In this document: positions 1 through 64,000 of the stretch, in pieces | Layout of the letters: every line of letters begins with the position of its first letter | Numbering within the stretch: position 1 is the stretch's first letter | Source: Macrostomum lignano | Lineage: Eukaryota | Assembly (NCBI GenBank): GCA_002269645.1 | Contig: NIVC01000017.1 | Span: 62,001 to 126,000 of the forward strand | Length of the DNA: 64,000 bases | Direction: 5' to 3' | Notes under the pieces: generated by a model | The model's database searches: none | Told to the model about the DNA's origin: nothing | The model's input: only the letters and a program-made list of their open reading frames with translations | Program-made: the position numbers and the translations under genes

Positions 1-1498
1 CCATTGTACTAAAGGAATTATCCAAATCATACAATTTTTTCCTTTATTAATTGTTGCCAAATTTGCCTAGATTGATTTGCTTTTGCCGAATTGGTCCATT
101 GTGAATCTCTGTCACCAAATTTGTTTGTTGCCAAATAGGTCAGCACTCCATCATATATGCAACTTAGCAATTAGACAATTAATAATGAATAGAGGTTTTG
201 GTTAGTAGTATATCATAAAGCAATTGAACAATTTGTTTAAAGACTAGGTTCCAGTTAAAAAATTATGAAATAAAAAACAAGATTAAGAAGGATAAAACTA
301 ATTAAAATAGATGCAAGTCACAATCAGGAGAATGGCCTTTTTTACAGAAAATTCCAGTGCAAAAGAGGGTTGGACATGCATCTCGCCAGACTAGTGCAAT
401 ATGGCGCAAGACAAAAAATAGCACAATTTGGTGCAAAAAACTTCCAATAAGACAATATTTTCTCTGACAGAAAATTAGTATATAAAATTTCTTGTTATTA
501 AGGCTAGTAATAATAAGGCTAGTTAGGCTAATAATAATAAGGCTAGGTCTATATATTTCACTCATTTTTTTGGTAGTAATTAGGGAGATAGATGTTGTAA
601 TATAGAATTGTATTATATTATAGGGCCTAAGCATTCCCTTTGGCCTTAGCTTTTATTGTAGCCTGACCTAGGGGCCTATAAATATTTATCCACTATATAA
701 AGCAAGTAACCTAACATAAAATAAGTACCTTATTGCATATTTATCCCAAATTTTTGCATAGCTAGCATTACCACTAGCAATGGTTTCTTGATAAACTGAT
801 AGTGATAGGTTTTATAGATGTAATGATAAAGAATAAATTAGCATAAATACTAAAAAATATTTAGGTTTTTGTATTATAGGTAATTAGTTTCAAATCTATT
901 ATTGCATCAGTATTTATGAATATGATTGATTAATAGCTATTATATTGCTAATTAATGATAGTAAAAGAGTAGATATAATAGAGTTTCAATATTGTGGCTA
1001 TCTTAGTGGATGGCCATCTTGGTCTTATACCAAAATAAGAGATTCAATAAGCCTTAGACATAGTCAGGAAGACGGCTGTAATGTGCTTGTGTGGGTGCAA
1101 TATTTTTGCAAACAAAACACTAACATATATTTTTTATTAGCATTTTTTCTTCACCAGTGTTTGTATATTGATGGCTTTTTAATTAAAATAAATTAACATT
1201 GCTATTTCTATGAAACAGATTCAAATTTAAGTTTTAATAGTATCTTTCAAATATAGACATATAAAAATTATAGAAAATATAGAATTTTCTGTTTTTATTT
1301 CTTTAAAAAAGTTCTAGCATACAATGCAAGCAGACTTATTCAATAAAAATAGTTGCAGTGCATAGCATAAGCAAAATCTTTGATCAGATTTGTTCTGGCA
1401 CATGGCACAATCAATTAAATCAAACTTTTTTGATAGGATTTGTTCCAGTGCAGGTGTGCCATGATCCTGAATATGGTCAGTAAGTTGGTCATTTTAGT

Positions 1499-1797
1499 CA
1501 TACATGCGCAACAGTCGGCCGAGTCGGCCGATCCGGCCGACCGATTTGGCGGCCAACCAAGGAAGTCGCAAAAATGCCCACCCGAAAAAATAACCAAATA
1601 GTAGTACTAAGTAGCTGACGAGGCATTTTGGATTAATAACACAGTTATAGTTACTCCTGCCGTTTACCTAAAGTTGCGTTAATTTTGCTTTAGGGTTTTT
1701 TTTACATGTAAGTCGCATTTTTGGCCAAAAACTACGTCACATTTTTGTTAAAACTAAGTCGCATGGCCGACCGAATTTTGGAGGTTGCGCATGTATG
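1499..1797. mobile_element. Non-autonomous DNA transposon (MITE), hAT-like
   Basis: Perfect 14-bp terminal inverted repeats CATACATGCGCAAC (1499-1512) / GTTGCGCATGTATG (1784-1797), flanked by an identical 8-bp direct repeat ATTTTAGT (1491-1498, 1798-1805). An 8-bp TSD is typical of hAT. Confidence 0.8.
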
Positions 1798-2768
1798 ATT
1801 TTAGTGATAAAAGGCTTTTTTTAATAACTGTGTTTAGTTTTTTGTGAAGATTTACAATTTACATGTATGTTTTGTATATTTTAAAATAATGTTAGAAGAT
1901 ATATATATATACTGTGTATACAAAAGTATATTAAGGAAAGAATCAAACTATCATATTGTTTTTTGTATAAGAGGATGAGAATACATGTGTACTCAATGAG
2001 GATTTCTATTAATATATTTTAACTAAATGTGCTAACTTTATTTTATACCAAACCTAAATTTGCATGCATAAAAAGAGCTCATTACAGAGCTCAAGAAAAA
2101 AAATTAACTCTACTTTTGAGATAGCCCTGTAGTTTAGAGCACCATTTGATAGTAGCAAATTTGAAAGTAGGAGATGAGCACATTGTAACATGGCAAAATA
2201 ATAAAACAAACAGTGACATGGCACTTTTTCATTTAATAAGTGAATTCAGTATTTGACCTATCATATGCAACATTGTACAAAATTTCTGAAATTATTTCTC
2301 TTTTTCAATTTGACTGCTTTACAAAGCTTATTTTTACTAAGTGACTGTATTTCCAAAAAAGTGTCTGACTTAAAAATAGATCATTAAAAATGAAACTATG
2401 TATATCAAATTATTCTTTATAGTATATAAGATTAATAAATTGAAGTCCTGTCACCACTAGAAAAAGCATTCTTTACATTTTTTAATTTTTTCATATTGGC
2501 AGCCCACTTAGTCCCAGGCAAAAGTTTCATTAAAGCTGGAAAATTGTAAGTACTTATATACCTATAAACAAAAAGTCCAATAAAACATATTCCTATGAAG
2601 AATCTATAGGAGGTTTGAGGTTTTAACCTAAGTCTATTTTATCTGTATTTGTTATTTGTTATTTGTATAAGAACAAAGTCTAATAACAGTAAAATAAATG
2701 TACATATACTTTACAAATACTAATCAATCCCAAAAATTATGTTTCCATTCTTTATCTCTCCCATCTAG

Positions 2769-5700
2769 CTGGACCTGTACATGACTGAGGACTTCATCAA
2801 GCAGGCATTCACGGCCATGGGTGAAAATGTCGTGTCAGTGAAGATCATTCGCAATAAGACAACAATGCAACCGCTTGGCTATTGCTTTGTTGAATTCAAC
2901 AATATCGAAGACGGCCGGAATGCAATGCTGAAACTAAATGGCAAAGAGATCCCGGGTTCGAGTCCGCCAAGGCGATTCAAACTGAACCATGCCAGCTACG
3001 GTAAGGAGCACCTTAACGTGCAGGAATTCTCCATGTTTGTCGGCGAGCTAAGCGAAGATGTCGACGATTTGGCTCTGTTCAACGCTTTCAAGCGGTATCC
3101 TTCGTGTCGGTCTGCTAAGGTTTGTCCACCAATATCTTTGCTATCTTTTAGTTTATTATCTTTGCCTGTACGTCCTGTGCCGTTCTTTAAGGCGCCTTAA
3201 CTTGTTTGGGAAATCTAAAATAATTGAAGTTTTGAGTCGCCCTTAATTAACCCTGGGAATCGCCCCCGATTAACTTTGTGAATCGCCCCTTATTAACCCT
3301 AGGAATCGCCCCTTGTTAACCCTGGGAATCGCCTCTAATTAACCCTGGGAATCGCCCCTAATTAGGGCTAATAAACCTTGTGAATCGCCCAAAATTAACC
3401 TTGTGAATCGCCCAAAATTTACATTAAGAATCGCCCATCAAAGCTGACTATAGGAATCGCCCATCAAAGCTGACTAAAAGAGTCGCCCATCATAGCTGAC
3501 TATAAGAATCGGCCATCAAACCTGACTAAAAGAATCGGCCATCATAGCTGACTAAAAGAGTCGCCCATCATAGCTGACTATAAGAATCGGCCATCAAACC
3601 TGACTATAAGAATCGCCCATCAAAGCTGACTAAAAGAGTCGCCCATCATAGCTGACTATAAGAATCGGCCATCAAACCTGACTAAAAGAATCGGCCATCA
3701 AACCTGACTATAAGAATCGCCCATCATAACTGACTATAAGAATCGGCCATCAAACCTGACTATAAGAATCGCCCATCAAAGCTGACTAAAAGAGTCGCCC
3801 ATCATAGCTGACTATAAGAATCGGCCATCAAACCTGACTAAAAGAATCGGCCATCAAACCTGACTATAAGAATCGCCCATCAAAGCTGACTATAAGAATC
3901 GGCCATCATAGCTGACTATAAGAATCGGCCATCAAACCTGACTATAAGAATCGCCCATCAAAGCTGACTATAAGAATCGGCCATCAAACCTGACTATAAG
4001 AATCGGCCATCAAAGCTGACTAAAAGAATCGGCCATCAAACCTGACTATAAGAATCGCCCATCAAAGCTGACTATAAGAATCGGCCATCATAGCTGACTA
4101 TAAGAATCGGCCATCAAACCTGACTATAAGAATCGGCCATCAAAGCTGACTATAAGAATCGGCCATCAAAGCTGACTAAAAGAATCGGCCATCAAACCTG
4201 ACTATAAGAATCGGCCATCATAGCTGACTATAAGAATCGGCCATCATAGCTAACTATAAGAATCTGCCATCATAGCTGACTATAAGAATCGGCCATCATA
4301 GCTAACTATAAGAATCTGCCATCATAGCTAACTATAAGAATCTGCCATCATAGCTAACTATAAGAATCGGCCATCATAGCTAACTATAAGAATCTGCCAT
4401 CATAGCTAACTATAAGAATCTGCCATCATAGCTAACTATAAGAATCTGCCATCATAGCTGACTATAAGAATCGGCCATCAAACCTGACTATAAGAATCGG
4501 CCATCAAACCTGACTATAAGAATCGGCCATCATAGCTGACTATAAGAATCGGCCATCATAGCTGACTATAAGAATCGGCCATCATAGCTGACTATAAGAA
4601 TCGGCCATCATAGCTGACTATAAGAATCGGCCATCATAGCTGACTATAAGAATCGGCCATCATAGCTGACTATAAGAATCGGCCATCATAGCTGACTATA
4701 AGAATCTGCCATCAAAGCTGACTATAAGAATCGGCCATCAAAGCTGACTATAAGAATCGGCCATCATAGCTAACTATAAGAATCGGCCATCATAGCTGAC
4801 TATAAGAATCGGCCATCATAGCTGACTATAAGAATCGGCCATCATAGCTGACTATAAGAATCGGCCATCATAGCTGACTATAAGAATCGGCCATCAAACC
4901 TGACTATAAGAATCGGCCATCAAACCTGACTATAAGAATCGGCCATCATAGCTGACTATAAGAATCGGCCATCAAACCTGACTATGAGAATCGCCCATCA
5001 AAGCTGGCTATAAGAATCGGCCATCAAAGCTGGCTATAAGAATCGGCCATCAAAGCTGGCTATAAGAATCGGCCATCAAAGCTGACTATGAGAATCGCCC
5101 ATCAAAGCTGACTATAAGAATCGCCCCTACTACTCTTACAGGAATGTTAAGATGCCAACCCGAAGCAGTTCTCCACCCCCAAATCCGCCCTCCAGGTTGT
5201 ACTAGACAATGGCCGCAGTCGCGGCTACGGCTTCGTGCGGTTCACAGACGAGAAGGATCACAAGCGAGCCATGACTGAGATGCAGAATTATCCTCACCTG
5301 GGCCGCAAACCGATTCGAGTGTCATTAGCTGCACCGAAACGGCCCGATAATCCGGCTGTGGCTGCTCCGTCAGGCTCAGGGCCGTCGCACGGCTATTACA
5401 GTGCCGGTGTGCCGCCGCCGCCTCAGCCTCCGCCTCATCTAGCCGGCAGTATGGACGTGCCGCCGTTGCCTAGCGACCCAGCCTACGCTTATTATCAACA
5501 GGCCTATGCATCCTATCTGCCGCAATATGGGCCGTACTATGCGCACCAGTGGGCCTGTTACTATGCTCACATGTACAGCGGCGGCTCGTCTCAGTATCAG
5601 CCGCCGCTGCCGCCACAGTCCGCTTATTCGGCTTATCAGCAGCAGGCCGCTCAGAATCTGCCAGCGGCAATGATGCCAGCTCCGCCCGAGCCGACACCAG

Positions 5701-5867
5701 AGGAGCTTGAAGCTGCCTACCTGAGCGAGCCAGTCGACCCGGATGCTAATTTAGCTGACGAGCTTGAGTCTATGCTGCAAGACGGGGAAGCTGTCTACTT
5801 CGATCTCGAATGTAGTCGCTGGTCAATTTTCGATCCAAATCTGCCTCGCGTTGTTAATGCCACCTAG
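2769..5867 (+). CDS. TRNAU1AP: tRNA selenocysteine 1-associated protein (SECp43) homologue with two RRMs and a Pro/Tyr-rich C-terminus. Exons 2769-3119 and 5196-5867; the first coding exon was not located.
   Basis: Acceptor TAG at 2766-2768, then [19 protein letters not shown]...GYCFVEF...FKLNHASYG...MFVGELS. Donor GTTTGT at 3120 and acceptor CAG at 5193-5195 give the phase-0 join SCRSAK|[30 protein letters not shown]. The C-terminal DLECSRW resembles the family's terminal motif. Confidence 0.88.
3246..5128. repeat. 26-bp minisatellite (GAATCGGCCATCATAGCTGACTATAA) filling the TRNAU1AP intron, with a degenerate lead-in at ~3246-3440
   Basis: Direct period of 26 nt, e.g. GCTGACTATA at 4561 and 4587. 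Confidence 0.97.
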
Positions 5868-6169
5868 GAAATTTTCCATGCTAATTGACTAATCAAAGAA
5901 ATACAATTGAATTCCTGTTGGTACATTTTTTTACTAATTTGAGCTTTCGATTACTTTCATTTTTTGCAAGATTGGATCTTTTAATTTGATATTTAAGATT
6001 GTATTTCGTTAATCTGTAGTTAGTCTCAGGGATGTTATTTGAACTTTTCCGTTGTTGACACCCTGTGGCTTGGGAATCTGCCCGTAGCCTGTTAGACCAA
6101 GCCATAAGGCACAGAGCATGCATAACTACCTGATTGTGATTAAGTTAGGGCTGATGTACATCCTGAGCT

Positions 6170-6365
6170 CAGCGGGAATGAGCCGAGAGAGGAGAGGGGA
6201 GGAAAGAGAAGAGGATAGGAAAGGAGAGGCGAGGAATGGAGAAGAGAGACGAGATAAGATAGAAGAACGCTGAGAAGAGATATAAACATTGGGAGGGCCG
6301 CATTGCTATTGTGAAGTTTCAAAGGACCAGAGGGCCGGATAGAGAGGCTTTGCGGGTCGGAGTCT
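6170..6365 (+). mobile_element. Truncated remnant of the hAT-like MITE family also found at 35361 and 50809
   Basis: Purine-rich tract followed by GGGCCGCATTGCTATTGTGAAGTTTCAAAGGACCAGAGGGC, matching 36855-36899 and 50990-51030. No TIRs are visible. Confidence 0.7.
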
Positions 6366-6415
6366 TCTTGCGTATTGCTGCAATTTATATTTTCTAAAAA
6401 ATTTTCCAAACTTTC

Positions 6416-9400
6416 ATGGCATTAATGCTTCTTGACTTACAGGCGCCAACAACTAGACGACAGCGACAGCGCAAGGAGAACCAAGCGCCCAAACTGCTGC
6501 TGCGTAGCTCCGCAAAGCTGACTAAAATTGTGCTAGACGATCGACTGCGTCAGGATGTGTCTGACTTCTTAGCTGCTGGCTTTGTTAATGATTCCGCCAG
6601 TCAGAGACTGCGCGGCGCCTGCCAGAAGCGCCTGTCAGCGCTGACGGCTGGACAGCTGAAGTCGGCACTGCCGCAACTCGCGTTGTCGGTGTTTAATAGC
6701 ACCGTCACTGTTGTCGCTTCGTCAGACTGTTCTTGCTCTAGCGATGTCGATAAACTTTGGCGTCGATTTTTAGCATCCAGCGCCCAATGTCTTAGCGGCT
6801 TGTCGGTTAGTCAGGAAGAGCTCGTCAAGAGCTTGGATGCGGCATTCACTCCGGCTAAGCGGGCTGCGCTAAGGCGGCGGCTTGCCCAGCTCGGACTGAA
6901 TGATGCGGCAGCTGAGTGTTCGACAGAAACAGTTAAAATTAAATCGGAGCCGAATGAACCTGCTGTCGGTTCCGTGCCTCGGCTGGCGAGTCAGACGGAA
7001 AGCGATCCGCCGGCAACTCCGACAGATCCGCCGGCGACTTCGACAGATCAGCCGGCGACTTCGACTGACCCGCCGGCGACTCCGACAGATCAGCCGGCAC
7101 CAATGGACCATCTAATGATGCATCACGAGGCCGATGAGCTGGTCTACGATGTTGAAGGAATTGAAAGCCTACTTGACAATACAACTGAAGAAGCTCCTCG
7201 GCCTCCGACACCGCCGCCTCCAGTGCGACAGCCGCCGCCGCCTCCAATGCGACAGCCGCCACCTATGCGGCAGCCGCCACCGCCGCCTCCTGTGCGGCAG
7301 CCGCCACCTGTGCGGCAGCCACTGCCGCCACCTGTACGGCAGCCGCCATTGTTGCTAACAAGAAACAATCCAGCAACGGCCATACACACGGATATCTTTG
7401 CAGAACTGACTGCTAGTCCTCTTTGGCCACTTCTGTTTCGGTAGGACCAAATTGATTTATTATTAAAATTTTGAATTGAAATTTATTTTATAGCTCCGAT
7501 TTGAATGATAACTCGTTCAATTTTAATTTAAGCTATCCTACTAACAAGGACGAGCGCAGCTCGCTCTACTGGATTCGCCTGCAAGCGTGCTTAGAAAAAT
7601 TGTCCAGCATCGATCCATCTAGCACAGGCTGCTTTAGCGTTGCATTAAAAGAATTTCGGAAAGCACTGAATGTGTGGCCGTTGGAGCCTGCAGAGAAAAG
7701 CGAGTACATGCTCAACGCCTGTCTTGAGTTCGGCTTTGCTCATATGCTAACTCGCGCCTTTGCTACCGGTGGCATTCCACGCGGAGTTGTCAACGCGCTG
7801 CTGTCAACCCTGTACGATTGTCGCCGATGCACTGACCATTTGTACTTTGGCCTGCTGTTGCGTCTGTCGCCTACTGACATTTTGTCTTGCGTGAGACTTT
7901 ATCAAAGCATTGTTGCGGCTCGTTGCTTTTGTGTTGAGACAACTCGGCTAGTGCAGCCTGCTTTGAGTCTGGCTGTCGAGCAGTTTATTATGTTTCAGCG
8001 TTTTGTGCATAGCTCCAGACCAGCCGTGGATGTTATCAACAATATTGACCAAGCTCTAATGGGCATCGTCAATGCAGGTGATTTGGCCTATCAACACGAA
8101 TTGGCATTCCAACCGGCAGAGGTTTACCTTGCTTTTCGACGCTTAGTACACTTGGCTCAACTGCCAGCTGAACATCTGATTGATGCTTGGCCCTCGTGCC
8201 GCTCAATATTAGTAGCAATGTCTGACACCAGCGCTTGCGCCGTCCTTCGGCTTGTCATGAGCCACGGTCCGGCTCTGCTGTCCTTAGCCAGCGGCGGGAT
8301 TGGCCGTCCAGTTGATCTGTGCTTTGTGCATCGAGCTGTCGTCTGTCGCACAAGTGTACAGATGGAACCAAATCTGGTCGCTATGGCGCATGCCGGCTGT
8401 CTGTGCCGCCCGTCTGTGTATTCGCAGTCTCTAAAGGAATTCGCCGCTGCTTACGCTGCTAGACTCAAAACAGACGCAATTATTGATGTCGGTTATTGGG
8501 CTACTCCACCGTTGACATCGGATACAATTTCTGTGCTGACGCTTCATCGATTTGAGACTGCGAATTCTCGAAGGATTCCCGAGCTCAGCAATCTTGCTTT
8601 GGTTGTTGAGGATTTGGCTTTGAATTATTCGCCGTCACCTGATGCCGAAAAGTGGCTTCTGACAAGGACAATTAAGCACCGACTTATTGATAGCCGGCAA
8701 GTTTTCTGCAGCAGTTTTAGCTCCAAGGTGAAGACCGCCGTGCTTCATCACGGTCGCAGTCTCACCTATTCGAACAAGGTGCAGGCTGTGAACGCCGGTC
8801 TTGAGCGCGCCTTCTGGGCGTTAGCAAATGAGCGCTTGAGACACTTGAGCCGCGGCAGTGAAATTGCACAGATAGCTCGCCTGGATTACAGATGCTGCTG
8901 CTTGATTGCCGAGCTAGAGTTGTGCGAACTCGCCACCGATGTTAACAGGTTCAGGGCTATCATTGATCCAACTTTTCACTGTCAAACTGACCGCTACATA
9001 GCCTGTCTAAATTCCTTAACGACCGCTCTGCGATCGCACGACACCGACAGTGTTGGCCGTCTGCTAGCCGAGGCGACCAGCACCGGTGGCCGGCAACTCG
9101 CCGAGGCGGTGGTGTTTCACGCCTGCGCTTTCATTCGCCGCGTAAAACCAACGGCCGATCTGCGCCATCTGGAGTCGGCGGCTGCGTCCGAGCTCTGGCC
9201 GGACAGTGCCCAGATGCCGCCATTGAATTTGGGTCCAGCACATGGGCATTGTCTGTTGGGTCTGCTGCACACTCTGCGATTGAATGCTAACGGACTGCTT
9301 GGTGAGAGGCCAATTATGTACTTTCGTCGGGTTGTTTCATTGGATTGATATTTGTTCTCTGCGCCGATATCCACTAAAAGTGGATATCAATAGGATATCA

Positions 9401-10034
9401 ATAAGGCGCAGGTTTTTTTCAACGCATTACTCAATCAAAACCCGTGCTTTTTGTCAATTTTTCCGAGATAGATCAGAATTCAAGAGCATGGACTGAACTT
9501 TTTCCTTTTGCATCTTCTTGGATTGGTAAACGCGTCCGACTCGCGCCACGACCCCTGCTTTGATTCGGTGCGCACCCAAGACTGGCCGACGGTTGCCCCC
9601 CGAGGCACAGAGAGTATACACGCTTGACAATTAGAAGCTTAAGGGCCGATGTACACCCTGTGTGAGCGTGTGCATGAGTGCCGTGCCTGCGTACAGCATT
9701 GGCGCGCTTGTGTGCTCAGGAGTCTGCGAGCGCATTGTGGGACGAATTCCTGCTCTTGCTTAGCACAACTTTCTCATACGATCACAGGGGAAGTTTTCAT
9801 CTTAGGTTAATTTGTCTATCTTAGTCTAATATAAAGTATTGTGAATTTCATTTTACCCTATCAGGTGTTCAAGCCGGTATCGCACAATGGCGCAGTGTAC
9901 TGGAATTTAGCGGCCTGCCGATTCCAGCTCGGAATTCGCTTTTGCCCTTGTGCTTGCGCCTGGGTGAATCGCTGTTTTACGGCTGCGACCATCTGATTGA
10001 AGCTCTGCGACTGGAGTTCGGCATCGGTCAGTGA
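6416..10034 (+). CDS. ~1000-aa protein with a Pro-rich linker and an alpha-helical C-terminal half (possibly TOPAZ1-like). Exons 6416-7440, 7494-9301, 9865-10034.
   Basis: A 53-bp GT-AG intron (7441-7493) joins the two long ORFs in frame (phase 2). Donor G|GTGAGA at 9302 and acceptor TCAG at 9861-9864 are both phase 1, giving GVQAGIAQWRSVLEFSG...EFGIGQ* (an exon absent from the ORF track). The 5' end is uncertain because an acceptor-like TTACAG lies at 6437-6442. Confidence 0.75.
9525..9780 (+). mobile_element. SINE-like interspersed repeat inside an intron
   Basis: A degenerate tRNA-like head (TGGTAAACGCG...TTTGATTC) precedes the segment 9595-9670, whose reverse complement aligns with 46346-46425. 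The core CCCCGAGGCACAGAGAGTATACA recurs inverted at ~52438-52460. Confidence 0.5.
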
Positions 10035-10369
10035 AGGGAGGCCTGAAATGCTGATGATATATAACTAGCTAGATTAGTCATTTTACACGTTTACTCCTGC
10101 ACTAGTCTAAGGATCAGTCATACGAGTAGTACAATATTGACGAAATAGTTATCGATATTTTTATAAAATTAGTTTGTTTTGTCTACAGTTGTAAGCTTAC
10201 AGCTATTACGTCTCGTAGGCTGTTGTGTTAGGAGGCCTATTTAAGGTTTCTTCACTTCGGACAAAATGAGCAATGGATGACTATATAGGCAATACAACTT
10301 GCTTTCCATCTAAAGGAAGTATACATGCATGTAGCTCGGCAAACCGTGTGATCCCATTTAAAACGCTAC

Positions 10370-10570
10370 CCGTGACAAGGATCACTGAAAAGTCATTGTA
10401 AACAACTCACTAGTGACTATTCTAGCGACTCGAGGGGGGGGGGCGATTCTTGTGACTTTTAATGACTCAAACGACTGTAATGCGACGGATAGGCGACTGT
10501 TGAGTCACAGGTGCATCATATGAGTTGATAAATTGAAAAACAGTTGCGAAAAAGTCATTCAAGAGTCGTT
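10370..10570 (+). repeat. Dispersed repeat, homologous to 46445-46600
   Basis: Shared GTGACAAG..AACAACTC..CTAGCGACTCG..CAAACGACTGTAAT.CGAC.GA.AGGCGACTGTTGAGTCA. Confidence 0.7.
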
Positions 10571-11799
10571 TTATCTGCGCTTAACTTCTTACTGGCTTAA
10601 GTAGGCTAAATAGAGTTGATATAAATGCGGAATGCGATTCTAATATATAAAGTGACGCAGATGTACTCAAGACGCAACTCGGTGATTTTCAAAATTTAGG
10701 GGCAGATTTGAATTGGGTTAGAAAAATAACAAAACTGGAATGTTTGTAAGAAAAACTGACGAAATTCCCAATTATTATCGACTGCTCAACAAATGGTCTC
10801 AGTAAATCTCAATTGAAATATTTTTGAAATGGATAAAATCAAGAATTACGAGTAATCATTTTTATGTATATAACATTGACTGGGTTATAGAGGTTATAGA
10901 TAGCTGAAATTTAAAAATATAAAACTGAGTAAACTATATATGATTTGTAATGGGATGTGATAAATATCATTTTAAACAAATTATATTAAGACCTCCTGCC
11001 AATGCATTTTAAAAACAAAAAAACAAAATCAAAGGGTGCAGGATCGACAAGCTTAAAATCAAGTATGAAATTCACCTGACGTACTGTTTTATTAGACATT
11101 TTGAGCACTAGCTTTCTGATTTGAGTTACACGAATGCTACAGTGTCCATTAATTGAAAATTAAAATTCCTGGCAGTATTTAAGTTTAATATTCACTTCCA
11201 TATTCCAGACAATGTCTTGATCTTATGTTGGCTTACATGAATTCAAATGGCTCTATTGCCATGTGTAATTTGTGAATTTGTAAACTTGACTATGCACAGC
11301 TTACCGATACCGAATACATAGACAGGATTTTATATTCCATACTGTATATATTATTGTCCTATCTAATTAGGTAAATGGGTTTTTTGGCAGCCAGTCCGGT
11401 TGGTTCTGACTGCTTGCTTGGCTGGCGTTTGCAATTGACAGAAGGAAGGCGTGGGTTCTTGCCCAGCGATTGGGCCTTTTCTTTGTGCGCGTCCGTCCAC
11501 GACTTCTAGTTTTCATTGAGTTTGTCAATTGTCTTGAGTTCTTTCGATCCTGCGTAGTTTGACCTAGGTCTACATTTGGGCCTCTAGCGCCGTCGGAGTG
11601 GAGCCCTTTTCCTGCCAGCGCATCCAGAAGATGCAAGGTACTCTTAACTGTCTCTTAGCAGGAGAGAGCTGCGCTCGACGGACCATCCTGCCCTCTGCTT
11701 GATCAAAGCATTTGTTCAAGCATCTTCAATGTCAATTGGTAAAGTTGGTTGTCCATTTACCTTGATGATGCATTGTGAGCGGCCAGTGCTGAGTTTGAC

Positions 11800-13380
11800 A
11801 TTTTGCATCTTGTAAGGGTTGAAGTCTACCGATCACAATGCTGCTATAGCCTCTTTTCATCATCTGAAGCTCTGCAGTCTTCTGTCAAAGATGACACTAA
11901 TAGCCAGAAAACTTCATTCCATCCAGAAGACTCCTGCTTGCTAGGTTGCTGCCTTGTTGAAGAGAGTTCGAGAGTACTTGCCAACCGAAACAGACGTTGT
12001 CTTGCGTCTGCTCCGGCTCCGGATTGTTTCTACCGCCGCTTTGTTTGCGTTCACTGCCATTTTTGGTCGGGTTGTCCACGAAAAAACAATGTGCGGCTAG
12101 AGACAGTACCTGTTGTACCTTGCGTGTTGCACCCTTGTCTATTTATAATGTACATCAAACTAATGTACATCCACAATAATTAGGTGCACGTTGCTCTCTG
12201 AGCAAACCCTTAGATCTCAAATTTATAAATCGCATTCAATGCCCAAATATGGGCTAACTTTTTATTTAGCAAATTTTACTGGCCTCGCGTCGGCCAATAT
12301 TGGGCAAACCTTTTGTGGAAGACTTGCTTTGCAGAAGGCGATGTGAGTTCACTCTTCTGTATGAAGAACAGGCTTCCAGAGCAGGCCCATCTTGCCAGAT
12401 CTCATCAAAGGTTCAATAGAATTCTATCGATGCTTATTGAGGGCAACTTCCAATGACAGCACTGAAGTCGACTGTGAAGAGTAGAACCTAACTGACAAGC
12501 TATCAATTTTCATCATTTAAATGAAACCGTAAAAAATAGCAATATATTTTTACACAGCTCTCTTTCTTCATTTATACCAAGTCTCTGCAACTAAGTGTGG
12601 TGTCTACACTTTTTATTACGATGTGGGCATGGATTTACCAAGTGATCTGTGGCAGAGCAACGGTAGAACTTGCGAGTAGATGTAGGCTTTTCCTTCCCTG
12701 AATTGGTGGGTCTCAGTATTGGTGGGTCGCTTCGAGCTTCCACTCTGTTCACTGCTGAAGCCGATCCTTGGATGCTGCGAGCGTTGTTGTACGCATTTTC
12801 AATGACCCGGGCCTCAACTGCGACTTTGAATGTCGATTCGTCTTTTAGAGTTAGAGAGTCAATAGCTTGTTCAACATATGCTCGTATCTGAGATCGAAGC
12901 CAGAAGCATCGCAAAGAGCTTGATCGAGGAATGTGGCACTGAGACTTCGAAGACTTACCAAAAAGTCCGCTATTGTCTCACCATCCTGCTTCCGTTGGGC
13001 GAATGGAAATCGTTGAGCAATAGAGCTCAGTTCCAGGGTAAACTGGTGCCGGAGTGCAGTCAGTAGCTCCTTGTATGACTTCTGGTGCAATTGCGTTCCT
13101 CAGAATTGAGTAAGCCTCTTCTCCGATCCAGGTCAGCAGGTTGGCCTTTTTCTCAGCTTCAGTGACTTTCTTGGCCAGAAGAAAATACTACATACGCTAC
13201 TCGTACTCCTAGTTACAAGGGTTGCTGTAGATTACCTGCAGATAACCGGCCTTGTCGCCATTTTTTTGTTCGTGTCGTATTTTGTGTCAGAGCACGTTTA
13301 CTAAAAAGCAAACACAGGCTCGAAGCCTAATTAGAACAAGTTTTAAAATGAATCTTCAGCAGTCCGCTACTTTGCGGATA
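11800..13380 (-). mobile_element. Degenerate Ty3/Gypsy LTR-retrotransposon remnant (gag recognisable, pol largely lost)
   Basis: The minus strand reads N*EYE*RM*YFLLAKKVTEAEKKANLLTWIGEEAYSILRNAIAP, then KSYKELLTALRHQF..SIAQRFPFAQRKQDGETIADFLVSLRSLS and a degenerate knuckle FYRCSATDHLVNPCPH. It carries stops and frameshifts, and a PBS-like TGGCGAC lies at ~13255-13261. The left boundary is uncertain. Confidence 0.7.
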
Positions 13381-15524
13381 CTCTAGCTCTCACTCTGTCA
13401 CTTTTTATTTAGTGTCTTCTGAGCTCTTTTGATTGAGAAGAGCTGAACTCGTAGCTTCTCTGTATCCTTATTTTGAATATTAAAGTTCATTTGAAGGTGC
13501 AGATGAACGTGTACGATTGTTCCTTTCTCAATGAGTTATTCATCCATATACTAAAAATGGTTTATCGGTAGGTAGGTATCTTGAAAGAGTATACATCGTT
13601 GGTTGATCTGGCTTGGCTATATCTTTACCTCAGGATTGTCTGCTTCCTGCATTTAGGTCGAAGTCCGTGTCTAGTTACAAACGTGTTTTATACATCTCTT
13701 CCGTCCGTCTTGGTGCTGATTTTTGCAATGTGCTTCAAAAATAGAAGTAATGAAAAAAACAATAATTTCTACCTCAGTTGCTTGTTATAAAGGTTTGAAT
13801 TGATACCTGTCTTGACTGATCTAGGAAATTCCGTCAATACAATGGCTACTAGAAGCTTATACAGTATAAGATCCATCTTAGCTCTTAATACAAAGTGAAT
13901 TTACGAAATTACGAGAATAAATTGTCTTGGAAATATTTTCGCTCTTTGGCAGAGCACGCACTAGTGATTGAATGGGACAAACTTTTGGAGTCGGGATCTC
14001 GGAACAAGTCCGGACAGGATTTGGTCATGGTCATCATCAGTACATCCATAGTTAAGGACTACTAATACATATTACAGACACCATGAACCATGAGCTCTCA
14101 TTGAATGATTCCTGCACGGTCAAGAGTGAACGTAAAGGAATCCCAACGTCGGATGAGTCATCGTGCAGGAATGCATTTCTGCGCCTAATGCTTTTTCAGT
14201 GAGATTTTGCCATAGACATCCATTCATGCGCGCAAAAGCGTACAAGATATCATTCCTGAACGGAGAATCGGCCGACAATGACTTAGATTATTTATCTTTT
14301 CCTTCCATGTCGGAAAACTTAAAAAATACCTTTTAAACTACCTTAAGATTATTGCAAGAAACTTAACTGGAAACTATCTTCAAGAAGACTTTGTGAATTT
14401 GGGACAGGAGCCCGCCCGAGCACTGTTGCAGCGTAAGCGTGCGCCTCGGAATTCAATCTCTTCTAGAGAGGTTAATGACCTGTTGGCTTTCGATACAGAC
14501 TACGATGTTTGTAAATCCATTGAGATTTTTACCAACCCAAAAAGGACCATTTTGAATTAGGGAGATAAATCATTAATAAGCTTCTACATGTAATAATTAA
14601 ATCAGTGTCTTTAAAAAATCAAAACTGTTTTAGTAAAACTCGCGCTAAATAATAACAGTAGCTAGAATCATTGGAGTGTCTAGAAGAAAAAACAGAAAGA
14701 CGAATAAATTGAAATGTTATAATATAGGAGTAATTATATTTTCACAAACGTTTGATATTTTTTACTAATTTATTATTAAGTTCGCTTTGCTAGCAAATCT
14801 CTTTAAAAACTCGTGTGGTTTCTGGCTTAAATCTGCCTGGTTTTCTCCTCTTCCAAATTTATCTGTTATTATTACGACACCATGCATATGCTATGCTAAA
14901 GCATTTTCATGTTTCAACAAAGAATTTCGCTCCGGATATTTTTCTTCCCATCTTTATGACTTATTTTTTATGAATTCTTGTGCAATTTGGTGCTAAAAAT
15001 TTTTTTGACTTTGCTTTTTACTTGTCAAGGTTTTGTGTGGCTAAGTGTTTTGAGTATGATATTTAGCTCTCTGTCAGATTGTGAGCCATGGGCTGCCAAA
15101 GCAGAATGACGCTGAACTCGCAAATCCTGAAAATTTCGCTTGAGACCGGTTTTTGACAATACGATAAATTGACAATACGAGCGTATCTCACCTTCTGGAA
15201 TTACAAAAAACCGTACTAGAAAATTACTTAAAAGTGCAATAGAAACATCTGAAGTTTTGTTGTAACCTCGCTGGCTTGTCGGTATCCGGTAGCATTTCAT
15301 GAAAAATAGCTTGGGAAACTCGCGAGTGCAGCAGAAACCGGCTTTTAGCGAACTTTTTTTCAAGTTCGGCGTTCTTCTATTTTGGTTGTCCATGCTTTGA
15401 GCATGTAATAATTATACTTTGAATTTTGTATTCTGGAATTATTTGCTTTGTTCTTTCTTTGTATTCGTTATTTTCAGATGTAGCGCCATTTAGGTCATCT
15501 CATTATGGTCTTCAGGATACCCTA

Positions 15525-15990
15525 AATATCAGCTAGATGTAGACTAGTTATCAGCTAGATGTAGACTAGTTATATCAGCTAGATGTGGACTGGATATTAG
15601 ATGCAAACTAAATATCAGGTAGATGTAGTCTAGATACCAGCTAGATACGCTCGTCCGTTGGATGTAAATTAGAAAACTAGATATCAGCTAGATGTCAACT
15701 AGATATTAGCTAGATGTCAACTAGATATCAGCTAGATGTCAACTAGACATTAGCTAGATGTCAACTAGATATCAGCTAGATGTCAACTAGATATTAGCTA
15801 GATGTCAACTAGATATCAGCTAGATGTCAACTAGATATCAGCTAGATGTCAACTAGATATCAGCTAGATATTAGCTAGATGTCAACTAGATATCAGCTAG
15901 ATATAAAATTGGTACAGACTAGATACCCGCTAGATGCAAATTACATATACGACCGGTAGATGCAAGTTAGATGCAAACTAGATATCAGCT
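15525..15990. repeat. 22-bp minisatellite AGCTAGATGTCAACTAGATATC (a dimer of 11-mers)
   Basis: Period 22 (GATGTCAA at 15691 and 15713) with degenerate flanks. Confidence 0.93.
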
Positions 15991-16174
15991 AGTAAAATAA
16001 GGTAATGGTTGTTTAAAGTTAAAAAATCCACCTCATGCCTCCCGAGACCGGATCGACAGAAAGGGCAGCATTGAAAGTCTAAGAATGTACTTTTAAAGAA
16101 TAAGCTAAAAGAGTCGTCAATTGCAAAGAAAAGGTAAGTAAAAATATTTTGGATAATCGCCTGCTGGTAGCGAA

Positions 16175-18079
16175 ATGAATACGCTGGCTTCGAGTCATGA
16201 TGACAGCTGCAGCCAGCTCCGCTGCCAGTCTCGGGAGCTGCTTCGTGACCTGCTGCCCCTGCTGGCAGTGGGCTGGTCCCAGTCTACACACGCCGTCCGA
16301 CCCGAAACTCGAGCCGCCCTGTGCGACGCCGTCAGTCTCAGTTTGAAGAAACTGCGCGCCTCTGCGCCAACTCCGGCGCACTGCAGGCGCCTGGTTGTGT
16401 CCGTTCTGGTGCACTGCTTTGTCGAGGTTTGTTCAACGGGATGGAAATGCCTGGGATATTTTAATAAGTTATGTTGCTATCTACTGAGGGTCTCACTGGT
16501 ATCGTCTGGGGATTTCTGTTGTTATTGATTCTAGTGGATTTTTAGTGGATGAGATGCAGATTGTTAGTTGATGAGATGGAGATTGTTAGTAGATGAGAGG
16601 GAGATTGTTAGTAGATGAGAGGGAGATTGTTAGTAGATGAGAGGGAGATTGTTAGTAGATGAGAGGGAGATTGTTAGTAGATGAGAGGGAGATTGTTAGT
16701 AGATGAGATGGAGATTCATAGGGGGATAGGAGGGAGATTCTTAGGGGGACAAGAGGGAGATTCTTAGGGGACAAGAGGGAGATTCTTAGGAGGACAAGAG
16801 GGAGATTCTTAGGGGGATAAGAGGGAGATTCTTAGGGAATGAGGATAATCTCAACCTTCTCAAAGAGATTCTTCCTGTCAACTGTTTAAGAACCGTTTAT
16901 ATCTACTCAATTGCCTTCGGAAATCAGTAGGAATCGCTTGAGCATAGTCAATACAGAACATGGACAATTAATAGTTTTAATTCAACTGCAGGTAGCCCTG
17001 GTGCCCCAGCTACAGTTCTGTTGTGACGACAACGTCGCCAATCCGTCTCTACCAAGCGCCGACACAGTTCGCGCCGCCTGGCGTCGCTGGAGCGACCTTT
17101 CAGTCGACGTGCTGACCCTGACGTCGTCGCCGCTGCATCCTCCAGTTACTCACCGACTGCTGGAGTCCGTCATCGAAGTGGAACTGGATCGAATCCTGGC
17201 CCGGCTGCGCGATAAACTGCCCTGCAGACGGCCTGCCGCGGCTCCCGCGCCAGTGAGCGACGAGACCGCCTCTAAGCGCAAAGCAAAGCGCCGCGAACTA
17301 GAAGATCCCGACGATGTTCGGGGCGTCGGAAACGTTTGAAATTATTTGGCGGAGCCTCCTTTGTTGGCGGTGGCGGGGCTGGGCCAACCATGTCGGCTTC
17401 GTTCATTTCGACCACCAATGTTGCGGCCGCCGCGGACGTATCGACCGGCTCAGTGGCTCAGCAGCAGCCGAGGCGGCAAATCCGCTTTGATCTTCGCTCC
17501 GCTGCTACTGCTGCTGCTGAGCAGTGCAACGAGGAGCAGAATAATGAGCAGCACCGCCTCAGCCAGACGCCTCAACCGTCTCCGTCTGACGCTTCAACAT
17601 CTACACCTGTTCGTCGACTGCAGACGCCGGCTCCTCGGCCGCCATCGTTGACTTTGGAGCTTCAACCGGCGGTGCTGCTGACGCCGCCGCACCGACTGTC
17701 CGACGTGTTTCACCGATCAACTCGGACCCGATGTAAGACTAGCAAGCTGATGCCGCCGCCGCCGCCGCCGCCGCCTCCGACAAGCACGTCGAGATCAAAC
17801 GTCGGCGGGTTCCGCAAGCTGACGGGCCTGCTGTCCAAGCTTGGTTTCAGCGTTATCGGCAGCCGGGGCGCCTACTCGATGGCTCCGACTACTAAATCTG
17901 CGACAGCTACCGCGAATGCGACAAAGTCGGCCACAGCGGCGTCCGCGGCTGCTGGTGCCTCTTCGGCTGGATTGTCGCGAGCGTCTGAAGTGGCCTGTCA
18001 GCCTTTGTCCTATGCGCGTCTGCCTGGCTTGGTTATGGAGCCCTACCCGCTCACTGGCAAGCGCTGCTCTGAGATTTGA
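16175..18079 (+). CDS. Uncharacterised protein. Exon 16175-16426 splices to the exon starting 16992. The frame ends at 17339, and an overlapping low-complexity ORF continues to 18079.
   Basis: Donor GAG|GTTTGT at 16427 and acceptor TGCAG at 16987-16991, phase 0 (HCFVE|VALVPQ). There is a possible upstream 5'UTR intron GTAAGT ~16134-16170. The relation between the two 3' frames is unresolved. Confidence 0.6.
16550..16845. repeat. Two related 22-bp intronic minisatellites (GAGGGAGATTGTTAGTAGATGA, then GAGGGAGATTCTTAGGGGACAA)
   Basis: Period 22 (16581, 16603). The unit switches at ~16720. Confidence 0.9.
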
Positions 18080-18134
18080 TTTATGAATTCAGACTGGTTG
18101 GCTTGTGTGCAGCAATGACTTGGGATTAATGGGT

Positions 18135-18640
18135 TATTTGAAAATGGGATCTATGGATTGTTGAAAATGGGATTTATTGATTGTTGAAAATGGGATCTAT
18201 GGATTGTTTAAAATGGGATTTATGGATTACTGAAAGTGGGATCTATGGATTGTTTAAAATGGGATTTATGGATTACTGGAAGTGGGATTTATTGATTGTT
18301 GAAAATGGGATTTATGGATTACTGAAAATGGGATTTATGGATTGTTGATAAGGGGATTTATTGATTGTTTAAAATGGGATTTATTGATTGTTTAAAATGG
18401 GATTTATTGATTGTTTAAAATGGGATTTATTGATTGTTTAAAATGGGATCTATGGATTGTTGAAAATGGGATTTATGGATTATTGAAAATGGGATTTATG
18501 GATTGTTTAAAATGGGATTTATGGATTACTGAAAATGGGATTTATGGATTGTTGATAAGGAGATTTATGGATTATTGAAAATGGCATTTATGGATTATTG
18601 AAAATGGGATTTATGGATTGTTGAAAATGGGATTTTGCAG
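18135..18640. repeat. 23-bp minisatellite AAAATGGGATTTATTGATTGTTT
   Basis: Tandem period 23. Confidence 0.93.
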
Positions 18641-19504
18641 GATTTGTGGTTATTAAACTTTCAGATTTAGGCAGATTAAATTAATAACAGGTTAGAAAAG
18701 TATGCGTTAGGGAAATAGTCTATCCCTTACGTACTGCTAATTATTCTTATAATAATTGCTATATTTTTATAACGCAAACAAGTTGAGCATTTTTATAGGG
18801 GCATTTTTACGTGCATCTTTACGCACATTGTAACAGTTTTATTTTACTTTATTAATTGTAATAAAACATATTCTATTCGCGAAATAAGCGTTCAATTCTG
18901 TGTTCGATTGTTCACAATATCCCAAAAATTGAAGTGTATATTAGCCAATTACCGGTAATTATACGCTTTGCACTGTAAATGGTTGCGCTTATCAGTAAGT
19001 GTTTATCTGATTCTATTTATACACAATCGATCCGTTTTTTAAAATTGACAAGCCTCTTTTTTTAAATACATGTTTATGCTTTATATATATAACATTTCAT
19101 TTGATTCGTATTAATTCAAGTCGGCGACTGAAAGTAGTATGCTGCGTTTATTTTACCTATTTTATTTAACTATATTCCTGTATTATGCTGCACTGTATTA
19201 ATTGTTCTCAGCTATTTTTTTACTATCGAACCGCATGAGTTTTCTATCAAGCAATTATTAATATGCGCTAAAGCTTCTCCATGTATTTTTGTTAACGTTC
19301 CGCTGTACTTCTTTTATCTATCATATATTTTGCTAATAAAAATCCATTCTCCGCTGCAATAATGGTCATTGATCGTTTCTATTTTATTACTTTTTATACT
19401 GCAACGGTACCTGGAAAATAACGGCTTATAAAATGTTGCTCTTTGTAATTTGCTTCTTACTGTTTTGTTAACCAGCTGTATAGATGTTTAGCTTTGCGGC
19501 CGAT

Positions 19505-19895
19505 CAGTGAGGCAACCCACATGAGGCAACCCACGTAAAACAACCTAGTGAGGAAACCAGAACCAGTGAGGCAACCTAATGAGGCAACCAGAACCAGTGA
19601 GGCAACCTAGTGAGGTAACCAGAACCAGTGAGGCAACCAGAACCAGTGAGGCAACCAGAACCAGTGAGGCAACCTAGTGAAGCAACCAGAGCCAGTAAGG
19701 CAACCTAGTGAGGCAACCAGAGCCAGTAAGGCAACCTAGTCAGGCAACCAGAACCAGTGAGGCAACCTAGTGAGGCAACCAGAACCAGTCAGGCAACCTC
19801 GTGGGGTAACCAGAACCAGTCAGGCAACCTAGTGAGACAACCAGAACCAGTGAGGCAACCAGAGCCAGTGAGGCAACCTAATTGAGGCAACCCAG
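19505..19895. repeat. Composite minisatellite built from GAGGCAACC plus AGAACCAGT/TAGT modules
   Basis: Repeated GAGGCAACC with alternating spacers. Confidence 0.9.
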
Positions 19896-20020
19896 TGAAT
19901 TTTTGTACTATTACTTGATGCATGTTTATTGCCTTAAGCGAGCCGATATGTATCGTAGTAAATTAAACTCCTATTTACGTTATGAATTTCTGCAATCTCC
20001 CAGCTAGATAAGAGACAGCC

Positions 20021-23000
20021 ATGTCCGAACCAACAGACGAAAGCATGACTGGCGCAGAAGCCGCCAGCACCAAGCCGGACGAGACGACATCGGCCACTGC
20101 CGCGGCCGCCACTGCCACCGCCGGCCAGAAGCGCAAGGCCGACTTAAACAAAGACTCCGATGGGGAAACCAAGACTCAGGCTAGTCAAAACGGAGACAGC
20201 GCGACGCCGGCTAAACGCATGAAACTGTTGTTGACATCCTCGTCGCCCAGGCCGCCAACTGACCGGGCCTTCTTGGAGCTCCTTGAACCGTCGGACGCCG
20301 ACTCTGAGCAGCTGGCCGGCCTGAAGGCCCGCCTGTCCGATTTCAGCGCCGACGCTGTCCGACTCATCGCCCGACCGGACGCTTTTGTCCGATTCTTGGC
20401 AGCCGGATCCGACCGTTTGGAATGCTGCCTGGCCGACTGTCTGGCCGAAGAGAGCGACGCTGCATCCGCAGTCGCCGAAGCCGCCGTCGACCTGCTGTCC
20501 GCCTGCTTCAGCCGCCTGCTCCGCCTTTACGTGCGCCACCTGCCGGTGCAGCGGCTCGACGCTGCCAATCCGCGCATGCCGTCGCTTCGTCAGGTTGGCG
20601 ACGCCCTCGCCGAAGTTAACCGGCTGGCCAGCGGCTTCGGCTTCCAGCTGGCCGAGTCCGCCGCCCAGCTGGCCGGCAACCTGGCCAGCCTGGCGGAGCA
20701 GCTGCCCCCTCAGCAGCTGTTCTCAAGCATCTGCCAGACCGCCGATTGGTCCAGCGAAGCCGGCCTGTCCCAGCCGATGCTGTCTCAGCTAGTCCGACTA
20801 ACCGAGCAGAAGCTCGAACTTCCGACTGTACAACTGCCGTTCAACGTTGTAGCCGTCGTTCGCGACGCTATCGCTGCTTGTCTGCTCACCGATTTGGACA
20901 CCGACGCTGGCAAAGCCGACGCCGAGGGCAAAGACGATGTCGGCGACAATAACGAATCGGTATGGCGCCTCGATCAAGCTATCGATCGGATCCGATCGGC
21001 TCTGGATAATTTGCCTCGGGAGCTGGCCAAACAGAGGGCGGCAGCCGTGGCTGCTGCGGCCGCTGCCGCTCCAGCCGAGACTGAGAAATCGTCAATGGCG
21101 GAGGGCGAGGCCGAGGCTGACAATTCGGCTGCCGACAATGCCGAGACGGAAGCGGTCAAGCCCGACCCGGAAGCGGAAGCCTCTGCCAAGGCGGCCGCCG
21201 AAGCGGAGGCCGCCGCCAAAGCCGCCGCCATCGCCTACGCGCGGCCCGCCCTGGCCGCCGCCCTTATCGAATGCCTCGTCATCCTGCACCTGACCCCGCA
21301 TCCGCGTCGCCAGATCGCCTCGGCCGCTAGTATTCGTCGACGTCTAGACGACGCCCGAGCCTTGGCCGAGGCCTTCAACTCGGCAGAGCAGCTTCGCCCG
21401 GCTCTGGACGCCATCGCCGAGTGCCTGCTTGAGCCGCTGACTCCTCAGCCAAAGCCCGATCCTCTGGCCCGTTGGCTGCTAAACGACCCGGACGACAGTC
21501 TGCCGCTGCCGCCAGACGACCAGCTGCCTAAAGTTGATAGCGAGGAGCTGCTGAAGTATCGCGGCCAGCCGCCCGTGGCCTGGGCTCGCCACGGCCGCGC
21601 CGCTATCAGCCGGCTTGTCGCTGAACTAGTTTCGTCGTCAGCTAACGCTGATGCCGCCAGTGCGTCGAAACTTCGACGTCAAATCGACGACATGCTAGCT
21701 CGATGCCGCGGCACCGTCGAATGGCCGCTCGGCGTTGCCTGCGTCAATTCTGCCGTCGAGCTCGGCGTTCTCGGTGGCGCCGGCTGCAGCGGCGGCAACG
21801 TGTCGCCAACAAAGACTCGAAGACGAGGCGCCGCTGCCAAGAGCGCCGCTGCCGCTGCAGGCGCCAGCAGCTGGCCATCGGAATCGGCACTCCGACAGCA
21901 GCTGCTGACTGCCGGCAGTGGCTCGTCCGGCCTCCTTGACGAAGCCAATCTGCGCCGTGTCTGCCTGGCCGCAGTGTCCGGGCAAAAGCCAAGCCCGCCA
22001 GCCTACACTGTCCGACTGGATGCCGAGATCGTCGCCGACGCCACTCCGCCGGAAGCTTCGTTGACGTCGGCCGCTTTTGCCGACCGTCGAATTGACTGGC
22101 GCCTTGGCCAGCGCTACAGCCTGCTGGAGTTCAGCGTCCACCGGCCGCCGCCGCCGCCTCCGCCGCCGCCAACTTTGCCAATTTCGTCAACAAAAAGTTC
22201 GACGGCGGAGGACCTGCCGAAGTCGAAACCGGCGGCCGGAGACGGCAACAACGGCAAAGCTCGTCGCAATGCGGATTCGCTAAACCCGGACGAGGCCTCG
22301 CTGATCGGCGCCCTGGACATGTGGGCCAGCCGCTTTGCATTTAACGGCTGGAACGCCTTCTCCGCCAACCTGCTGTCCCAAGCCGTTGTTGAATTCCTTA
22401 CAGACAGTCGGGACAGCGCCAATAATAGCGCCGACGAGTCCGGCAGCGTGACGGTGCTGAGGACCGGCTTGAACCAGTTCTGGTCAGGCGTCATTGAGCG
22501 CATTGTCAGCGATAGACGGTCTAAGCTGAGCGTGCCGTATCTGCGCTCTGTGTTCACCGCGCTGGAGCAGCTGCGCACCGTGGCCTCGGAGATCGCGCTG
22601 GAGCCCAGCCTGGAGACCAGCCTGAAGAACATCGCCCTGGTGACGAGCTGGACCGAAGCCAGCTTCGATAAGCACTGCCGTCGTGTTGGAATCTTCCGCG
22701 ATTTTAAGCGCGATTATTTGACCGCTCTGCTGCGCTGCCACAGGGAGCCGCTGGAGCTGCGGCCGAGTCACGTGGCCGCGGTGAGAACTTTGAGATGACG
22801 CAATCGATGTAGGACTGGAGGAGCAGCGGCGGTTAATAGGATTAGCACTAAAACCCGTCGATATACAACGGTGAAAGTTAAAGATTAGAACTTAACTGAT
22901 AGCATTTCAATATTAACAGTAGGAATACCAAGCCATTTTTCCGCCCGTCGAACTACAAAGGGGATGAGAATGCTTAAAAGACTACGAGTTGAGGATGTCC

Positions 23001-23682
23001 AGCAGTTGAGATTTGCCCACTGTGGAGGCTTGATTAGCGGAACTAGACTAATTCGCAGCAAGGTGGCTGGTGCCACCTGTTGAAGGTCCAGAAGCTCCGT
23101 CTGGGTGACATTTTGTCGTTTTAGAATCGTCTGGAGTCACTTCTTTTCTGTTTTACCTGTGTTACCTGTAACGACTGTGAAACGATTCTGGGGCGATGCA
23201 AGCAAGCTTCTGGGGTGCCGTTTTTGTCGGGTCTACTCAGTAGTAGGTGATCTCTTCTTATTCACTGGAATGCATTTTCAAGCCAGCATCTCCCCAACCC
23301 TCGCTGCCTCCAGATCACGGAGAAACACGTGGCCGCCTATCACAGCATCCGTCGCCTGCTAGACGCTCTGTTCCACTGCCGCGATTGGTTCGCCTTCGTG
23401 TCCAGCGGCGGCGGCGGCTACGAAGCCCTGGTCAGGCGGGCACCGCGCGATGCCCTGAGCTGTCAGCTGGTGTGCACGGCCCTAATGGAGGCGCTGTTCT
23501 GGTACCGGCTCCGCCTGCACCTTGGCCAGCCGGGCGAGCTGTACAGATTTAGCCAGGCCGAGGCCGGGCTCAGGGCTGACGGACTGCGCAGGTTTGCTAA
23601 GGCTATCGGTTGTAAAGTTCTGATGCGCGGCGACTGGCTGGAGCCGGTCATTGTGGAACTGCTTACCGACTGTTCGGAGTGA
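20021..23682 (+). CDS. ~1042-aa uncharacterised Ala-rich helical protein with an N-terminal NLS-like KRK..PAKRMK. Exons 20021-22780 and 23314-23682.
   Basis: The 925-codon ORF has a strong donor GCG|GTGAGA at 22781. Acceptor CTCCAG ends at 23313 and the phase-0 join reads SHVAA|ITEKHVAAYHSIRRLL, ending ELLTDCSE*. No family recognised. Confidence 0.7.
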
Positions 23683-23799
23683 CTGGGAGGCTGTTGCGTA
23701 TGCACCTGACTGCCTCAGCTCGTGTTTTACTCTGCTATCTATCATATTTGATGCATGACTGATTGAGTGGAGGGTAGCAATGTGTTTTTCCCTCGTGTC

Positions 23800-24150
23800 T
23801 ACCTTATCTGTCTCACATCTACCTTATCTGTCTCATGCCTACCTTATCTGTCTCACATCTACCTTATCTGTCTCATGTCTACCTTATCTGTCTCACATCT
23901 ACCTTATCTGTCTCATGCCTACCTTATCTGTCTCATGCCTACCTTATCTGTCTCATGTCTACCTTATCTGTCTCACATCTACCTACCTTATCTGTCTCAT
24001 GTCTACCTTATCTGTCTCACATCTACCTTATCTGTCTCATGTCTACCTTATCTGTCTCACATCTACCTTATCTGTCTCATGTCTACCTTATCTGTGTCAT
24101 GTCTACCTTATCTGTCTCACATCTACCTTATCTGTCTCAAGTCTACTTTA
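23800..24150. repeat. 20-bp minisatellite ACCTTATCTGTCTCACATCT
   Basis: Period 20 (23801, 23821). Confidence 0.95.
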
Positions 24151-24990
24151 TCTCCTCTCCTCCCTTATCTCCCACTCATTTGTGGAATGAAGGTATATGA
24201 AAACTGTACCTGTTAAAATTTGCCAGTGAAGCAAAGCAGCAACAGGTAATTAAGCTATAATCTAGTATTGTACTCATGGTGTATCTCGGTGAGCGTTAAA
24301 ATTAGCTAAATTCCATTGTCATATTATTCTTTGGACTGCTCTTACTACTCGCACTTTAGTAGTAAAATAATTAATATAATAGACGAGTAGAATTTCTTTT
24401 AATAGTATCTTTATGCATATAAGCTACTGCCTACTATTCTTATTTACCAAATATTGAATCTGGCCATATAGTGTAGTAGGCCTTCTATAATCCTGCTTGT
24501 TTAGCGTGCTGCGATGCAAAATAGCTTACAATATTTTTCGTCTCCTACTAGTAGTAGTTTTCTATAGTTTGCAATCTGTTGACCGACTGTTTTGTGAAGG
24601 CGCGTCAATCAATCGGCATGTTCTTTTATTTATTAAATGCAAATTTAACAAACATCTTTGGCAAAATTTGTGCACTCTTCAGCTGTCTTCAGTTTTTTAT
24701 TTTTTAAACGGCTTTTTATTTATAAAGCTTAGTACGTTAGGCCCTAATCAGATGACGATGTATTCTAAAATACAAATTCAGGTATAGTTACTCGCGCCGT
24801 TTACCCCGTCTGTTTTAGTTAACCTTTTCATTAATTTATTTGCAGATTAAAATGTGACTCGACATTTAAAGATAAGGTTGTTGTTAACGATCGATTCTTA
24901 TTACTAAACGATTTGCATATGAGTAGGAAGATAAGCTTTTTGTAGTTTTTTATTAGTTAAACGACTGCAACATCTGGCTATTGGTTGAAG

Positions 24991-27900
24991 ATGTTTGCCA
25001 GCAGCAGCAGCAGCAGCAGTAGGGCATCCAGCGGTCCCATCGACCTGCTGTCTATGATGCAGAAGCATCCTTCGAAACGCGGAGCAGAGGAGGTGCCGTT
25101 TGAGGCTGCCGAGAAGATTGTCGACTTCTCTGTGCTGAAGGCGCTACGCGTTCCCAAGCGGATGCAAAATCCGGCAGGTGAGCGGGATGGGGAGCTTGGA
25201 GTGTGTGCTAAGTTTCTTTAAATCTCAAATTAATGAACTTCAATCAATAGTTTGAATTTGATCTTCATTTCGAAATGAGAAAGATAAACAGTCGTGAGAG
25301 AAAAGGGCTACCGCGACCCTCCCATATCCTCAGTTGCTGGGCCAGCCTCCCAGATCCTCAGTTGCTCAGCCAGCCTCCCAGATCCTCAGTTGCTGTGCCA
25401 GCCTCTCAGATCCTCAGTTGCTGGGCCAGCCTCCCAGATCCTCAGTTGCTGGGCCAGCCTCCCAGATCCTCAGTTGCTGTACCAGCCTCCCAGATCCCCG
25501 GTTGCTAGGCCAGCCTCCCAGAGTGTCAGTTGCTGGGCCAGCCTCACAGAGTGTTAGTTGCTGTGCCAGCCTCCCAGTGTGTCAGCTGCTCGGCCACCTT
25601 CCCAGATCCCCAGTTGCTCGGTCACCGCTACCCTTGTAGATTTATAGCTCGTATTTTCCGGGCCTCAACCGCTTCAAACCTTCAGTTCCACTGCTCATCA
25701 ACACACCGCCAAAATACCCTTCCCCCATAGAGATTCTCCGCCGCGTCAGCCCCGACTCCAAGGAGTTCAAGACCGAGATCGAGCGCCAGCTGCGCGCCAG
25801 CTTCCTCAGCCGGGAGCAGGAGCGGCAGTTTCGCGTGCAGGAGGCCTTCATGATTGAAAACTACGCGCTCAATGAAGAAGTTAGTCAAATCCTTTCAGCA
25901 ATGATGACTTCATTTTGGGAACATTATATGCACTGGGCTTGGCGCTTTATATTTCCCATCTGTTTTAATGCAGTCTCCTCTGCAATCCCACAACTTCAAA
26001 ATCCCCTATGGTTAGGCGGCTTAGGGAATATGAAGGTTGGGGAATGTGAAGGTTGGGAAATGTAAAGGGTGGAGAATGTGAAGGGTGAGAAATGAGAGAA
26101 AGTTAGAGAATGTGTAGGTTAGAGAACGAAGGTTGGGGAATGTGAAGGTTGGGAAATGTAAAGGGTGGAGAATGTGAAGGGTGAGAAATGAGAGAAAGTT
26201 AGAGAATGTGTAGGTTAGAGAACGAAGGTTGGGGAATGTGAAGGTTGGGAAATGTGAAGATTGGGGAATTTAAAGGTTGGAGAATGTGAATGTTGGGGAA
26301 TGTGAACGTTGGGAAATGTGAACGTTGGGAAATGTGAACGTTGGAAATGTGAAGATTGGGGAATGTGAAGGTTGGGGAATGTGAAGATTGGGGAATGTGA
26401 ATGTTAAAGGCATGTAAGTTAAAGAACATTCAGACTTGTTTACTTAATTCGATGCCAAATTGAGAGTCGATCATATCCGCCGCTCTCCGCAGTACCGAGC
26501 CAAACGAGCAGAAATGCGCGAAGCTGCCGCAGCCGCCGAAGCGGAAGCCGCCGTGTTTTCCGGCGCCGGCGGCCCCGTTACCATGGAAACGGCCAACGAC
26601 GATTCGGCAGGGACCGGCGCTGCGGCTGCTTCGACTTCTGGTCCAACGGAGCAGCTCGCCTATCTGGCCGTGGCGACCGAAGCCGAGGCTCGGGCTATAG
26701 CCGAACGCGGCGTTGCTAAGGGCAACTTGCCGGATAGTCGCCTAGCAACGGGTGAATCCGGCGTCAGCCTGTGTCAATACGTCGATCGCACCTGCCCGAA
26801 ACGCGGCCTGCAACCGGCCGGCTGGCTGCTGGTGCTGCGCTACCTTCGCTGCCGAGTCTGCCGCTGGGCCGAAGGGGACAGCGTGGCCGAGCCGCAGCCC
26901 CAGTTCGACTGTCACGTTAGTCGGCGAGGCCGGGCCGACGGTCTGGAGCAGTTGCCGCTGCCTGATGCCTTTCATTCGAGCCAGGTCGGGTTTTTACTTG
27001 GCTAGTGGGTCATTGTGTTGTCAAGCTAGTGGGTCATTGGGTGGACAAGCTAGTGGGTCATTGGGTGGACAAGCTAGTGGGTCATTGGGTGGACAAGCTA
27101 GTGGGTCATTGGGTGGACAAGCTAGTGGGTGATTGGGTGGGAAAGCTACTGGGTCATTGGGTGGATAAGCTACTGGGTCATTGGGTGGGCAAGCTAGTGG
27201 GTCATTGTGTGGACAAGCTACTGGGTCATTGGGTGGGCAAGCTACTGGGTCATTGGGTGGACAAGCTAGTGGGTCATTGGGTGGACAATCTAGTGGGTCA
27301 TTGGGTGGACAAGCTAGTGGGTCATTGGATGGACAAGCTACTGGGTCATTGGGTGGACAAGCTAGTAGTCATTAAAGCAGACCAGTGGGACACTAGTTTG
27401 TCCACCCAATCAGTCCTGCGGCAGCGGTTAAAAGGCATGCTCGCCTACACATTTACTTGCACCCGAACCTTTGCGCAGGTATTCCTATTCGAATACTCTG
27501 AGGATTTCGATTTGCTCGACCGGCCTCGCCAGGCCGTGCCGGTAGCCGCTGTGCGCTACGAATTCTCCGGCCGGATTGTCGCCTCCCAGCAGCAGCAGCA
27601 GCAACAGGCGCAGCAATCAAAGCCGGACTCTATGCAGCAGCAGCAGCAGAAGCATTCAGCTTCATCAGCCAACAATCCAAATAAAGTTGACCGATCGAAA
27701 TCCGGCATGCTTCATCAGCCCAGCCGGTCATCCGGTCCCGGTCGTTTGCCGTTCGTCGCCAGCCGGCAAGGCGGCGGCACCCTGGTTGGCCAGCTCAGCC
27801 TGGGCCTCGAGCTGCCCGGCTTGGCCAGCCTCTACCTGGATTTGGTGTCGCTGGAAGCTGTTCCGTTTGTGTTCCCCTGTCTGCAGCAGGATGGTGGCAA

Positions 27901-30787
27901 TTTGCAGGTGTGTGTGTGTGTGTGGCAACTCGCACCGCTCGAGGTCGCATGTCCCCCTGAGAGACCATGGGAAGGTCTTTCTTTATAATAAAAACTACAT
28001 GACCCCCCTAAAGGACCATAAGAGGTCATAGGACTCAAGAGGTCGCATGTCCCCCATAGGACTCAAGAGGTCGAATCCCCTCTCATAGGGAGGACTGGAG
28101 AGGTCGCATGACCCCTCATAGAGATTGGAGAGGTCGCATGCCCCCTCATAGGGATTGGAGAGGTCGCATGCCCCCTCATAGGGATTGGAGAGGTCGCATG
28201 ACCCCTCATAGAGATTGGAGAGGTCGCATGCCCCCTCATAGAACTGGAGAGGTCGCATGCCCCCTCATAGAAATTGGAGAGGTCGCATGCCCCCTCATAG
28301 GGATTGGAGAGGTCGCATGCCCCCTCATAGAACTGGAGAGGTCGCATGCCCCCTCATAGAACTGGAGAGGTCGCATGCCCCCTCATAGAACTGGAGAGGT
28401 CGCATGCCCCTTAACGGTAAGATCTCCAGCCCCCTTCATCCCCACTAATGGAATCGTTACTACGGCTCGCCATGTCCCCCCCCCAGGTCCGCTTCATCGA
28501 ATTCGACGATCTGCTGTCCAGCCTGTCCGGTTTCAAAATTCGTGGATCTCGAGAAGTCACCGCGGCGGCCGGCCCCATCGACTCCGAATCCTCAGCAGCA
28601 GCAGCAGCCGGTCACGTGAGCTACCTGGTCGGTCTGGCCACTCCCGACAGCACGCATCCGCTGGCTCGACTGTGCAATCAGTTAGTGCTGAGCCGCCGGG
28701 CCCTTCTCTGCTCGCTAACTTCGGCCAGCAGCGGACGGGACGGCCGCCTGCCCCTGTGCTACCTAGTGCCCTCGGACAGCCGGCCAGCCGAGCGGCTTAA
28801 CCTCGACCGGCTGGCCAGGAAACTGTCTGACCCGGGCAGGCATCAGCTGCACGTCATTGTGTGGCTGCCGCTGCCCAGATCCGACTGCTTCTTCGACTAC
28901 AGCCGTCTGGACCAGTGGCACCGGCTGCCGCAGCCGCACGGCGGCGTCGGCGCCTACTGGGCTGCAGAGTGCCGCTCGGATCGGCGCGGTTGCTATGCAA
29001 CCTATTCGACAGCGGCCGATCGGATCGGCCACCTGGCCAGGCAGGCCGCCGGACAGCGTCGCGATCTGCAAGCCCGGGTCGGCATGCCCGGCCTGGTCTA
29101 TCTGCCGCTGAAGGAGCTGCTGCCGAAACCGTCGACATCGAATCTGAAGCCAACCGACGACAACTCAGTCGATGAGCAGCGGCGGCGATCGCCGATAGAA
29201 GCTATCCACAGCCCGACGCCTCCTCCGGCGAATGTTAATGATGACGATGATCTGTCTCTTCCGCCGCCCGACAAGCTGGTGTTCGACGAGCCGCCCGACT
29301 CGCCAGATGACGATGTTGACGCCTATAGCGGCGAGGAGAGCAAAGATAATAATGTCGATAATGCCTGCCAATCGCCGATCTCTTATCACGACAATCTGCT
29401 GTTGGATCTGCCTGTTCTGCCGGATCAAAAACCTGCTGCCCCTGCTACTGCTGCTGCTGCTTCTGCTAGCGCTGGCACCGGCAATACGTCTACCTCTTCA
29501 ATAAAACGTCGCTTTACCTCTGATGCTGCCGACATTGACGACCGGAAACGGCCCCGACCTCTTCCTTCGCAGCCTCCGCCGCCTCCACTGCAACAGCAGA
29601 AACAGCAGACTCAACAGTTTATCAGCAAGTTAAAGCAACAGATTAGCAATCTAAGGGATAATGTCGAACGGCAGAGACTGCTCAAGCTGAACGATTTAAC
29701 GTCGCCGGCTTCTCCTCAGACGACATCGTCGCCGCCGCCGCCGCCGCCGCCGCCGCAGCCGCCTCAATCGGCGACAGTGCCGCAAAAGGTCGCTTCGATT
29801 CTGCCGCCTCCCGAGTCGCTGATAGCGGCAGCTGCGACAGCCAGAGACCCGACGCAACCCTCGCCAATGTCTCCGTCGCCTCCTTCGACGCCGCCTCCGC
29901 TGCGCCTGCTGGAAGCGCCGGCTTCGCCATCTCCGCCGCAGGCTGCATCGCCTCCTTGTTCTGCTGTTGCTGAAACCGACATCGATGAGCGACGATCTGC
30001 TTTACCATTTCAGCGGAATGCTGAGTCCGTGCCGTTCGATCAGCTGGTTGAGCAGCCAGCCAAGCGACCGATTAAACGGGCTTCGATAGATCTTGAAGAC
30101 GATTCGATTAATCCTGAGGAGTCATTGTGGCGGAGGCCGCGGCACTGCCACGATGGCTCTCTCGGCGACGTTGACGAACGCTGGCATCAGCCTCTTTTGC
30201 TGTCGTCGGCGTCAGCAGCTTCTTCCAATCAGGATGTCGACATGCGCCGGATGGCGCCGCCCTCTTCTACGAACATCAATTCCGCTAGTCGCCGAGTCAA
30301 CCCTCTGCCGCACCCCAGCAGCCTGCCGCCGCCGCCCAAGAAGCTTTCGGCGTCCCCGCCGTCGCTGTCACCGCCGCCGCCGCCGCCACCTCCGCCGCAG
30401 CGACCTCCGGCGACGTTGCTTAATAATAGATCGGCGCTATTTGCCAGGCAGCATCCGCACCCGGCTTCATCAAATCGTAGCATTGCTAATCTTAGTAATA
30501 ATAATAGTAGCAGAAACGGGCCGCCGCCGCCGCCGCTGCCATATTCGAATCGCCTGCCATCGAACCGGCCGCCGCCAAGGCCGTTTCAACAGCAGCGGCC
30601 GGCGTCCACTTCAACAACAGCTTCGAGAATGAATGGAAACGTCGGCGCGGCGAGATTTCGGTCGCCGCCTTCCCCGACGCAGCGGGGAGGCGGCGTCAGC
30701 GGTAGCCGCGGCGGTCGGGACGGCAGCGGCGCATACGGCGGCTTCGGCGGCATCCAATCGCGTCAGTTTTACGATCGTCGGTTTTGA
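24991..30787 (+). CDS. TASOR: TASOR/FAM208/TEX15-type protein (~1185 aa): N-terminal pseudo-PARP (DUF3715) domain, SPOC-like domain and long Pro-rich tail. Exons 24991-25177, 25731-25879, 26493-26984, 27479-27907, 28487-30787.
   Basis: All four introns are GT-AG with compatible phases (1,0,0,0). The spliced product has the ordered family motifs LRVPKR, VSPDSKEFKTEIERQLRASFL, AFMIENYALNEE|YRAKRAEM, EQLAYL, IAERGVAKG, GVSLCQYVD, EPQPQFDCHVS and SQ|VFLFEY..RPRQAVPVAAVRY. It then has VGQLSLG..VPFVFP..|VRFIEFDDL and LCYLVP..LHVIVW (SPOC-like). Orthology to TASOR versus TEX15 is not resolved. Confidence 0.82.
25320..25625. repeat. 28-bp minisatellite CCCAGATCCTCAGTTGCTGGGCCAGCCT in TASOR-like intron 1
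   Basis: Period 28 (25341, 25369). The same family occurs at 42250-42608. Confidence 0.93.
26020..26410. repeat. ~16-bp G-rich minisatellite (GGGGAATGTGAAGGTT) with a ~96-bp internal duplication, in intron 2
   Basis: Repeated GGGAATGTGAA. The block at 26061 recurs at 26157. Confidence 0.88.
27000..27365. repeat. 24-bp minisatellite GCTAGTGGGTCATTGGGTGGACAA in intron 3
   Basis: Period 24. It produces the spurious KLVGHWVD ORF. Confidence 0.95.
27935..28405. repeat. 29-bp minisatellite GGAGAGGTCGCATGCCCCCTCATAGAACT in intron 4
   Basis: Period 29 (28321, 28350). Confidence 0.93.
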
Positions 30788-31015
30788 GAACAAAAATACA
30801 AGCAGCAACGTATCTACTTTCCTCGGAGTTTCAATTTCCAATTTGTTTTGTTTTGGGTTTACTCTGTGTTTAAAAATGTGCATTTAAACTGTTTGTCCAT
30901 GTGCCGATTGTATGGCTCTCGCTTTAATAGTGATCTGTCTGTGATCTCGGTTTTAAAGTAGATCATTTTGGTTCATTGTGCGCCTTTCTGTGCCCGAAAG
31001 CTCGCAAACTTTCGC

Positions 31016-31770
31016 AAGTCCCATCTGAGTAGCCTCAGTCCCATCTGAGTAGCCCCAGTCCCATCTGAGTAGCCCCAGTCCCATCTGAGTAGCATCAGTC
31101 CCATCTGAGTTGCCCCAGTCCCATCTGAGTAGCCCCAGTCCCATCTGAGTAGCCCCAGTCCCATCTGAGTTGCCCCAGTCCCATCTGAGTAGCCCCAGTC
31201 CCATCTGAGTAGCCCCAGTCCCATCTGAGTAGCCCCAGTCCCATCTGAGTAGCCCCAGTCCCATCTGAGTAGCCCCAGTCTCATATGAGTAGCCCCAGTC
31301 CCATCTGAGTTGCCTCAGTCCCATCTGAGTAGCCCTAGTCTCATCTGAGTAGCCCCAGTCCCATCTGAGTTGCCTCAGTCCCATCTGAGTAGCCCCAGTC
31401 CCATCTGAGTAGCCCCAGTCTCATATGAGTAGCCCCAGTCCCATCTGAGTTGCCTCAGTCCCATCTGAGTAGCCTCAGTCCCATCTGAGTTGCCCCAGTC
31501 CCATCTGAGTAGCCCCAGTCCCATCTGAGTAGCCCCAGTCTCATATGAGTAGCCCCAGTCCCATCTGAGTTGCCTCAGTCCCATTTGAGTAGCCTCAGTC
31601 CCATCTGAGTAGCCCCAGTCCCATCTGAGTTGCCCCAGTCCCATCTGAGTAGCCCCAGTCCCATTTGAATTGCCTCAGTCCCATCTGAGTAGCCCCAGTC
31701 CCATCTGAGTAGTCTCAGTCCCATCTGAGTAGCCCCAGTCTCATATGAGTAGCCCCAGTCCCATCTGAAC
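31016..31770. repeat. 20-bp minisatellite GTCCCATCTGAGTAGCCCCA
   Basis: Period 20. An inverted copy of the same family lies at 43037-43238. Confidence 0.96.
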
Positions 31771-32492
31771 TCACCTTTTGGTACCTGGTAGTGTCACTGA
31801 AATTGCTTCTTGTTTCTTTGTGTTCATTAGCTTAAAGTACGAGTATAATTTCTCGGATTTACTGCATCCCTGGTGATTACACGAGCAACTTTACTATCGG
31901 GTATTTATAATACCGTTTAATAATATGATTTGTTAGGCTCTGAATTGAGAATAACCTTTAAGTGTTTGAAATAATTAATTAGTTAATATTTAGTGTTATC
32001 GGTCAGTCAATACTACCTAAACCAGTAAGTCCTACGTTGCCCCTTTTTAAATTAATATAGTTCTGATAGGAATAATCCAATATTTATTGTTGCTTTATTC
32101 GCTTTCAATAAATCGTTTCTTTCGCTTTTGCCGGAAAATGCTAATTGAGTGCGTATTTAAAGTATGTATCATTTTTATTCATGTACTACCTATTTAATAC
32201 TTGTACATAGCAGTCTGTGCTTACAATATGTAATATAATTAGTAATATGTTTACACTGTTCATTAATAAATGTGTTGTCAATGCTTGTGTGTAATCTTTA
32301 ACTTATTGATCTGTGTTTTTTAGTTTCCTCTAATAATATTACTAATAGAAGACTTATTCATATTAGTAGTTATTTTCCCCTTAATTGCATTGAAGATTAT
32401 TTAAGAGTAAGAATATAAAAGTTTGTTAATTGGAATTTATGCGTCGAAATGATTACTGAATTATAATTGAAGCATCCGATGTGTAGTGTCCG

Positions 32493-34313
32493 ATGGAAAT
32501 TGAGAAAACTTTTGCCTGCGACTCAGCTTCCGCTGATATTGAAGCGGAACTGAACCCGGATGCAAACCCGGATGTAAATTCGGATATGAACCCGGATGTA
32601 AACCCGGATATGGACCCGGATTTTAACCCGGATTTAAACCCGGATGTAAACACGGATATGGACCCGGATTTGAACCCGGATTTAAACCCGGGTGTAAACA
32701 CGGATGTAAACCCGGATTTAAACCCGGATTTGAACCCGGATATGAACCCGGATGTAAACCCGGATGCAGAAGTGGAATGGCGGCGCCGCTGCCGCTCCAG
32801 CCGGCCTACAGACCGTACGCAGCGCCTGCGCAATCGGCGATTCCAAGCGATGCAGCGCCTAGCAACGGAGGGCGAGTATTTCTCGGACGAGAGCATGCGC
32901 AACCGAGAGCCCTACCTGTATCACAAGTACATCGGCCGGTACTTGACCCGCGAGGACGTCCATCGGCAGAGTTCAGCGGCCGCCGCCGCCGCCGCTGCTG
33001 CTGCCGGAGGCGACGGAGAGAGCGTGATGTCGCATTTCCTTACTCAGCACTGCGTCCGGCTGGAGGAGAATTCCAGGTTCGGGTTGCTGAGTTCTCATAA
33101 TTTAGGGTTGATTACTGCTGTTAGAGTTTGAGATACCTTAACCTGATGCCAGTGTCAACCTTTTCAAAAGCATAAAAATAGAGGATAGAAATCCCCATTC
33201 TGAATGAATAGAAATCCCCATTCTGACTGAATAGAAATCCCCATTCTGACTGAATAGACATCCCCATTCTGAATGAATAGAAATCCCCATTCTGAATGAA
33301 TAGACATCCCCATTATGAATGAATAGAAATCCCCATTCTGAATGAATAGACATCCCCATTCTGAATTAATAGAAATCCCCATTCTGACTGAATAGACATC
33401 CCCATTCTGAATGAATCGACATCCCCATTCTAACTGAATAGAAATCCCCATTCTGAATGAATAGACATCCCCATTCTGAATGAATAGAAATCCCCATTCT
33501 GACTGAAAAGAAATCCCCATTCTGAATGAATAGAAATCCCCATTCTGAATGAATAGAAATCCCCATTCTGAATGAATAGACATCCCCATTCTGAATGAAT
33601 AGAAATCCCCATTCTGAATGAATAGAAATCCCCATTCTGAATGAATAGACATCCCCATTCTGAATGAATAGAAATCCCCATTCGGAATGAATAGAAATCC
33701 CCATTCTGACTGAATAGAAATCCCCATTCTGAATGAATAGACATCCCCATTCGGAATGAATAGAAATCCCCATTCTGAATGAATCGACATCCCCATTCTG
33801 AATGAATAGAAATCCCCATTCCGAATGAATAGAAATCCCTATTCTGAATGAATCGACATCCCCATTCTGAATGAATAGAAATCCCCATTCCGAATGAATA
33901 GAAATCCCCATTCTGAATGAATAGAAATCCCCATTCTGAATGAATAGAAATCCCCATTCTGAATGAATAGAAATCCCCATTCTGAATGAATAGAAATCCC
34001 CATTCTAATTACCTACCGCAGATACGAAGCCGCGGCCGCCGCGGATTCTGACAACTCATCAAACAACGAGGAGGAGGATGATGATGATGGTGATGATGAG
34101 GCCGGCGGCATCGGCAGCAGATTCCTTCCGGATCGCAAGCGTCAGCTGCTTCGTTCGGAGTTCTTGGCGTTGATGCAGCGTCGCTTCTTGGCTGGAAAGG
34201 ACGTTGAGTACTTTGACTACGGCCAGGTCGACCGGGACGACGACTTGGATTTGTCCGGCGAGTTTGAGCGGGACGAGGAGGATCGCTACTTCGATTCCGA
34301 GGAGCCCAGCTAG
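32493..34313 (+). CDS. CCDC97: Coiled-coil domain-containing protein 97 (DUF2052), ~291 aa. Exons 32493-33076 and 34022-34313.
   Basis: LRNRRFQAMQRLATEGEYFSDESMRNREPYLYHKYIGRYLT in exon 1. A phase-2 splice (AG|GTTCGG; CCGCAG|A) leads to RSEFLALMQRRFLAGKDVEYFDYGQVD..ERDEEDRYFDSEEPS*. The true N-terminus is uncertain. Confidence 0.9.
33180..34007. repeat. 23-bp minisatellite AATCCCCATTCTGAATGAATAGA filling the CCDC97 intron
   Basis: Tandem period 23. Confidence 0.96.
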
Positions 34314-34439
34314 CCGAATCCTTAAGTCCACTAGCTGCTCACTTCTCGTTGCCATGCGAACTTTTGCAGATCCCACTATTGTCAGTTAGGGTCCTCATTC
34401 TGTAATACTGAATCCATCCTATTGTGGGGCCGCTAAGAT

Positions 34440-34895
34440 CTCCCTGAGATCTCCATTATCGGGTCCCTGAGATCTCTATTATCGGGTCCCTGAGCTCCCC
34501 ATTATCGGGTCACTGAGATCCCCATTATCGGGTCACTGAGCTCCCCATTATCGGGTCACTGAGATCCCCATTATCGGGTCACTGAGAACCCCATTATCGG
34601 GTCACTGAGATCCCCATTATCGGGTCACTTAGATTCCCATTATCGGGTCACTGAGATCCCCATTATCGGGTCACTGAGATCCCCATTATCGGGTCACTTA
34701 GATTCCCATTATCGGGTCACTGAGATCCCCATTATCGGGTCACTGAGATTCCCATTATCGGGTCACTGAGATCCCCATTATCGGGTCACTGAGATCCCCA
34801 TTATCGGATCACTGAGATCCCCATTATCGGGTCACTGAGATCCCCATTATCGGGTCACTGAGATCCCCATTATCGAGTCACTAAGATCCCCATTA
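34440..34895. repeat. 23-bp minisatellite GAGATCCCCATTATCGGGTCACT
   Basis: Tandem period 23. Confidence 0.95.
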
Positions 34896-35360
34896 AAGAT
34901 GTTTGTCTTCCCACAGCTGATGAGCTACAAGTTTGCAACGGGCATGTGACGTTCAAAAACATGTTGTTAGGCTTAGTAAGTCTCCTACTTCAGCTGACTG
35001 GATTAATTGGTTATTAATAGGAGATGAAGTAAACAGGCTGACACTAATCTGACAGGTATGAGAGTTGGGCTCGACGAAGGATATACGATTCTCTGTCTCT
35101 AAGAATGAGTTTGCTTGAGTTTGTGTAAAAAGTAAAATTTGTTTATGCAGCTTGTCGTCTCAACTGTGTACAGTATTCTAATATTGTGTGTGCATTTTTG
35201 TCTCTCTTGAAAACTGCAAATTAAATAAAATTATTTTCATACATAATATAATTCAACATATTTAACACCTCTTCTCCTTTCCCCACTTTTTATACTGTGT
35301 TTATAATAGAAAGATGGTTTGCTTTTACATGTCTGCGTGGGTTCGAATCCTCGATTTAGA

Positions 35361-36956
35361 GCAGGGGTCGGCAAACTTTTTACCTCAAGGGCCAGATAGG
35401 GTCTTTAGATCATTAACTGCGGGCCAGATAGAGTCTTTAGATCATTAACTGCGGGCCAGATAGAGTCTTTAGATCATTAACTGCGGGCCAGATAGAGTCT
35501 TTAGATCATTAACTGCGGGCCAGATAGGGTCTTTAGATCATTAACTGCGGGCCAGATAGGGTCTTTAGATCATTAACTGCGGGCCAGATAGGGTCTTTAG
35601 ATCATTAACTGCGGGCCAGATAGGGTCTTTAGATCATTAACTGCGGGCCAGATAGAGTCTTTAGATCATTAACTGCGGGCCAGATAGGGTCTTTAGATCA
35701 TTAACTGCGGGCCAGATAGAGTCTTTAGATCATTAACTGCGGGCCAGATAGGGTCTTTAGATCATTAACTGCGGGCCAGATAGGGTCTTTAGATCATTAA
35801 CTGCGGGCCAGATAGGGTCTTTAGATCATTAACTGCGGGCCAGATAGAGTCTTTAGATCATTAACTGCGGGCCAGATAGAGTCTTTAGATCATTAACTGC
35901 GGGCCAGATAGGGTCTTTAGATCATTAACTGCGGGCCAGATAGGGTCTTTAGATCATTAACTGCGGGCCAGATAGGGTCTTTAGATCATTAACTGCGGGC
36001 CAGATAGAGTCTTTAGATCATTAACTGCGGGCCAGATAGAGTCTTTAGATCATTAACTGCGGGCCAGATAGGGTCTTTAGATCATTAACTGCGGGCCAGA
36101 TAGGGTCTTTAGATCATTAACTGCGGGCCAGATAGAGTCTTTAGATCATTAACTGCGGGCCAGATAGGGTCTTTAGATCATTAACTGCGGGCCAGATAGA
36201 GTCTTTAGATCATTAACTGCGAGCCAGATAGGGTCTTTAGATCATTAACTGCGGGCCAGATAGGGTCTTTAGATCATTAACTGCGGGCCAGATAGAGTCT
36301 TTAGATCATTAACTGCGGGCCAGATAGAGTCTTTAGATCATTAACTGCGGGCCAGATAGGGTCTAGATCATTAACTGCGGGCCAGATAGGGTCTTTAGAT
36401 CATTAACTGCGGGCCAGATAGGGTCTTTAGATCATTAACTGCGGGCCAGATAGGGTCTTTAGATCATTAACTGCGGGCCAGATAGGGTCTTTAGATCATT
36501 AACTGCGGGCCAGATAGGGTCTTTAGATCATTAACTGCGGGCCAGATAGGGTCTTTAGATCATTAACTGCGGGCCAGATAGGGTCTTTAGATCATTAACT
36601 GCGGGCCAGATAGGGTCTTTAGATCATTAACTGCGGACCAGATAGGGTCTTTAGATCATTAACTGCGGGCCAGATAGGGTCTTTAGATCATTAACTGCGG
36701 GCCAGATGAGAGAGGAAAAGGTAATAGAGATGAGAGAAGAGATAAAGGTGAGAAGCGAGATCAGAGCCATGGTGAGAGAAGAGGAGAGAAGATAAGAGGA
36801 GAGGAGAGATGGGAAAAGAAAAGAAAAGGAACTCAGAAGAGGCAAACCTTGAGCGGGCCGGATTGCTATTATATAAAGTTTCAAAGGACCCGAGGGCGGA
36901 AAGAAAGGCTTTGCTGGCCGCATGTGGCCCGCGTTCCGGAGTTTGCTGACCCCCTG
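35361..36956 (+). mobile_element. hAT-type non-autonomous element carrying an internal 32-bp tandem array
   Basis: Left TIR CAGGGGTCGGCAAACT at 35361 and right TIR AGTTTGCTGACCCCCTG ending 36956. Perfect 8-bp TSD ATTTAGAG at 35353-35360 and 36957-36964. Confidence 0.92.
35390..36706. repeat. 32-bp homogeneous array GTCTTTAGATCATTAACTGCGGGCCAGATAG(G/A), about 40 copies, inside the hAT element
   Basis: Period 32 (35401, 35433). It varies almost only at one G/A position. Confidence 0.97.
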
Positions 36957-37204
36957 ATTTAGAGCCTCTCATTTCGACTTACTAAGTCGATAGCGTATTA
37001 TATTTTTCTAATCATATTATTTCTTTATTGAAACTTTCAATATCTCAGTTAAACGCCAGGTTTCTAAACTAGTAGTAGAATTTTTTTGATAACTTGATTA
37101 GTATGCATATGGTATGGGTAGATACAGGAAGGATGAATAGATTAGTCTATACTGCAGATGGATGGATTTATTAAATGATGAATTATTGAATAGGCAGATG
37201 TGCA

Positions 37205-37478
37205 GAGGTGTACACACACAGGCAGGCAGACAGCCACAGGCAGACAGGCAGACAGACAGACACACAAGCAGACAGACAGACAGGCAGGCAGGCAGGCAGA
37301 CAGACACAGGCAGACAGACAGACAGACAGACACAGGCAGACAGACAGACACACAGGCAGACAGACACACAGGCAGACAGACACACAGACAGACAGACACA
37401 CAGACAGACAGACAGACACAGGCAGACAGACAGACACACAGGCAGGCAGGCAGGCAGACAGACAGACAGACACACAGT
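37205..37478. repeat. (ACAG)n/(AC)n/(GCAG)n compound microsatellite
   Basis: Direct inspection. Confidence 0.97.
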
Positions 37479-38159
37479 CATATCAACACATTTTTCATAG
37501 ATAGGTTTCTTGAAAGATCATGTTTTAAATGTCTTTGGCCTATCTATGACTAGTAGAAACAGCAAGTATCTGATAGAAATTTCTTCCTTTTGGCTGTCAT
37601 TTCAATTTTAAACAGAATTTTTTTGCCTCTACCCAGCCGCTTCAGGTTGATGCGGCGGATTTAGCAATCCAAGAAAGATGGAAAATTAAGCCGTTAAGCT
37701 GTTAAAAGATTTCGAGTGTTGAATTGCTCAATCGCGGCCTTGATGTTCTTCTGCTTCTTCTTCAAAGCCGTCGCTAGTTACTTTTAAAGCCTAGCAAGTA
37801 AATTTTTCTTTTTTAAATATTCAAAGCTTTTTTTTCCACCTGGAGTCCCACGGGACCGGGGTTGTCTGGCCAGTGGGAAAATTCAGCTTAAGTCGGCTAC
37901 TCAACTTTCTTCCCAAACTGCGTCAGAAAATTCGTCCTTTGCACCACAAAAATATTTTTAATTTGGTTTATCGTCGCAAAATATTCTGGACTCAATAACA
38001 GTTTGTTTATACTGCATCTACAAGTAAAGTCCATGTGGCGATGCTTTCCTGCGCGAAAGCCTGAACTTGTATTTGGTAACGATGCTTTAATAGGCACGAA
38101 TATTTCTGCTAAAATGCATTTTTATATTTACAATTGAAATATCTTTTCGTCTTGACTCG

Positions 38160-38765
38160 TTCCAGCTAGATTTTTTCCAACTAGATATTTTCCAGCTAGA
38201 TGTTTTTATCAAGATGTTAGCCAGCTAGATATTTTCCGCATAGATGTTTCCCAACTAGATATTTTCCGCATAGATGTTTCCCAACTAGATATTTTCCGCA
38301 TAGATATTTCCCAACTAGATATTTTCCGCATAGATGTTTCCCAACTAGATATTTTCCGCATAGATGTTTCCCAACTAGATATTTTCCGCATAGATATTTC
38401 CCAACTAGATATTTTCCGCATAGATGTTTCCCAACTAGATATTTTCCGCATAGATGTTTCCCAACTAGATATTTTCCGCATAGATATTTCCCAACTAGAT
38501 ATTTTCCGCATAGATGTTTCCCAACTAGATATTTTCCGCATAGATGTTTCCCAGCTAGATATTTTCCGCATAGATGTTTCCCAACTAGATATTTTCCGCA
38601 TAGATGTTTCCCAACTAGATATTTTCCGCATAGATGTTTCCCAACTAGATATTTTCCGCATAGATGCTTCCCAACTATAAATTTTTCAGCTAGATGTTTC
38701 TTGCATCTAGATGCTTTCCAGCTAAATGTTTTCCAGTTGGATGTTTTCTAGCTAGATTTTATCCA
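38160..38765. repeat. 30-bp minisatellite CCAACTAGATATTTTCCGCATAGATGTTTC with degenerate 15-mer flanks
   Basis: Period 30. Confidence 0.95.
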
Positions 38766-39481
38766 GCTAGGCACGAGCGCTTTTTTAAACTGTGGGACAT
38801 GGACTAACGTTCCATTAGGTCATAAAATTTACCAAATCAAGATCAAAGCAAGAATAGTTTTGAAAGATCCCCAAAAATTTTACATGATGCGAATGAATGA
38901 GAAATTCATGGCAGTCCATGCGAGTCTTTGAAACAAGTATTTTGCCTGAGTTGATTTGCATTTAATTTGCATATAAAAATTGAGCAAAAACACTCTTAAG
39001 TTTTTGCGCGTTTGCCTTGCTTCAATCCGTTAAAAGGGCATGATATTTCTGTTGTCATATGCCTATGGGTGGTATGGAACTTGCTGTAAAAAGACACCAA
39101 TCAAACAAACAGCAATGATCAAGCAAATTTTGCATCGATATAACCCAAGCCATTGAGAATATCTGAGTCGTTTAACTGTTCTGTAAAAATGATACTTTTC
39201 TTCCTGATGTCGCACTGAAAGCAGCTGCAAGGGTGATTGGACGCGTTCCGGCAACTGGTCTCCTAATGATGGTCTCCTAATTGCTGCAAATCATTTGCCA
39301 GTCAAATGGTCAGCATCCCTAGCTTCATCCTGTATTCTTACTGGCTGGATTTTCCTATTCGACAAAACAACTGAAGAGCAGAAAGATTCGGTTATAAATG
39401 AGTGGCCTTCGAGCTTGAATAGTCGGTCCGAATCAGGCTTCATTTGAAGTCGCCTGTCTACCTTGTTGGTAATTAAGAACA

Positions 39482-39787
39482 ATGCGCTGTCTAGACGTAT
39501 TTCTGCTATTCGTTGTTCTTATCGTTTGCAAGGCCGACTGCAATGCCGTTGCTCAACAGTCTAATGAGGAGAAGGCGACTTTCAACTACGCCAACAAGGT
39601 GGAGAATTGGACCAGTCTGTGGCGCCCTATGCAGGACGGCCATCTGGCGCGTCGCAACGGCTATTTCGGACAATCGTCGCCGCGCTCGTTTCTGGTCTCG
39701 TCTCAGCTGTCCTACCTGAAGCCGCTGCCTCGCGTGCCGAATACTAGAAGGTACAACCTGTTAGATTGGAGATACCGATTCGGCTAA
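39482..39787 (+). CDS. Secreted 101-aa candidate neuropeptide precursor predicted to release YNLLDWRYRF-amide
   Basis: Hydrophobic signal peptide (MRCLDVFLLFVVLIVCKADC), two dibasic RR sites, and C-terminal RF-Gly directly before the stop (amidation signal). Confidence 0.65.
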   Translation: MRCLDVFLLFVVLIVCKADCNAVAQQSNEEKATFNYANKVENWTSLWRPMQDGHLARRNGYFGQSSPRSFLVSSQLSYLKPLPRVPNTRRYNLLDWRYRFG

Positions 39788-40401
39788 ATGTTTTGGAATT
39801 GTGATGTCAATCCGAACTTGGAACTCTTTTATCCTGTTGATAATTCGGATGTATACTTTTCGGCTTAAATATGAGCGCCCTAAAATGCAAAGAAATAAAG
39901 AATGAATGCATTAGCAATCTATGCATCAATCTACTCTGTAGTGGCATTTATTTGCTTGCTGTTTTACCTGCCTTGATTTTTTACTTAACTGACGCACCCT
40001 CGTAAGAGATTGAACTTGGCGGTGTTTCCAGGCTGGAGATCTTTCGTTCCTTTGTTATGAACAAGGTTATGGATTGTGTCAATACTTTCGCGGCAAATTA
40101 AATTGCTGAAATCATCTTCTTCAAAGCTTTTGCATGGCATTTTTAAGTGCACGGGCACCTGCTAAGAAATACTTGGCACTACTTGACTAAACAAAGGCTA
40201 TTTAAAAGAGATTTTTTATGTTCGAACGTTCAAACGCTTTCTAAAAGTGTAATCAGAATTTTTAAGCATTCTTTAAATCTTGAAGCGTATCAACGGTTAA
40301 AACAATAATTTGATTTATTGCAGGCTTTGACAGCGCAAGAAAGAGCTGAATAAAATAGACATTCCAAATCAATTAAACACGGCAAATCACAAGCTGTCAA
40401 T

Positions 40402-43400
40402 ATGTCTGATCCCGTCGTAAATTTGAAACGAACCGCCTCGGTTCACTCGATGCCAAGCGGAAACGCCACCGCCGCCGCCACTCCCGACTCTCCGTCTCGA
40501 ACGCCACCTTTAATCGATGGTGCTCAGCAGCCGAGGCCGAAGACAGGCCGACAGCATTCAACAGCCGACAGTCACTGCGATCCAGCGGCCGCCGCGGCCC
40601 GTCGTCTATCTTATCCGGCGCAATCTTTCGACGATGTCGCCGCCGCTAGCGGAGGCGCCGATCGAAGCGCCTCTGATGACGCAATCGATCGTTTGTTTAC
40701 GTCGAATTCTTTCGATGAATTGGTTAATTCCTTGCACGGATTGCTGGCCGCGCATCCCACGGAACAGGTGGGCGTGGGGTGCTCATTTTTGTGCGCTTGC
40801 TCAAGATTGTTGGCCCTTATTGAATGGTTAGATCCAGAGGGAATCCCATCCTGGTTAGAGGAAATATCATCCTTCAGAGGGGACAGGGAATCCCAACTCT
40901 CATCGCAATCTCACCCCTGTCGAAGAAAATCCCATCTTGCTCAGAGGGAATCTGGACTTGCTTAGAGGGAATCCGGACTTGCTTAGAGGAAATCCCAACT
41001 TGCTCAGAGGAAACCCGACTTGCTTAAAGGGAATCCCGGCTTGCTTAGAGGGAATCCCGACTTGCTTAGAGGGAATCCCGGCTTGCTTAAAGGGAATCCC
41101 AACTTGCTCAGAGGAAATCCCAACTTGCTCAGAGGAAACCCGACTTGCTTAAAGGGAATCCCGGCTTGCTTAGAGGGAATCCCGACTTGCTTAGAGGGAA
41201 TCCCGGCTTGCTTAAAGGGAATCTCAACTTGCTCAGAGGAAATCCCAACTTGCTCAGAGGAAATCCGACTTGCTTAAAGGGAATCCCGGCTTGCTTAGAG
41301 GGAATCCCGACTTGCTTAGAGGGAATCCCGGCTTGCTTAAAGGGAATCCCAACTTGCTCAGAAGGAATCCCAACTTGCTCAGAAGGAATCCCGGCTTGCT
41401 TAGAGGGAATCCCAACTTGCTCAGAAGGAATCCCAACTTGCTCAGAGGGAATCCCAACTTGCTCAAAGGGAATCCCATCATGTTGACTCCTACAGAAGTC
41501 GAATGAATCGAACCCACACCTAAATTTCCAAATCCCCAAGGAGATCAGCCGGGAACGGGTTATCGAATCTCTGCGCGAGGCCTCCAGCTACACCAGCAGC
41601 GAGTTCCTGCTTGCCGACACTGCCGGCCTTCGTCAACCGGCGGCTGCGGCGGCGGCCCAGTCTGGCAGCGTGCTGCGCAAGCTGATCGACTTTCCCAGCA
41701 CCTTCATCGACCAGGCGCTGGAGGTGGCCGCCAGGCAAGGCGGCTACTGGATCATGAGCCTGCTGCCGATTCACGAGGTCGTCACTCTGATGCTGCTGCT
41801 CATATTCCGCTGGTTAAATGTCGAATTCCTTCAGCAGCTGGGCTGGCTGGTCCTGTTCTACTGCGGCCTGGCCTGCATGCTCACCTGCAGCTTCCGGGTG
41901 CTGCACGCGCTCGTCACCGACAGACGGCGGGGCAAGCCGCTACGGCGGGCCGTCAAGCGGCTACTGAAGGACGCCAGCGCCGAGGAGAGGTCGACAGCCG
42001 TTCGCCGACTCGGCCGGCGTCGGCATCAGGCGGCCCTGTCGGGTAACAGCGTCGGCTGCCTTGTTGCCTGCCTGTGCGCCGCTGCCGGATACGGCCTCTG
42101 CAGCCACGTGCTGGTGCCCGCCTCCGAGATGCTCATGCTGAGCTGCCTGATGGCACTGCTGCTGCTTGTCTACGGAGGCGGGGGCAATCGATTCAGGTTT
42201 GCGTGGGATATGGAAGCCAAATGGTTCACGACTGCTGGGTATCCGGTTCTAGATCCTCAGTTGCTGGGCCAGCCTCCCAGATCCTCAGTTGCTGGGCCAG
42301 CCTCCCAGATCCTCAGTTGCTGTGCCAGCCTCCCAGATCCTCAGTTGCTGGGCCAGCCTCTCAGATCCTCAGTTGCTGGGCCAGCCTTCCCAGATCCCCA
42401 GTTGCTGGGCCAGCCTTCCCAGATCCCCAGTTGCTGGGCCAGCCTTCCCGGATCCCCAGTTGCTGGGCCAGCCTTCCCAGATCCCCAGTTGCTGGGCCAG
42501 CCTTCCCAGATCCCCAGTTGCTGGGCCAGCCTTCCCGGATCCCCAGTTGCTGGGCCAGCCTTCCCAGATCCCCAGTTGCTGGGCCAGCCTCCCAGACCCT
42601 CAGTTGATAGCTAGGCCTATCACTTAGTTTGTCTTGCCTTTTTCTGAGCTACTCGTACTTGCTTTTGCCCACTTGGATGCCTATAAAGCAACTGCTCCAA
42701 CGGCAAAGTCTTACAGTCCTAATCAATTGGCTACTCAGTGACCTTCTCATGTCTATTTCCGAATCCCGCTAATAATCTTCATGCTTTTCGTGATAGTTAC
42801 TTTGCATTGGCTATCCTGGTTCAACTATGCGTTTTAAATTTCAGAGTGAATTTCATAAACTAGTGCCCAGTGGTAGTTAAATAGTTAATTTAAATACTGG
42901 CTGCCGTGGCTCCTAATTTTTGCTGCTTAGGTATCACCATAAAATTTTTGCAGCGAATTAATAATTCAATTCTGTTCATAGTCCACTGGATTGCTCTCTG
43001 GATCTTTCCTATCTTTCCTATGCATGGTTTTGTATAGATGGACTGGGGCTACTCAGATGGGACTGGGGCTACTCAGATGGGACTGGGGCTACTCAGATGG
43101 GACTGGGGCTACTCAGATGGGACTGGGGCTACTCAGATGGGACTGGGGCTACTCAGATTGGACTGAGGCTACTCAGATGGGACTGGGGCTACTCAGATGG
43201 GACTGGGGCTACTCAGATGGGACTGGGGCTACTCAGCTAGAACTTGGCTTTCTCAAATAGATCTGAGGCTGCTTAAAGTGGACCAGAAATCGTAGTCTGG
43301 TGCTTTCCCGACGTCAATCAACCACAGCTCTATATTTGCCTCTCCCCCAGGTGGATAAAGCTTTGCTTTCTACTAACCAGCTTGTACTCCGGTTTGCCAG

Positions 43401-44085
43401 CGTTGCTAGGCCCAGGCCTGCCTAGCAACCGGTTGCCAAGCTGGCTATGCTGGACGGTGGCCTCGGCTGCGGAAGTGCCTCTGCCGGCAGTTTTCAGTTT
43501 GGCTCCGCAACTTCGCCTGTCACTGAGCCTGCCAGCCGCTGCTAAGCTGGGCTCCCTGGCCTGCTTAGCCAGCCTCCTGCCCTGCCGCTGCGCCATCCCC
43601 TGCCTGCTGGCCGCCGCCTGGTGGCATTTCGGCCTCCTATTCGCTTCCGAAGTCACTTTTGGTGGGATTCTCCGGCTGGCCAGCGGTGTCGGCCTGGCAT
43701 TCGTTGCCCCCATGGCGCTGCCGCTGCTGCTCCTGTACATCCTTGCCGTGGTGCTGGCGCACACTCCAGCAGTGCTGTTTGTCTACCTGTGGCAGGCTGG
43801 CGGCCTGCTGTTGCTGCTGTTATTGAGTGTTATCATGATCTACGGCGTGCAGAATGGGCTCACAATTGGCAGGACTAATCTGAAGCAGGATTATCCCACT
43901 CTGTACAGAGCCGGCTTGGCCGCCTTCTTCACCGCCTGCTGCCTGATCCCTTTTGTGTTCTACTGGCTCAGGGTTGAGCCGGTGGCCACCTCGGAGTCGA
44001 CACGAAGTATTCTGCCTTCGCTCACTTATGAGCAGTTCAGTCAGGTAAGCATGCTGTCTGTCTGTCTGTCTCTGTCTGTCTGTCT

Positions 44086-44159
<74 letters not shown>

Positions 44160-44162
44160 GCC

Positions 44163-44195
<33 letters not shown>

Positions 44196-44215
44196 GCCTG
44201 TCTGTCTGTCTGTCT

Positions 44216-44250
<35 letters not shown>

Positions 44251-44274
44251 TGTCTGTCTGTCTGTCTCAGTGTG

Positions 44275-44325
<51 letters not shown>

Positions 44326-44453
44326 GTGTGCGTGTGTCTGTCTGTCTGTCTCAGTGTGTGTGTGTCTGTCTGTCTGTCTCAGTGTGTGTCTGTCTGTCTC
44401 AGTGTGTGTGTGTCTGTCTGTCTGTCTCAGTGTGTGTGTGTCTGTCTGTCTGT

Positions 44454-44533
<80 letters not shown>

Positions 44534-44546
44534 CAGTGTGTGTGTG

Positions 44547-44579
<33 letters not shown>

Positions 44580-44744
44580 CAGTGTGTGTTTGTGTCTGTC
44601 TGTCTGTCTCAGTGTGTGCGTGTGTCTGTCTGTCTGTCTGTCTGTCTGTCTGCCTGTCTGTCTGTCTGTCTGTCTGTCTCAGTGTGTGTGTGTGTGTGTG
44701 TGTGTGTCTGTCTGTCTGTCTGTCTGTCTGTCTCAGTGTGTGTG

Positions 44745-44833
<89 letters not shown>

Positions 44834-44882
44834 CAGTGTGTGCGTGTGTCTGTCTGTCTGTCTCAGTGTGTGTGTGTGTGTG

Positions 44883-44915
<33 letters not shown>

Positions 44916-45117
44916 GCCTGTCTGTCTGTCTGTCTGTCTCAGTGTGTGTGTGTCTGTCTGTCTGTCTGTCTGTCTGTCTGCCTGTCTGTCTGTCTGTCTG
45001 TCTGTCTTAGTGTCTGTGTGTGTGTGTGTGTCTGTCTGTCTGTCTGTCTGTCTCAGTGTGTGCGTGTGTCTGTCTGTCTGTCTCAGTGTGTGTGTGTGTC
45101 TGTCTGTCTGTCTGTCG

Positions 45118-45157
<40 letters not shown>

Positions 45158-46119
45158 CAGTGTGTGTGTGTCTGTCTGTCTGTCTCAGTGTGTGTGTGTC
45201 TGTCTGTCTGTCTCTCTGTGTGTGTGTGTGTGTGTGTTTGTCTGTCTCTCTGTCTGTCTGTCTGTCTCTCTCTGTGTGTGTGTGTGTGTGTGTCTGTCTG
45301 TCTGTCTGCCTGTCTGTCTGTCTGCCTGTCTGCCTGTCTGTCTGTCCCATCGCCAGCCTCAGTCTAATCCGCATCGCCCTCCGCTGCCAGGTGTGCTGCC
45401 AGCGTGGCTGGTCCTGTCACAACAACCGAGTGGAAGCGCAGGCGGTCTGCGCCCACCTCGAAGGCGTCCGAGTCTACTGGCAGGGCACAGTCCGGGGCGT
45501 GGCCATCGGCCGTACGGACAACAAAATGAAAGACTTTGTAAAATTCCTCCCGGCATTTCTGCACCGCCTGTTCGCCTGCACCTACGGCCGGCCGTACATG
45601 TGCGACAACGCCACGGTGGCGAGGTTCGGCCCGATCCTGTGCGAAGCCCTGGCCGAGCAGAAGGCCTGCCACCTGGAGGACTACAACGATCACACCTATC
45701 ACATCACCGTGAGCCCCAAGCTGCGCTACCCGAACGCCAGTCTGAGCACCCAGAAGGCGCAGGTGGTGCTGCTTGCGCCGTCCAGCTTGAGCGACCAGGC
45801 CCGGCTGCTGACCGCCGGCCACCGGGTCCGCTTCTCCGGCGTCATCGAGGACACCCTGTCGGATCCGGCCAGGGTGCGCCTGCGCTCGCTGGACTGCAGC
45901 AACTGCGTCTGGACTCTGCGACCCGGCAAGGCCGCCAGCAAGGCCGCCAAGATGGCCGCCGCTGCCGCTGCCGCTTCTTCGTCGGCTTCCTCCGGCGCCG
46001 CGCCGCCTCCTGTCGATGTCGACGACGACGATGACGACGACGACGACGACTGGAGCTGGTCGCGGCTTCTCGCCCGGGTGACGTCTTTCTGCTTTCAGCC
46101 GCTGCTTCTGGTTGGCTGA
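40402..46119 (+). CDS. WFS1: Wolframin (ER membrane protein), ~814 aa. Exons 40402-40767, 41541-42196, 43351-44044, 45391-46119.
   Basis: KLIDFP...[22 protein letters not shown], multiple TM helices and [11 protein letters not shown]. The luminal part reads SLTYEQFSQ|[35 protein letters not shown]. Splice phases (0,2,0) are compatible. Confidence 0.9.
40840..41480. repeat. ~21-bp minisatellite GGGAATCCC(AA/GG)CTTGCT(C/T)AGA with a 125-bp higher-order repeat, in WFS1 intron 1
   Basis: Monomer ~21 nt. Near-identical blocks start at 41020, 41145 and 41270. Confidence 0.93.
42250..42608. repeat. 28-bp minisatellite (same family as 25320-25625), WFS1 intron 2
   Basis: CCCAGATCC(T/C)CAGTTGCTGGGCCAGCCT repeats. 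Confidence 0.94.
43037..43238. repeat. 20-bp minisatellite GATGGGACTGGGGCTACTCA (inverse of 31016-31770), WFS1 intron 2
   Basis: Reverse complement of the 31-kb unit. Confidence 0.95.
44053..45345. repeat. (TCTG)n/(TG)n compound microsatellite filling WFS1 intron 3
   Basis: Direct inspection, bounded by donor GTAAGC at 44045 and acceptor at 45390. Confidence 0.98.
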
Positions 46120-46345
46120 GATTTCCTATCCTGTGTAAATATGATTGCTTGTGTAAATGATTTATATATATATTCTATACATATCGGCTATTAAGTACTC
46201 TTGGCATCCGGTTTTGCGGCTTAAAACTGCGTTTTATCACTCTGGCTGCTTTGGTTTCTGTTCATTGTCCCTCTACCCCCCCCCCTCGCTAATTCTCGAT
46301 ATTCCCATTTAGTCAGTGGTTATTAGTTTGTAGGCTCTGGGCATG

Positions 46346-46435
46346 AGCTCACACGGGGTGTACAGCGGCCCCGAACTGTCTAATCGTCAGGCCTGTACCA
46401 CACTGTCTGTGCCTAGGGGGTTGTCCTTCCCGTTG
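46346..46435 (-). repeat. Fragment of the SINE-like repeat seen at 9525-9780
   Basis: CTCACACGGGGTGTACAGCGGCCCC..TCTAATCGTCAGGCCTGTA..CTGTGCCTAGGGGG aligns with the reverse complement of 9595-9670. Confidence 0.6.
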
Positions 46436-47089
46436 AAAACGTTATCGTGACAAGAATCGCTAAGGAGTCAAATTGCAAACAACTCGCTATCGACTCTAGC
46501 GACTCGATCAAACGACTGTAATACGACAGAGAGGCGACTGTTGAGTCAGGAGCGCATCACGTGAGCTGTAGAATCGTAAGAGTTGCTAGAAAGTCGTACG
46601 CGTCAACCCCGGCCCCAAAGTCTCCGCTACACATTTAGAGTGTAGCGGTGGTTTTAATTAAGTGCAGCGGCGGCATAAAGACCGTAGTTGTATCGTTTTT
46701 TCGAATTGCATTTTACCTTGTCTCATACCGACCGTGCTCTAGTCACCGCTTGACGCATGTCACTAATGAGCTATACGCCTATAGTCTGACATCTTTACTC
46801 TGCTGTAATTACCTATCTTGGTGCGATATCATCTTTTATTTTGAGTTGTTTTAATTAAATAAATTATTGATTTTAATCTTTAATGGTTGCAGTATTAATA
46901 TTGATTTTGTGTGTGCCTATTGTCAACCAGGTGTTATATTATACAGAAAGTGAATACTCGTGCCTACTTGTATTTTGGATGCTTCTGTGTACTTGCATGT
47001 ACTATTTAATTCCTACTGACATCATTGTGAATAAAATGTGCTAAAATGTCTCTGGACTATTTCTGAAGTGTCTTGATCAAACTCAACCT

Positions 47090-48078
47090 AAGACTGTTTG
47101 ACGTCAAGCCTGGACTGTCTGGGTCAAGTCTGGACCGTTTGGGTCAAGCCTGGACCGTTTGGGTCAAGCCTGGACTGTTTGGGTCAAGCCTGGACCGTTT
47201 GGGTCATGCCTGAACTGTTTGGATCAAGTCTGGACCGTTTGGGTCAAGCCTGGACCGTTTGGGTCAAGCCTGGACTGTTTGGGTCAAGTCTGGACCGTTT
47301 GGGTCAAGCCTGGACCGTTTGGGTCAAGCCTGGACTGTTTGGGTCAAGCCTGGACGGTTTGGGTCAAGCCTCGACGGTTTGGGTCAAGCCTGAACTGTTT
47401 GGATCAAGCCTGGACGGTTTGGGTCAAGCTTGAACTGTTTGGATCAAGTCTGGACCGTTTGGGTCAAGCCTGGACCGTTTGGGTCAAGCCTGAACTGTTT
47501 GGGTCAAGCCTGGACGGTTTGGGTCAAGCCTGAACTGTTTGGATCAAGCCTGGACCGTTTGGGTCAAGTCTGGACTGTTTGGGTCAAGCCTGGACCGTTT
47601 GGGTCAAGACTGGACTGTTTGGGTCAAGCCTGAACGGTTTGGGTCAAGCCTGAACTGTTTGGATCAAGTCTGGACCGTTTGGGTCAAGCCTGGACCGTTT
47701 GGGTCAAGTCTGGACCGTTTGGGTCAAGTCTGGACCGTTTGGGTCAAGTCTGGACCGTTTGGGTCAAGCCTGGACTGTTTGGGTCAAGCCTGGACTGTTT
47801 GGGTGAAGCCTGGACTGTTTGTGTCAAGCCTGGACCGTTTGGGTCAAGCCTGGACTGTCTGGGTCAAGCCTGGACCGTTTAAGTCAAGACTGGACTGTTT
47901 GGGTCAAGCCTGAACGGTTTGGGTCAAGCCTGAACCGTTTGGGTCAAGCCTGGACTGTTTGGGTCAAGCCTGGACTGTTTGGGTGAAGCCTGGACTGTTT
48001 GTGTCAAGCCTGGACCGTTTGGGTCAAGCCTGGACCGTTTGGGTCAAGCCTGGACTGTCTGGGTCAAGCCTGGACTGC
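47090..48078. repeat. 20-bp minisatellite GGGTCAAGCCTGGACCGTTT
   Basis: Period 20. Confidence 0.96.
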
Positions 48079-48514
48079 TTTTTCGAAGTTCCTAATCTCA
48101 CCTTCCAGCTGCTTCAATTTCCTCTGTCCACTGCTTCCTAATTGGAACTTAATTGGCTCGTATTATCTCATTGTATTCGAATAAAACAGTTTAAATTCAT
48201 GAAAATGTGCAATTGAGGAAATAAGTTTGCCAGATACTTCTTGCTAAAGCCGAGGCTTATGTGCAGGAAAATGTACTTTTAAGCTATGAAGTCGGCCGTC
48301 TGTTTATCTTTCCTATAATGCCAACAGGGCCAATCCAATATCTCTACAGTTCGAGTAATTGCCTACAGGAGTGCAAAGTGCAGGTTTCCTCGTGGTTATT
48401 CAATAAAATAAAAAATCTGAAACAGACAACTGTTAGTATTTTTGCTTAAATAGAAAACTCATTTTATTTGTCATTTAAACGTTCGAATGTTTCTTTTTAG
48501 CATCAGTCTTAATC

Positions 48515-48880
48515 ACTCATGATTCAGGTTTAGAATCTCATGATGATTCACTCATTATTTAGGCTTAGAATCTCATGATTTAGGTTAAGAATTTCATTAT
48601 TCACTCACGATTCACGTTAAGAATCTCATGATTCACTCATAATTCCGGTTTAAAATCTCATGATTCTCTTATTATTCAGGTTTAGAATCTCATGATTCAG
48701 GTTTAGAGTCTCGTGATTCACTCATGATTCAGGTTTAGAATCTCATGATTCAGGTTTAGAGTCTCGTGATTCACTCATTATTCAGGTTTAGAATCTCATG
48801 ATTCACTCATGATTCAGGTTAAGAACTTTATGATTCACTCATATTATTGAGGTCTAAAATCTCATAATTCACTCATTAAA
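48515..48880. repeat. Degenerate minisatellite based on TCATGATTCAGGTTTAGAATC / TCACTCATGAT
   Basis: Variable-length units. Confidence 0.85.
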
Positions 48881-48950
48881 AATGATCCTTCACAAAAATC
48901 AAAATTCCAGCTTCAGCTGCCGCTCCCAACTCCAAAAGCCAGGCCGGGAA

Positions 48951-49442
48951 ATGCTTATCCAGACTCTCCTCAATCTACTCGTCATCTTTACCGTCGTCGT
49001 CTCCTTGGCGACAGCCGAAGATGCCGCCGCGCCGCCAGCGCTGACCCCGTCGGCTGCGCAAACCTCGGCTGAGGTCGGCCGGCCGTTCACCGTCAGCTGC
49101 AGCCTGCCGTCAGCCGGTTGCGCGGCAAACTACACCGCTAGCTCGCTGCAGTGGCTGTCGCCGGGCGGCTCGCCAGTCGGTTTAAACGGTCGAATCTCGT
49201 CTGTAAACGGCAGCCTGGTGTGCGCCAATGCCAGCCTGTCGGATACGGGCAATTATAATTGCAGTCTGGCCGTCTGCGGACTGTCGGCTACGGCCTACGT
49301 GCTGGTGTACGAGATGCCCAGCTATGCCGCCATGCTAGCTGTGATCTACTCGATTGATGGCGGCCTGGCTGTGGCTGTGGCTGTGCTGTGCACTCTGTCT
49401 CTGGTCCTCACTCGCCGCTCTGCAGCCAATGCTATTGTCTGA
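48951..49442 (+). CDS. Small type-I membrane protein with one Ig domain (163 aa)
   Basis: Signal peptide, Ig signature (VSC..LQWLSP..LSDTGNYNC..AYVLVY), one TM helix containing Asp and a 9-10 aa tail. ATG at 48951. Confidence 0.85.
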   Translation: MLIQTLLNLLVIFTVVVSLATAEDAAAPPALTPSAAQTSAEVGRPFTVSCSLPSAGCAANYTASSLQWLSPGGSPVGLNGRISSVNGSLVCANASLSDTGNYNCSLAVCGLSATAYVLVYEMPSYAAMLAVIYSIDGGLAVAVAVLCTLSLVLTRRSAANAIV

Positions 49443-49518
49443 TGCTGGGCGATTGATCTAATCTAGACTTGGAGTCTGCGGCAGTGTTGGTGACCTGATT
49501 TGCATTTTGGCTTTAGCA

Positions 49519-50152
<634 letters not shown>

Positions 50153-50756
50153 CGCCCTTAGCAGCAAGAGGAATCCGTAGACAGATTTTCATTTTGTAGA
50201 GTTTAATGCGTTTGTGTTGTAATTGAGTCTTGTTGTATTAAGTACATAAATGTTGCCATGGTTACAAGAAAATATTTAGCTTTTAACGAGATTCGAAAAT
50301 CAGCTGATATTTGTGTTTAACACTTTAATTGGCATTTTTGAATCTCAAAATTTATAACTTCGAACATTTTTTGTAAAAAAATCCTAACAAGCTGTCGTGA
50401 ATCTTTATTCCAACTTAACTGTATTTTTGTATTCAAGTTTTTCAATCAGAAATATTTGTTTGTACTGAAATTTTGATGATAATATTTTATTCGTACTACT
50501 ATAAGTAATCGATCATAAGTTTCATTTTTCTGTTTTTAAAACCACACACGCGTTTTCTGCTTCTTTGACCGGTCATACAAGCTAAGACGAATAAAACCGC
50601 AAATTTTTATCGTATGTTAAGAACCGGATATTAATAGTCCTAATTTTTTATTTCGGTTTATAATTAGTGTCAGCGTGCATACAATTTTTTGAGTGCTAGA
50701 CAGAAATCTCCCACACTTTAATTTAGATTGTCATTCGCTTTCATCCGCTAAGTGTT

Positions 50757-51395
50757 TGTTTCGATACATATCGGCTAAATGGTTACTTTCGATACATATC
50801 GTCTAGATCAGGGTTCGGCAAACTTCGGCCGGATATAGAATCTAGTGCATGACTACAGGCCAGAGAGAGAAGAGAGAAGTGAGAGGGGAGATGAGAGAGT
50901 AAGTGGGAGAGGAGGGGAGAGATGGGAGAGATTAGGGAGGAAAGGAGAAAAAAAGAAAAGAGAGCTGAGGGAGACACAAACGCTGAGCGAGCCGGATTGC
51001 TATTGTGAAGTTTCAATGGACCCGAGGGCCGAGTATAGAGCAGGCGCATGTGGCCCGCAGGCTGGAGTTTGCCGACCTTTGGTCTGGATTGGTACTTTCG
51101 ATACATATCGGCTAGATTCTTACTTTTGAAACATATCGGCCAGATTCTTACTTTCGATACATTCTGGCGAGATTCTTACTTTCGATACATATCGGCTAGA
51201 TTCTTACTTTCGATACATATCGGCTAGATTTTTACGTTTGATAACATATCGGCTAGATTCTTACTTTCGATACATATCGGCGAGATTCTACTTTCGATAC
51301 ATATCGGCTAGATTCTTACTTTCGATACATATCGGCGAGATTCTTACTTTCGATACATATCGGCTAGATTTTTACGTTTGATACATATCGTCTAA
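50757..51395. repeat. 28-bp minisatellite TACTTTCGATACATATCGGCTAGATTCT, interrupted by a MITE
   Basis: Units occur at 50757-50808 and 51092-51395. Confidence 0.9.
50809..51081 (+). mobile_element. Short (273-bp) member of the hAT MITE family
   Basis: TIRs CAGGGTTCGGCAAACT / AGTTTGCCGACCTTTG. TSD GTCTAGAT (50801-50808) versus GTCTGGAT (51082-51089). The internal sequence matches 36700-36956. Confidence 0.88.
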
Positions 51396-51427
51396 ACATA
51401 TTGCTCTATTCTGCAGATGCTTATCGA

Positions 51428-52240
51428 ATGAGTGCCCGTCTCATCAGCAAATTAGTTCTCCAGCCACTGCTCATAGTGCTGCTCTATGCTACTGGCCAAT
51501 CGGCAGCCGATGCAGACAAGCCGGAACCAGCATTGAGGACGATCCCCTTTCAGCAGTCGCGTCAGGTCGGTTCCAACCTCACCATTCAATGCCGCATCTC
51601 CGCGGCGCTGCAATCGGCCGGCCACTCCCTGTCCGAGCTGGTCTGGCGCCTGCCCGACAGTTGCAACAATTCGAACTTTGCCTCATCCAACGGCACCCTG
51701 ATTGGCTGGAATCTGGCCGAGTCCGATTCGGGCATTTACCTGTGCTTGCTGGCTGACTCGGACGCCAACGCCACGGCCGAGGTCAAGGTGTACAGGACTT
51801 CTCTGTACCGGCCGCAGCTGCTGCTGGTGTGGCTGCTGAATGGCGCTCTCGGCCTGGCCCTCCTGCTCATGATCGCCTGTCGCCGGGTTGCCAGCCTGGC
51901 CAAGCACCGGCGCATGGCTTCGTCAAGTCGTTGTCGTCGGCGACAACCAGACGGCAACGCCGACAATGACGATGACGATGGCGACGAAATTAACGCGACA
52001 ACGACGGCTGCCGATGCCACCACGATGTTGACTGGCGGCGTGGAGGACACTGGCGGGGAGGCCGCCGGGCTGCTGGGCAGTGCTGATGATGATGACGCCG
52101 CTTCTGCTGATGATGGCGAAGTTGACGGCGACGAGCAGCAGTCAGCTTCTCCGGTGGCGGTTAGTCGACGCCGAGGAAATAAGAGGCTGCACCGGCATCA
52201 CAGCACCCTGCCTAAGCCTGAGGGCGATGGCGTGGCCTAA
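51428..52240 (+). CDS. Type-I membrane protein with one Ig domain and an acidic cytoplasmic tail (270 aa), paralogue of 48951-49442
   Basis: Signal peptide, LTIQC..LVWRLP..AESDSGIYLC..AEVKVY, a TM helix containing Asn and an Asp-rich tail. Confidence 0.85.
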   Translation: MSARLISKLVLQPLLIVLLYATGQSAADADKPEPALRTIPFQQSRQVGSNLTIQCRISAALQSAGHSLSELVWRLPDSCNNSNFASSNGTLIGWNLAESDSGIYLCLLADSDANATAEVKVYRTSLYRPQLLLVWLLNGALGLALLLMIACRRVASLAKHRRMASSSRCRRRQPDGNADNDDDDGDEINATTTAADATTMLTGGVEDTGGEAAGLLGSADDDDAASADDGEVDGDEQQSASPVAVSRRRGNKRLHRHHSTLPKPEGDGVA

Positions 52241-52859
52241 GGGTGAGCCACAAAGAGCCACTCAGCTGCTTGATTCATGACACCGCGTACTTTACATGTG
52301 CTTCCAAGATTCCAAACTCAGCGATCCCTGCTTAATACAACGGTATCTGTCTCTTTTCTGTAACTAAAAGAGATGACTAGGAGCTAGAAAGAAGACAGTG
52401 GTGGATTAAAAATGTAAATATTCGCGATGTACACTCTCTGTGCCTTGGGGGTTGGCCCTCATGGGTATGAATCGCACAACAACTCCCCGATCAATTTCCG
52501 TGCGCACAAGCCCCAAATAAATGTAGTTTTTTTTAATTCATATATTAATACTTGCAAAGCTTGAAAATGTATGAACAGTTCAGCATTTTCTTCTCTGTCC
52601 TATAGAAACGCCATTGCTATTTTGTGTTAAAAGAAAAGCTATCTTCGTAGTTTTAGCTAGTATATTAACTGGATATGTCACTCGCAAAGATGCGCTCACC
52701 TACTCTTTTTTCAGTAGCAATCGCTTCTGGAATTTTACTAGCAGACCCACTAAAAAAGCAATGTTAGCATCTGCACCCTACTTGAATTTGCACTTACGAG
52801 TAAATCCAGTGCGTGTGCCCCCAGCAAGGCCGATTAACAGTTGTCTAACTTTGACCATG

Positions 52860-53335
52860 ATCTCTCCTTACTGCTCTCTCATTGGCTGAGCTAGATTGGG
52901 CCTGCCCCCCCAGGCTGAGTTTCGTCCGTCTAACTTTTTTCTCTCCTTACTGCTCTCTCATTGGCTGATCTAGATTGGCTTGCCCCGTCCAGGCTGAGTT
53001 TCGTCCGTCTACTTTGACCTCTCTCCTTACTGCTCTCTCTCATTGGTTGAGCTAGATTGGACCTGCCCCCCAGGCTAAGTTTCGTCGGCCTAACTTTGAT
53101 TTCTCTCCTTACTGCTCTCTCATTGGCTGAGCTAGATTGGGCCTGCCCCCCCCCAGGCTAAGTTTCGTCGGCCTAACTTTGATTTCTCTCCTTACTGCTC
53201 TCTCATTGGCTGAGCTAGATTGGACCTGCCCCCCAGGCTAAGTTTCGTCGGTCTAACTTTGATTTCTTTCCTTACTGCTCTCTCATTGGCTGAGCTTGAT
53301 TGGGCCTGCCCCCCCAGGCTGAGTTTCGCCCGTCT
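52860..53335. repeat. ~79-bp tandem repeat (about 6 copies) containing ATTGGCTGAGCTAGATTGG
   Basis: CTCTCCTTACTGCTCTCTC recurs at ~79-nt spacing. Confidence 0.92.
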
Positions 53336-54762
53336 TGCGTTCACTTGTGTACATCAAGTTTATGCTTGTTGTTCATTCTTAACCCCATATTCTCCTTAAT
53401 CCCTAGGGTCACAAACCCCGAGGAAGGAAATAAAATTTTAGCTGGCACATTAAATTATACTGACAATGCGCAGACAAACTACTGAATAAAGAATAGACGC
53501 TTTAATTTTTCACAACTTTAATTGCGAGTGACACATCTAGTTACTCTGGTATTTTTGGTTTAAATATACAAGTAAAATTGATTAAAATTGTCTCTATGTT
53601 TGTACAGAGGCTCCTCCCGTCTTCAATGTGTCTTGATTAGCGTGTCTGCTCGTTGGTTCGATCGTTCTAAATGTTTTCAAACTCCAAATCTCAGTTTTTG
53701 TTGCTTTTGTGTACTTTAGGTGCTTTTCTGTTTACTGCTGAGTTGCGTGCAAGTGTGATCATTTAAATTGTTTATACTGTATTTTCTTGACTTGAGTTAT
53801 TTATCTTTTTTGCACAAATTAATTTTTTAATTTTCTCAATACAGCTAGTAACAGTAGCGAGTAGCGTTTTTATGAAACTTTCGGCAAGCGTTACTTCGTT
53901 TTTTGCGCTGATTTTTTCTTGCATTTTTGATACTTTATTACGTACAACTTATTTTTTTGTTTACATTAGTACCGTATGTACTAATTTTTTATTGATTAGT
54001 AAATCAAATTTATTGCCATGTTTAAGATAAAATATACTACTGGCGCCAACAACATTAGTTAACGTTTATTTGATATCAATTAACTAACTTTAACTGCACT
54101 TGTAATGCCAAAGTTGCTTTTAGTCTTCGTTAATTTATTGAGAGTCGTCCTCCTATGTCATTGAGAATCGTCTACATGTATCTCATTGAGAATGCTCATA
54201 TATCTCATTGAGAATGCTCATATATCTCATTGAGAATGCTCATATATCTCATTGAGAATCCTCATATATCTCATTGAGAATGCTCATATATCTCCTTGAG
54301 AATGCTCATATATCTCATTGAGAATGCTCATATATCTCATTGAGAATGCTCATATATCTCATTGAGAATGCTCATATATCTCCTTGAGAATGCTCATATA
54401 TCTCATTGAGAATGCTCATATATCTCATTGAGAATGCTCATATATCTCATTGAGAATGCTCATATATCTCATTGAGAATGCTCATATATCTCATTGAGAA
54501 TGCTCATATATCTCATTGAGAATGCTGAAGCGGCTTGCGAATGGAAGCTTGAAAAGCAGCAAGCGAGCAAAAGATCTTGTGTATATTTGTTTAAGCATAG
54601 TCTTTATACTTGAGAGAATAGGGAGGTGTGAGTCAGAGCGAACTGGCTGGCTGGGCAAAACTCCCCAGCAGCCAGGCGCACAGGGGCCTGTGCACAGGCG
54701 GGCCCCGCTCTCAACCGTGCACCAGTCTGGCCGCCACAGAGCTCCCCCCCCCCAGCACCGAG

Positions 54763-57700
54763 CTATTCGGCCAAGGCCGCCGGGCTCGGACGGCACCGGC
54801 GAGGTGGCAGTTGGCGGCTGGGGAAAGCAGCAGTGCGTTGGGCCGCCGGCGCAATGTCGCCAGCTGAAGAGGCGGGGTCGGCGGCAGAGTGCGCTGGGGG
54901 CGGCTCAGCGGGTAGCCGCAGTGGGCGGTCTCTCGGTCGCAGGGCCGGCGTCGGGAACGGGTCGACCGCGTCGATGACGGCTGGCTTCAGTCTCTCCACT
55001 GACACTCGGTCGCGTCGAGTGCCCAGGTCCAGCAGGAAAGCTTTGGCGTCCCGCTCGAGGACCTTGAACGGGCCGTCGTAAGGTCGCTGCAGCGGAAGGC
55101 GGTGGCCGTCGCGCCGGACGAAAACGAACTGGCAGGCGTCGAGGGCGGCCGGCCAAGCTGTGGGGCGGCTGCCGTGACGGGACGTCGGCGTCGGCCGGAA
55201 TGCCTGGACGGCGCCGCGGAGCCGGGCGAGGAACTGTTCGTGGTCGCCGGCAGGCACTCGCCAGGCACGCAGAGGGGCGCTCCGTAGACCAGCTCGGCCG
55301 ACGATGCCGGCAGGTCCTCCTTGGGGGCCGTCCGGATGCCAAGCAGCACCCAGGGCAGCTCGCTGACCCAGGCTGGTCCGGCCAGTCGCGTCATGAGGGA
55401 GGACTTCAGCTGCCGGTGTAAACGCTCGACCAGCCCGTTCGCCTGCGGATGGAAAGCCGTTGTCCGGTGGAGCTGCATTCCGAGGAGCCGTGAGACGTTG
55501 GACCACAGCAGCGACGTGAACTGCGAGCCGCGGTCCGAGGTGATGTCGCTTGGCACTCCAAACCTGGCGATCCAGTGGGCGATGAAGGCGGAGGCGCACG
55601 CGGCCGCGGAGGTGTCGGTCATCGGGATCGCCTCCGGCCACCGGGTGAAACGGTCCACGATGGTCAGCAGGTGCGTGAAGCCTTGCGAAGGCGGCAGCGG
55701 CCCCACCAGGTCGACGTGCACGTGGGCGAAGCGCTGGTCCGGGACGCGGATATTGCCAACCGGGGCGGCGACGTGCCGGTGCACCTTGGCCGTCTGGCAG
55801 GCGACACAGGACCGGGCCCACCGGCTAACGTCCTTGTTCATGCCGGCCCACACGAATTTGGCGGCCACGAGGCGCCGCGTGCTGCGGACGGACGGGTGGG
55901 CGAGGCCGTGGATGGCGTCGAAGACGGGGCGTCTGAAATTCGGCACCAACGGGCGCGGCCGGCCTGTGGAGATGTCGCAGAGCAGGGCGACACCGGGGCT
56001 GAGCTGCAGCGGCTCAAGTTGGAGGCTGGCGTCCGCCTGACTGGCCGTATCGGCCGCCTGCGCCTGGGCCATGGACGCGAAATCCACGCCGGGAAGCAGC
56101 CGGGGCTGCACGGAAGAGACCGTGCAGCGGGACAGAGCGTCTGCGACCGAGTTGTCCTTGCCCGCCACGTGCTGGATGTCCGTGGTGAACTCTGACAGGT
56201 AGGCCAGGTGGCGCTGCTGTCGGGCGGACCACGGGTCGGACATCTTGGACATGGCGGCGACCAGCGGCTTGTGGTCCGTGAAAGCGGTGAATGCGCGGCC
56301 CTCCAGGAAATAGCGGAAGTGCCGGACCGCCAGGTACAGGGCGAGCAGCTCGCGGTCGAACGCGCTGTACTTCTGCTCGGGCGAGCGCAGCTGCCGGCTG
56401 AAGAAGGCGAGCGGCTGCCAGGCGCTGCCAACCCGCTGCTCGAGCGCTGCCCCGACCGCTGTATCGGAGGCGTAGACGGTGAGGGCGATGGGCGCGTCTG
56501 GCCGCGGGTGCGCCAGCATGGCGGCGGAGGCCAGCGCCCGCTTCGCTCCATCGAAAGCGGCGGTCAGCTCGGGCGTCCACCGGACGAACTTCTCTTTGCC
56601 GGCCATGGCCGCATGGATGGGGCGCAGCAGCTGGGCGGCGCGCGGCACGAAGCGGTGGTAGAAATTCACCATGCCGGCGAACTCCTGCAGGCCCTTGACG
56701 GTGGCTGGCGGTGCGAATCTGGCGATGGCGTCGACTTTGGCGGGCAGCGGCACGGCTCCCTGGGCGCTGATCCGGTGGCCGAGGAAGTCGATCTCGCTGC
56801 AGCCGAACTCGCACTTGGCCGGATTGATGATCAGACCGTTGTCCGCCAGGCGCTGGAAAAGCGTCCGCAGGTGCTCCAGGTGCTCTTGTGGGCTGTGGCT
56901 AGCGACCAGGAAGTCGTCGATGTAGGCGAAGACAAAGTCCAGGTCTTGGCAGACGGAGTCCACCAACCGCTGGAAGGCCTGGGCGGCGTTCTTGAGACCG
57001 AATGGCATTCGCAGGAACTCGAAGAGGCCGAACGGGGTGGTGACGGCGGTCTTGGGCACGTCGGCTGCAGCCACGGGCACCTGGTGGTAGCCACGAACCA
57101 AGTCGATCTTGGAGAAAACCGAGCAGCCGGCTAGGCGCACTGAGAAGTCCTGGATGTGCGGCACCGGGTAGCGGTCGGGCACCGTGGCGTCGTTGAGCCG
57201 CCTGAAATCGCCGCAGGGCCGCCAGCCACCGGAGGCTTTTGGGACCATATGCAACGGCGAGGACCAAGGGCTGTTGGACCGGCGAACGATGCCGAGTTGC
57301 TCCAGGAGCCGAAACTCCTCCTTGGCCACCGCCAGCTTGTCCGGCGGCAGGCGGCGAGGGCGGGCATGGACCGGCGGGCCCTGCGTCGGGATGTGGTGCT
57401 CCACCCCGTGCCGTGGCGCAGCCCGCTGGAAACTGGGCTCGGTGAGGGCGGGGAACTCGGCCAGCAGCTGGCTGTACGGGTCCGCGGTGGCGGCTGCGGC
57501 GAGTTGCAGTCCGGGCCCCGCGCCGTCCAGCAGGTGCACGCTGGCGAGCGAGCGGGCGTCCAGGAGGCGCCGGTGCGGCAGGTCCACCAGCAGGCCGTGG
57601 TGCCGCAGAAAGTCGGCGCGGATCAGCGGGCGGGAGACCTCGGCCAGAAGGAACGGCCAGGAGCAGCGCCGGATGCCGAGGTCCAACGTGAGCTGGCGGG

Positions 57701-57888
57701 TGCCGAAGGTTCGGATGAGGCTGCCGTTGGCTGCGAAAAGCGGCAGGCCTGGCGAGTGCAGGCGGGCGTCGGAACCGGCGACGGGGAAAATGCTGACCTC
57801 GGCGCCTCGGCACATCCGGGATGAGGAGCAGGCTGCTGGTGTTGCCGGCCGTCGAGCTGTTCACTGACGGCCGGCCTGCCCGTTTCCC
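54763..57888 (-). pseudogene. Pol (protease, RT, RNase H, integrase) with frameshifts and catalytic lesions
   Basis: RT has [21 protein letters not shown] and YIDD. IN has HHCC plus [22 protein letters not shown]. The protease DTG is disrupted (~57805-57815), RNase H reads VYASD, and the GPF tail is in a different frame (~55250). Confidence 0.88.
57844..57888 (-). promoter_or_regulatory. Programmed -1 ribosomal frameshift signal (gag-pol)
   Basis: Slippery G GGA AAC in the gag frame (57888-57882), a 6-nt spacer, then a perfect 10-bp stem GCCGGCCGTC/GACGGCCGGC with a 12-nt loop. The -1 frame is open into the pol N-terminus. Confidence 0.8.
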
Positions 57889-58430
57889 TGGAAGCTGCAC
57901 GGGAGTTCACAGCGGCGGGCTTTCGCACCGAAACGACGGTGAAAGAAACACAGGCCGTCGTCCGGGCGGTGCTGCTGGGGCCGTCTCTGTCTGGCGCCTT
58001 TCCTGGCCGCAAAGACTGCCGGCTGGGCTTGCTGGGCTGGGTCTGCCGCCGGCTGCTGGACGGAGGCCGCCACCAGCTGCGGCCGGCTGGCCCAGAGCTT
58101 GTCTGCTTCCTGCGCTGCTGCCCGGGGTCCGCGAAACTGACGGTTGTCATGGCGTCGCTGCTGAGGAGTCAAATCGAAAGTGCTGTTGAGGCGCTCCTTT
58201 AGCTGAGCGTACGCGTACTTTTTCGCCTCCGGAGAAGCCTCGAGCACATCGAGCAGGCGCTCTGCTGTCTGCTGGTCAAGAGCTGCGACCAGATGGGCGT
58301 ACTTGGTCTCGTCCTGAGTGATGCCTCTCAGGGTAAACTGAGCTTCGGCCTGGATGAACCAGGCTCGAGGCTGGGCCGCCCAAAACGTGGGCAGCTTCAG
58401 GGACACAGCAGAGTCGGTTTGTTGGGCCAT
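57861..58430 (-). CDS. Gag of the Gypsy element (probable internal deletion)
   Basis: MAQQTDSAVSLKLPTFWAAQPRAWFIQAEAQF..GIT.DETK, with C-terminal CFFHRRFGAKARRCELPC (C-x2-H-x9-C-x3-C). Confidence 0.85.
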   Translation of the reverse strand: MAQQTDSAVSLKLPTFWAAQPRAWFIQAEAQFTLRGITQDETKYAHLVAALDQQTAERLLDVLEASPEAKKYAYAQLKERLNSTFDLTPQQRRHDNRQFRGPRAAAQEADKLWASRPQLVAASVQQPAADPAQQAQPAVFAARKGARQRRPQQHRPDDGLCFFHRRFGAKARRCELPCSFQGNGQAGRQ

Positions 58431-60041
58431 TGCACGAAATGGCTGCGTAGGGCTCACCAATGAAGCGGCTTGCGAGTGGAAGCTTGAAAAGCAGCAAGCG
58501 AGCAAAAGATCTTGTGTATATTTGTTTAAGCATAGTCTTTATACTTGAGAGAATAGGGAGGTGTGAGTCAGAGCGAACTGGCTGGCTGGGCAAAACTCCC
58601 AGCAGCCAGGCGCACAGGGGCCTGTGCACAGGCGGGCACCAGTCTGGCCGCCACAATGCTCATATATCTCATTGAGAATGCTCATATATCTCATTGAGAA
58701 TGCTCATATATCTCATTGAGAATGCTCATATATCTCATTGAGAATGCTCATATATCTCATTGAGAATGCTCATATATCTCATTGAGAATGCTCATATATC
58801 TCATTGAGAATGCTCATATATCTCATTGAGAATGCTCATATATCTCATTGAGAATGCTCATATATCTCATTGAGAATGCTCATATATCTCATTGAGAATG
58901 CTCATATATCTCATTGAGAATGCTCATATATCTCATTGAGAATGCTCATATATCACATCCAGAATCCTCATATCTCATTGAGAAGCATCCTTCTACATAA
59001 AGTATCTCATTAAAAATGCTATTATCTCATTAGTCATCAAGAATCCTCATGGTTTTTAACCTACCTACTTGAGCTGAGCAGTCCTTAGCATCCCGGAGCC
59101 TGCCAGTTACTGATAGTGCATGCCCAATGCCAGCCAGTGCCTGAGTAACTCGCACAGCTCATCCGCTAATCTAATGAAAAAAACCCTAAAAGATACTCTA
59201 GCGAACTTTTCTATCGTTTTAAAAGAGCCAACTATGGACTACTTGTCTGTGTGCAGCCCTGTCGTTACTTGAGTCAGGTCTAAAAAAAGATTTTCTTGCC
59301 CATTGTACAATGTTCGAATACCTGCTGAGACATGCTGACGGTTGATAATAGACCATTGATATGAGCACCTGAAAAGGTAGATTAGATTCTATTTTGAAGC
59401 ACAGAGTGCGCCAAAAATAAGCGCTTTGAAGAGCCGGATGTTAAAATATATCCTGACGGCTGTTTACAATTGTCTTCTACTTGTAGTCAGAAGTGTGAGG
59501 CACAGCTCTGCAATGAACAGACCAAATAAGCACTACAGTTTATTTGAAGCCTCAATTAAAGCTTAAAGTTTCAAGTTTTCTTATCTTCTGCTTGTAAGGC
59601 CTGCTGTGATCGAGAACACCCTGAACTTTAGTAGATCCGTACATGTATTTTGAACGTGCAGCTTGAGCAAAAATATTTGATAATATTCTGATTGATAAAA
59701 TTTCTAACAGTCTCAAGTCCGCAGGAAAATCAGGACAATATTTATTTATTTAAGGTCACGTCTAAAATGTTCTGGCACAAACTTAGATAAATTCATACAC
59801 AAAAAATCGAATTTGTACAGATTAGATTTTTTAGCTTATAATTTCTGATGAAGCATGTGTAAATGAGTACGGTGTACATGCGGTGTACATGCGGTGTACA
59901 TGCGGTGTACATGCGGTGTACATTGGTAGTACTGCAGTAATCACACATCTTAGCTGCAATATGCTCGGGTGAAGAACAAGCAGATAAAGCCTTTAGTTCA
60001 GTCCCTGTTCAATGGTTTTCATCAGCTGCTGCTTCGGCCAG

Positions 60042-60936
60042 TCAGTCCGCCATTCGCACCATGCCCCAGAAGGTGGTCTTGTGGTAGCAGTTTACCGTGC
60101 GCAGGCTCTCGGGAATGAACAACCCGACCCGGTCGCCCTCCCTCAGCCGTCGCTCGCCGCTCACGGTGCAAGTAGTATATGGCGCATTGGCCTGTCGGCC
60201 GTCCCTGCTGGCCGGCTGCCTGTTCTGCTGGTGGCACTGCACAAAGTTGTAATTGTTGATCCGCAGCACCACAACAACCGCGGAGTCGCTTCTGTCTTTG
60301 AATGACACCTGCAAGATGGTGATAACAGATTCCTGATTAGTGTGGATGACAGAGCGGTGGGATCTTGACAGCATGCTCCCCAAACTCCTGGGCAACATCC
60401 TCACCTGTCCATAGATTCGATAAATCCCTGGCTTCTGCACCACAACCGCGTTGCTCTCGCCGTTCAGGTGGAACGTATCGCTGGCAGTCTCGCAGGTGTT
60501 CACGCCGCCTTCCTGCTCGTAATAGTCGTCCAGGCACCTCAACGGGCCCAGGTTTCCTTCTGAAGAGCGGCATTGTTAACAAATAAAAACTATGATCTCT
60601 ACTGTCGGTGAAGAATTATTTACGAGCTCTCACCTTTAGTTTTAAACTCGTTGGGCCCAGCCTCGCACGGGACAAGATTCCTCTTGGGCGTCGAGCAATG
60701 ATGCAGCTGCTTCTTGTCAATTACCAAGTGGATGCTTTTCTGCAACAAAATTCGAGTAATTGTTAATAGGACTCAATAATGTGCACTATCGGACAGAGAT
60801 CCCAGCAGCTCACATGCTCCAGACTGCCCTCGTGCAGCTTCAAATTGATGAGGACGAACACAGAGAAGCAGATGGCTGCCAGACTCAACAGTGCAACCAG
60901 CACCAGGACAACGTTGTGCCTTCCCTGCTTTGCCAT
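60042..60936 (-). CDS. TNF-superfamily ligand (Eiger-like type II membrane protein), 248 aa. Exons 60936-60814, 60739-60634, 60559-60042.
   Basis: N-terminal TM (VVLVLVALLSLAAICFSVFVLI) and two 74-bp GT-AG introns with compatible phases (0,1). TNF homology motifs VVVQKPGIYRIYGQV, TTCTVSGERRLREGDRVGL and TTFWGMVRM. Confidence 0.85.
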
Positions 60937-61580
60937 TTTTTTGCTAATCGTTTTTGAAATTCTCACCTGATGACTTGACTCTGCAAAGCAAATTACCCTC
61001 CTTGGCACAAACTAATGGTCGCCTGAGCTTCTTTTATAGAGACAAATAAAATAGGGAACTTCAGCCGGCCAATATACACTGAGTAGACCCTGGGAATCCC
61101 GCGTGTTTTTTCCGTTCTAAAAATAGAACATTCCATACTTGTTGGCTAATAAAAATTCTCACTCGCTATTTTTCAGATCCTGCAAGCTCTTACTGCAATA
61201 CCTGTACAACCCCCCACCCCCAGCTCGAGGTACAATTGCAGAGCACATCTCATTTTCTTTCCAACAAACAGTAAGACTTAGTTGAGTTTGGGCACTGAGC
61301 ATTCTACTGGGGGGTGCTTTGTCCGTCTTGAAAATAATAACAATAAATTGATAAAGATCCGTATTCTGCCATAGCGCCCGCGTGCTCTGGCAGAACAGAA
61401 CAGTCATTGAGTCACTGAATATAATGGCTTAGTAGGAGATAATTAATTATCCGATCGGCTTCAAAGCGCAGAATATCCTATTTCCTAGATCCTTTCCAAA
61501 GTTGGGAACTTCCCTCTGCTGTCTTCTCCCTGTTTTGCCTGAAAAGAATCTGATTGGCTGCTGGGATCGCAGCATTTCAC

Positions 61581-62059
61581 CCGGTGTTAGGCTTTACTGT
61601 TCACCTGGGTCTTAATTTGTCCGGGGGACATCGCAAAGCAAAATTATTGTCACTTTGCGATAACCTACCCTGGATAATCCAAGGCACAACAAAATCCGGC
61701 TTTGAAGTATCCTGGGTCTTGAACTGTCCGCGGTTAATAAAGATTGCGATGGCAATTTGGTCAAATTATTTACAAGATAAGGCGCATGTGAATGCGCGGG
61801 GCAGAAGGACACCCTTAAGCGAGAATGGGACTGACTCAGAGTGCTTGGGTGGGGCAGATAAGATGCAGTCTAAAAATCTAAAGAATCTAAGCCCGGGAGA
61901 GACATCTCAAAGTGCCCGGACAATGCAAAGCAGCTCAAGATATCCGGAAAGGAGAAAACAAAGCAGGTTTTTTGCTTGCAAGGCAGTATCCGGGCGGATA
62001 TCGCGTTCGGAGATCCGGGCCAGACAAAAAACTCCGGATAGTCTAAAGTGTAACACCGG
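61581..62059. mobile_element. Possible degenerate MITE (Harbinger-like ends)
   Basis: CCGGTGTTAGGCTTTA at 61581 versus TAAAGTGTAACACCGG ending ~62058, with repeated CCGGATA motifs inside. No clear TSD. Confidence 0.3.
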
Positions 62060-62289
62060 CATTTCCAGTGCCAAAGTGCAAGTCGCGGATGCCGGCCGGA
62101 AATACCAATCGCATACGAGCGTACGGGGGGAGGGGGTACGGCACCGCGGCCTGCGCAAATACTGTTCGATACAGTGCGCACTCCAGGATTAGGAAATCCG
62201 CTGCCTGCGCGTTTCCGCCTTCCCATATTTGGCCTTGCACCTCATTTCTGTTTCCTGCAGTTCATTCTACTCATTGCACCCGTGTTGGC

Positions 62290-62895
62290 TAGATTAGCAA
62301 TCCATTCTATTCTTGCATCGTTGATTTAGGCTAGATTAGCAATCCATTCTATTCTTGCATCGTTGATTTAGGCTAGATTAGCAATCTATTCTATTCCTTA
62401 TTGATTTAGGCTAGATTAGCAATCCATTCTATTCCTTCATCGTTGATTTAGGCTAGATTAGCAATCCATTCTATTCCTTACTGATTTAGGCTAGATTAGC
62501 AATCTATTCTATTCCTTATTGATTTAGGCTAGATTAGCAATCCATTCTATTCCTTCATCGTTGATTTAGGCTAGATTAGCAATCCATTCTATTCCTTACT
62601 GATTTAGGCTAGATTAGCAATCTATTCTATTCCTTATTGATTTAGGCTAGATTAGCAATCCATTCTATTCCTTCATCGTTGATTTAGGCTAGATTAGCAA
62701 TCCATTCTATTCCTTACTGATGTAGGCTAGATTAGCAATCCATTCTATTCCTTCATTGATGTAGGCTAGATTAGCAATCCATTCTATTCCTTACTGATGT
62801 AGGCTAGATTAGCAATCCATTCTATTCCTTACTGATTTAGGCTAGATTAGCAATCCATTCTATTCCTTACTGATTTAGGCTAGATTAGCAGTCCA
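62290..62895. repeat. 36-40-bp minisatellite GATTTAGGCTAGATTAGCAATCCATTCTATTCCTTACT
   Basis: Tandem units with alternating length variants. Confidence 0.94.
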
Positions 62896-63210
62896 TTCTG
62901 CTCATCACATGAGTACACTAGCAAGACTATATTTCCTGATTCAGGCAATTAAATGTAAATGCATGCAGCATTTTTCTGAAAGTCTGGGGACTGTTGATCA
63001 AAATGCACTTTAGTAAATAGCGCGAGAATCACCTACTCTGAAATAAAGCCTCATAGTCTATGTCCAGTGCTGGCCATTAAAAATCCTGTGCTGGGGTCAC
63101 CGCCGTTGTGTGGCTCGCCTGAGCAAGTTTCTGAGCTCAAACACCTAGCCGCGCAGTTCGTGCCTGGAATTGTAATCGCCCAGCAACAAGGCCACTTTAC
63201 CAACTAGTTC

Positions 63211-64000
63211 ATGCTCCAACGCGACCAAGAAGACGGCTTCAGCACTCGTAATAACCGACAGCTAGCACAAGTCGCCGCTTTAATTTCCGAACCGAATTCT
63301 GCGCCAGCTCTGACTCGGATCATGCTGAAAAGGCGCAACTGCGATCGGCTGGGTTCTTCGGCTGCGGCCAGACCGCCTGCTCTTAGGTGAGTTAGTCAGT
63401 TGGGAGAGCTCAGAGGCTTAGCTGAGTACCATGTTAGGACAGAGTCGAGACCCAGAGGACAAGAATATGTGCCTTAAATGAAAGGCATAGCGGAGGACCC
63501 ATAGGACAGGTAGGTGAGGCATTGTGAAGGACCCAGAGGACGGGAAGGTGAGGCATAGTGAAGGACCCAGAGGACAGGAAGGTGAGGCATAGTGAAGGAC
63601 CCAGAGGACAGGAAGGTGAGGCCTATAAATTAAGACACCACACTATGTATTTATTAGTTTTTCAATCTAGTAAAACTAAATTACAAACTTCATACCAGTT
63701 CTAGTTCTAGAGATAATTACTAAAATTTCAGTCTGACCCGAAGCCCCCCCCCCACCGCCACATCAAACAGCAGCGCCGCCGCGCCGCCAAAGGCGGCAAC
63801 ATCAAAGTACACGGGCCTCTCTGGCTTGTGGATGAACGAGCCGATGGCCAGAGAGGCTGATAAAATTTCCGAAAATCAAGACGAGCCCACGTTTCAATCG
63901 CCCTTGGATTTCGTCGAAGGTACGTCTACGTTGACTATGTCGACTTTCGAGCCGTCGTCTGGCTGGTCGAGCGCGAGGACTCGGCTGGACTTGCAGACCA
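63211..64000 (+). CDS. Possible start of another gene (exons ~63211-63386 and 63732 to the window end)
   Basis: ATG 63211, donor AG|GTGAGT at 63387 and acceptor TTTCAG at 63731. The phase-2 join stays open to the window end. No family recognised. Confidence 0.35.
63500..63625. repeat. 34-bp short tandem repeat GTGAGGCATAGTGAAGGACCCAGAGGACAGGAAG
   Basis: Period 34 (63548, 63582). Confidence 0.85.

What the first reader, a model, noticed from the sequence alone, without database searches (positions are those of the whole stretch)
24991..30787. TASOR/TEX15-type pseudo-PARP + SPOC silencing protein in an invertebrate, hidden across five exons
Seen: no single ORF reveals it, but five phase-compatible exons give a 1185-aa protein carrying the TASOR N-terminal motif series and a following SPOC-like block. 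Where canonical PARPs have the catalytic HG motif it reads EQLAYL. A ~40-aa Ala/Gly insert interrupts the PARP-like fold, and the tail is Pro-rich with a terminal RGG-like stretch. Known: TASOR scaffolds the HUSH retroelement-silencing complex and TEX15 acts in piRNA-directed silencing, both studied mainly in vertebrates. Inference: this repeat-laden genome may run an ancestral HUSH-like or piRNA-linked silencing system.
Basis: partly seen in the sequence, partly recalled or inferred. Interest (0 to 1): 0.8.

Follow-up and report, generated by a model that had tools for sequence, protein, structure and literature searches.

The report
Flatworm TASOR-like pseudo-PARP/SPOC gene
The region holds a real five-exon gene of the flatworm Macrostomum lignano for a TASOR-like protein (dead PARP domain plus a probable SPOC domain and a long disordered tail); this protein family is already known across invertebrates, so the main gain is a corrected gene model, not a new system.

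Summary
Five GT-AG exons (24991-25177, 25731-25879, 26493-26984, 27479-27907, 28487-30787, + strand) splice into an open 1185-aa protein. It passes Pfam's DUF3715 cut-off (33.1 bits against 28.5) and matches the solved TASOR pseudo-PARP 6TL1 (E 2e-8). The catalytic His position is Leu. TASOR's long beta8-beta9 loop and its essential Tyr are kept. The ~43-aa Ala/Gly insert, the Pro-rich tail and the terminal RGG stretch are all present.

The block after the pseudo-PARP is probably a SPOC domain. Sequence evidence is weak (hhalign P 6e-4 to 6e-3). An AlphaFold model (pLDDT 75) matches the SHARP, RBM15 and SPOCD1 SPOC structures (TM about 0.6), but its alignment was mostly TASOR-like proteins.

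The organism is Macrostomum lignano. TASOR-like DUF3715-SPOC proteins across invertebrates were published in 2023. UniProt already names flatworm "TASOR pseudo-PARP" proteins, including a 38%-identical M. lignano paralog.

New here: a full-length model where public models are fragments or fused to the upstream gene, and a short architecture with no DomII/PIN, an unclear DomI and an RGG tail. The silencing role and any HUSH-like complex remain untested inference. Interest is modest.

The parts
24991..25177 (+). Exon 1 (aa 1-62, phase-1 end): start ATG, poly-Ser, start of the N-terminal region conserved with the M. lignano paralog
   Evidence: GT donor at 25178; stop 11 codons upstream of the ATG; 100% identical to the UniProt M. 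lignano model P0001
25731..25879 (+). Exon 2 (aa 63-112): first helices of the pseudo-PARP; contains Leu83, aligned with TASOR Leu130 (site of the mouse lethal L130P mutation)
26493..26984 (+). Exon 3 (aa 113-276): Ala/Gly insert plus the core of the DUF3715 pseudo-PARP
   Evidence: alone it scores 20.7 bits, below the gathering score
26520..26648 (+). Ala/Gly-rich 43-aa insert (aa 122-164) between the two TASOR-matching stretches
26649..26672 (+). EQLAYLAV strand (aa 165-172); Leu170 sits at the position of the PARP catalytic His (TASOR Leu184)
   Evidence: alignment; L184H statement; numbering inferred
27479..27907 (+). Exon 4 (aa 277-419): end of the pseudo-PARP, poly-Q linker, first strands of the SPOC-like domain
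27488..27532 (+). Extended beta8-beta9 loop FEYSEDFDLLDRPRQ (aa 280-294), with Tyr282 aligned to the functionally essential TASOR Tyr305
27587..27649 (+). Poly-Q linker (aa 313-333)
27779..28870 (+). SPOC-like beta-barrel domain (aa 377-547), interrupted by intron 4
   Evidence: AF2 pLDDT 75, pTM 0.70; Foldseek hits to SHARP, RBM15 and SPOCD1 SPOC structures, TMt 0.55-0.63; hhalign P 6e-4 to 6e-3
28487..30787 (+). Exon 5 (aa 420-1185 plus the TGA stop): rest of the SPOC-like domain and the 536-aa low-complexity tail
29612..29698 (+). Short helix/coiled-coil-like island QQFISKLKQQISNLRDNVERQRLLKLNDL (aa 795-823) inside the disordered tail; role unknown
   Evidence: read from the sequence; no homology found
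30683..30751 (+). C-terminal RGG/Gly-rich stretch (aa 1152-1174)
25318..25618 (.). Intron 1 minisatellite, 28-bp unit x 10.8
26024..26405 (.). Intron 2 minisatellite, 16/96-bp unit
27001..27373 (.). Intron 3 minisatellite, 24-bp unit x 15.6
28026..28410 (.). Intron 4 minisatellite, 30/89-bp unit

Best explanation
This is a protein-coding gene of the flatworm Macrostomum lignano for a TASOR-like nuclear scaffold protein.

Shown:
- An N-terminal DUF3715 ('RDTS') pseudo-PARP domain that has lost the NAD+-binding residues. It keeps TASOR's extended beta8-beta9 loop and its essential Tyr.
- A poly-Q linker.
- A domain that most likely has the SPOC beta-barrel fold.
- A 536-aa Pro/Ser-rich disordered tail ending in an RGG stretch.

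Inferred by analogy with vertebrate TASOR: the protein does not ADP-ribosylate anything. It acts co-transcriptionally as an adaptor in RNA-directed repression of transposons and other intronless or repetitive transcription units. In this reading the pseudo-PARP is the effector module needed for H3K9me3 deposition, the SPOC-like domain is a protein-protein docking module, and the RGG/low-complexity tail supplies RNA binding or multivalency.

It belongs to a platyhelminth branch of the metazoan TASOR-like family. It is one of at least two divergent paralog lineages in M. lignano.
For: - Gene model.
- DUF3715 above Pfam's gathering score and a match to the TASOR structure 6TL1 at 2e-8.
- 92 relatives at E<=1e-3 among 1.84 billion representatives. 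The best are invertebrate TASOR-like proteins (Capitella, Owenia, Lingula, Tubulanus, Branchiostoma, Saccoglossus), trematode 'TASOR pseudo-PARP domain-containing' proteins, and vertebrate TASOR, TASOR2 and TEX15.
- His to Leu at the TASOR L184 position, Ser at the Y217 position, and a conserved Tyr305 equivalent with the long loop.
- No canonical PARP hit in Pfam.
- SPOC: the post-DUF3715 block of 49 family members forms one profile. With the flatworm rows included, that profile hits the FPA SPOC structure at 2.7e-7 and RBM15 SPOC at 0.0076.
- The flatworm block aligns in register with the family profile.
- The AF2 model has pLDDT 75, and its only compact structural matches are SPOC domains (TMt 0.55-0.63, prob 1.00). 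Ku beta-barrels, the known SPOC relative, also appear.
- Both domain blocks are conserved between the two 38%-identical M. lignano paralogs while the linkers are not. This argues for long-term constraint.
- The functional roles of these domains in TASOR come from Douse et al. 2020 and Schopp et al. 2023.
Against: - No transcript evidence for the junctions or for expression.
- Sequence-level support for SPOC is weak. hhalign gives Prob 6-28% and P 6e-4 to 6e-3, against 0.21 for the reversed control. The flatworm-only profile finds no PDB entry. Pfam SPOC does not hit.
- The confident AF2 model was obtained only with an alignment dominated by TASOR-like sequences. The flatworm-only run failed with pLDDT 31, although it showed the same order of strands and helices.
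- DomI, which binds MPP8 in TASOR, is not demonstrable: pLDDT is 35-67 after the barrel.
- The C-terminal half matches no family member, so the Periphilin-binding segment and DomII/PIN of TASOR are absent or unrecognisable.
- Nothing here shows silencing activity or the presence of partner proteins.
Confidence: 0.72

Rival explanations
1. The gene is not separate. It is the 3' part of a larger transcript that starts in the upstream neighbour (20021-22798 plus about 23316-23646). That would give a fusion protein in which an unrelated N-terminal region (named 'CULLIN_2 domain-containing' in UniProt) precedes the pseudo-PARP.
For: Two public M. lignano protein models, P0001 (A0A1I8GLY0) and P0004, join the upstream gene's last exon to exons 1-2 of this gene. 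A GT at 23647 and the AG at 24989-90, directly before the ATG, allow an in-frame splice.
Against: - The upstream gene has its own stop 11 codons after that donor, at 23680-82.
- Both fused models stop at the end of exon 2 and look like gene-prediction artefacts. P0004 needs frame-shifted readings.
- The 1.3-kb spacer is AT-rich and holds a minisatellite.
- The paralog locus L001 has no homolog of the upstream gene next to it.
- Other family members have no such N-terminal extension.
- An AG directly before the ATG would also fit spliced-leader trans-splicing, which I recall is reported for this species (my own knowledge, not checked here).
Confidence: 0.12
2. The protein has a DUF3715 pseudo-PARP, but the following block is a lineage-specific domain unrelated to SPOC. 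In that case it is a DUF3715-only protein, like the mollusc and TEX15-side members, rather than TASOR-like.
For: Pfam SPOC gives no hit. The flatworm-only profile finds nothing in the PDB. The family HMM scores the flatworm block only marginally. hhalign probability is 6-28%. The AF2 result may be imposed by the alignment.
Against: - The alignment is in register over about 110 columns, with the family's conserved positions shared.
- The reversed-profile control is about 35-fold worse.
- Trematode flatworm members join the SPOC family profile at E<1e-3.
- The order of secondary-structure elements is the same in the independent flatworm-only AF2 run.
- The block sits exactly where SPOC sits in TASOR-like proteins.
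- pLDDT is 90 or more for 102 residues of a query only about 15% identical to the alignment rows.
Confidence: 0.15
3. The locus is a decaying duplicate (pseudogene) in a recently duplicated genome. The intact reading frame is a remnant without function.
For: M. lignano is a hidden polyploid (PMC5704211 abstract). A 95%-identical copy exists whose public model shows frame-shift-like differences (P0002). P0043 looks like a frame-shifted fragment.
Against: There are 3555 nt of uninterrupted coding sequence across five exons with canonical splice sites. All functionally flagged TASOR residues tested are retained: the L130, L184 and Y305 equivalents. The 2.3-kb exon 5 stays open.
Confidence: 0.06
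4. It is a catalytically active ADP-ribosyltransferase of an unusual type, not a pseudo-enzyme.
For: The fold belongs to the PARP/ART superfamily. Active-site migration is known in some 'pseudoenzymes' (general point in PMC10211241, seen only as an abstract).
Against: The His position is Leu and the Tyr217 position is Ser. There is no hit to the canonical PARP family. Human TASOR, with a less degenerate site, binds no NAD+ mimic and shows no activity.
Confidence: 0.03

Closest known systems
Invertebrate 'TASOR-like' proteins (DUF3715-SPOC-DomI architecture; Schopp et al. 2023, RNA 29:1471, PMC10578480), including UniProt 'TASOR pseudo-PARP domain-containing protein' entries of the trematodes Fasciola hepatica and Calicophoron daubneyi
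   Same: The DUF3715 pseudo-PARP is followed, after a linker, by a SPOC-type block. The flatworm sequences group together in a rough NJ tree of the domain. Best database relatives are lophotrochozoan and deuterostome invertebrate members.
   Different: Much shorter than most members (1185 aa against 1400-3800). The SPOC block is highly divergent, about 15% identity. DomI is not recognisable. There is a 43-aa Ala/Gly insert in the pseudo-PARP. The C-terminal half is pure low complexity with an RGG end.
Macrostomum lignano paralog A0A1I8H023 / PAA47320.1 (P0003/P0005; locus NIVC01004496.1)
   Same: Same species and same two conserved blocks: 51% identity in the pseudo-PARP core and 35% in the SPOC-like block. 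It shares the HSSQVFLFEY strand and the long-loop motif.
   Different: Only 38% identical overall. It has fewer introns (continuous coding where the window gene has introns 3 and 4). Its insert is shorter, its tail is different, and it has a different genomic neighbourhood. It is already annotated as DUF3715-containing, whereas the window gene's pseudo-PARP core is in no public protein model found.
Vertebrate TASOR (HUSH scaffold; structure 6TL1; Douse et al. 2020)
   Same: Pseudo-PARP with Leu at the catalytic His position. Extended beta8-beta9 loop with the essential Tyr (Y305 equivalent) and RPR motif. L130 equivalent present. SPOC-type domain next.
   Different: No detectable DomII/PIN or Periphilin-binding segment, and DomI is uncertain. 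Even the last conserved NAD+-site residue (Y217) is Ser. It has an RGG tail, which TASOR lacks. Partners MPP8 and Periphilin are not shown to exist in this genome.
TEX15 (piRNA-directed silencing factor)
   Same: Shares the DUF3715 domain. TEX15 representatives appear among weak hits at E 1e-6 to 1e-4.
   Different: No TEX15 domain. TEX15 lacks SPOC and is reported as vertebrate-specific. TEX15 sequences fall in a different part of the domain tree, with SPOC-less mollusc proteins.
S. pombe Chp1 (RITS complex)
   Same: A SPOC-containing scaffold in RNA-directed heterochromatin formation. Douse et al. proposed it as the analogue of TASOR.
   Different: Chp1 has a chromodomain and DomII/PIN and no pseudo-PARP. 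No sequence relation was tested here.

Membership tests
DUF3715 / TASOR pseudo-PARP (RDTS) domain, Pfam PF12509 | Match to the family HMM above the curated gathering score | tested here: met
   33.1 bits against a cut-off of 28.5, E 6.7e-8, aa 169-297, profile positions 18-150 of 150. This needs the spliced exons 3+4, since exon 3 alone gives 20.7 bits.
DUF3715 / TASOR pseudo-PARP (RDTS) domain, Pfam PF12509 | Sequence homology to the solved TASOR pseudo-PARP structure over the whole domain | tested here: met
   6TL1 chain A, E 2e-8. Stretches aa 66-121 to chain 5-59 and aa 165-306 to chain 70-210 of 214.
DUF3715 / TASOR pseudo-PARP (RDTS) domain, Pfam PF12509 | Degenerate NAD+ site: the catalytic His is replaced by a hydrophobic residue | tested here: met
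   Leu170 aligns with TASOR Leu184. Ser at the TASOR Tyr217 position. No canonical PARP Pfam hit at E<=10. The residue numbering is inferred from the chain numbering.
DUF3715 / TASOR pseudo-PARP (RDTS) domain, Pfam PF12509 | Extended beta8-beta9 loop with the essential Tyr (TASOR Y305) | tested here: met
   FEYSEDFDLLDRPRQ against TASOR YEYGFD-ELRRRPRH. Tyr282 aligns with Y305, and the loop is one residue longer.
DUF3715 / TASOR pseudo-PARP (RDTS) domain, Pfam PF12509 | No ADP-ribosyl transferase activity; required for H3K9me3 deposition | not testable with these tools
   Needs biochemistry and genetics.
TASOR-like architecture (DUF3715-SPOC-DomI; Schopp et al. 2023) | SPOC domain directly downstream of DUF3715: sequence-level homology | tested here: inconclusive
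   No Pfam SPOC hit. hhalign of the flatworm profile against the family profile gives P 6e-4 (Prob 28%) and 5.8e-3, with the reversed control at 0.21. The flatworm-only profile has no PDB hit. The family profile including the flatworm rows hits FPA SPOC at 2.7e-7.
TASOR-like architecture (DUF3715-SPOC-DomI; Schopp et al. 2023) | SPOC domain: fold | tested here: met
   AF2 model of aa 372-625: pLDDT 75, pTM 0.70, residues 1-180 mostly above 75. Foldseek gives SHARP SPOC 1OW1/7Z1K at TMt 0.61-0.63, RBM15 7Z27 at 0.55-0.58, SPOCD1 8OU1 at 0.60, and Ku barrels. Caveat: the alignment was dominated by TASOR-like sequences, and the flatworm-only run failed with pLDDT 31.
TASOR-like architecture (DUF3715-SPOC-DomI; Schopp et al. 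2023) | DomI after SPOC (the MPP8-binding region in TASOR) | tested here: inconclusive
   About 70 residues after the barrel are conserved with the paralog. They are predicted as helices at pLDDT 35-67. hhalign does not extend into them.
Vertebrate TASOR orthologue / HUSH scaffold | C-terminal DomII/PIN domains and the Periphilin-binding segment (TASOR 1014-1095) | tested here: not met
   aa 620-1185 gives no phmmer hit at E<=10 against 93 family proteins, including full-length TASOR, TASOR2 and invertebrate TASOR-like proteins. No Pfam domain. The region is 18.8% Pro and low complexity. Only sequence-level sensitivity was applied.
Vertebrate TASOR orthologue / HUSH scaffold | Partner genes MPP8 and Periphilin (plus SETDB1 and MORC2 effectors) present in the same genome and bound by the protein | not testable with these tools
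   No eukaryotic genome collection and no reference sequences were at hand. None of these genes lies in the 64-kb window.
TEX15 | TEX15 domain(s) C-terminal to DUF3715; no SPOC | tested here: not met
   No TEX15-family Pfam hit at E<=10. A SPOC-like domain is present. The literature places TEX15 in vertebrates only.
Canonical PARP catalytic domain (PF00644) | H-Y-E (or H-Y-x) NAD+-binding triad and a match to the PARP HMM | tested here: not met
   No PARP hit at E<=10. The His and Tyr positions are Leu and Ser.

The most novel reading that the evidence does not exclude
The flatworm protein may be a compact, 'single-chain' version of a HUSH-type silencer. It would combine a TASOR-like pseudo-PARP+SPOC head with its own Periphilin-like low-complexity, RGG-ended RNA-binding tail. 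Without DomII/PIN, and perhaps without an MPP8-docking DomI, nascent-RNA recognition and effector recruitment would sit in one polypeptide. It would act in neoblasts or the germline of an animal whose genome is crowded with repeats. If so, M. lignano, which is transgenic- and RNAi-tractable, would be a model for the ancestral, pre-vertebrate mode of RNA-directed transposon silencing by DUF3715 proteins.
Probability: 0.1. Interest if true: 0.6.

Novelty: new member of a known kind. Interest (0 to 1): 0.3.

Why it matters
TASOR and TEX15 are central to RNA-directed transposon silencing in vertebrates. What their invertebrate relatives do is untested. This locus gives a complete, checkable gene model for a TASOR-like protein in Macrostomum lignano, a flatworm in which RNAi and transgenesis work. 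It shows that the public models of the locus are broken: they are fused to the neighbouring gene, or they lack the pseudo-PARP core altogether. It also shows that the species carries at least two divergent paralog lineages. That makes a functional test of the DUF3715 'RDTS' domain outside vertebrates practical. It does not reveal a new kind of system, because the family's presence across Metazoa is already published.

Tried and rejected
1. First word-indexed protein search with aa 1-646. It returned only the fused model P0001.
2. Word-indexed search with the pseudo-PARP core, Ala runs removed. There were no hits. I take this as absence of this core from the public 90%-cluster models, not as absence of homologs, since the exhaustive search found 92.
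3. AF2 on a three-sequence flatworm-only alignment gave pLDDT 31, which is unusable.
4. HMM of 49 post-DUF3715 segments against the flatworm proteins gave only a marginal local match. One script call was lost.
5. Flatworm-only profile against the PDB found nothing.
I therefore could not ask whether the same model exists in NCBI's annotation.
7. Synteny test between the window and the paralog locus found no shared neighbour. DNA similarity is limited to 160 bp of the pseudo-PARP core.
8. Literature search for HUSH, MPP8 or Periphilin in flatworms, or for the evolutionary origin of HUSH, found nothing beyond Schopp et al. 2023. That paper's supplementary tables are not held, so I could not check whether M. 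lignano was in their set.
9. TEX15-type reading: rejected (no TEX15 domain; SPOC-like domain present).
10. Active PARP reading: rejected (His and Tyr lost).
11. The NJ tree of the domain has no bootstrap values and long branches. I use it only to say that the flatworm sequences group together and sit inside neither the vertebrate TASOR/TASOR2 clade nor the TEX15 clade.
Full report
**1. What is in the sequence**

The region 24991-30787 holds no single long ORF except the last one, 28448-30787 at 779 aa. Reading the DNA and splicing five segments gives 3558 nt in frame and a 1185-aa protein that ends at the TGA at 30785-30787.
- The segments are 24991-25177, 25731-25879, 26493-26984, 27479-27907 and 28487-30787.
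- Every internal border is AG|exon|GT.
- The ATG at 24991 is the first start after an in-frame TAA 11 codons upstream.

**2. Is it a real gene and are the junctions right?**

No transcript data were available, so I used homology across the junctions.
- The TASOR crystal-structure sequence aligns without a gap through the exon 2/3 junction, 'ENYALNEE|YRAKRAEMR' against 'VHNELLEKEFTEKRRELK'.
- A divergent M. lignano paralog (P0003/P0005) has fewer introns. Its locus L001 encodes 'GFHSSQVFLFEYGPD' and the stretch around the exon 4/5 junction as continuous DNA. These match the window's 'AFHSSQ|VFLFEYSED' and '...NLQ|VRFIEFDDL'.
- The exon 1/2 junction also aligns ungapped with the paralog.

The Pfam score shows the effect of splicing. 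Exon 3's ORF alone gives DUF3715 20.7 bits, below the gathering score of 28.5. The spliced protein gives 33.1 bits.

**3. Organism**

Exons 1-2 are 100% identical to a UniProt protein of Macrostomum lignano (P0001, A0A1I8GLY0). A 95%-identical fragment, P0002 (A0A1I8I998), covers aa 353-608.

**4. The pseudo-PARP**

Database evidence:
- Pfam DUF3715 at E 6.7e-8.
- TASOR structure 6TL1 at E 2e-8 over two stretches that together span the whole solved domain.
- An exhaustive HMMER search of 1.84 billion representatives found 92 relatives at E<=1e-3, 22 of them at <=1e-10.
- The named relatives are TASOR-like proteins of annelids, a nemertean, a brachiopod, molluscs, a hemichordate, an echinoderm, amphioxus and trematodes. 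Vertebrate TASOR, TASOR2 and TEX15 are also among them.

Residue-level comparison with the published TASOR work:
- Leu170 in 'EQLAYL' aligns with TASOR Leu184, the position of the PARP catalytic His. [quoted passage not shown]
- TASOR's only surviving NAD+-site residue, Tyr217, is Ser here.
- Leu83 aligns with Leu130, the site of the mouse lethal L130P mutation.
- The unusually long beta8-beta9 loop is kept. 'FEYSEDFDLLDRPRQ' aligns with 'YEYGFD-ELRRRPRH', and Tyr282 aligns with the essential Tyr305.
- The residue numbers in TASOR are my inference from the chain numbering of 6TL1.

No canonical PARP family scores at all. The 43-residue insert at aa 122-164, with 15 Ala and 6 Gly, sits where TASOR has about ten residues. 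The paralog has a shorter insert at the same place.

**5. The SPOC-like block**

This is the least secure part of the finding.

Weak or negative sequence evidence:
- Pfam SPOC does not hit the protein. Better-behaved family members (Saccoglossus P0014 and P0015) reach only sub-threshold SPOC scores.
- I took the 360 residues after DUF3715 from all hits and iterated a profile from P0014. Forty-nine proteins joined, including the trematodes.
- That profile scores the M. lignano proteins only marginally.
- Profile-profile comparison gives an in-register alignment of 106-113 columns, with P 6e-4 (Prob 28%) or 5.8e-3 on the trimmed set. The reversed control gives 0.21.
- The flatworm-only profile finds nothing in the PDB.

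Supporting evidence:
- A 38-sequence MAFFT alignment places the flatworm block consistently with the family's conserved positions. These include the nearly invariant Glu, the G-x-Y strand, the 'L..L..L....A' helix, the 'L.L.PS' strand and the 'LH..F..P' strand.
- The profile of that alignment hits the solved SPOC domain of FPA (5KXF, 2.7e-7) and of RBM15 (7Z27, 0.0076), and weakly SHARP.

Structure prediction:
- With only three flatworm rows the AF2 run failed (pLDDT 31).
- With the 38-row alignment it gave pLDDT 75 and pTM 0.70, with 102 residues at 90 or above.
- Foldseek against the PDB returned the SPOC domains of SHARP (TMt 0.61-0.63), RBM15 (0.55-0.58) and SPOCD1 (0.60) as the only compact matches. 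The rest were Ku beta-barrels, the known structural relative of SPOC.
- The good model leans on family sequences whose homology is the point at issue.
- Against pure circularity, the failed flatworm-only run shows the same order of strands and helices, and the block lies exactly where TASOR-like proteins have SPOC.

I rate SPOC as likely, at about 0.8.

The roughly 70 residues after the barrel are conserved with the paralog but are predicted only as low-confidence helices. TASOR's DomI cannot be affirmed.

**6. The rest of the protein**
- Residues 313-333 are a poly-Q linker.
- The 536 residues from aa 650 to the end are 18.8% Pro and 13.2% Ser, with two poly-Pro runs.
- One helix-like island lies at aa 795-823.
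- The tail ends in RGGGVSGSRGGRDGSGAYGGFGG.
- This half has no Pfam domain. It has no phmmer match at E<=10 to any of the 93 family proteins, including full-length TASOR.
- TASOR's Periphilin-binding segment and DomII/PIN are therefore absent or unrecognisable.

**7. State of public annotation**

Public models of this gene and its near-identical copies found here are fragments.
- P0001 and P0004 join the upstream neighbour's last exon to exons 1-2 and stop there.
- P0002 and P0043 cover parts of exons 4-5, partly frame-shifted.
- No protein over 50% identical covers the pseudo-PARP core in the exhaustive search. A word search with that core finds nothing.

The fusion with the upstream gene is probably an artefact.
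- The upstream gene has its own stop at 23680-82, 11 codons after the donor used.
- The spacer is 1.3 kb.
- The paralog locus has no such neighbour.

By contrast, the 38%-identical paralog is already labelled 'DUF3715 domain-containing protein' (A0A1I8H023). Trematode relatives are labelled 'TASOR pseudo-PARP domain-containing protein'.

**8. How it most likely works**

Shown: a catalytically degenerate PARP fold of the TASOR type, a probable SPOC barrel, and a disordered RGG-ended tail.

Inferred from TASOR biology (Douse et al. 2020; Schopp et al. 2023):
- It is a nuclear adaptor that acts on nascent transcripts of transposons.
- The pseudo-PARP is needed for the repressive output (H3K9me3 in vertebrates) rather than for complex assembly.
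- The SPOC-like domain docks partners.
- The RGG/low-complexity tail may supply RNA binding or multivalency, which Periphilin provides in HUSH.

Whether MPP8 or Periphilin equivalents exist in this genome could not be tested. The lack of a recognisable DomI and Periphilin-binding segment lowers the specific claim 'HUSH-like complex' more than the general claim 'RNA-directed silencing adaptor'.

**9. Comparison with what is known, and novelty**

Schopp et al. 2023 report four things:
- DUF3715 arose early.
- TASOR-like proteins (DUF3715-SPOC-DomI) occur throughout Metazoa, invertebrates included.
- TEX15 is vertebrate-specific.
- Distant DUF3715 domains can replace TASOR's.

The present gene is thus a new, previously mis-modelled member of a known family. 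It has a reduced architecture and a divergent SPOC. A rough NJ tree puts it with its paralog, near a few unnamed sequences and the trematode proteins, and outside the vertebrate TASOR/TASOR2 and TEX15 clades (no support values).

**10. Verdict**
- Novelty: new member of a known kind.
- Interest is about 0.3. The value lies in a correct gene model in an experimentally tractable flatworm.

Noticed in passing
window 1-64000 (e.g. 3425-5123, 31017-31768, 33185-34006, 35389-36707, 47092-48077): The window holds about 35 separate minisatellite arrays (units mostly 16-38 bp, arrays 200-1700 bp) plus long (CTGT)n, (AGAC)n and (ACAG)n tracts. All four introns of the TASOR-like gene and both of its flanks carry a different array. 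This is a genome-wide habit, not a feature of this gene.
   Followed up: partly
window 25318-25618 and 42251-42606; 31017-31768 and 43036-43236: The same minisatellite families recur at distant places. The 28/29-bp unit of intron 1 reappears 17 kb downstream inside or next to another gene's ORF (41670-42614). The 20-bp unit downstream of the gene reappears inverted at 43036-43236. This suggests that the arrays are mobile or spread by some copying process.
   Followed up: partly
window 54154-58984, minus strand: A Ty3/gypsy-type retroelement. Its 942-aa pol ORF (54987-57815) has RVT_1, RNase H, integrase zinc-binding and rve domains. A gag-like ORF lies at 57861-58505. The element is bracketed on both sides by arrays of the same 22-bp unit (54154-54526 and 58655-58984). 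Either the LTRs contain the array or the element inserted into one. It is a potential target of the kind of silencing discussed here.
   Followed up: partly
window 20021-23682, + strand: The upstream neighbour gene has a 925-aa first ORF plus a last exon of about 23316-23682, with its stop at 23680-82. It has no Pfam domain, although UniProt calls the fused model 'CULLIN_2 domain-containing'. Public models P0001 and P0004 splice it onto exons 1-2 of the TASOR-like gene.
   Followed up: partly
L001 (NIVC01004496.1 30109-44137), about 8949-13015: The divergent paralog of the gene has a different intron pattern: it is continuous where the window gene has introns 3 and 4. Its NCBI model (PAA47320.1) starts inside the pseudo-PARP, so it is N-terminally truncated relative to the UniProt model A0A1I8H023.
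   Followed up: partly
window 60042-60542, minus strand: A single-ORF TNF-family domain protein (Pfam TNF 24.0 bits against a cut-off of 23).
   Followed up: no
window 2781-3200 and 5235-5867, + strand: An RRM-domain exon (Pfam RRM_1, 56 bits) and a Pro/Tyr/Gln-rich ORF, apparently exons of one RNA-binding protein gene. They are separated by a 1.7-kb array of a 26-bp repeat at 3425-5123.
   Followed up: no
tree; proteins P0063, P0083, P0042, P0040: Several mollusc DUF3715 proteins (Mytilus, Solemya, Sinanodonta, Batillaria) did not join the SPOC profile. In the rough NJ tree they group on the TEX15 side. This fits the published idea of an ancient split between the TEX15-type and TASOR-type domains, but the tree has no support values.
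   Followed up: no
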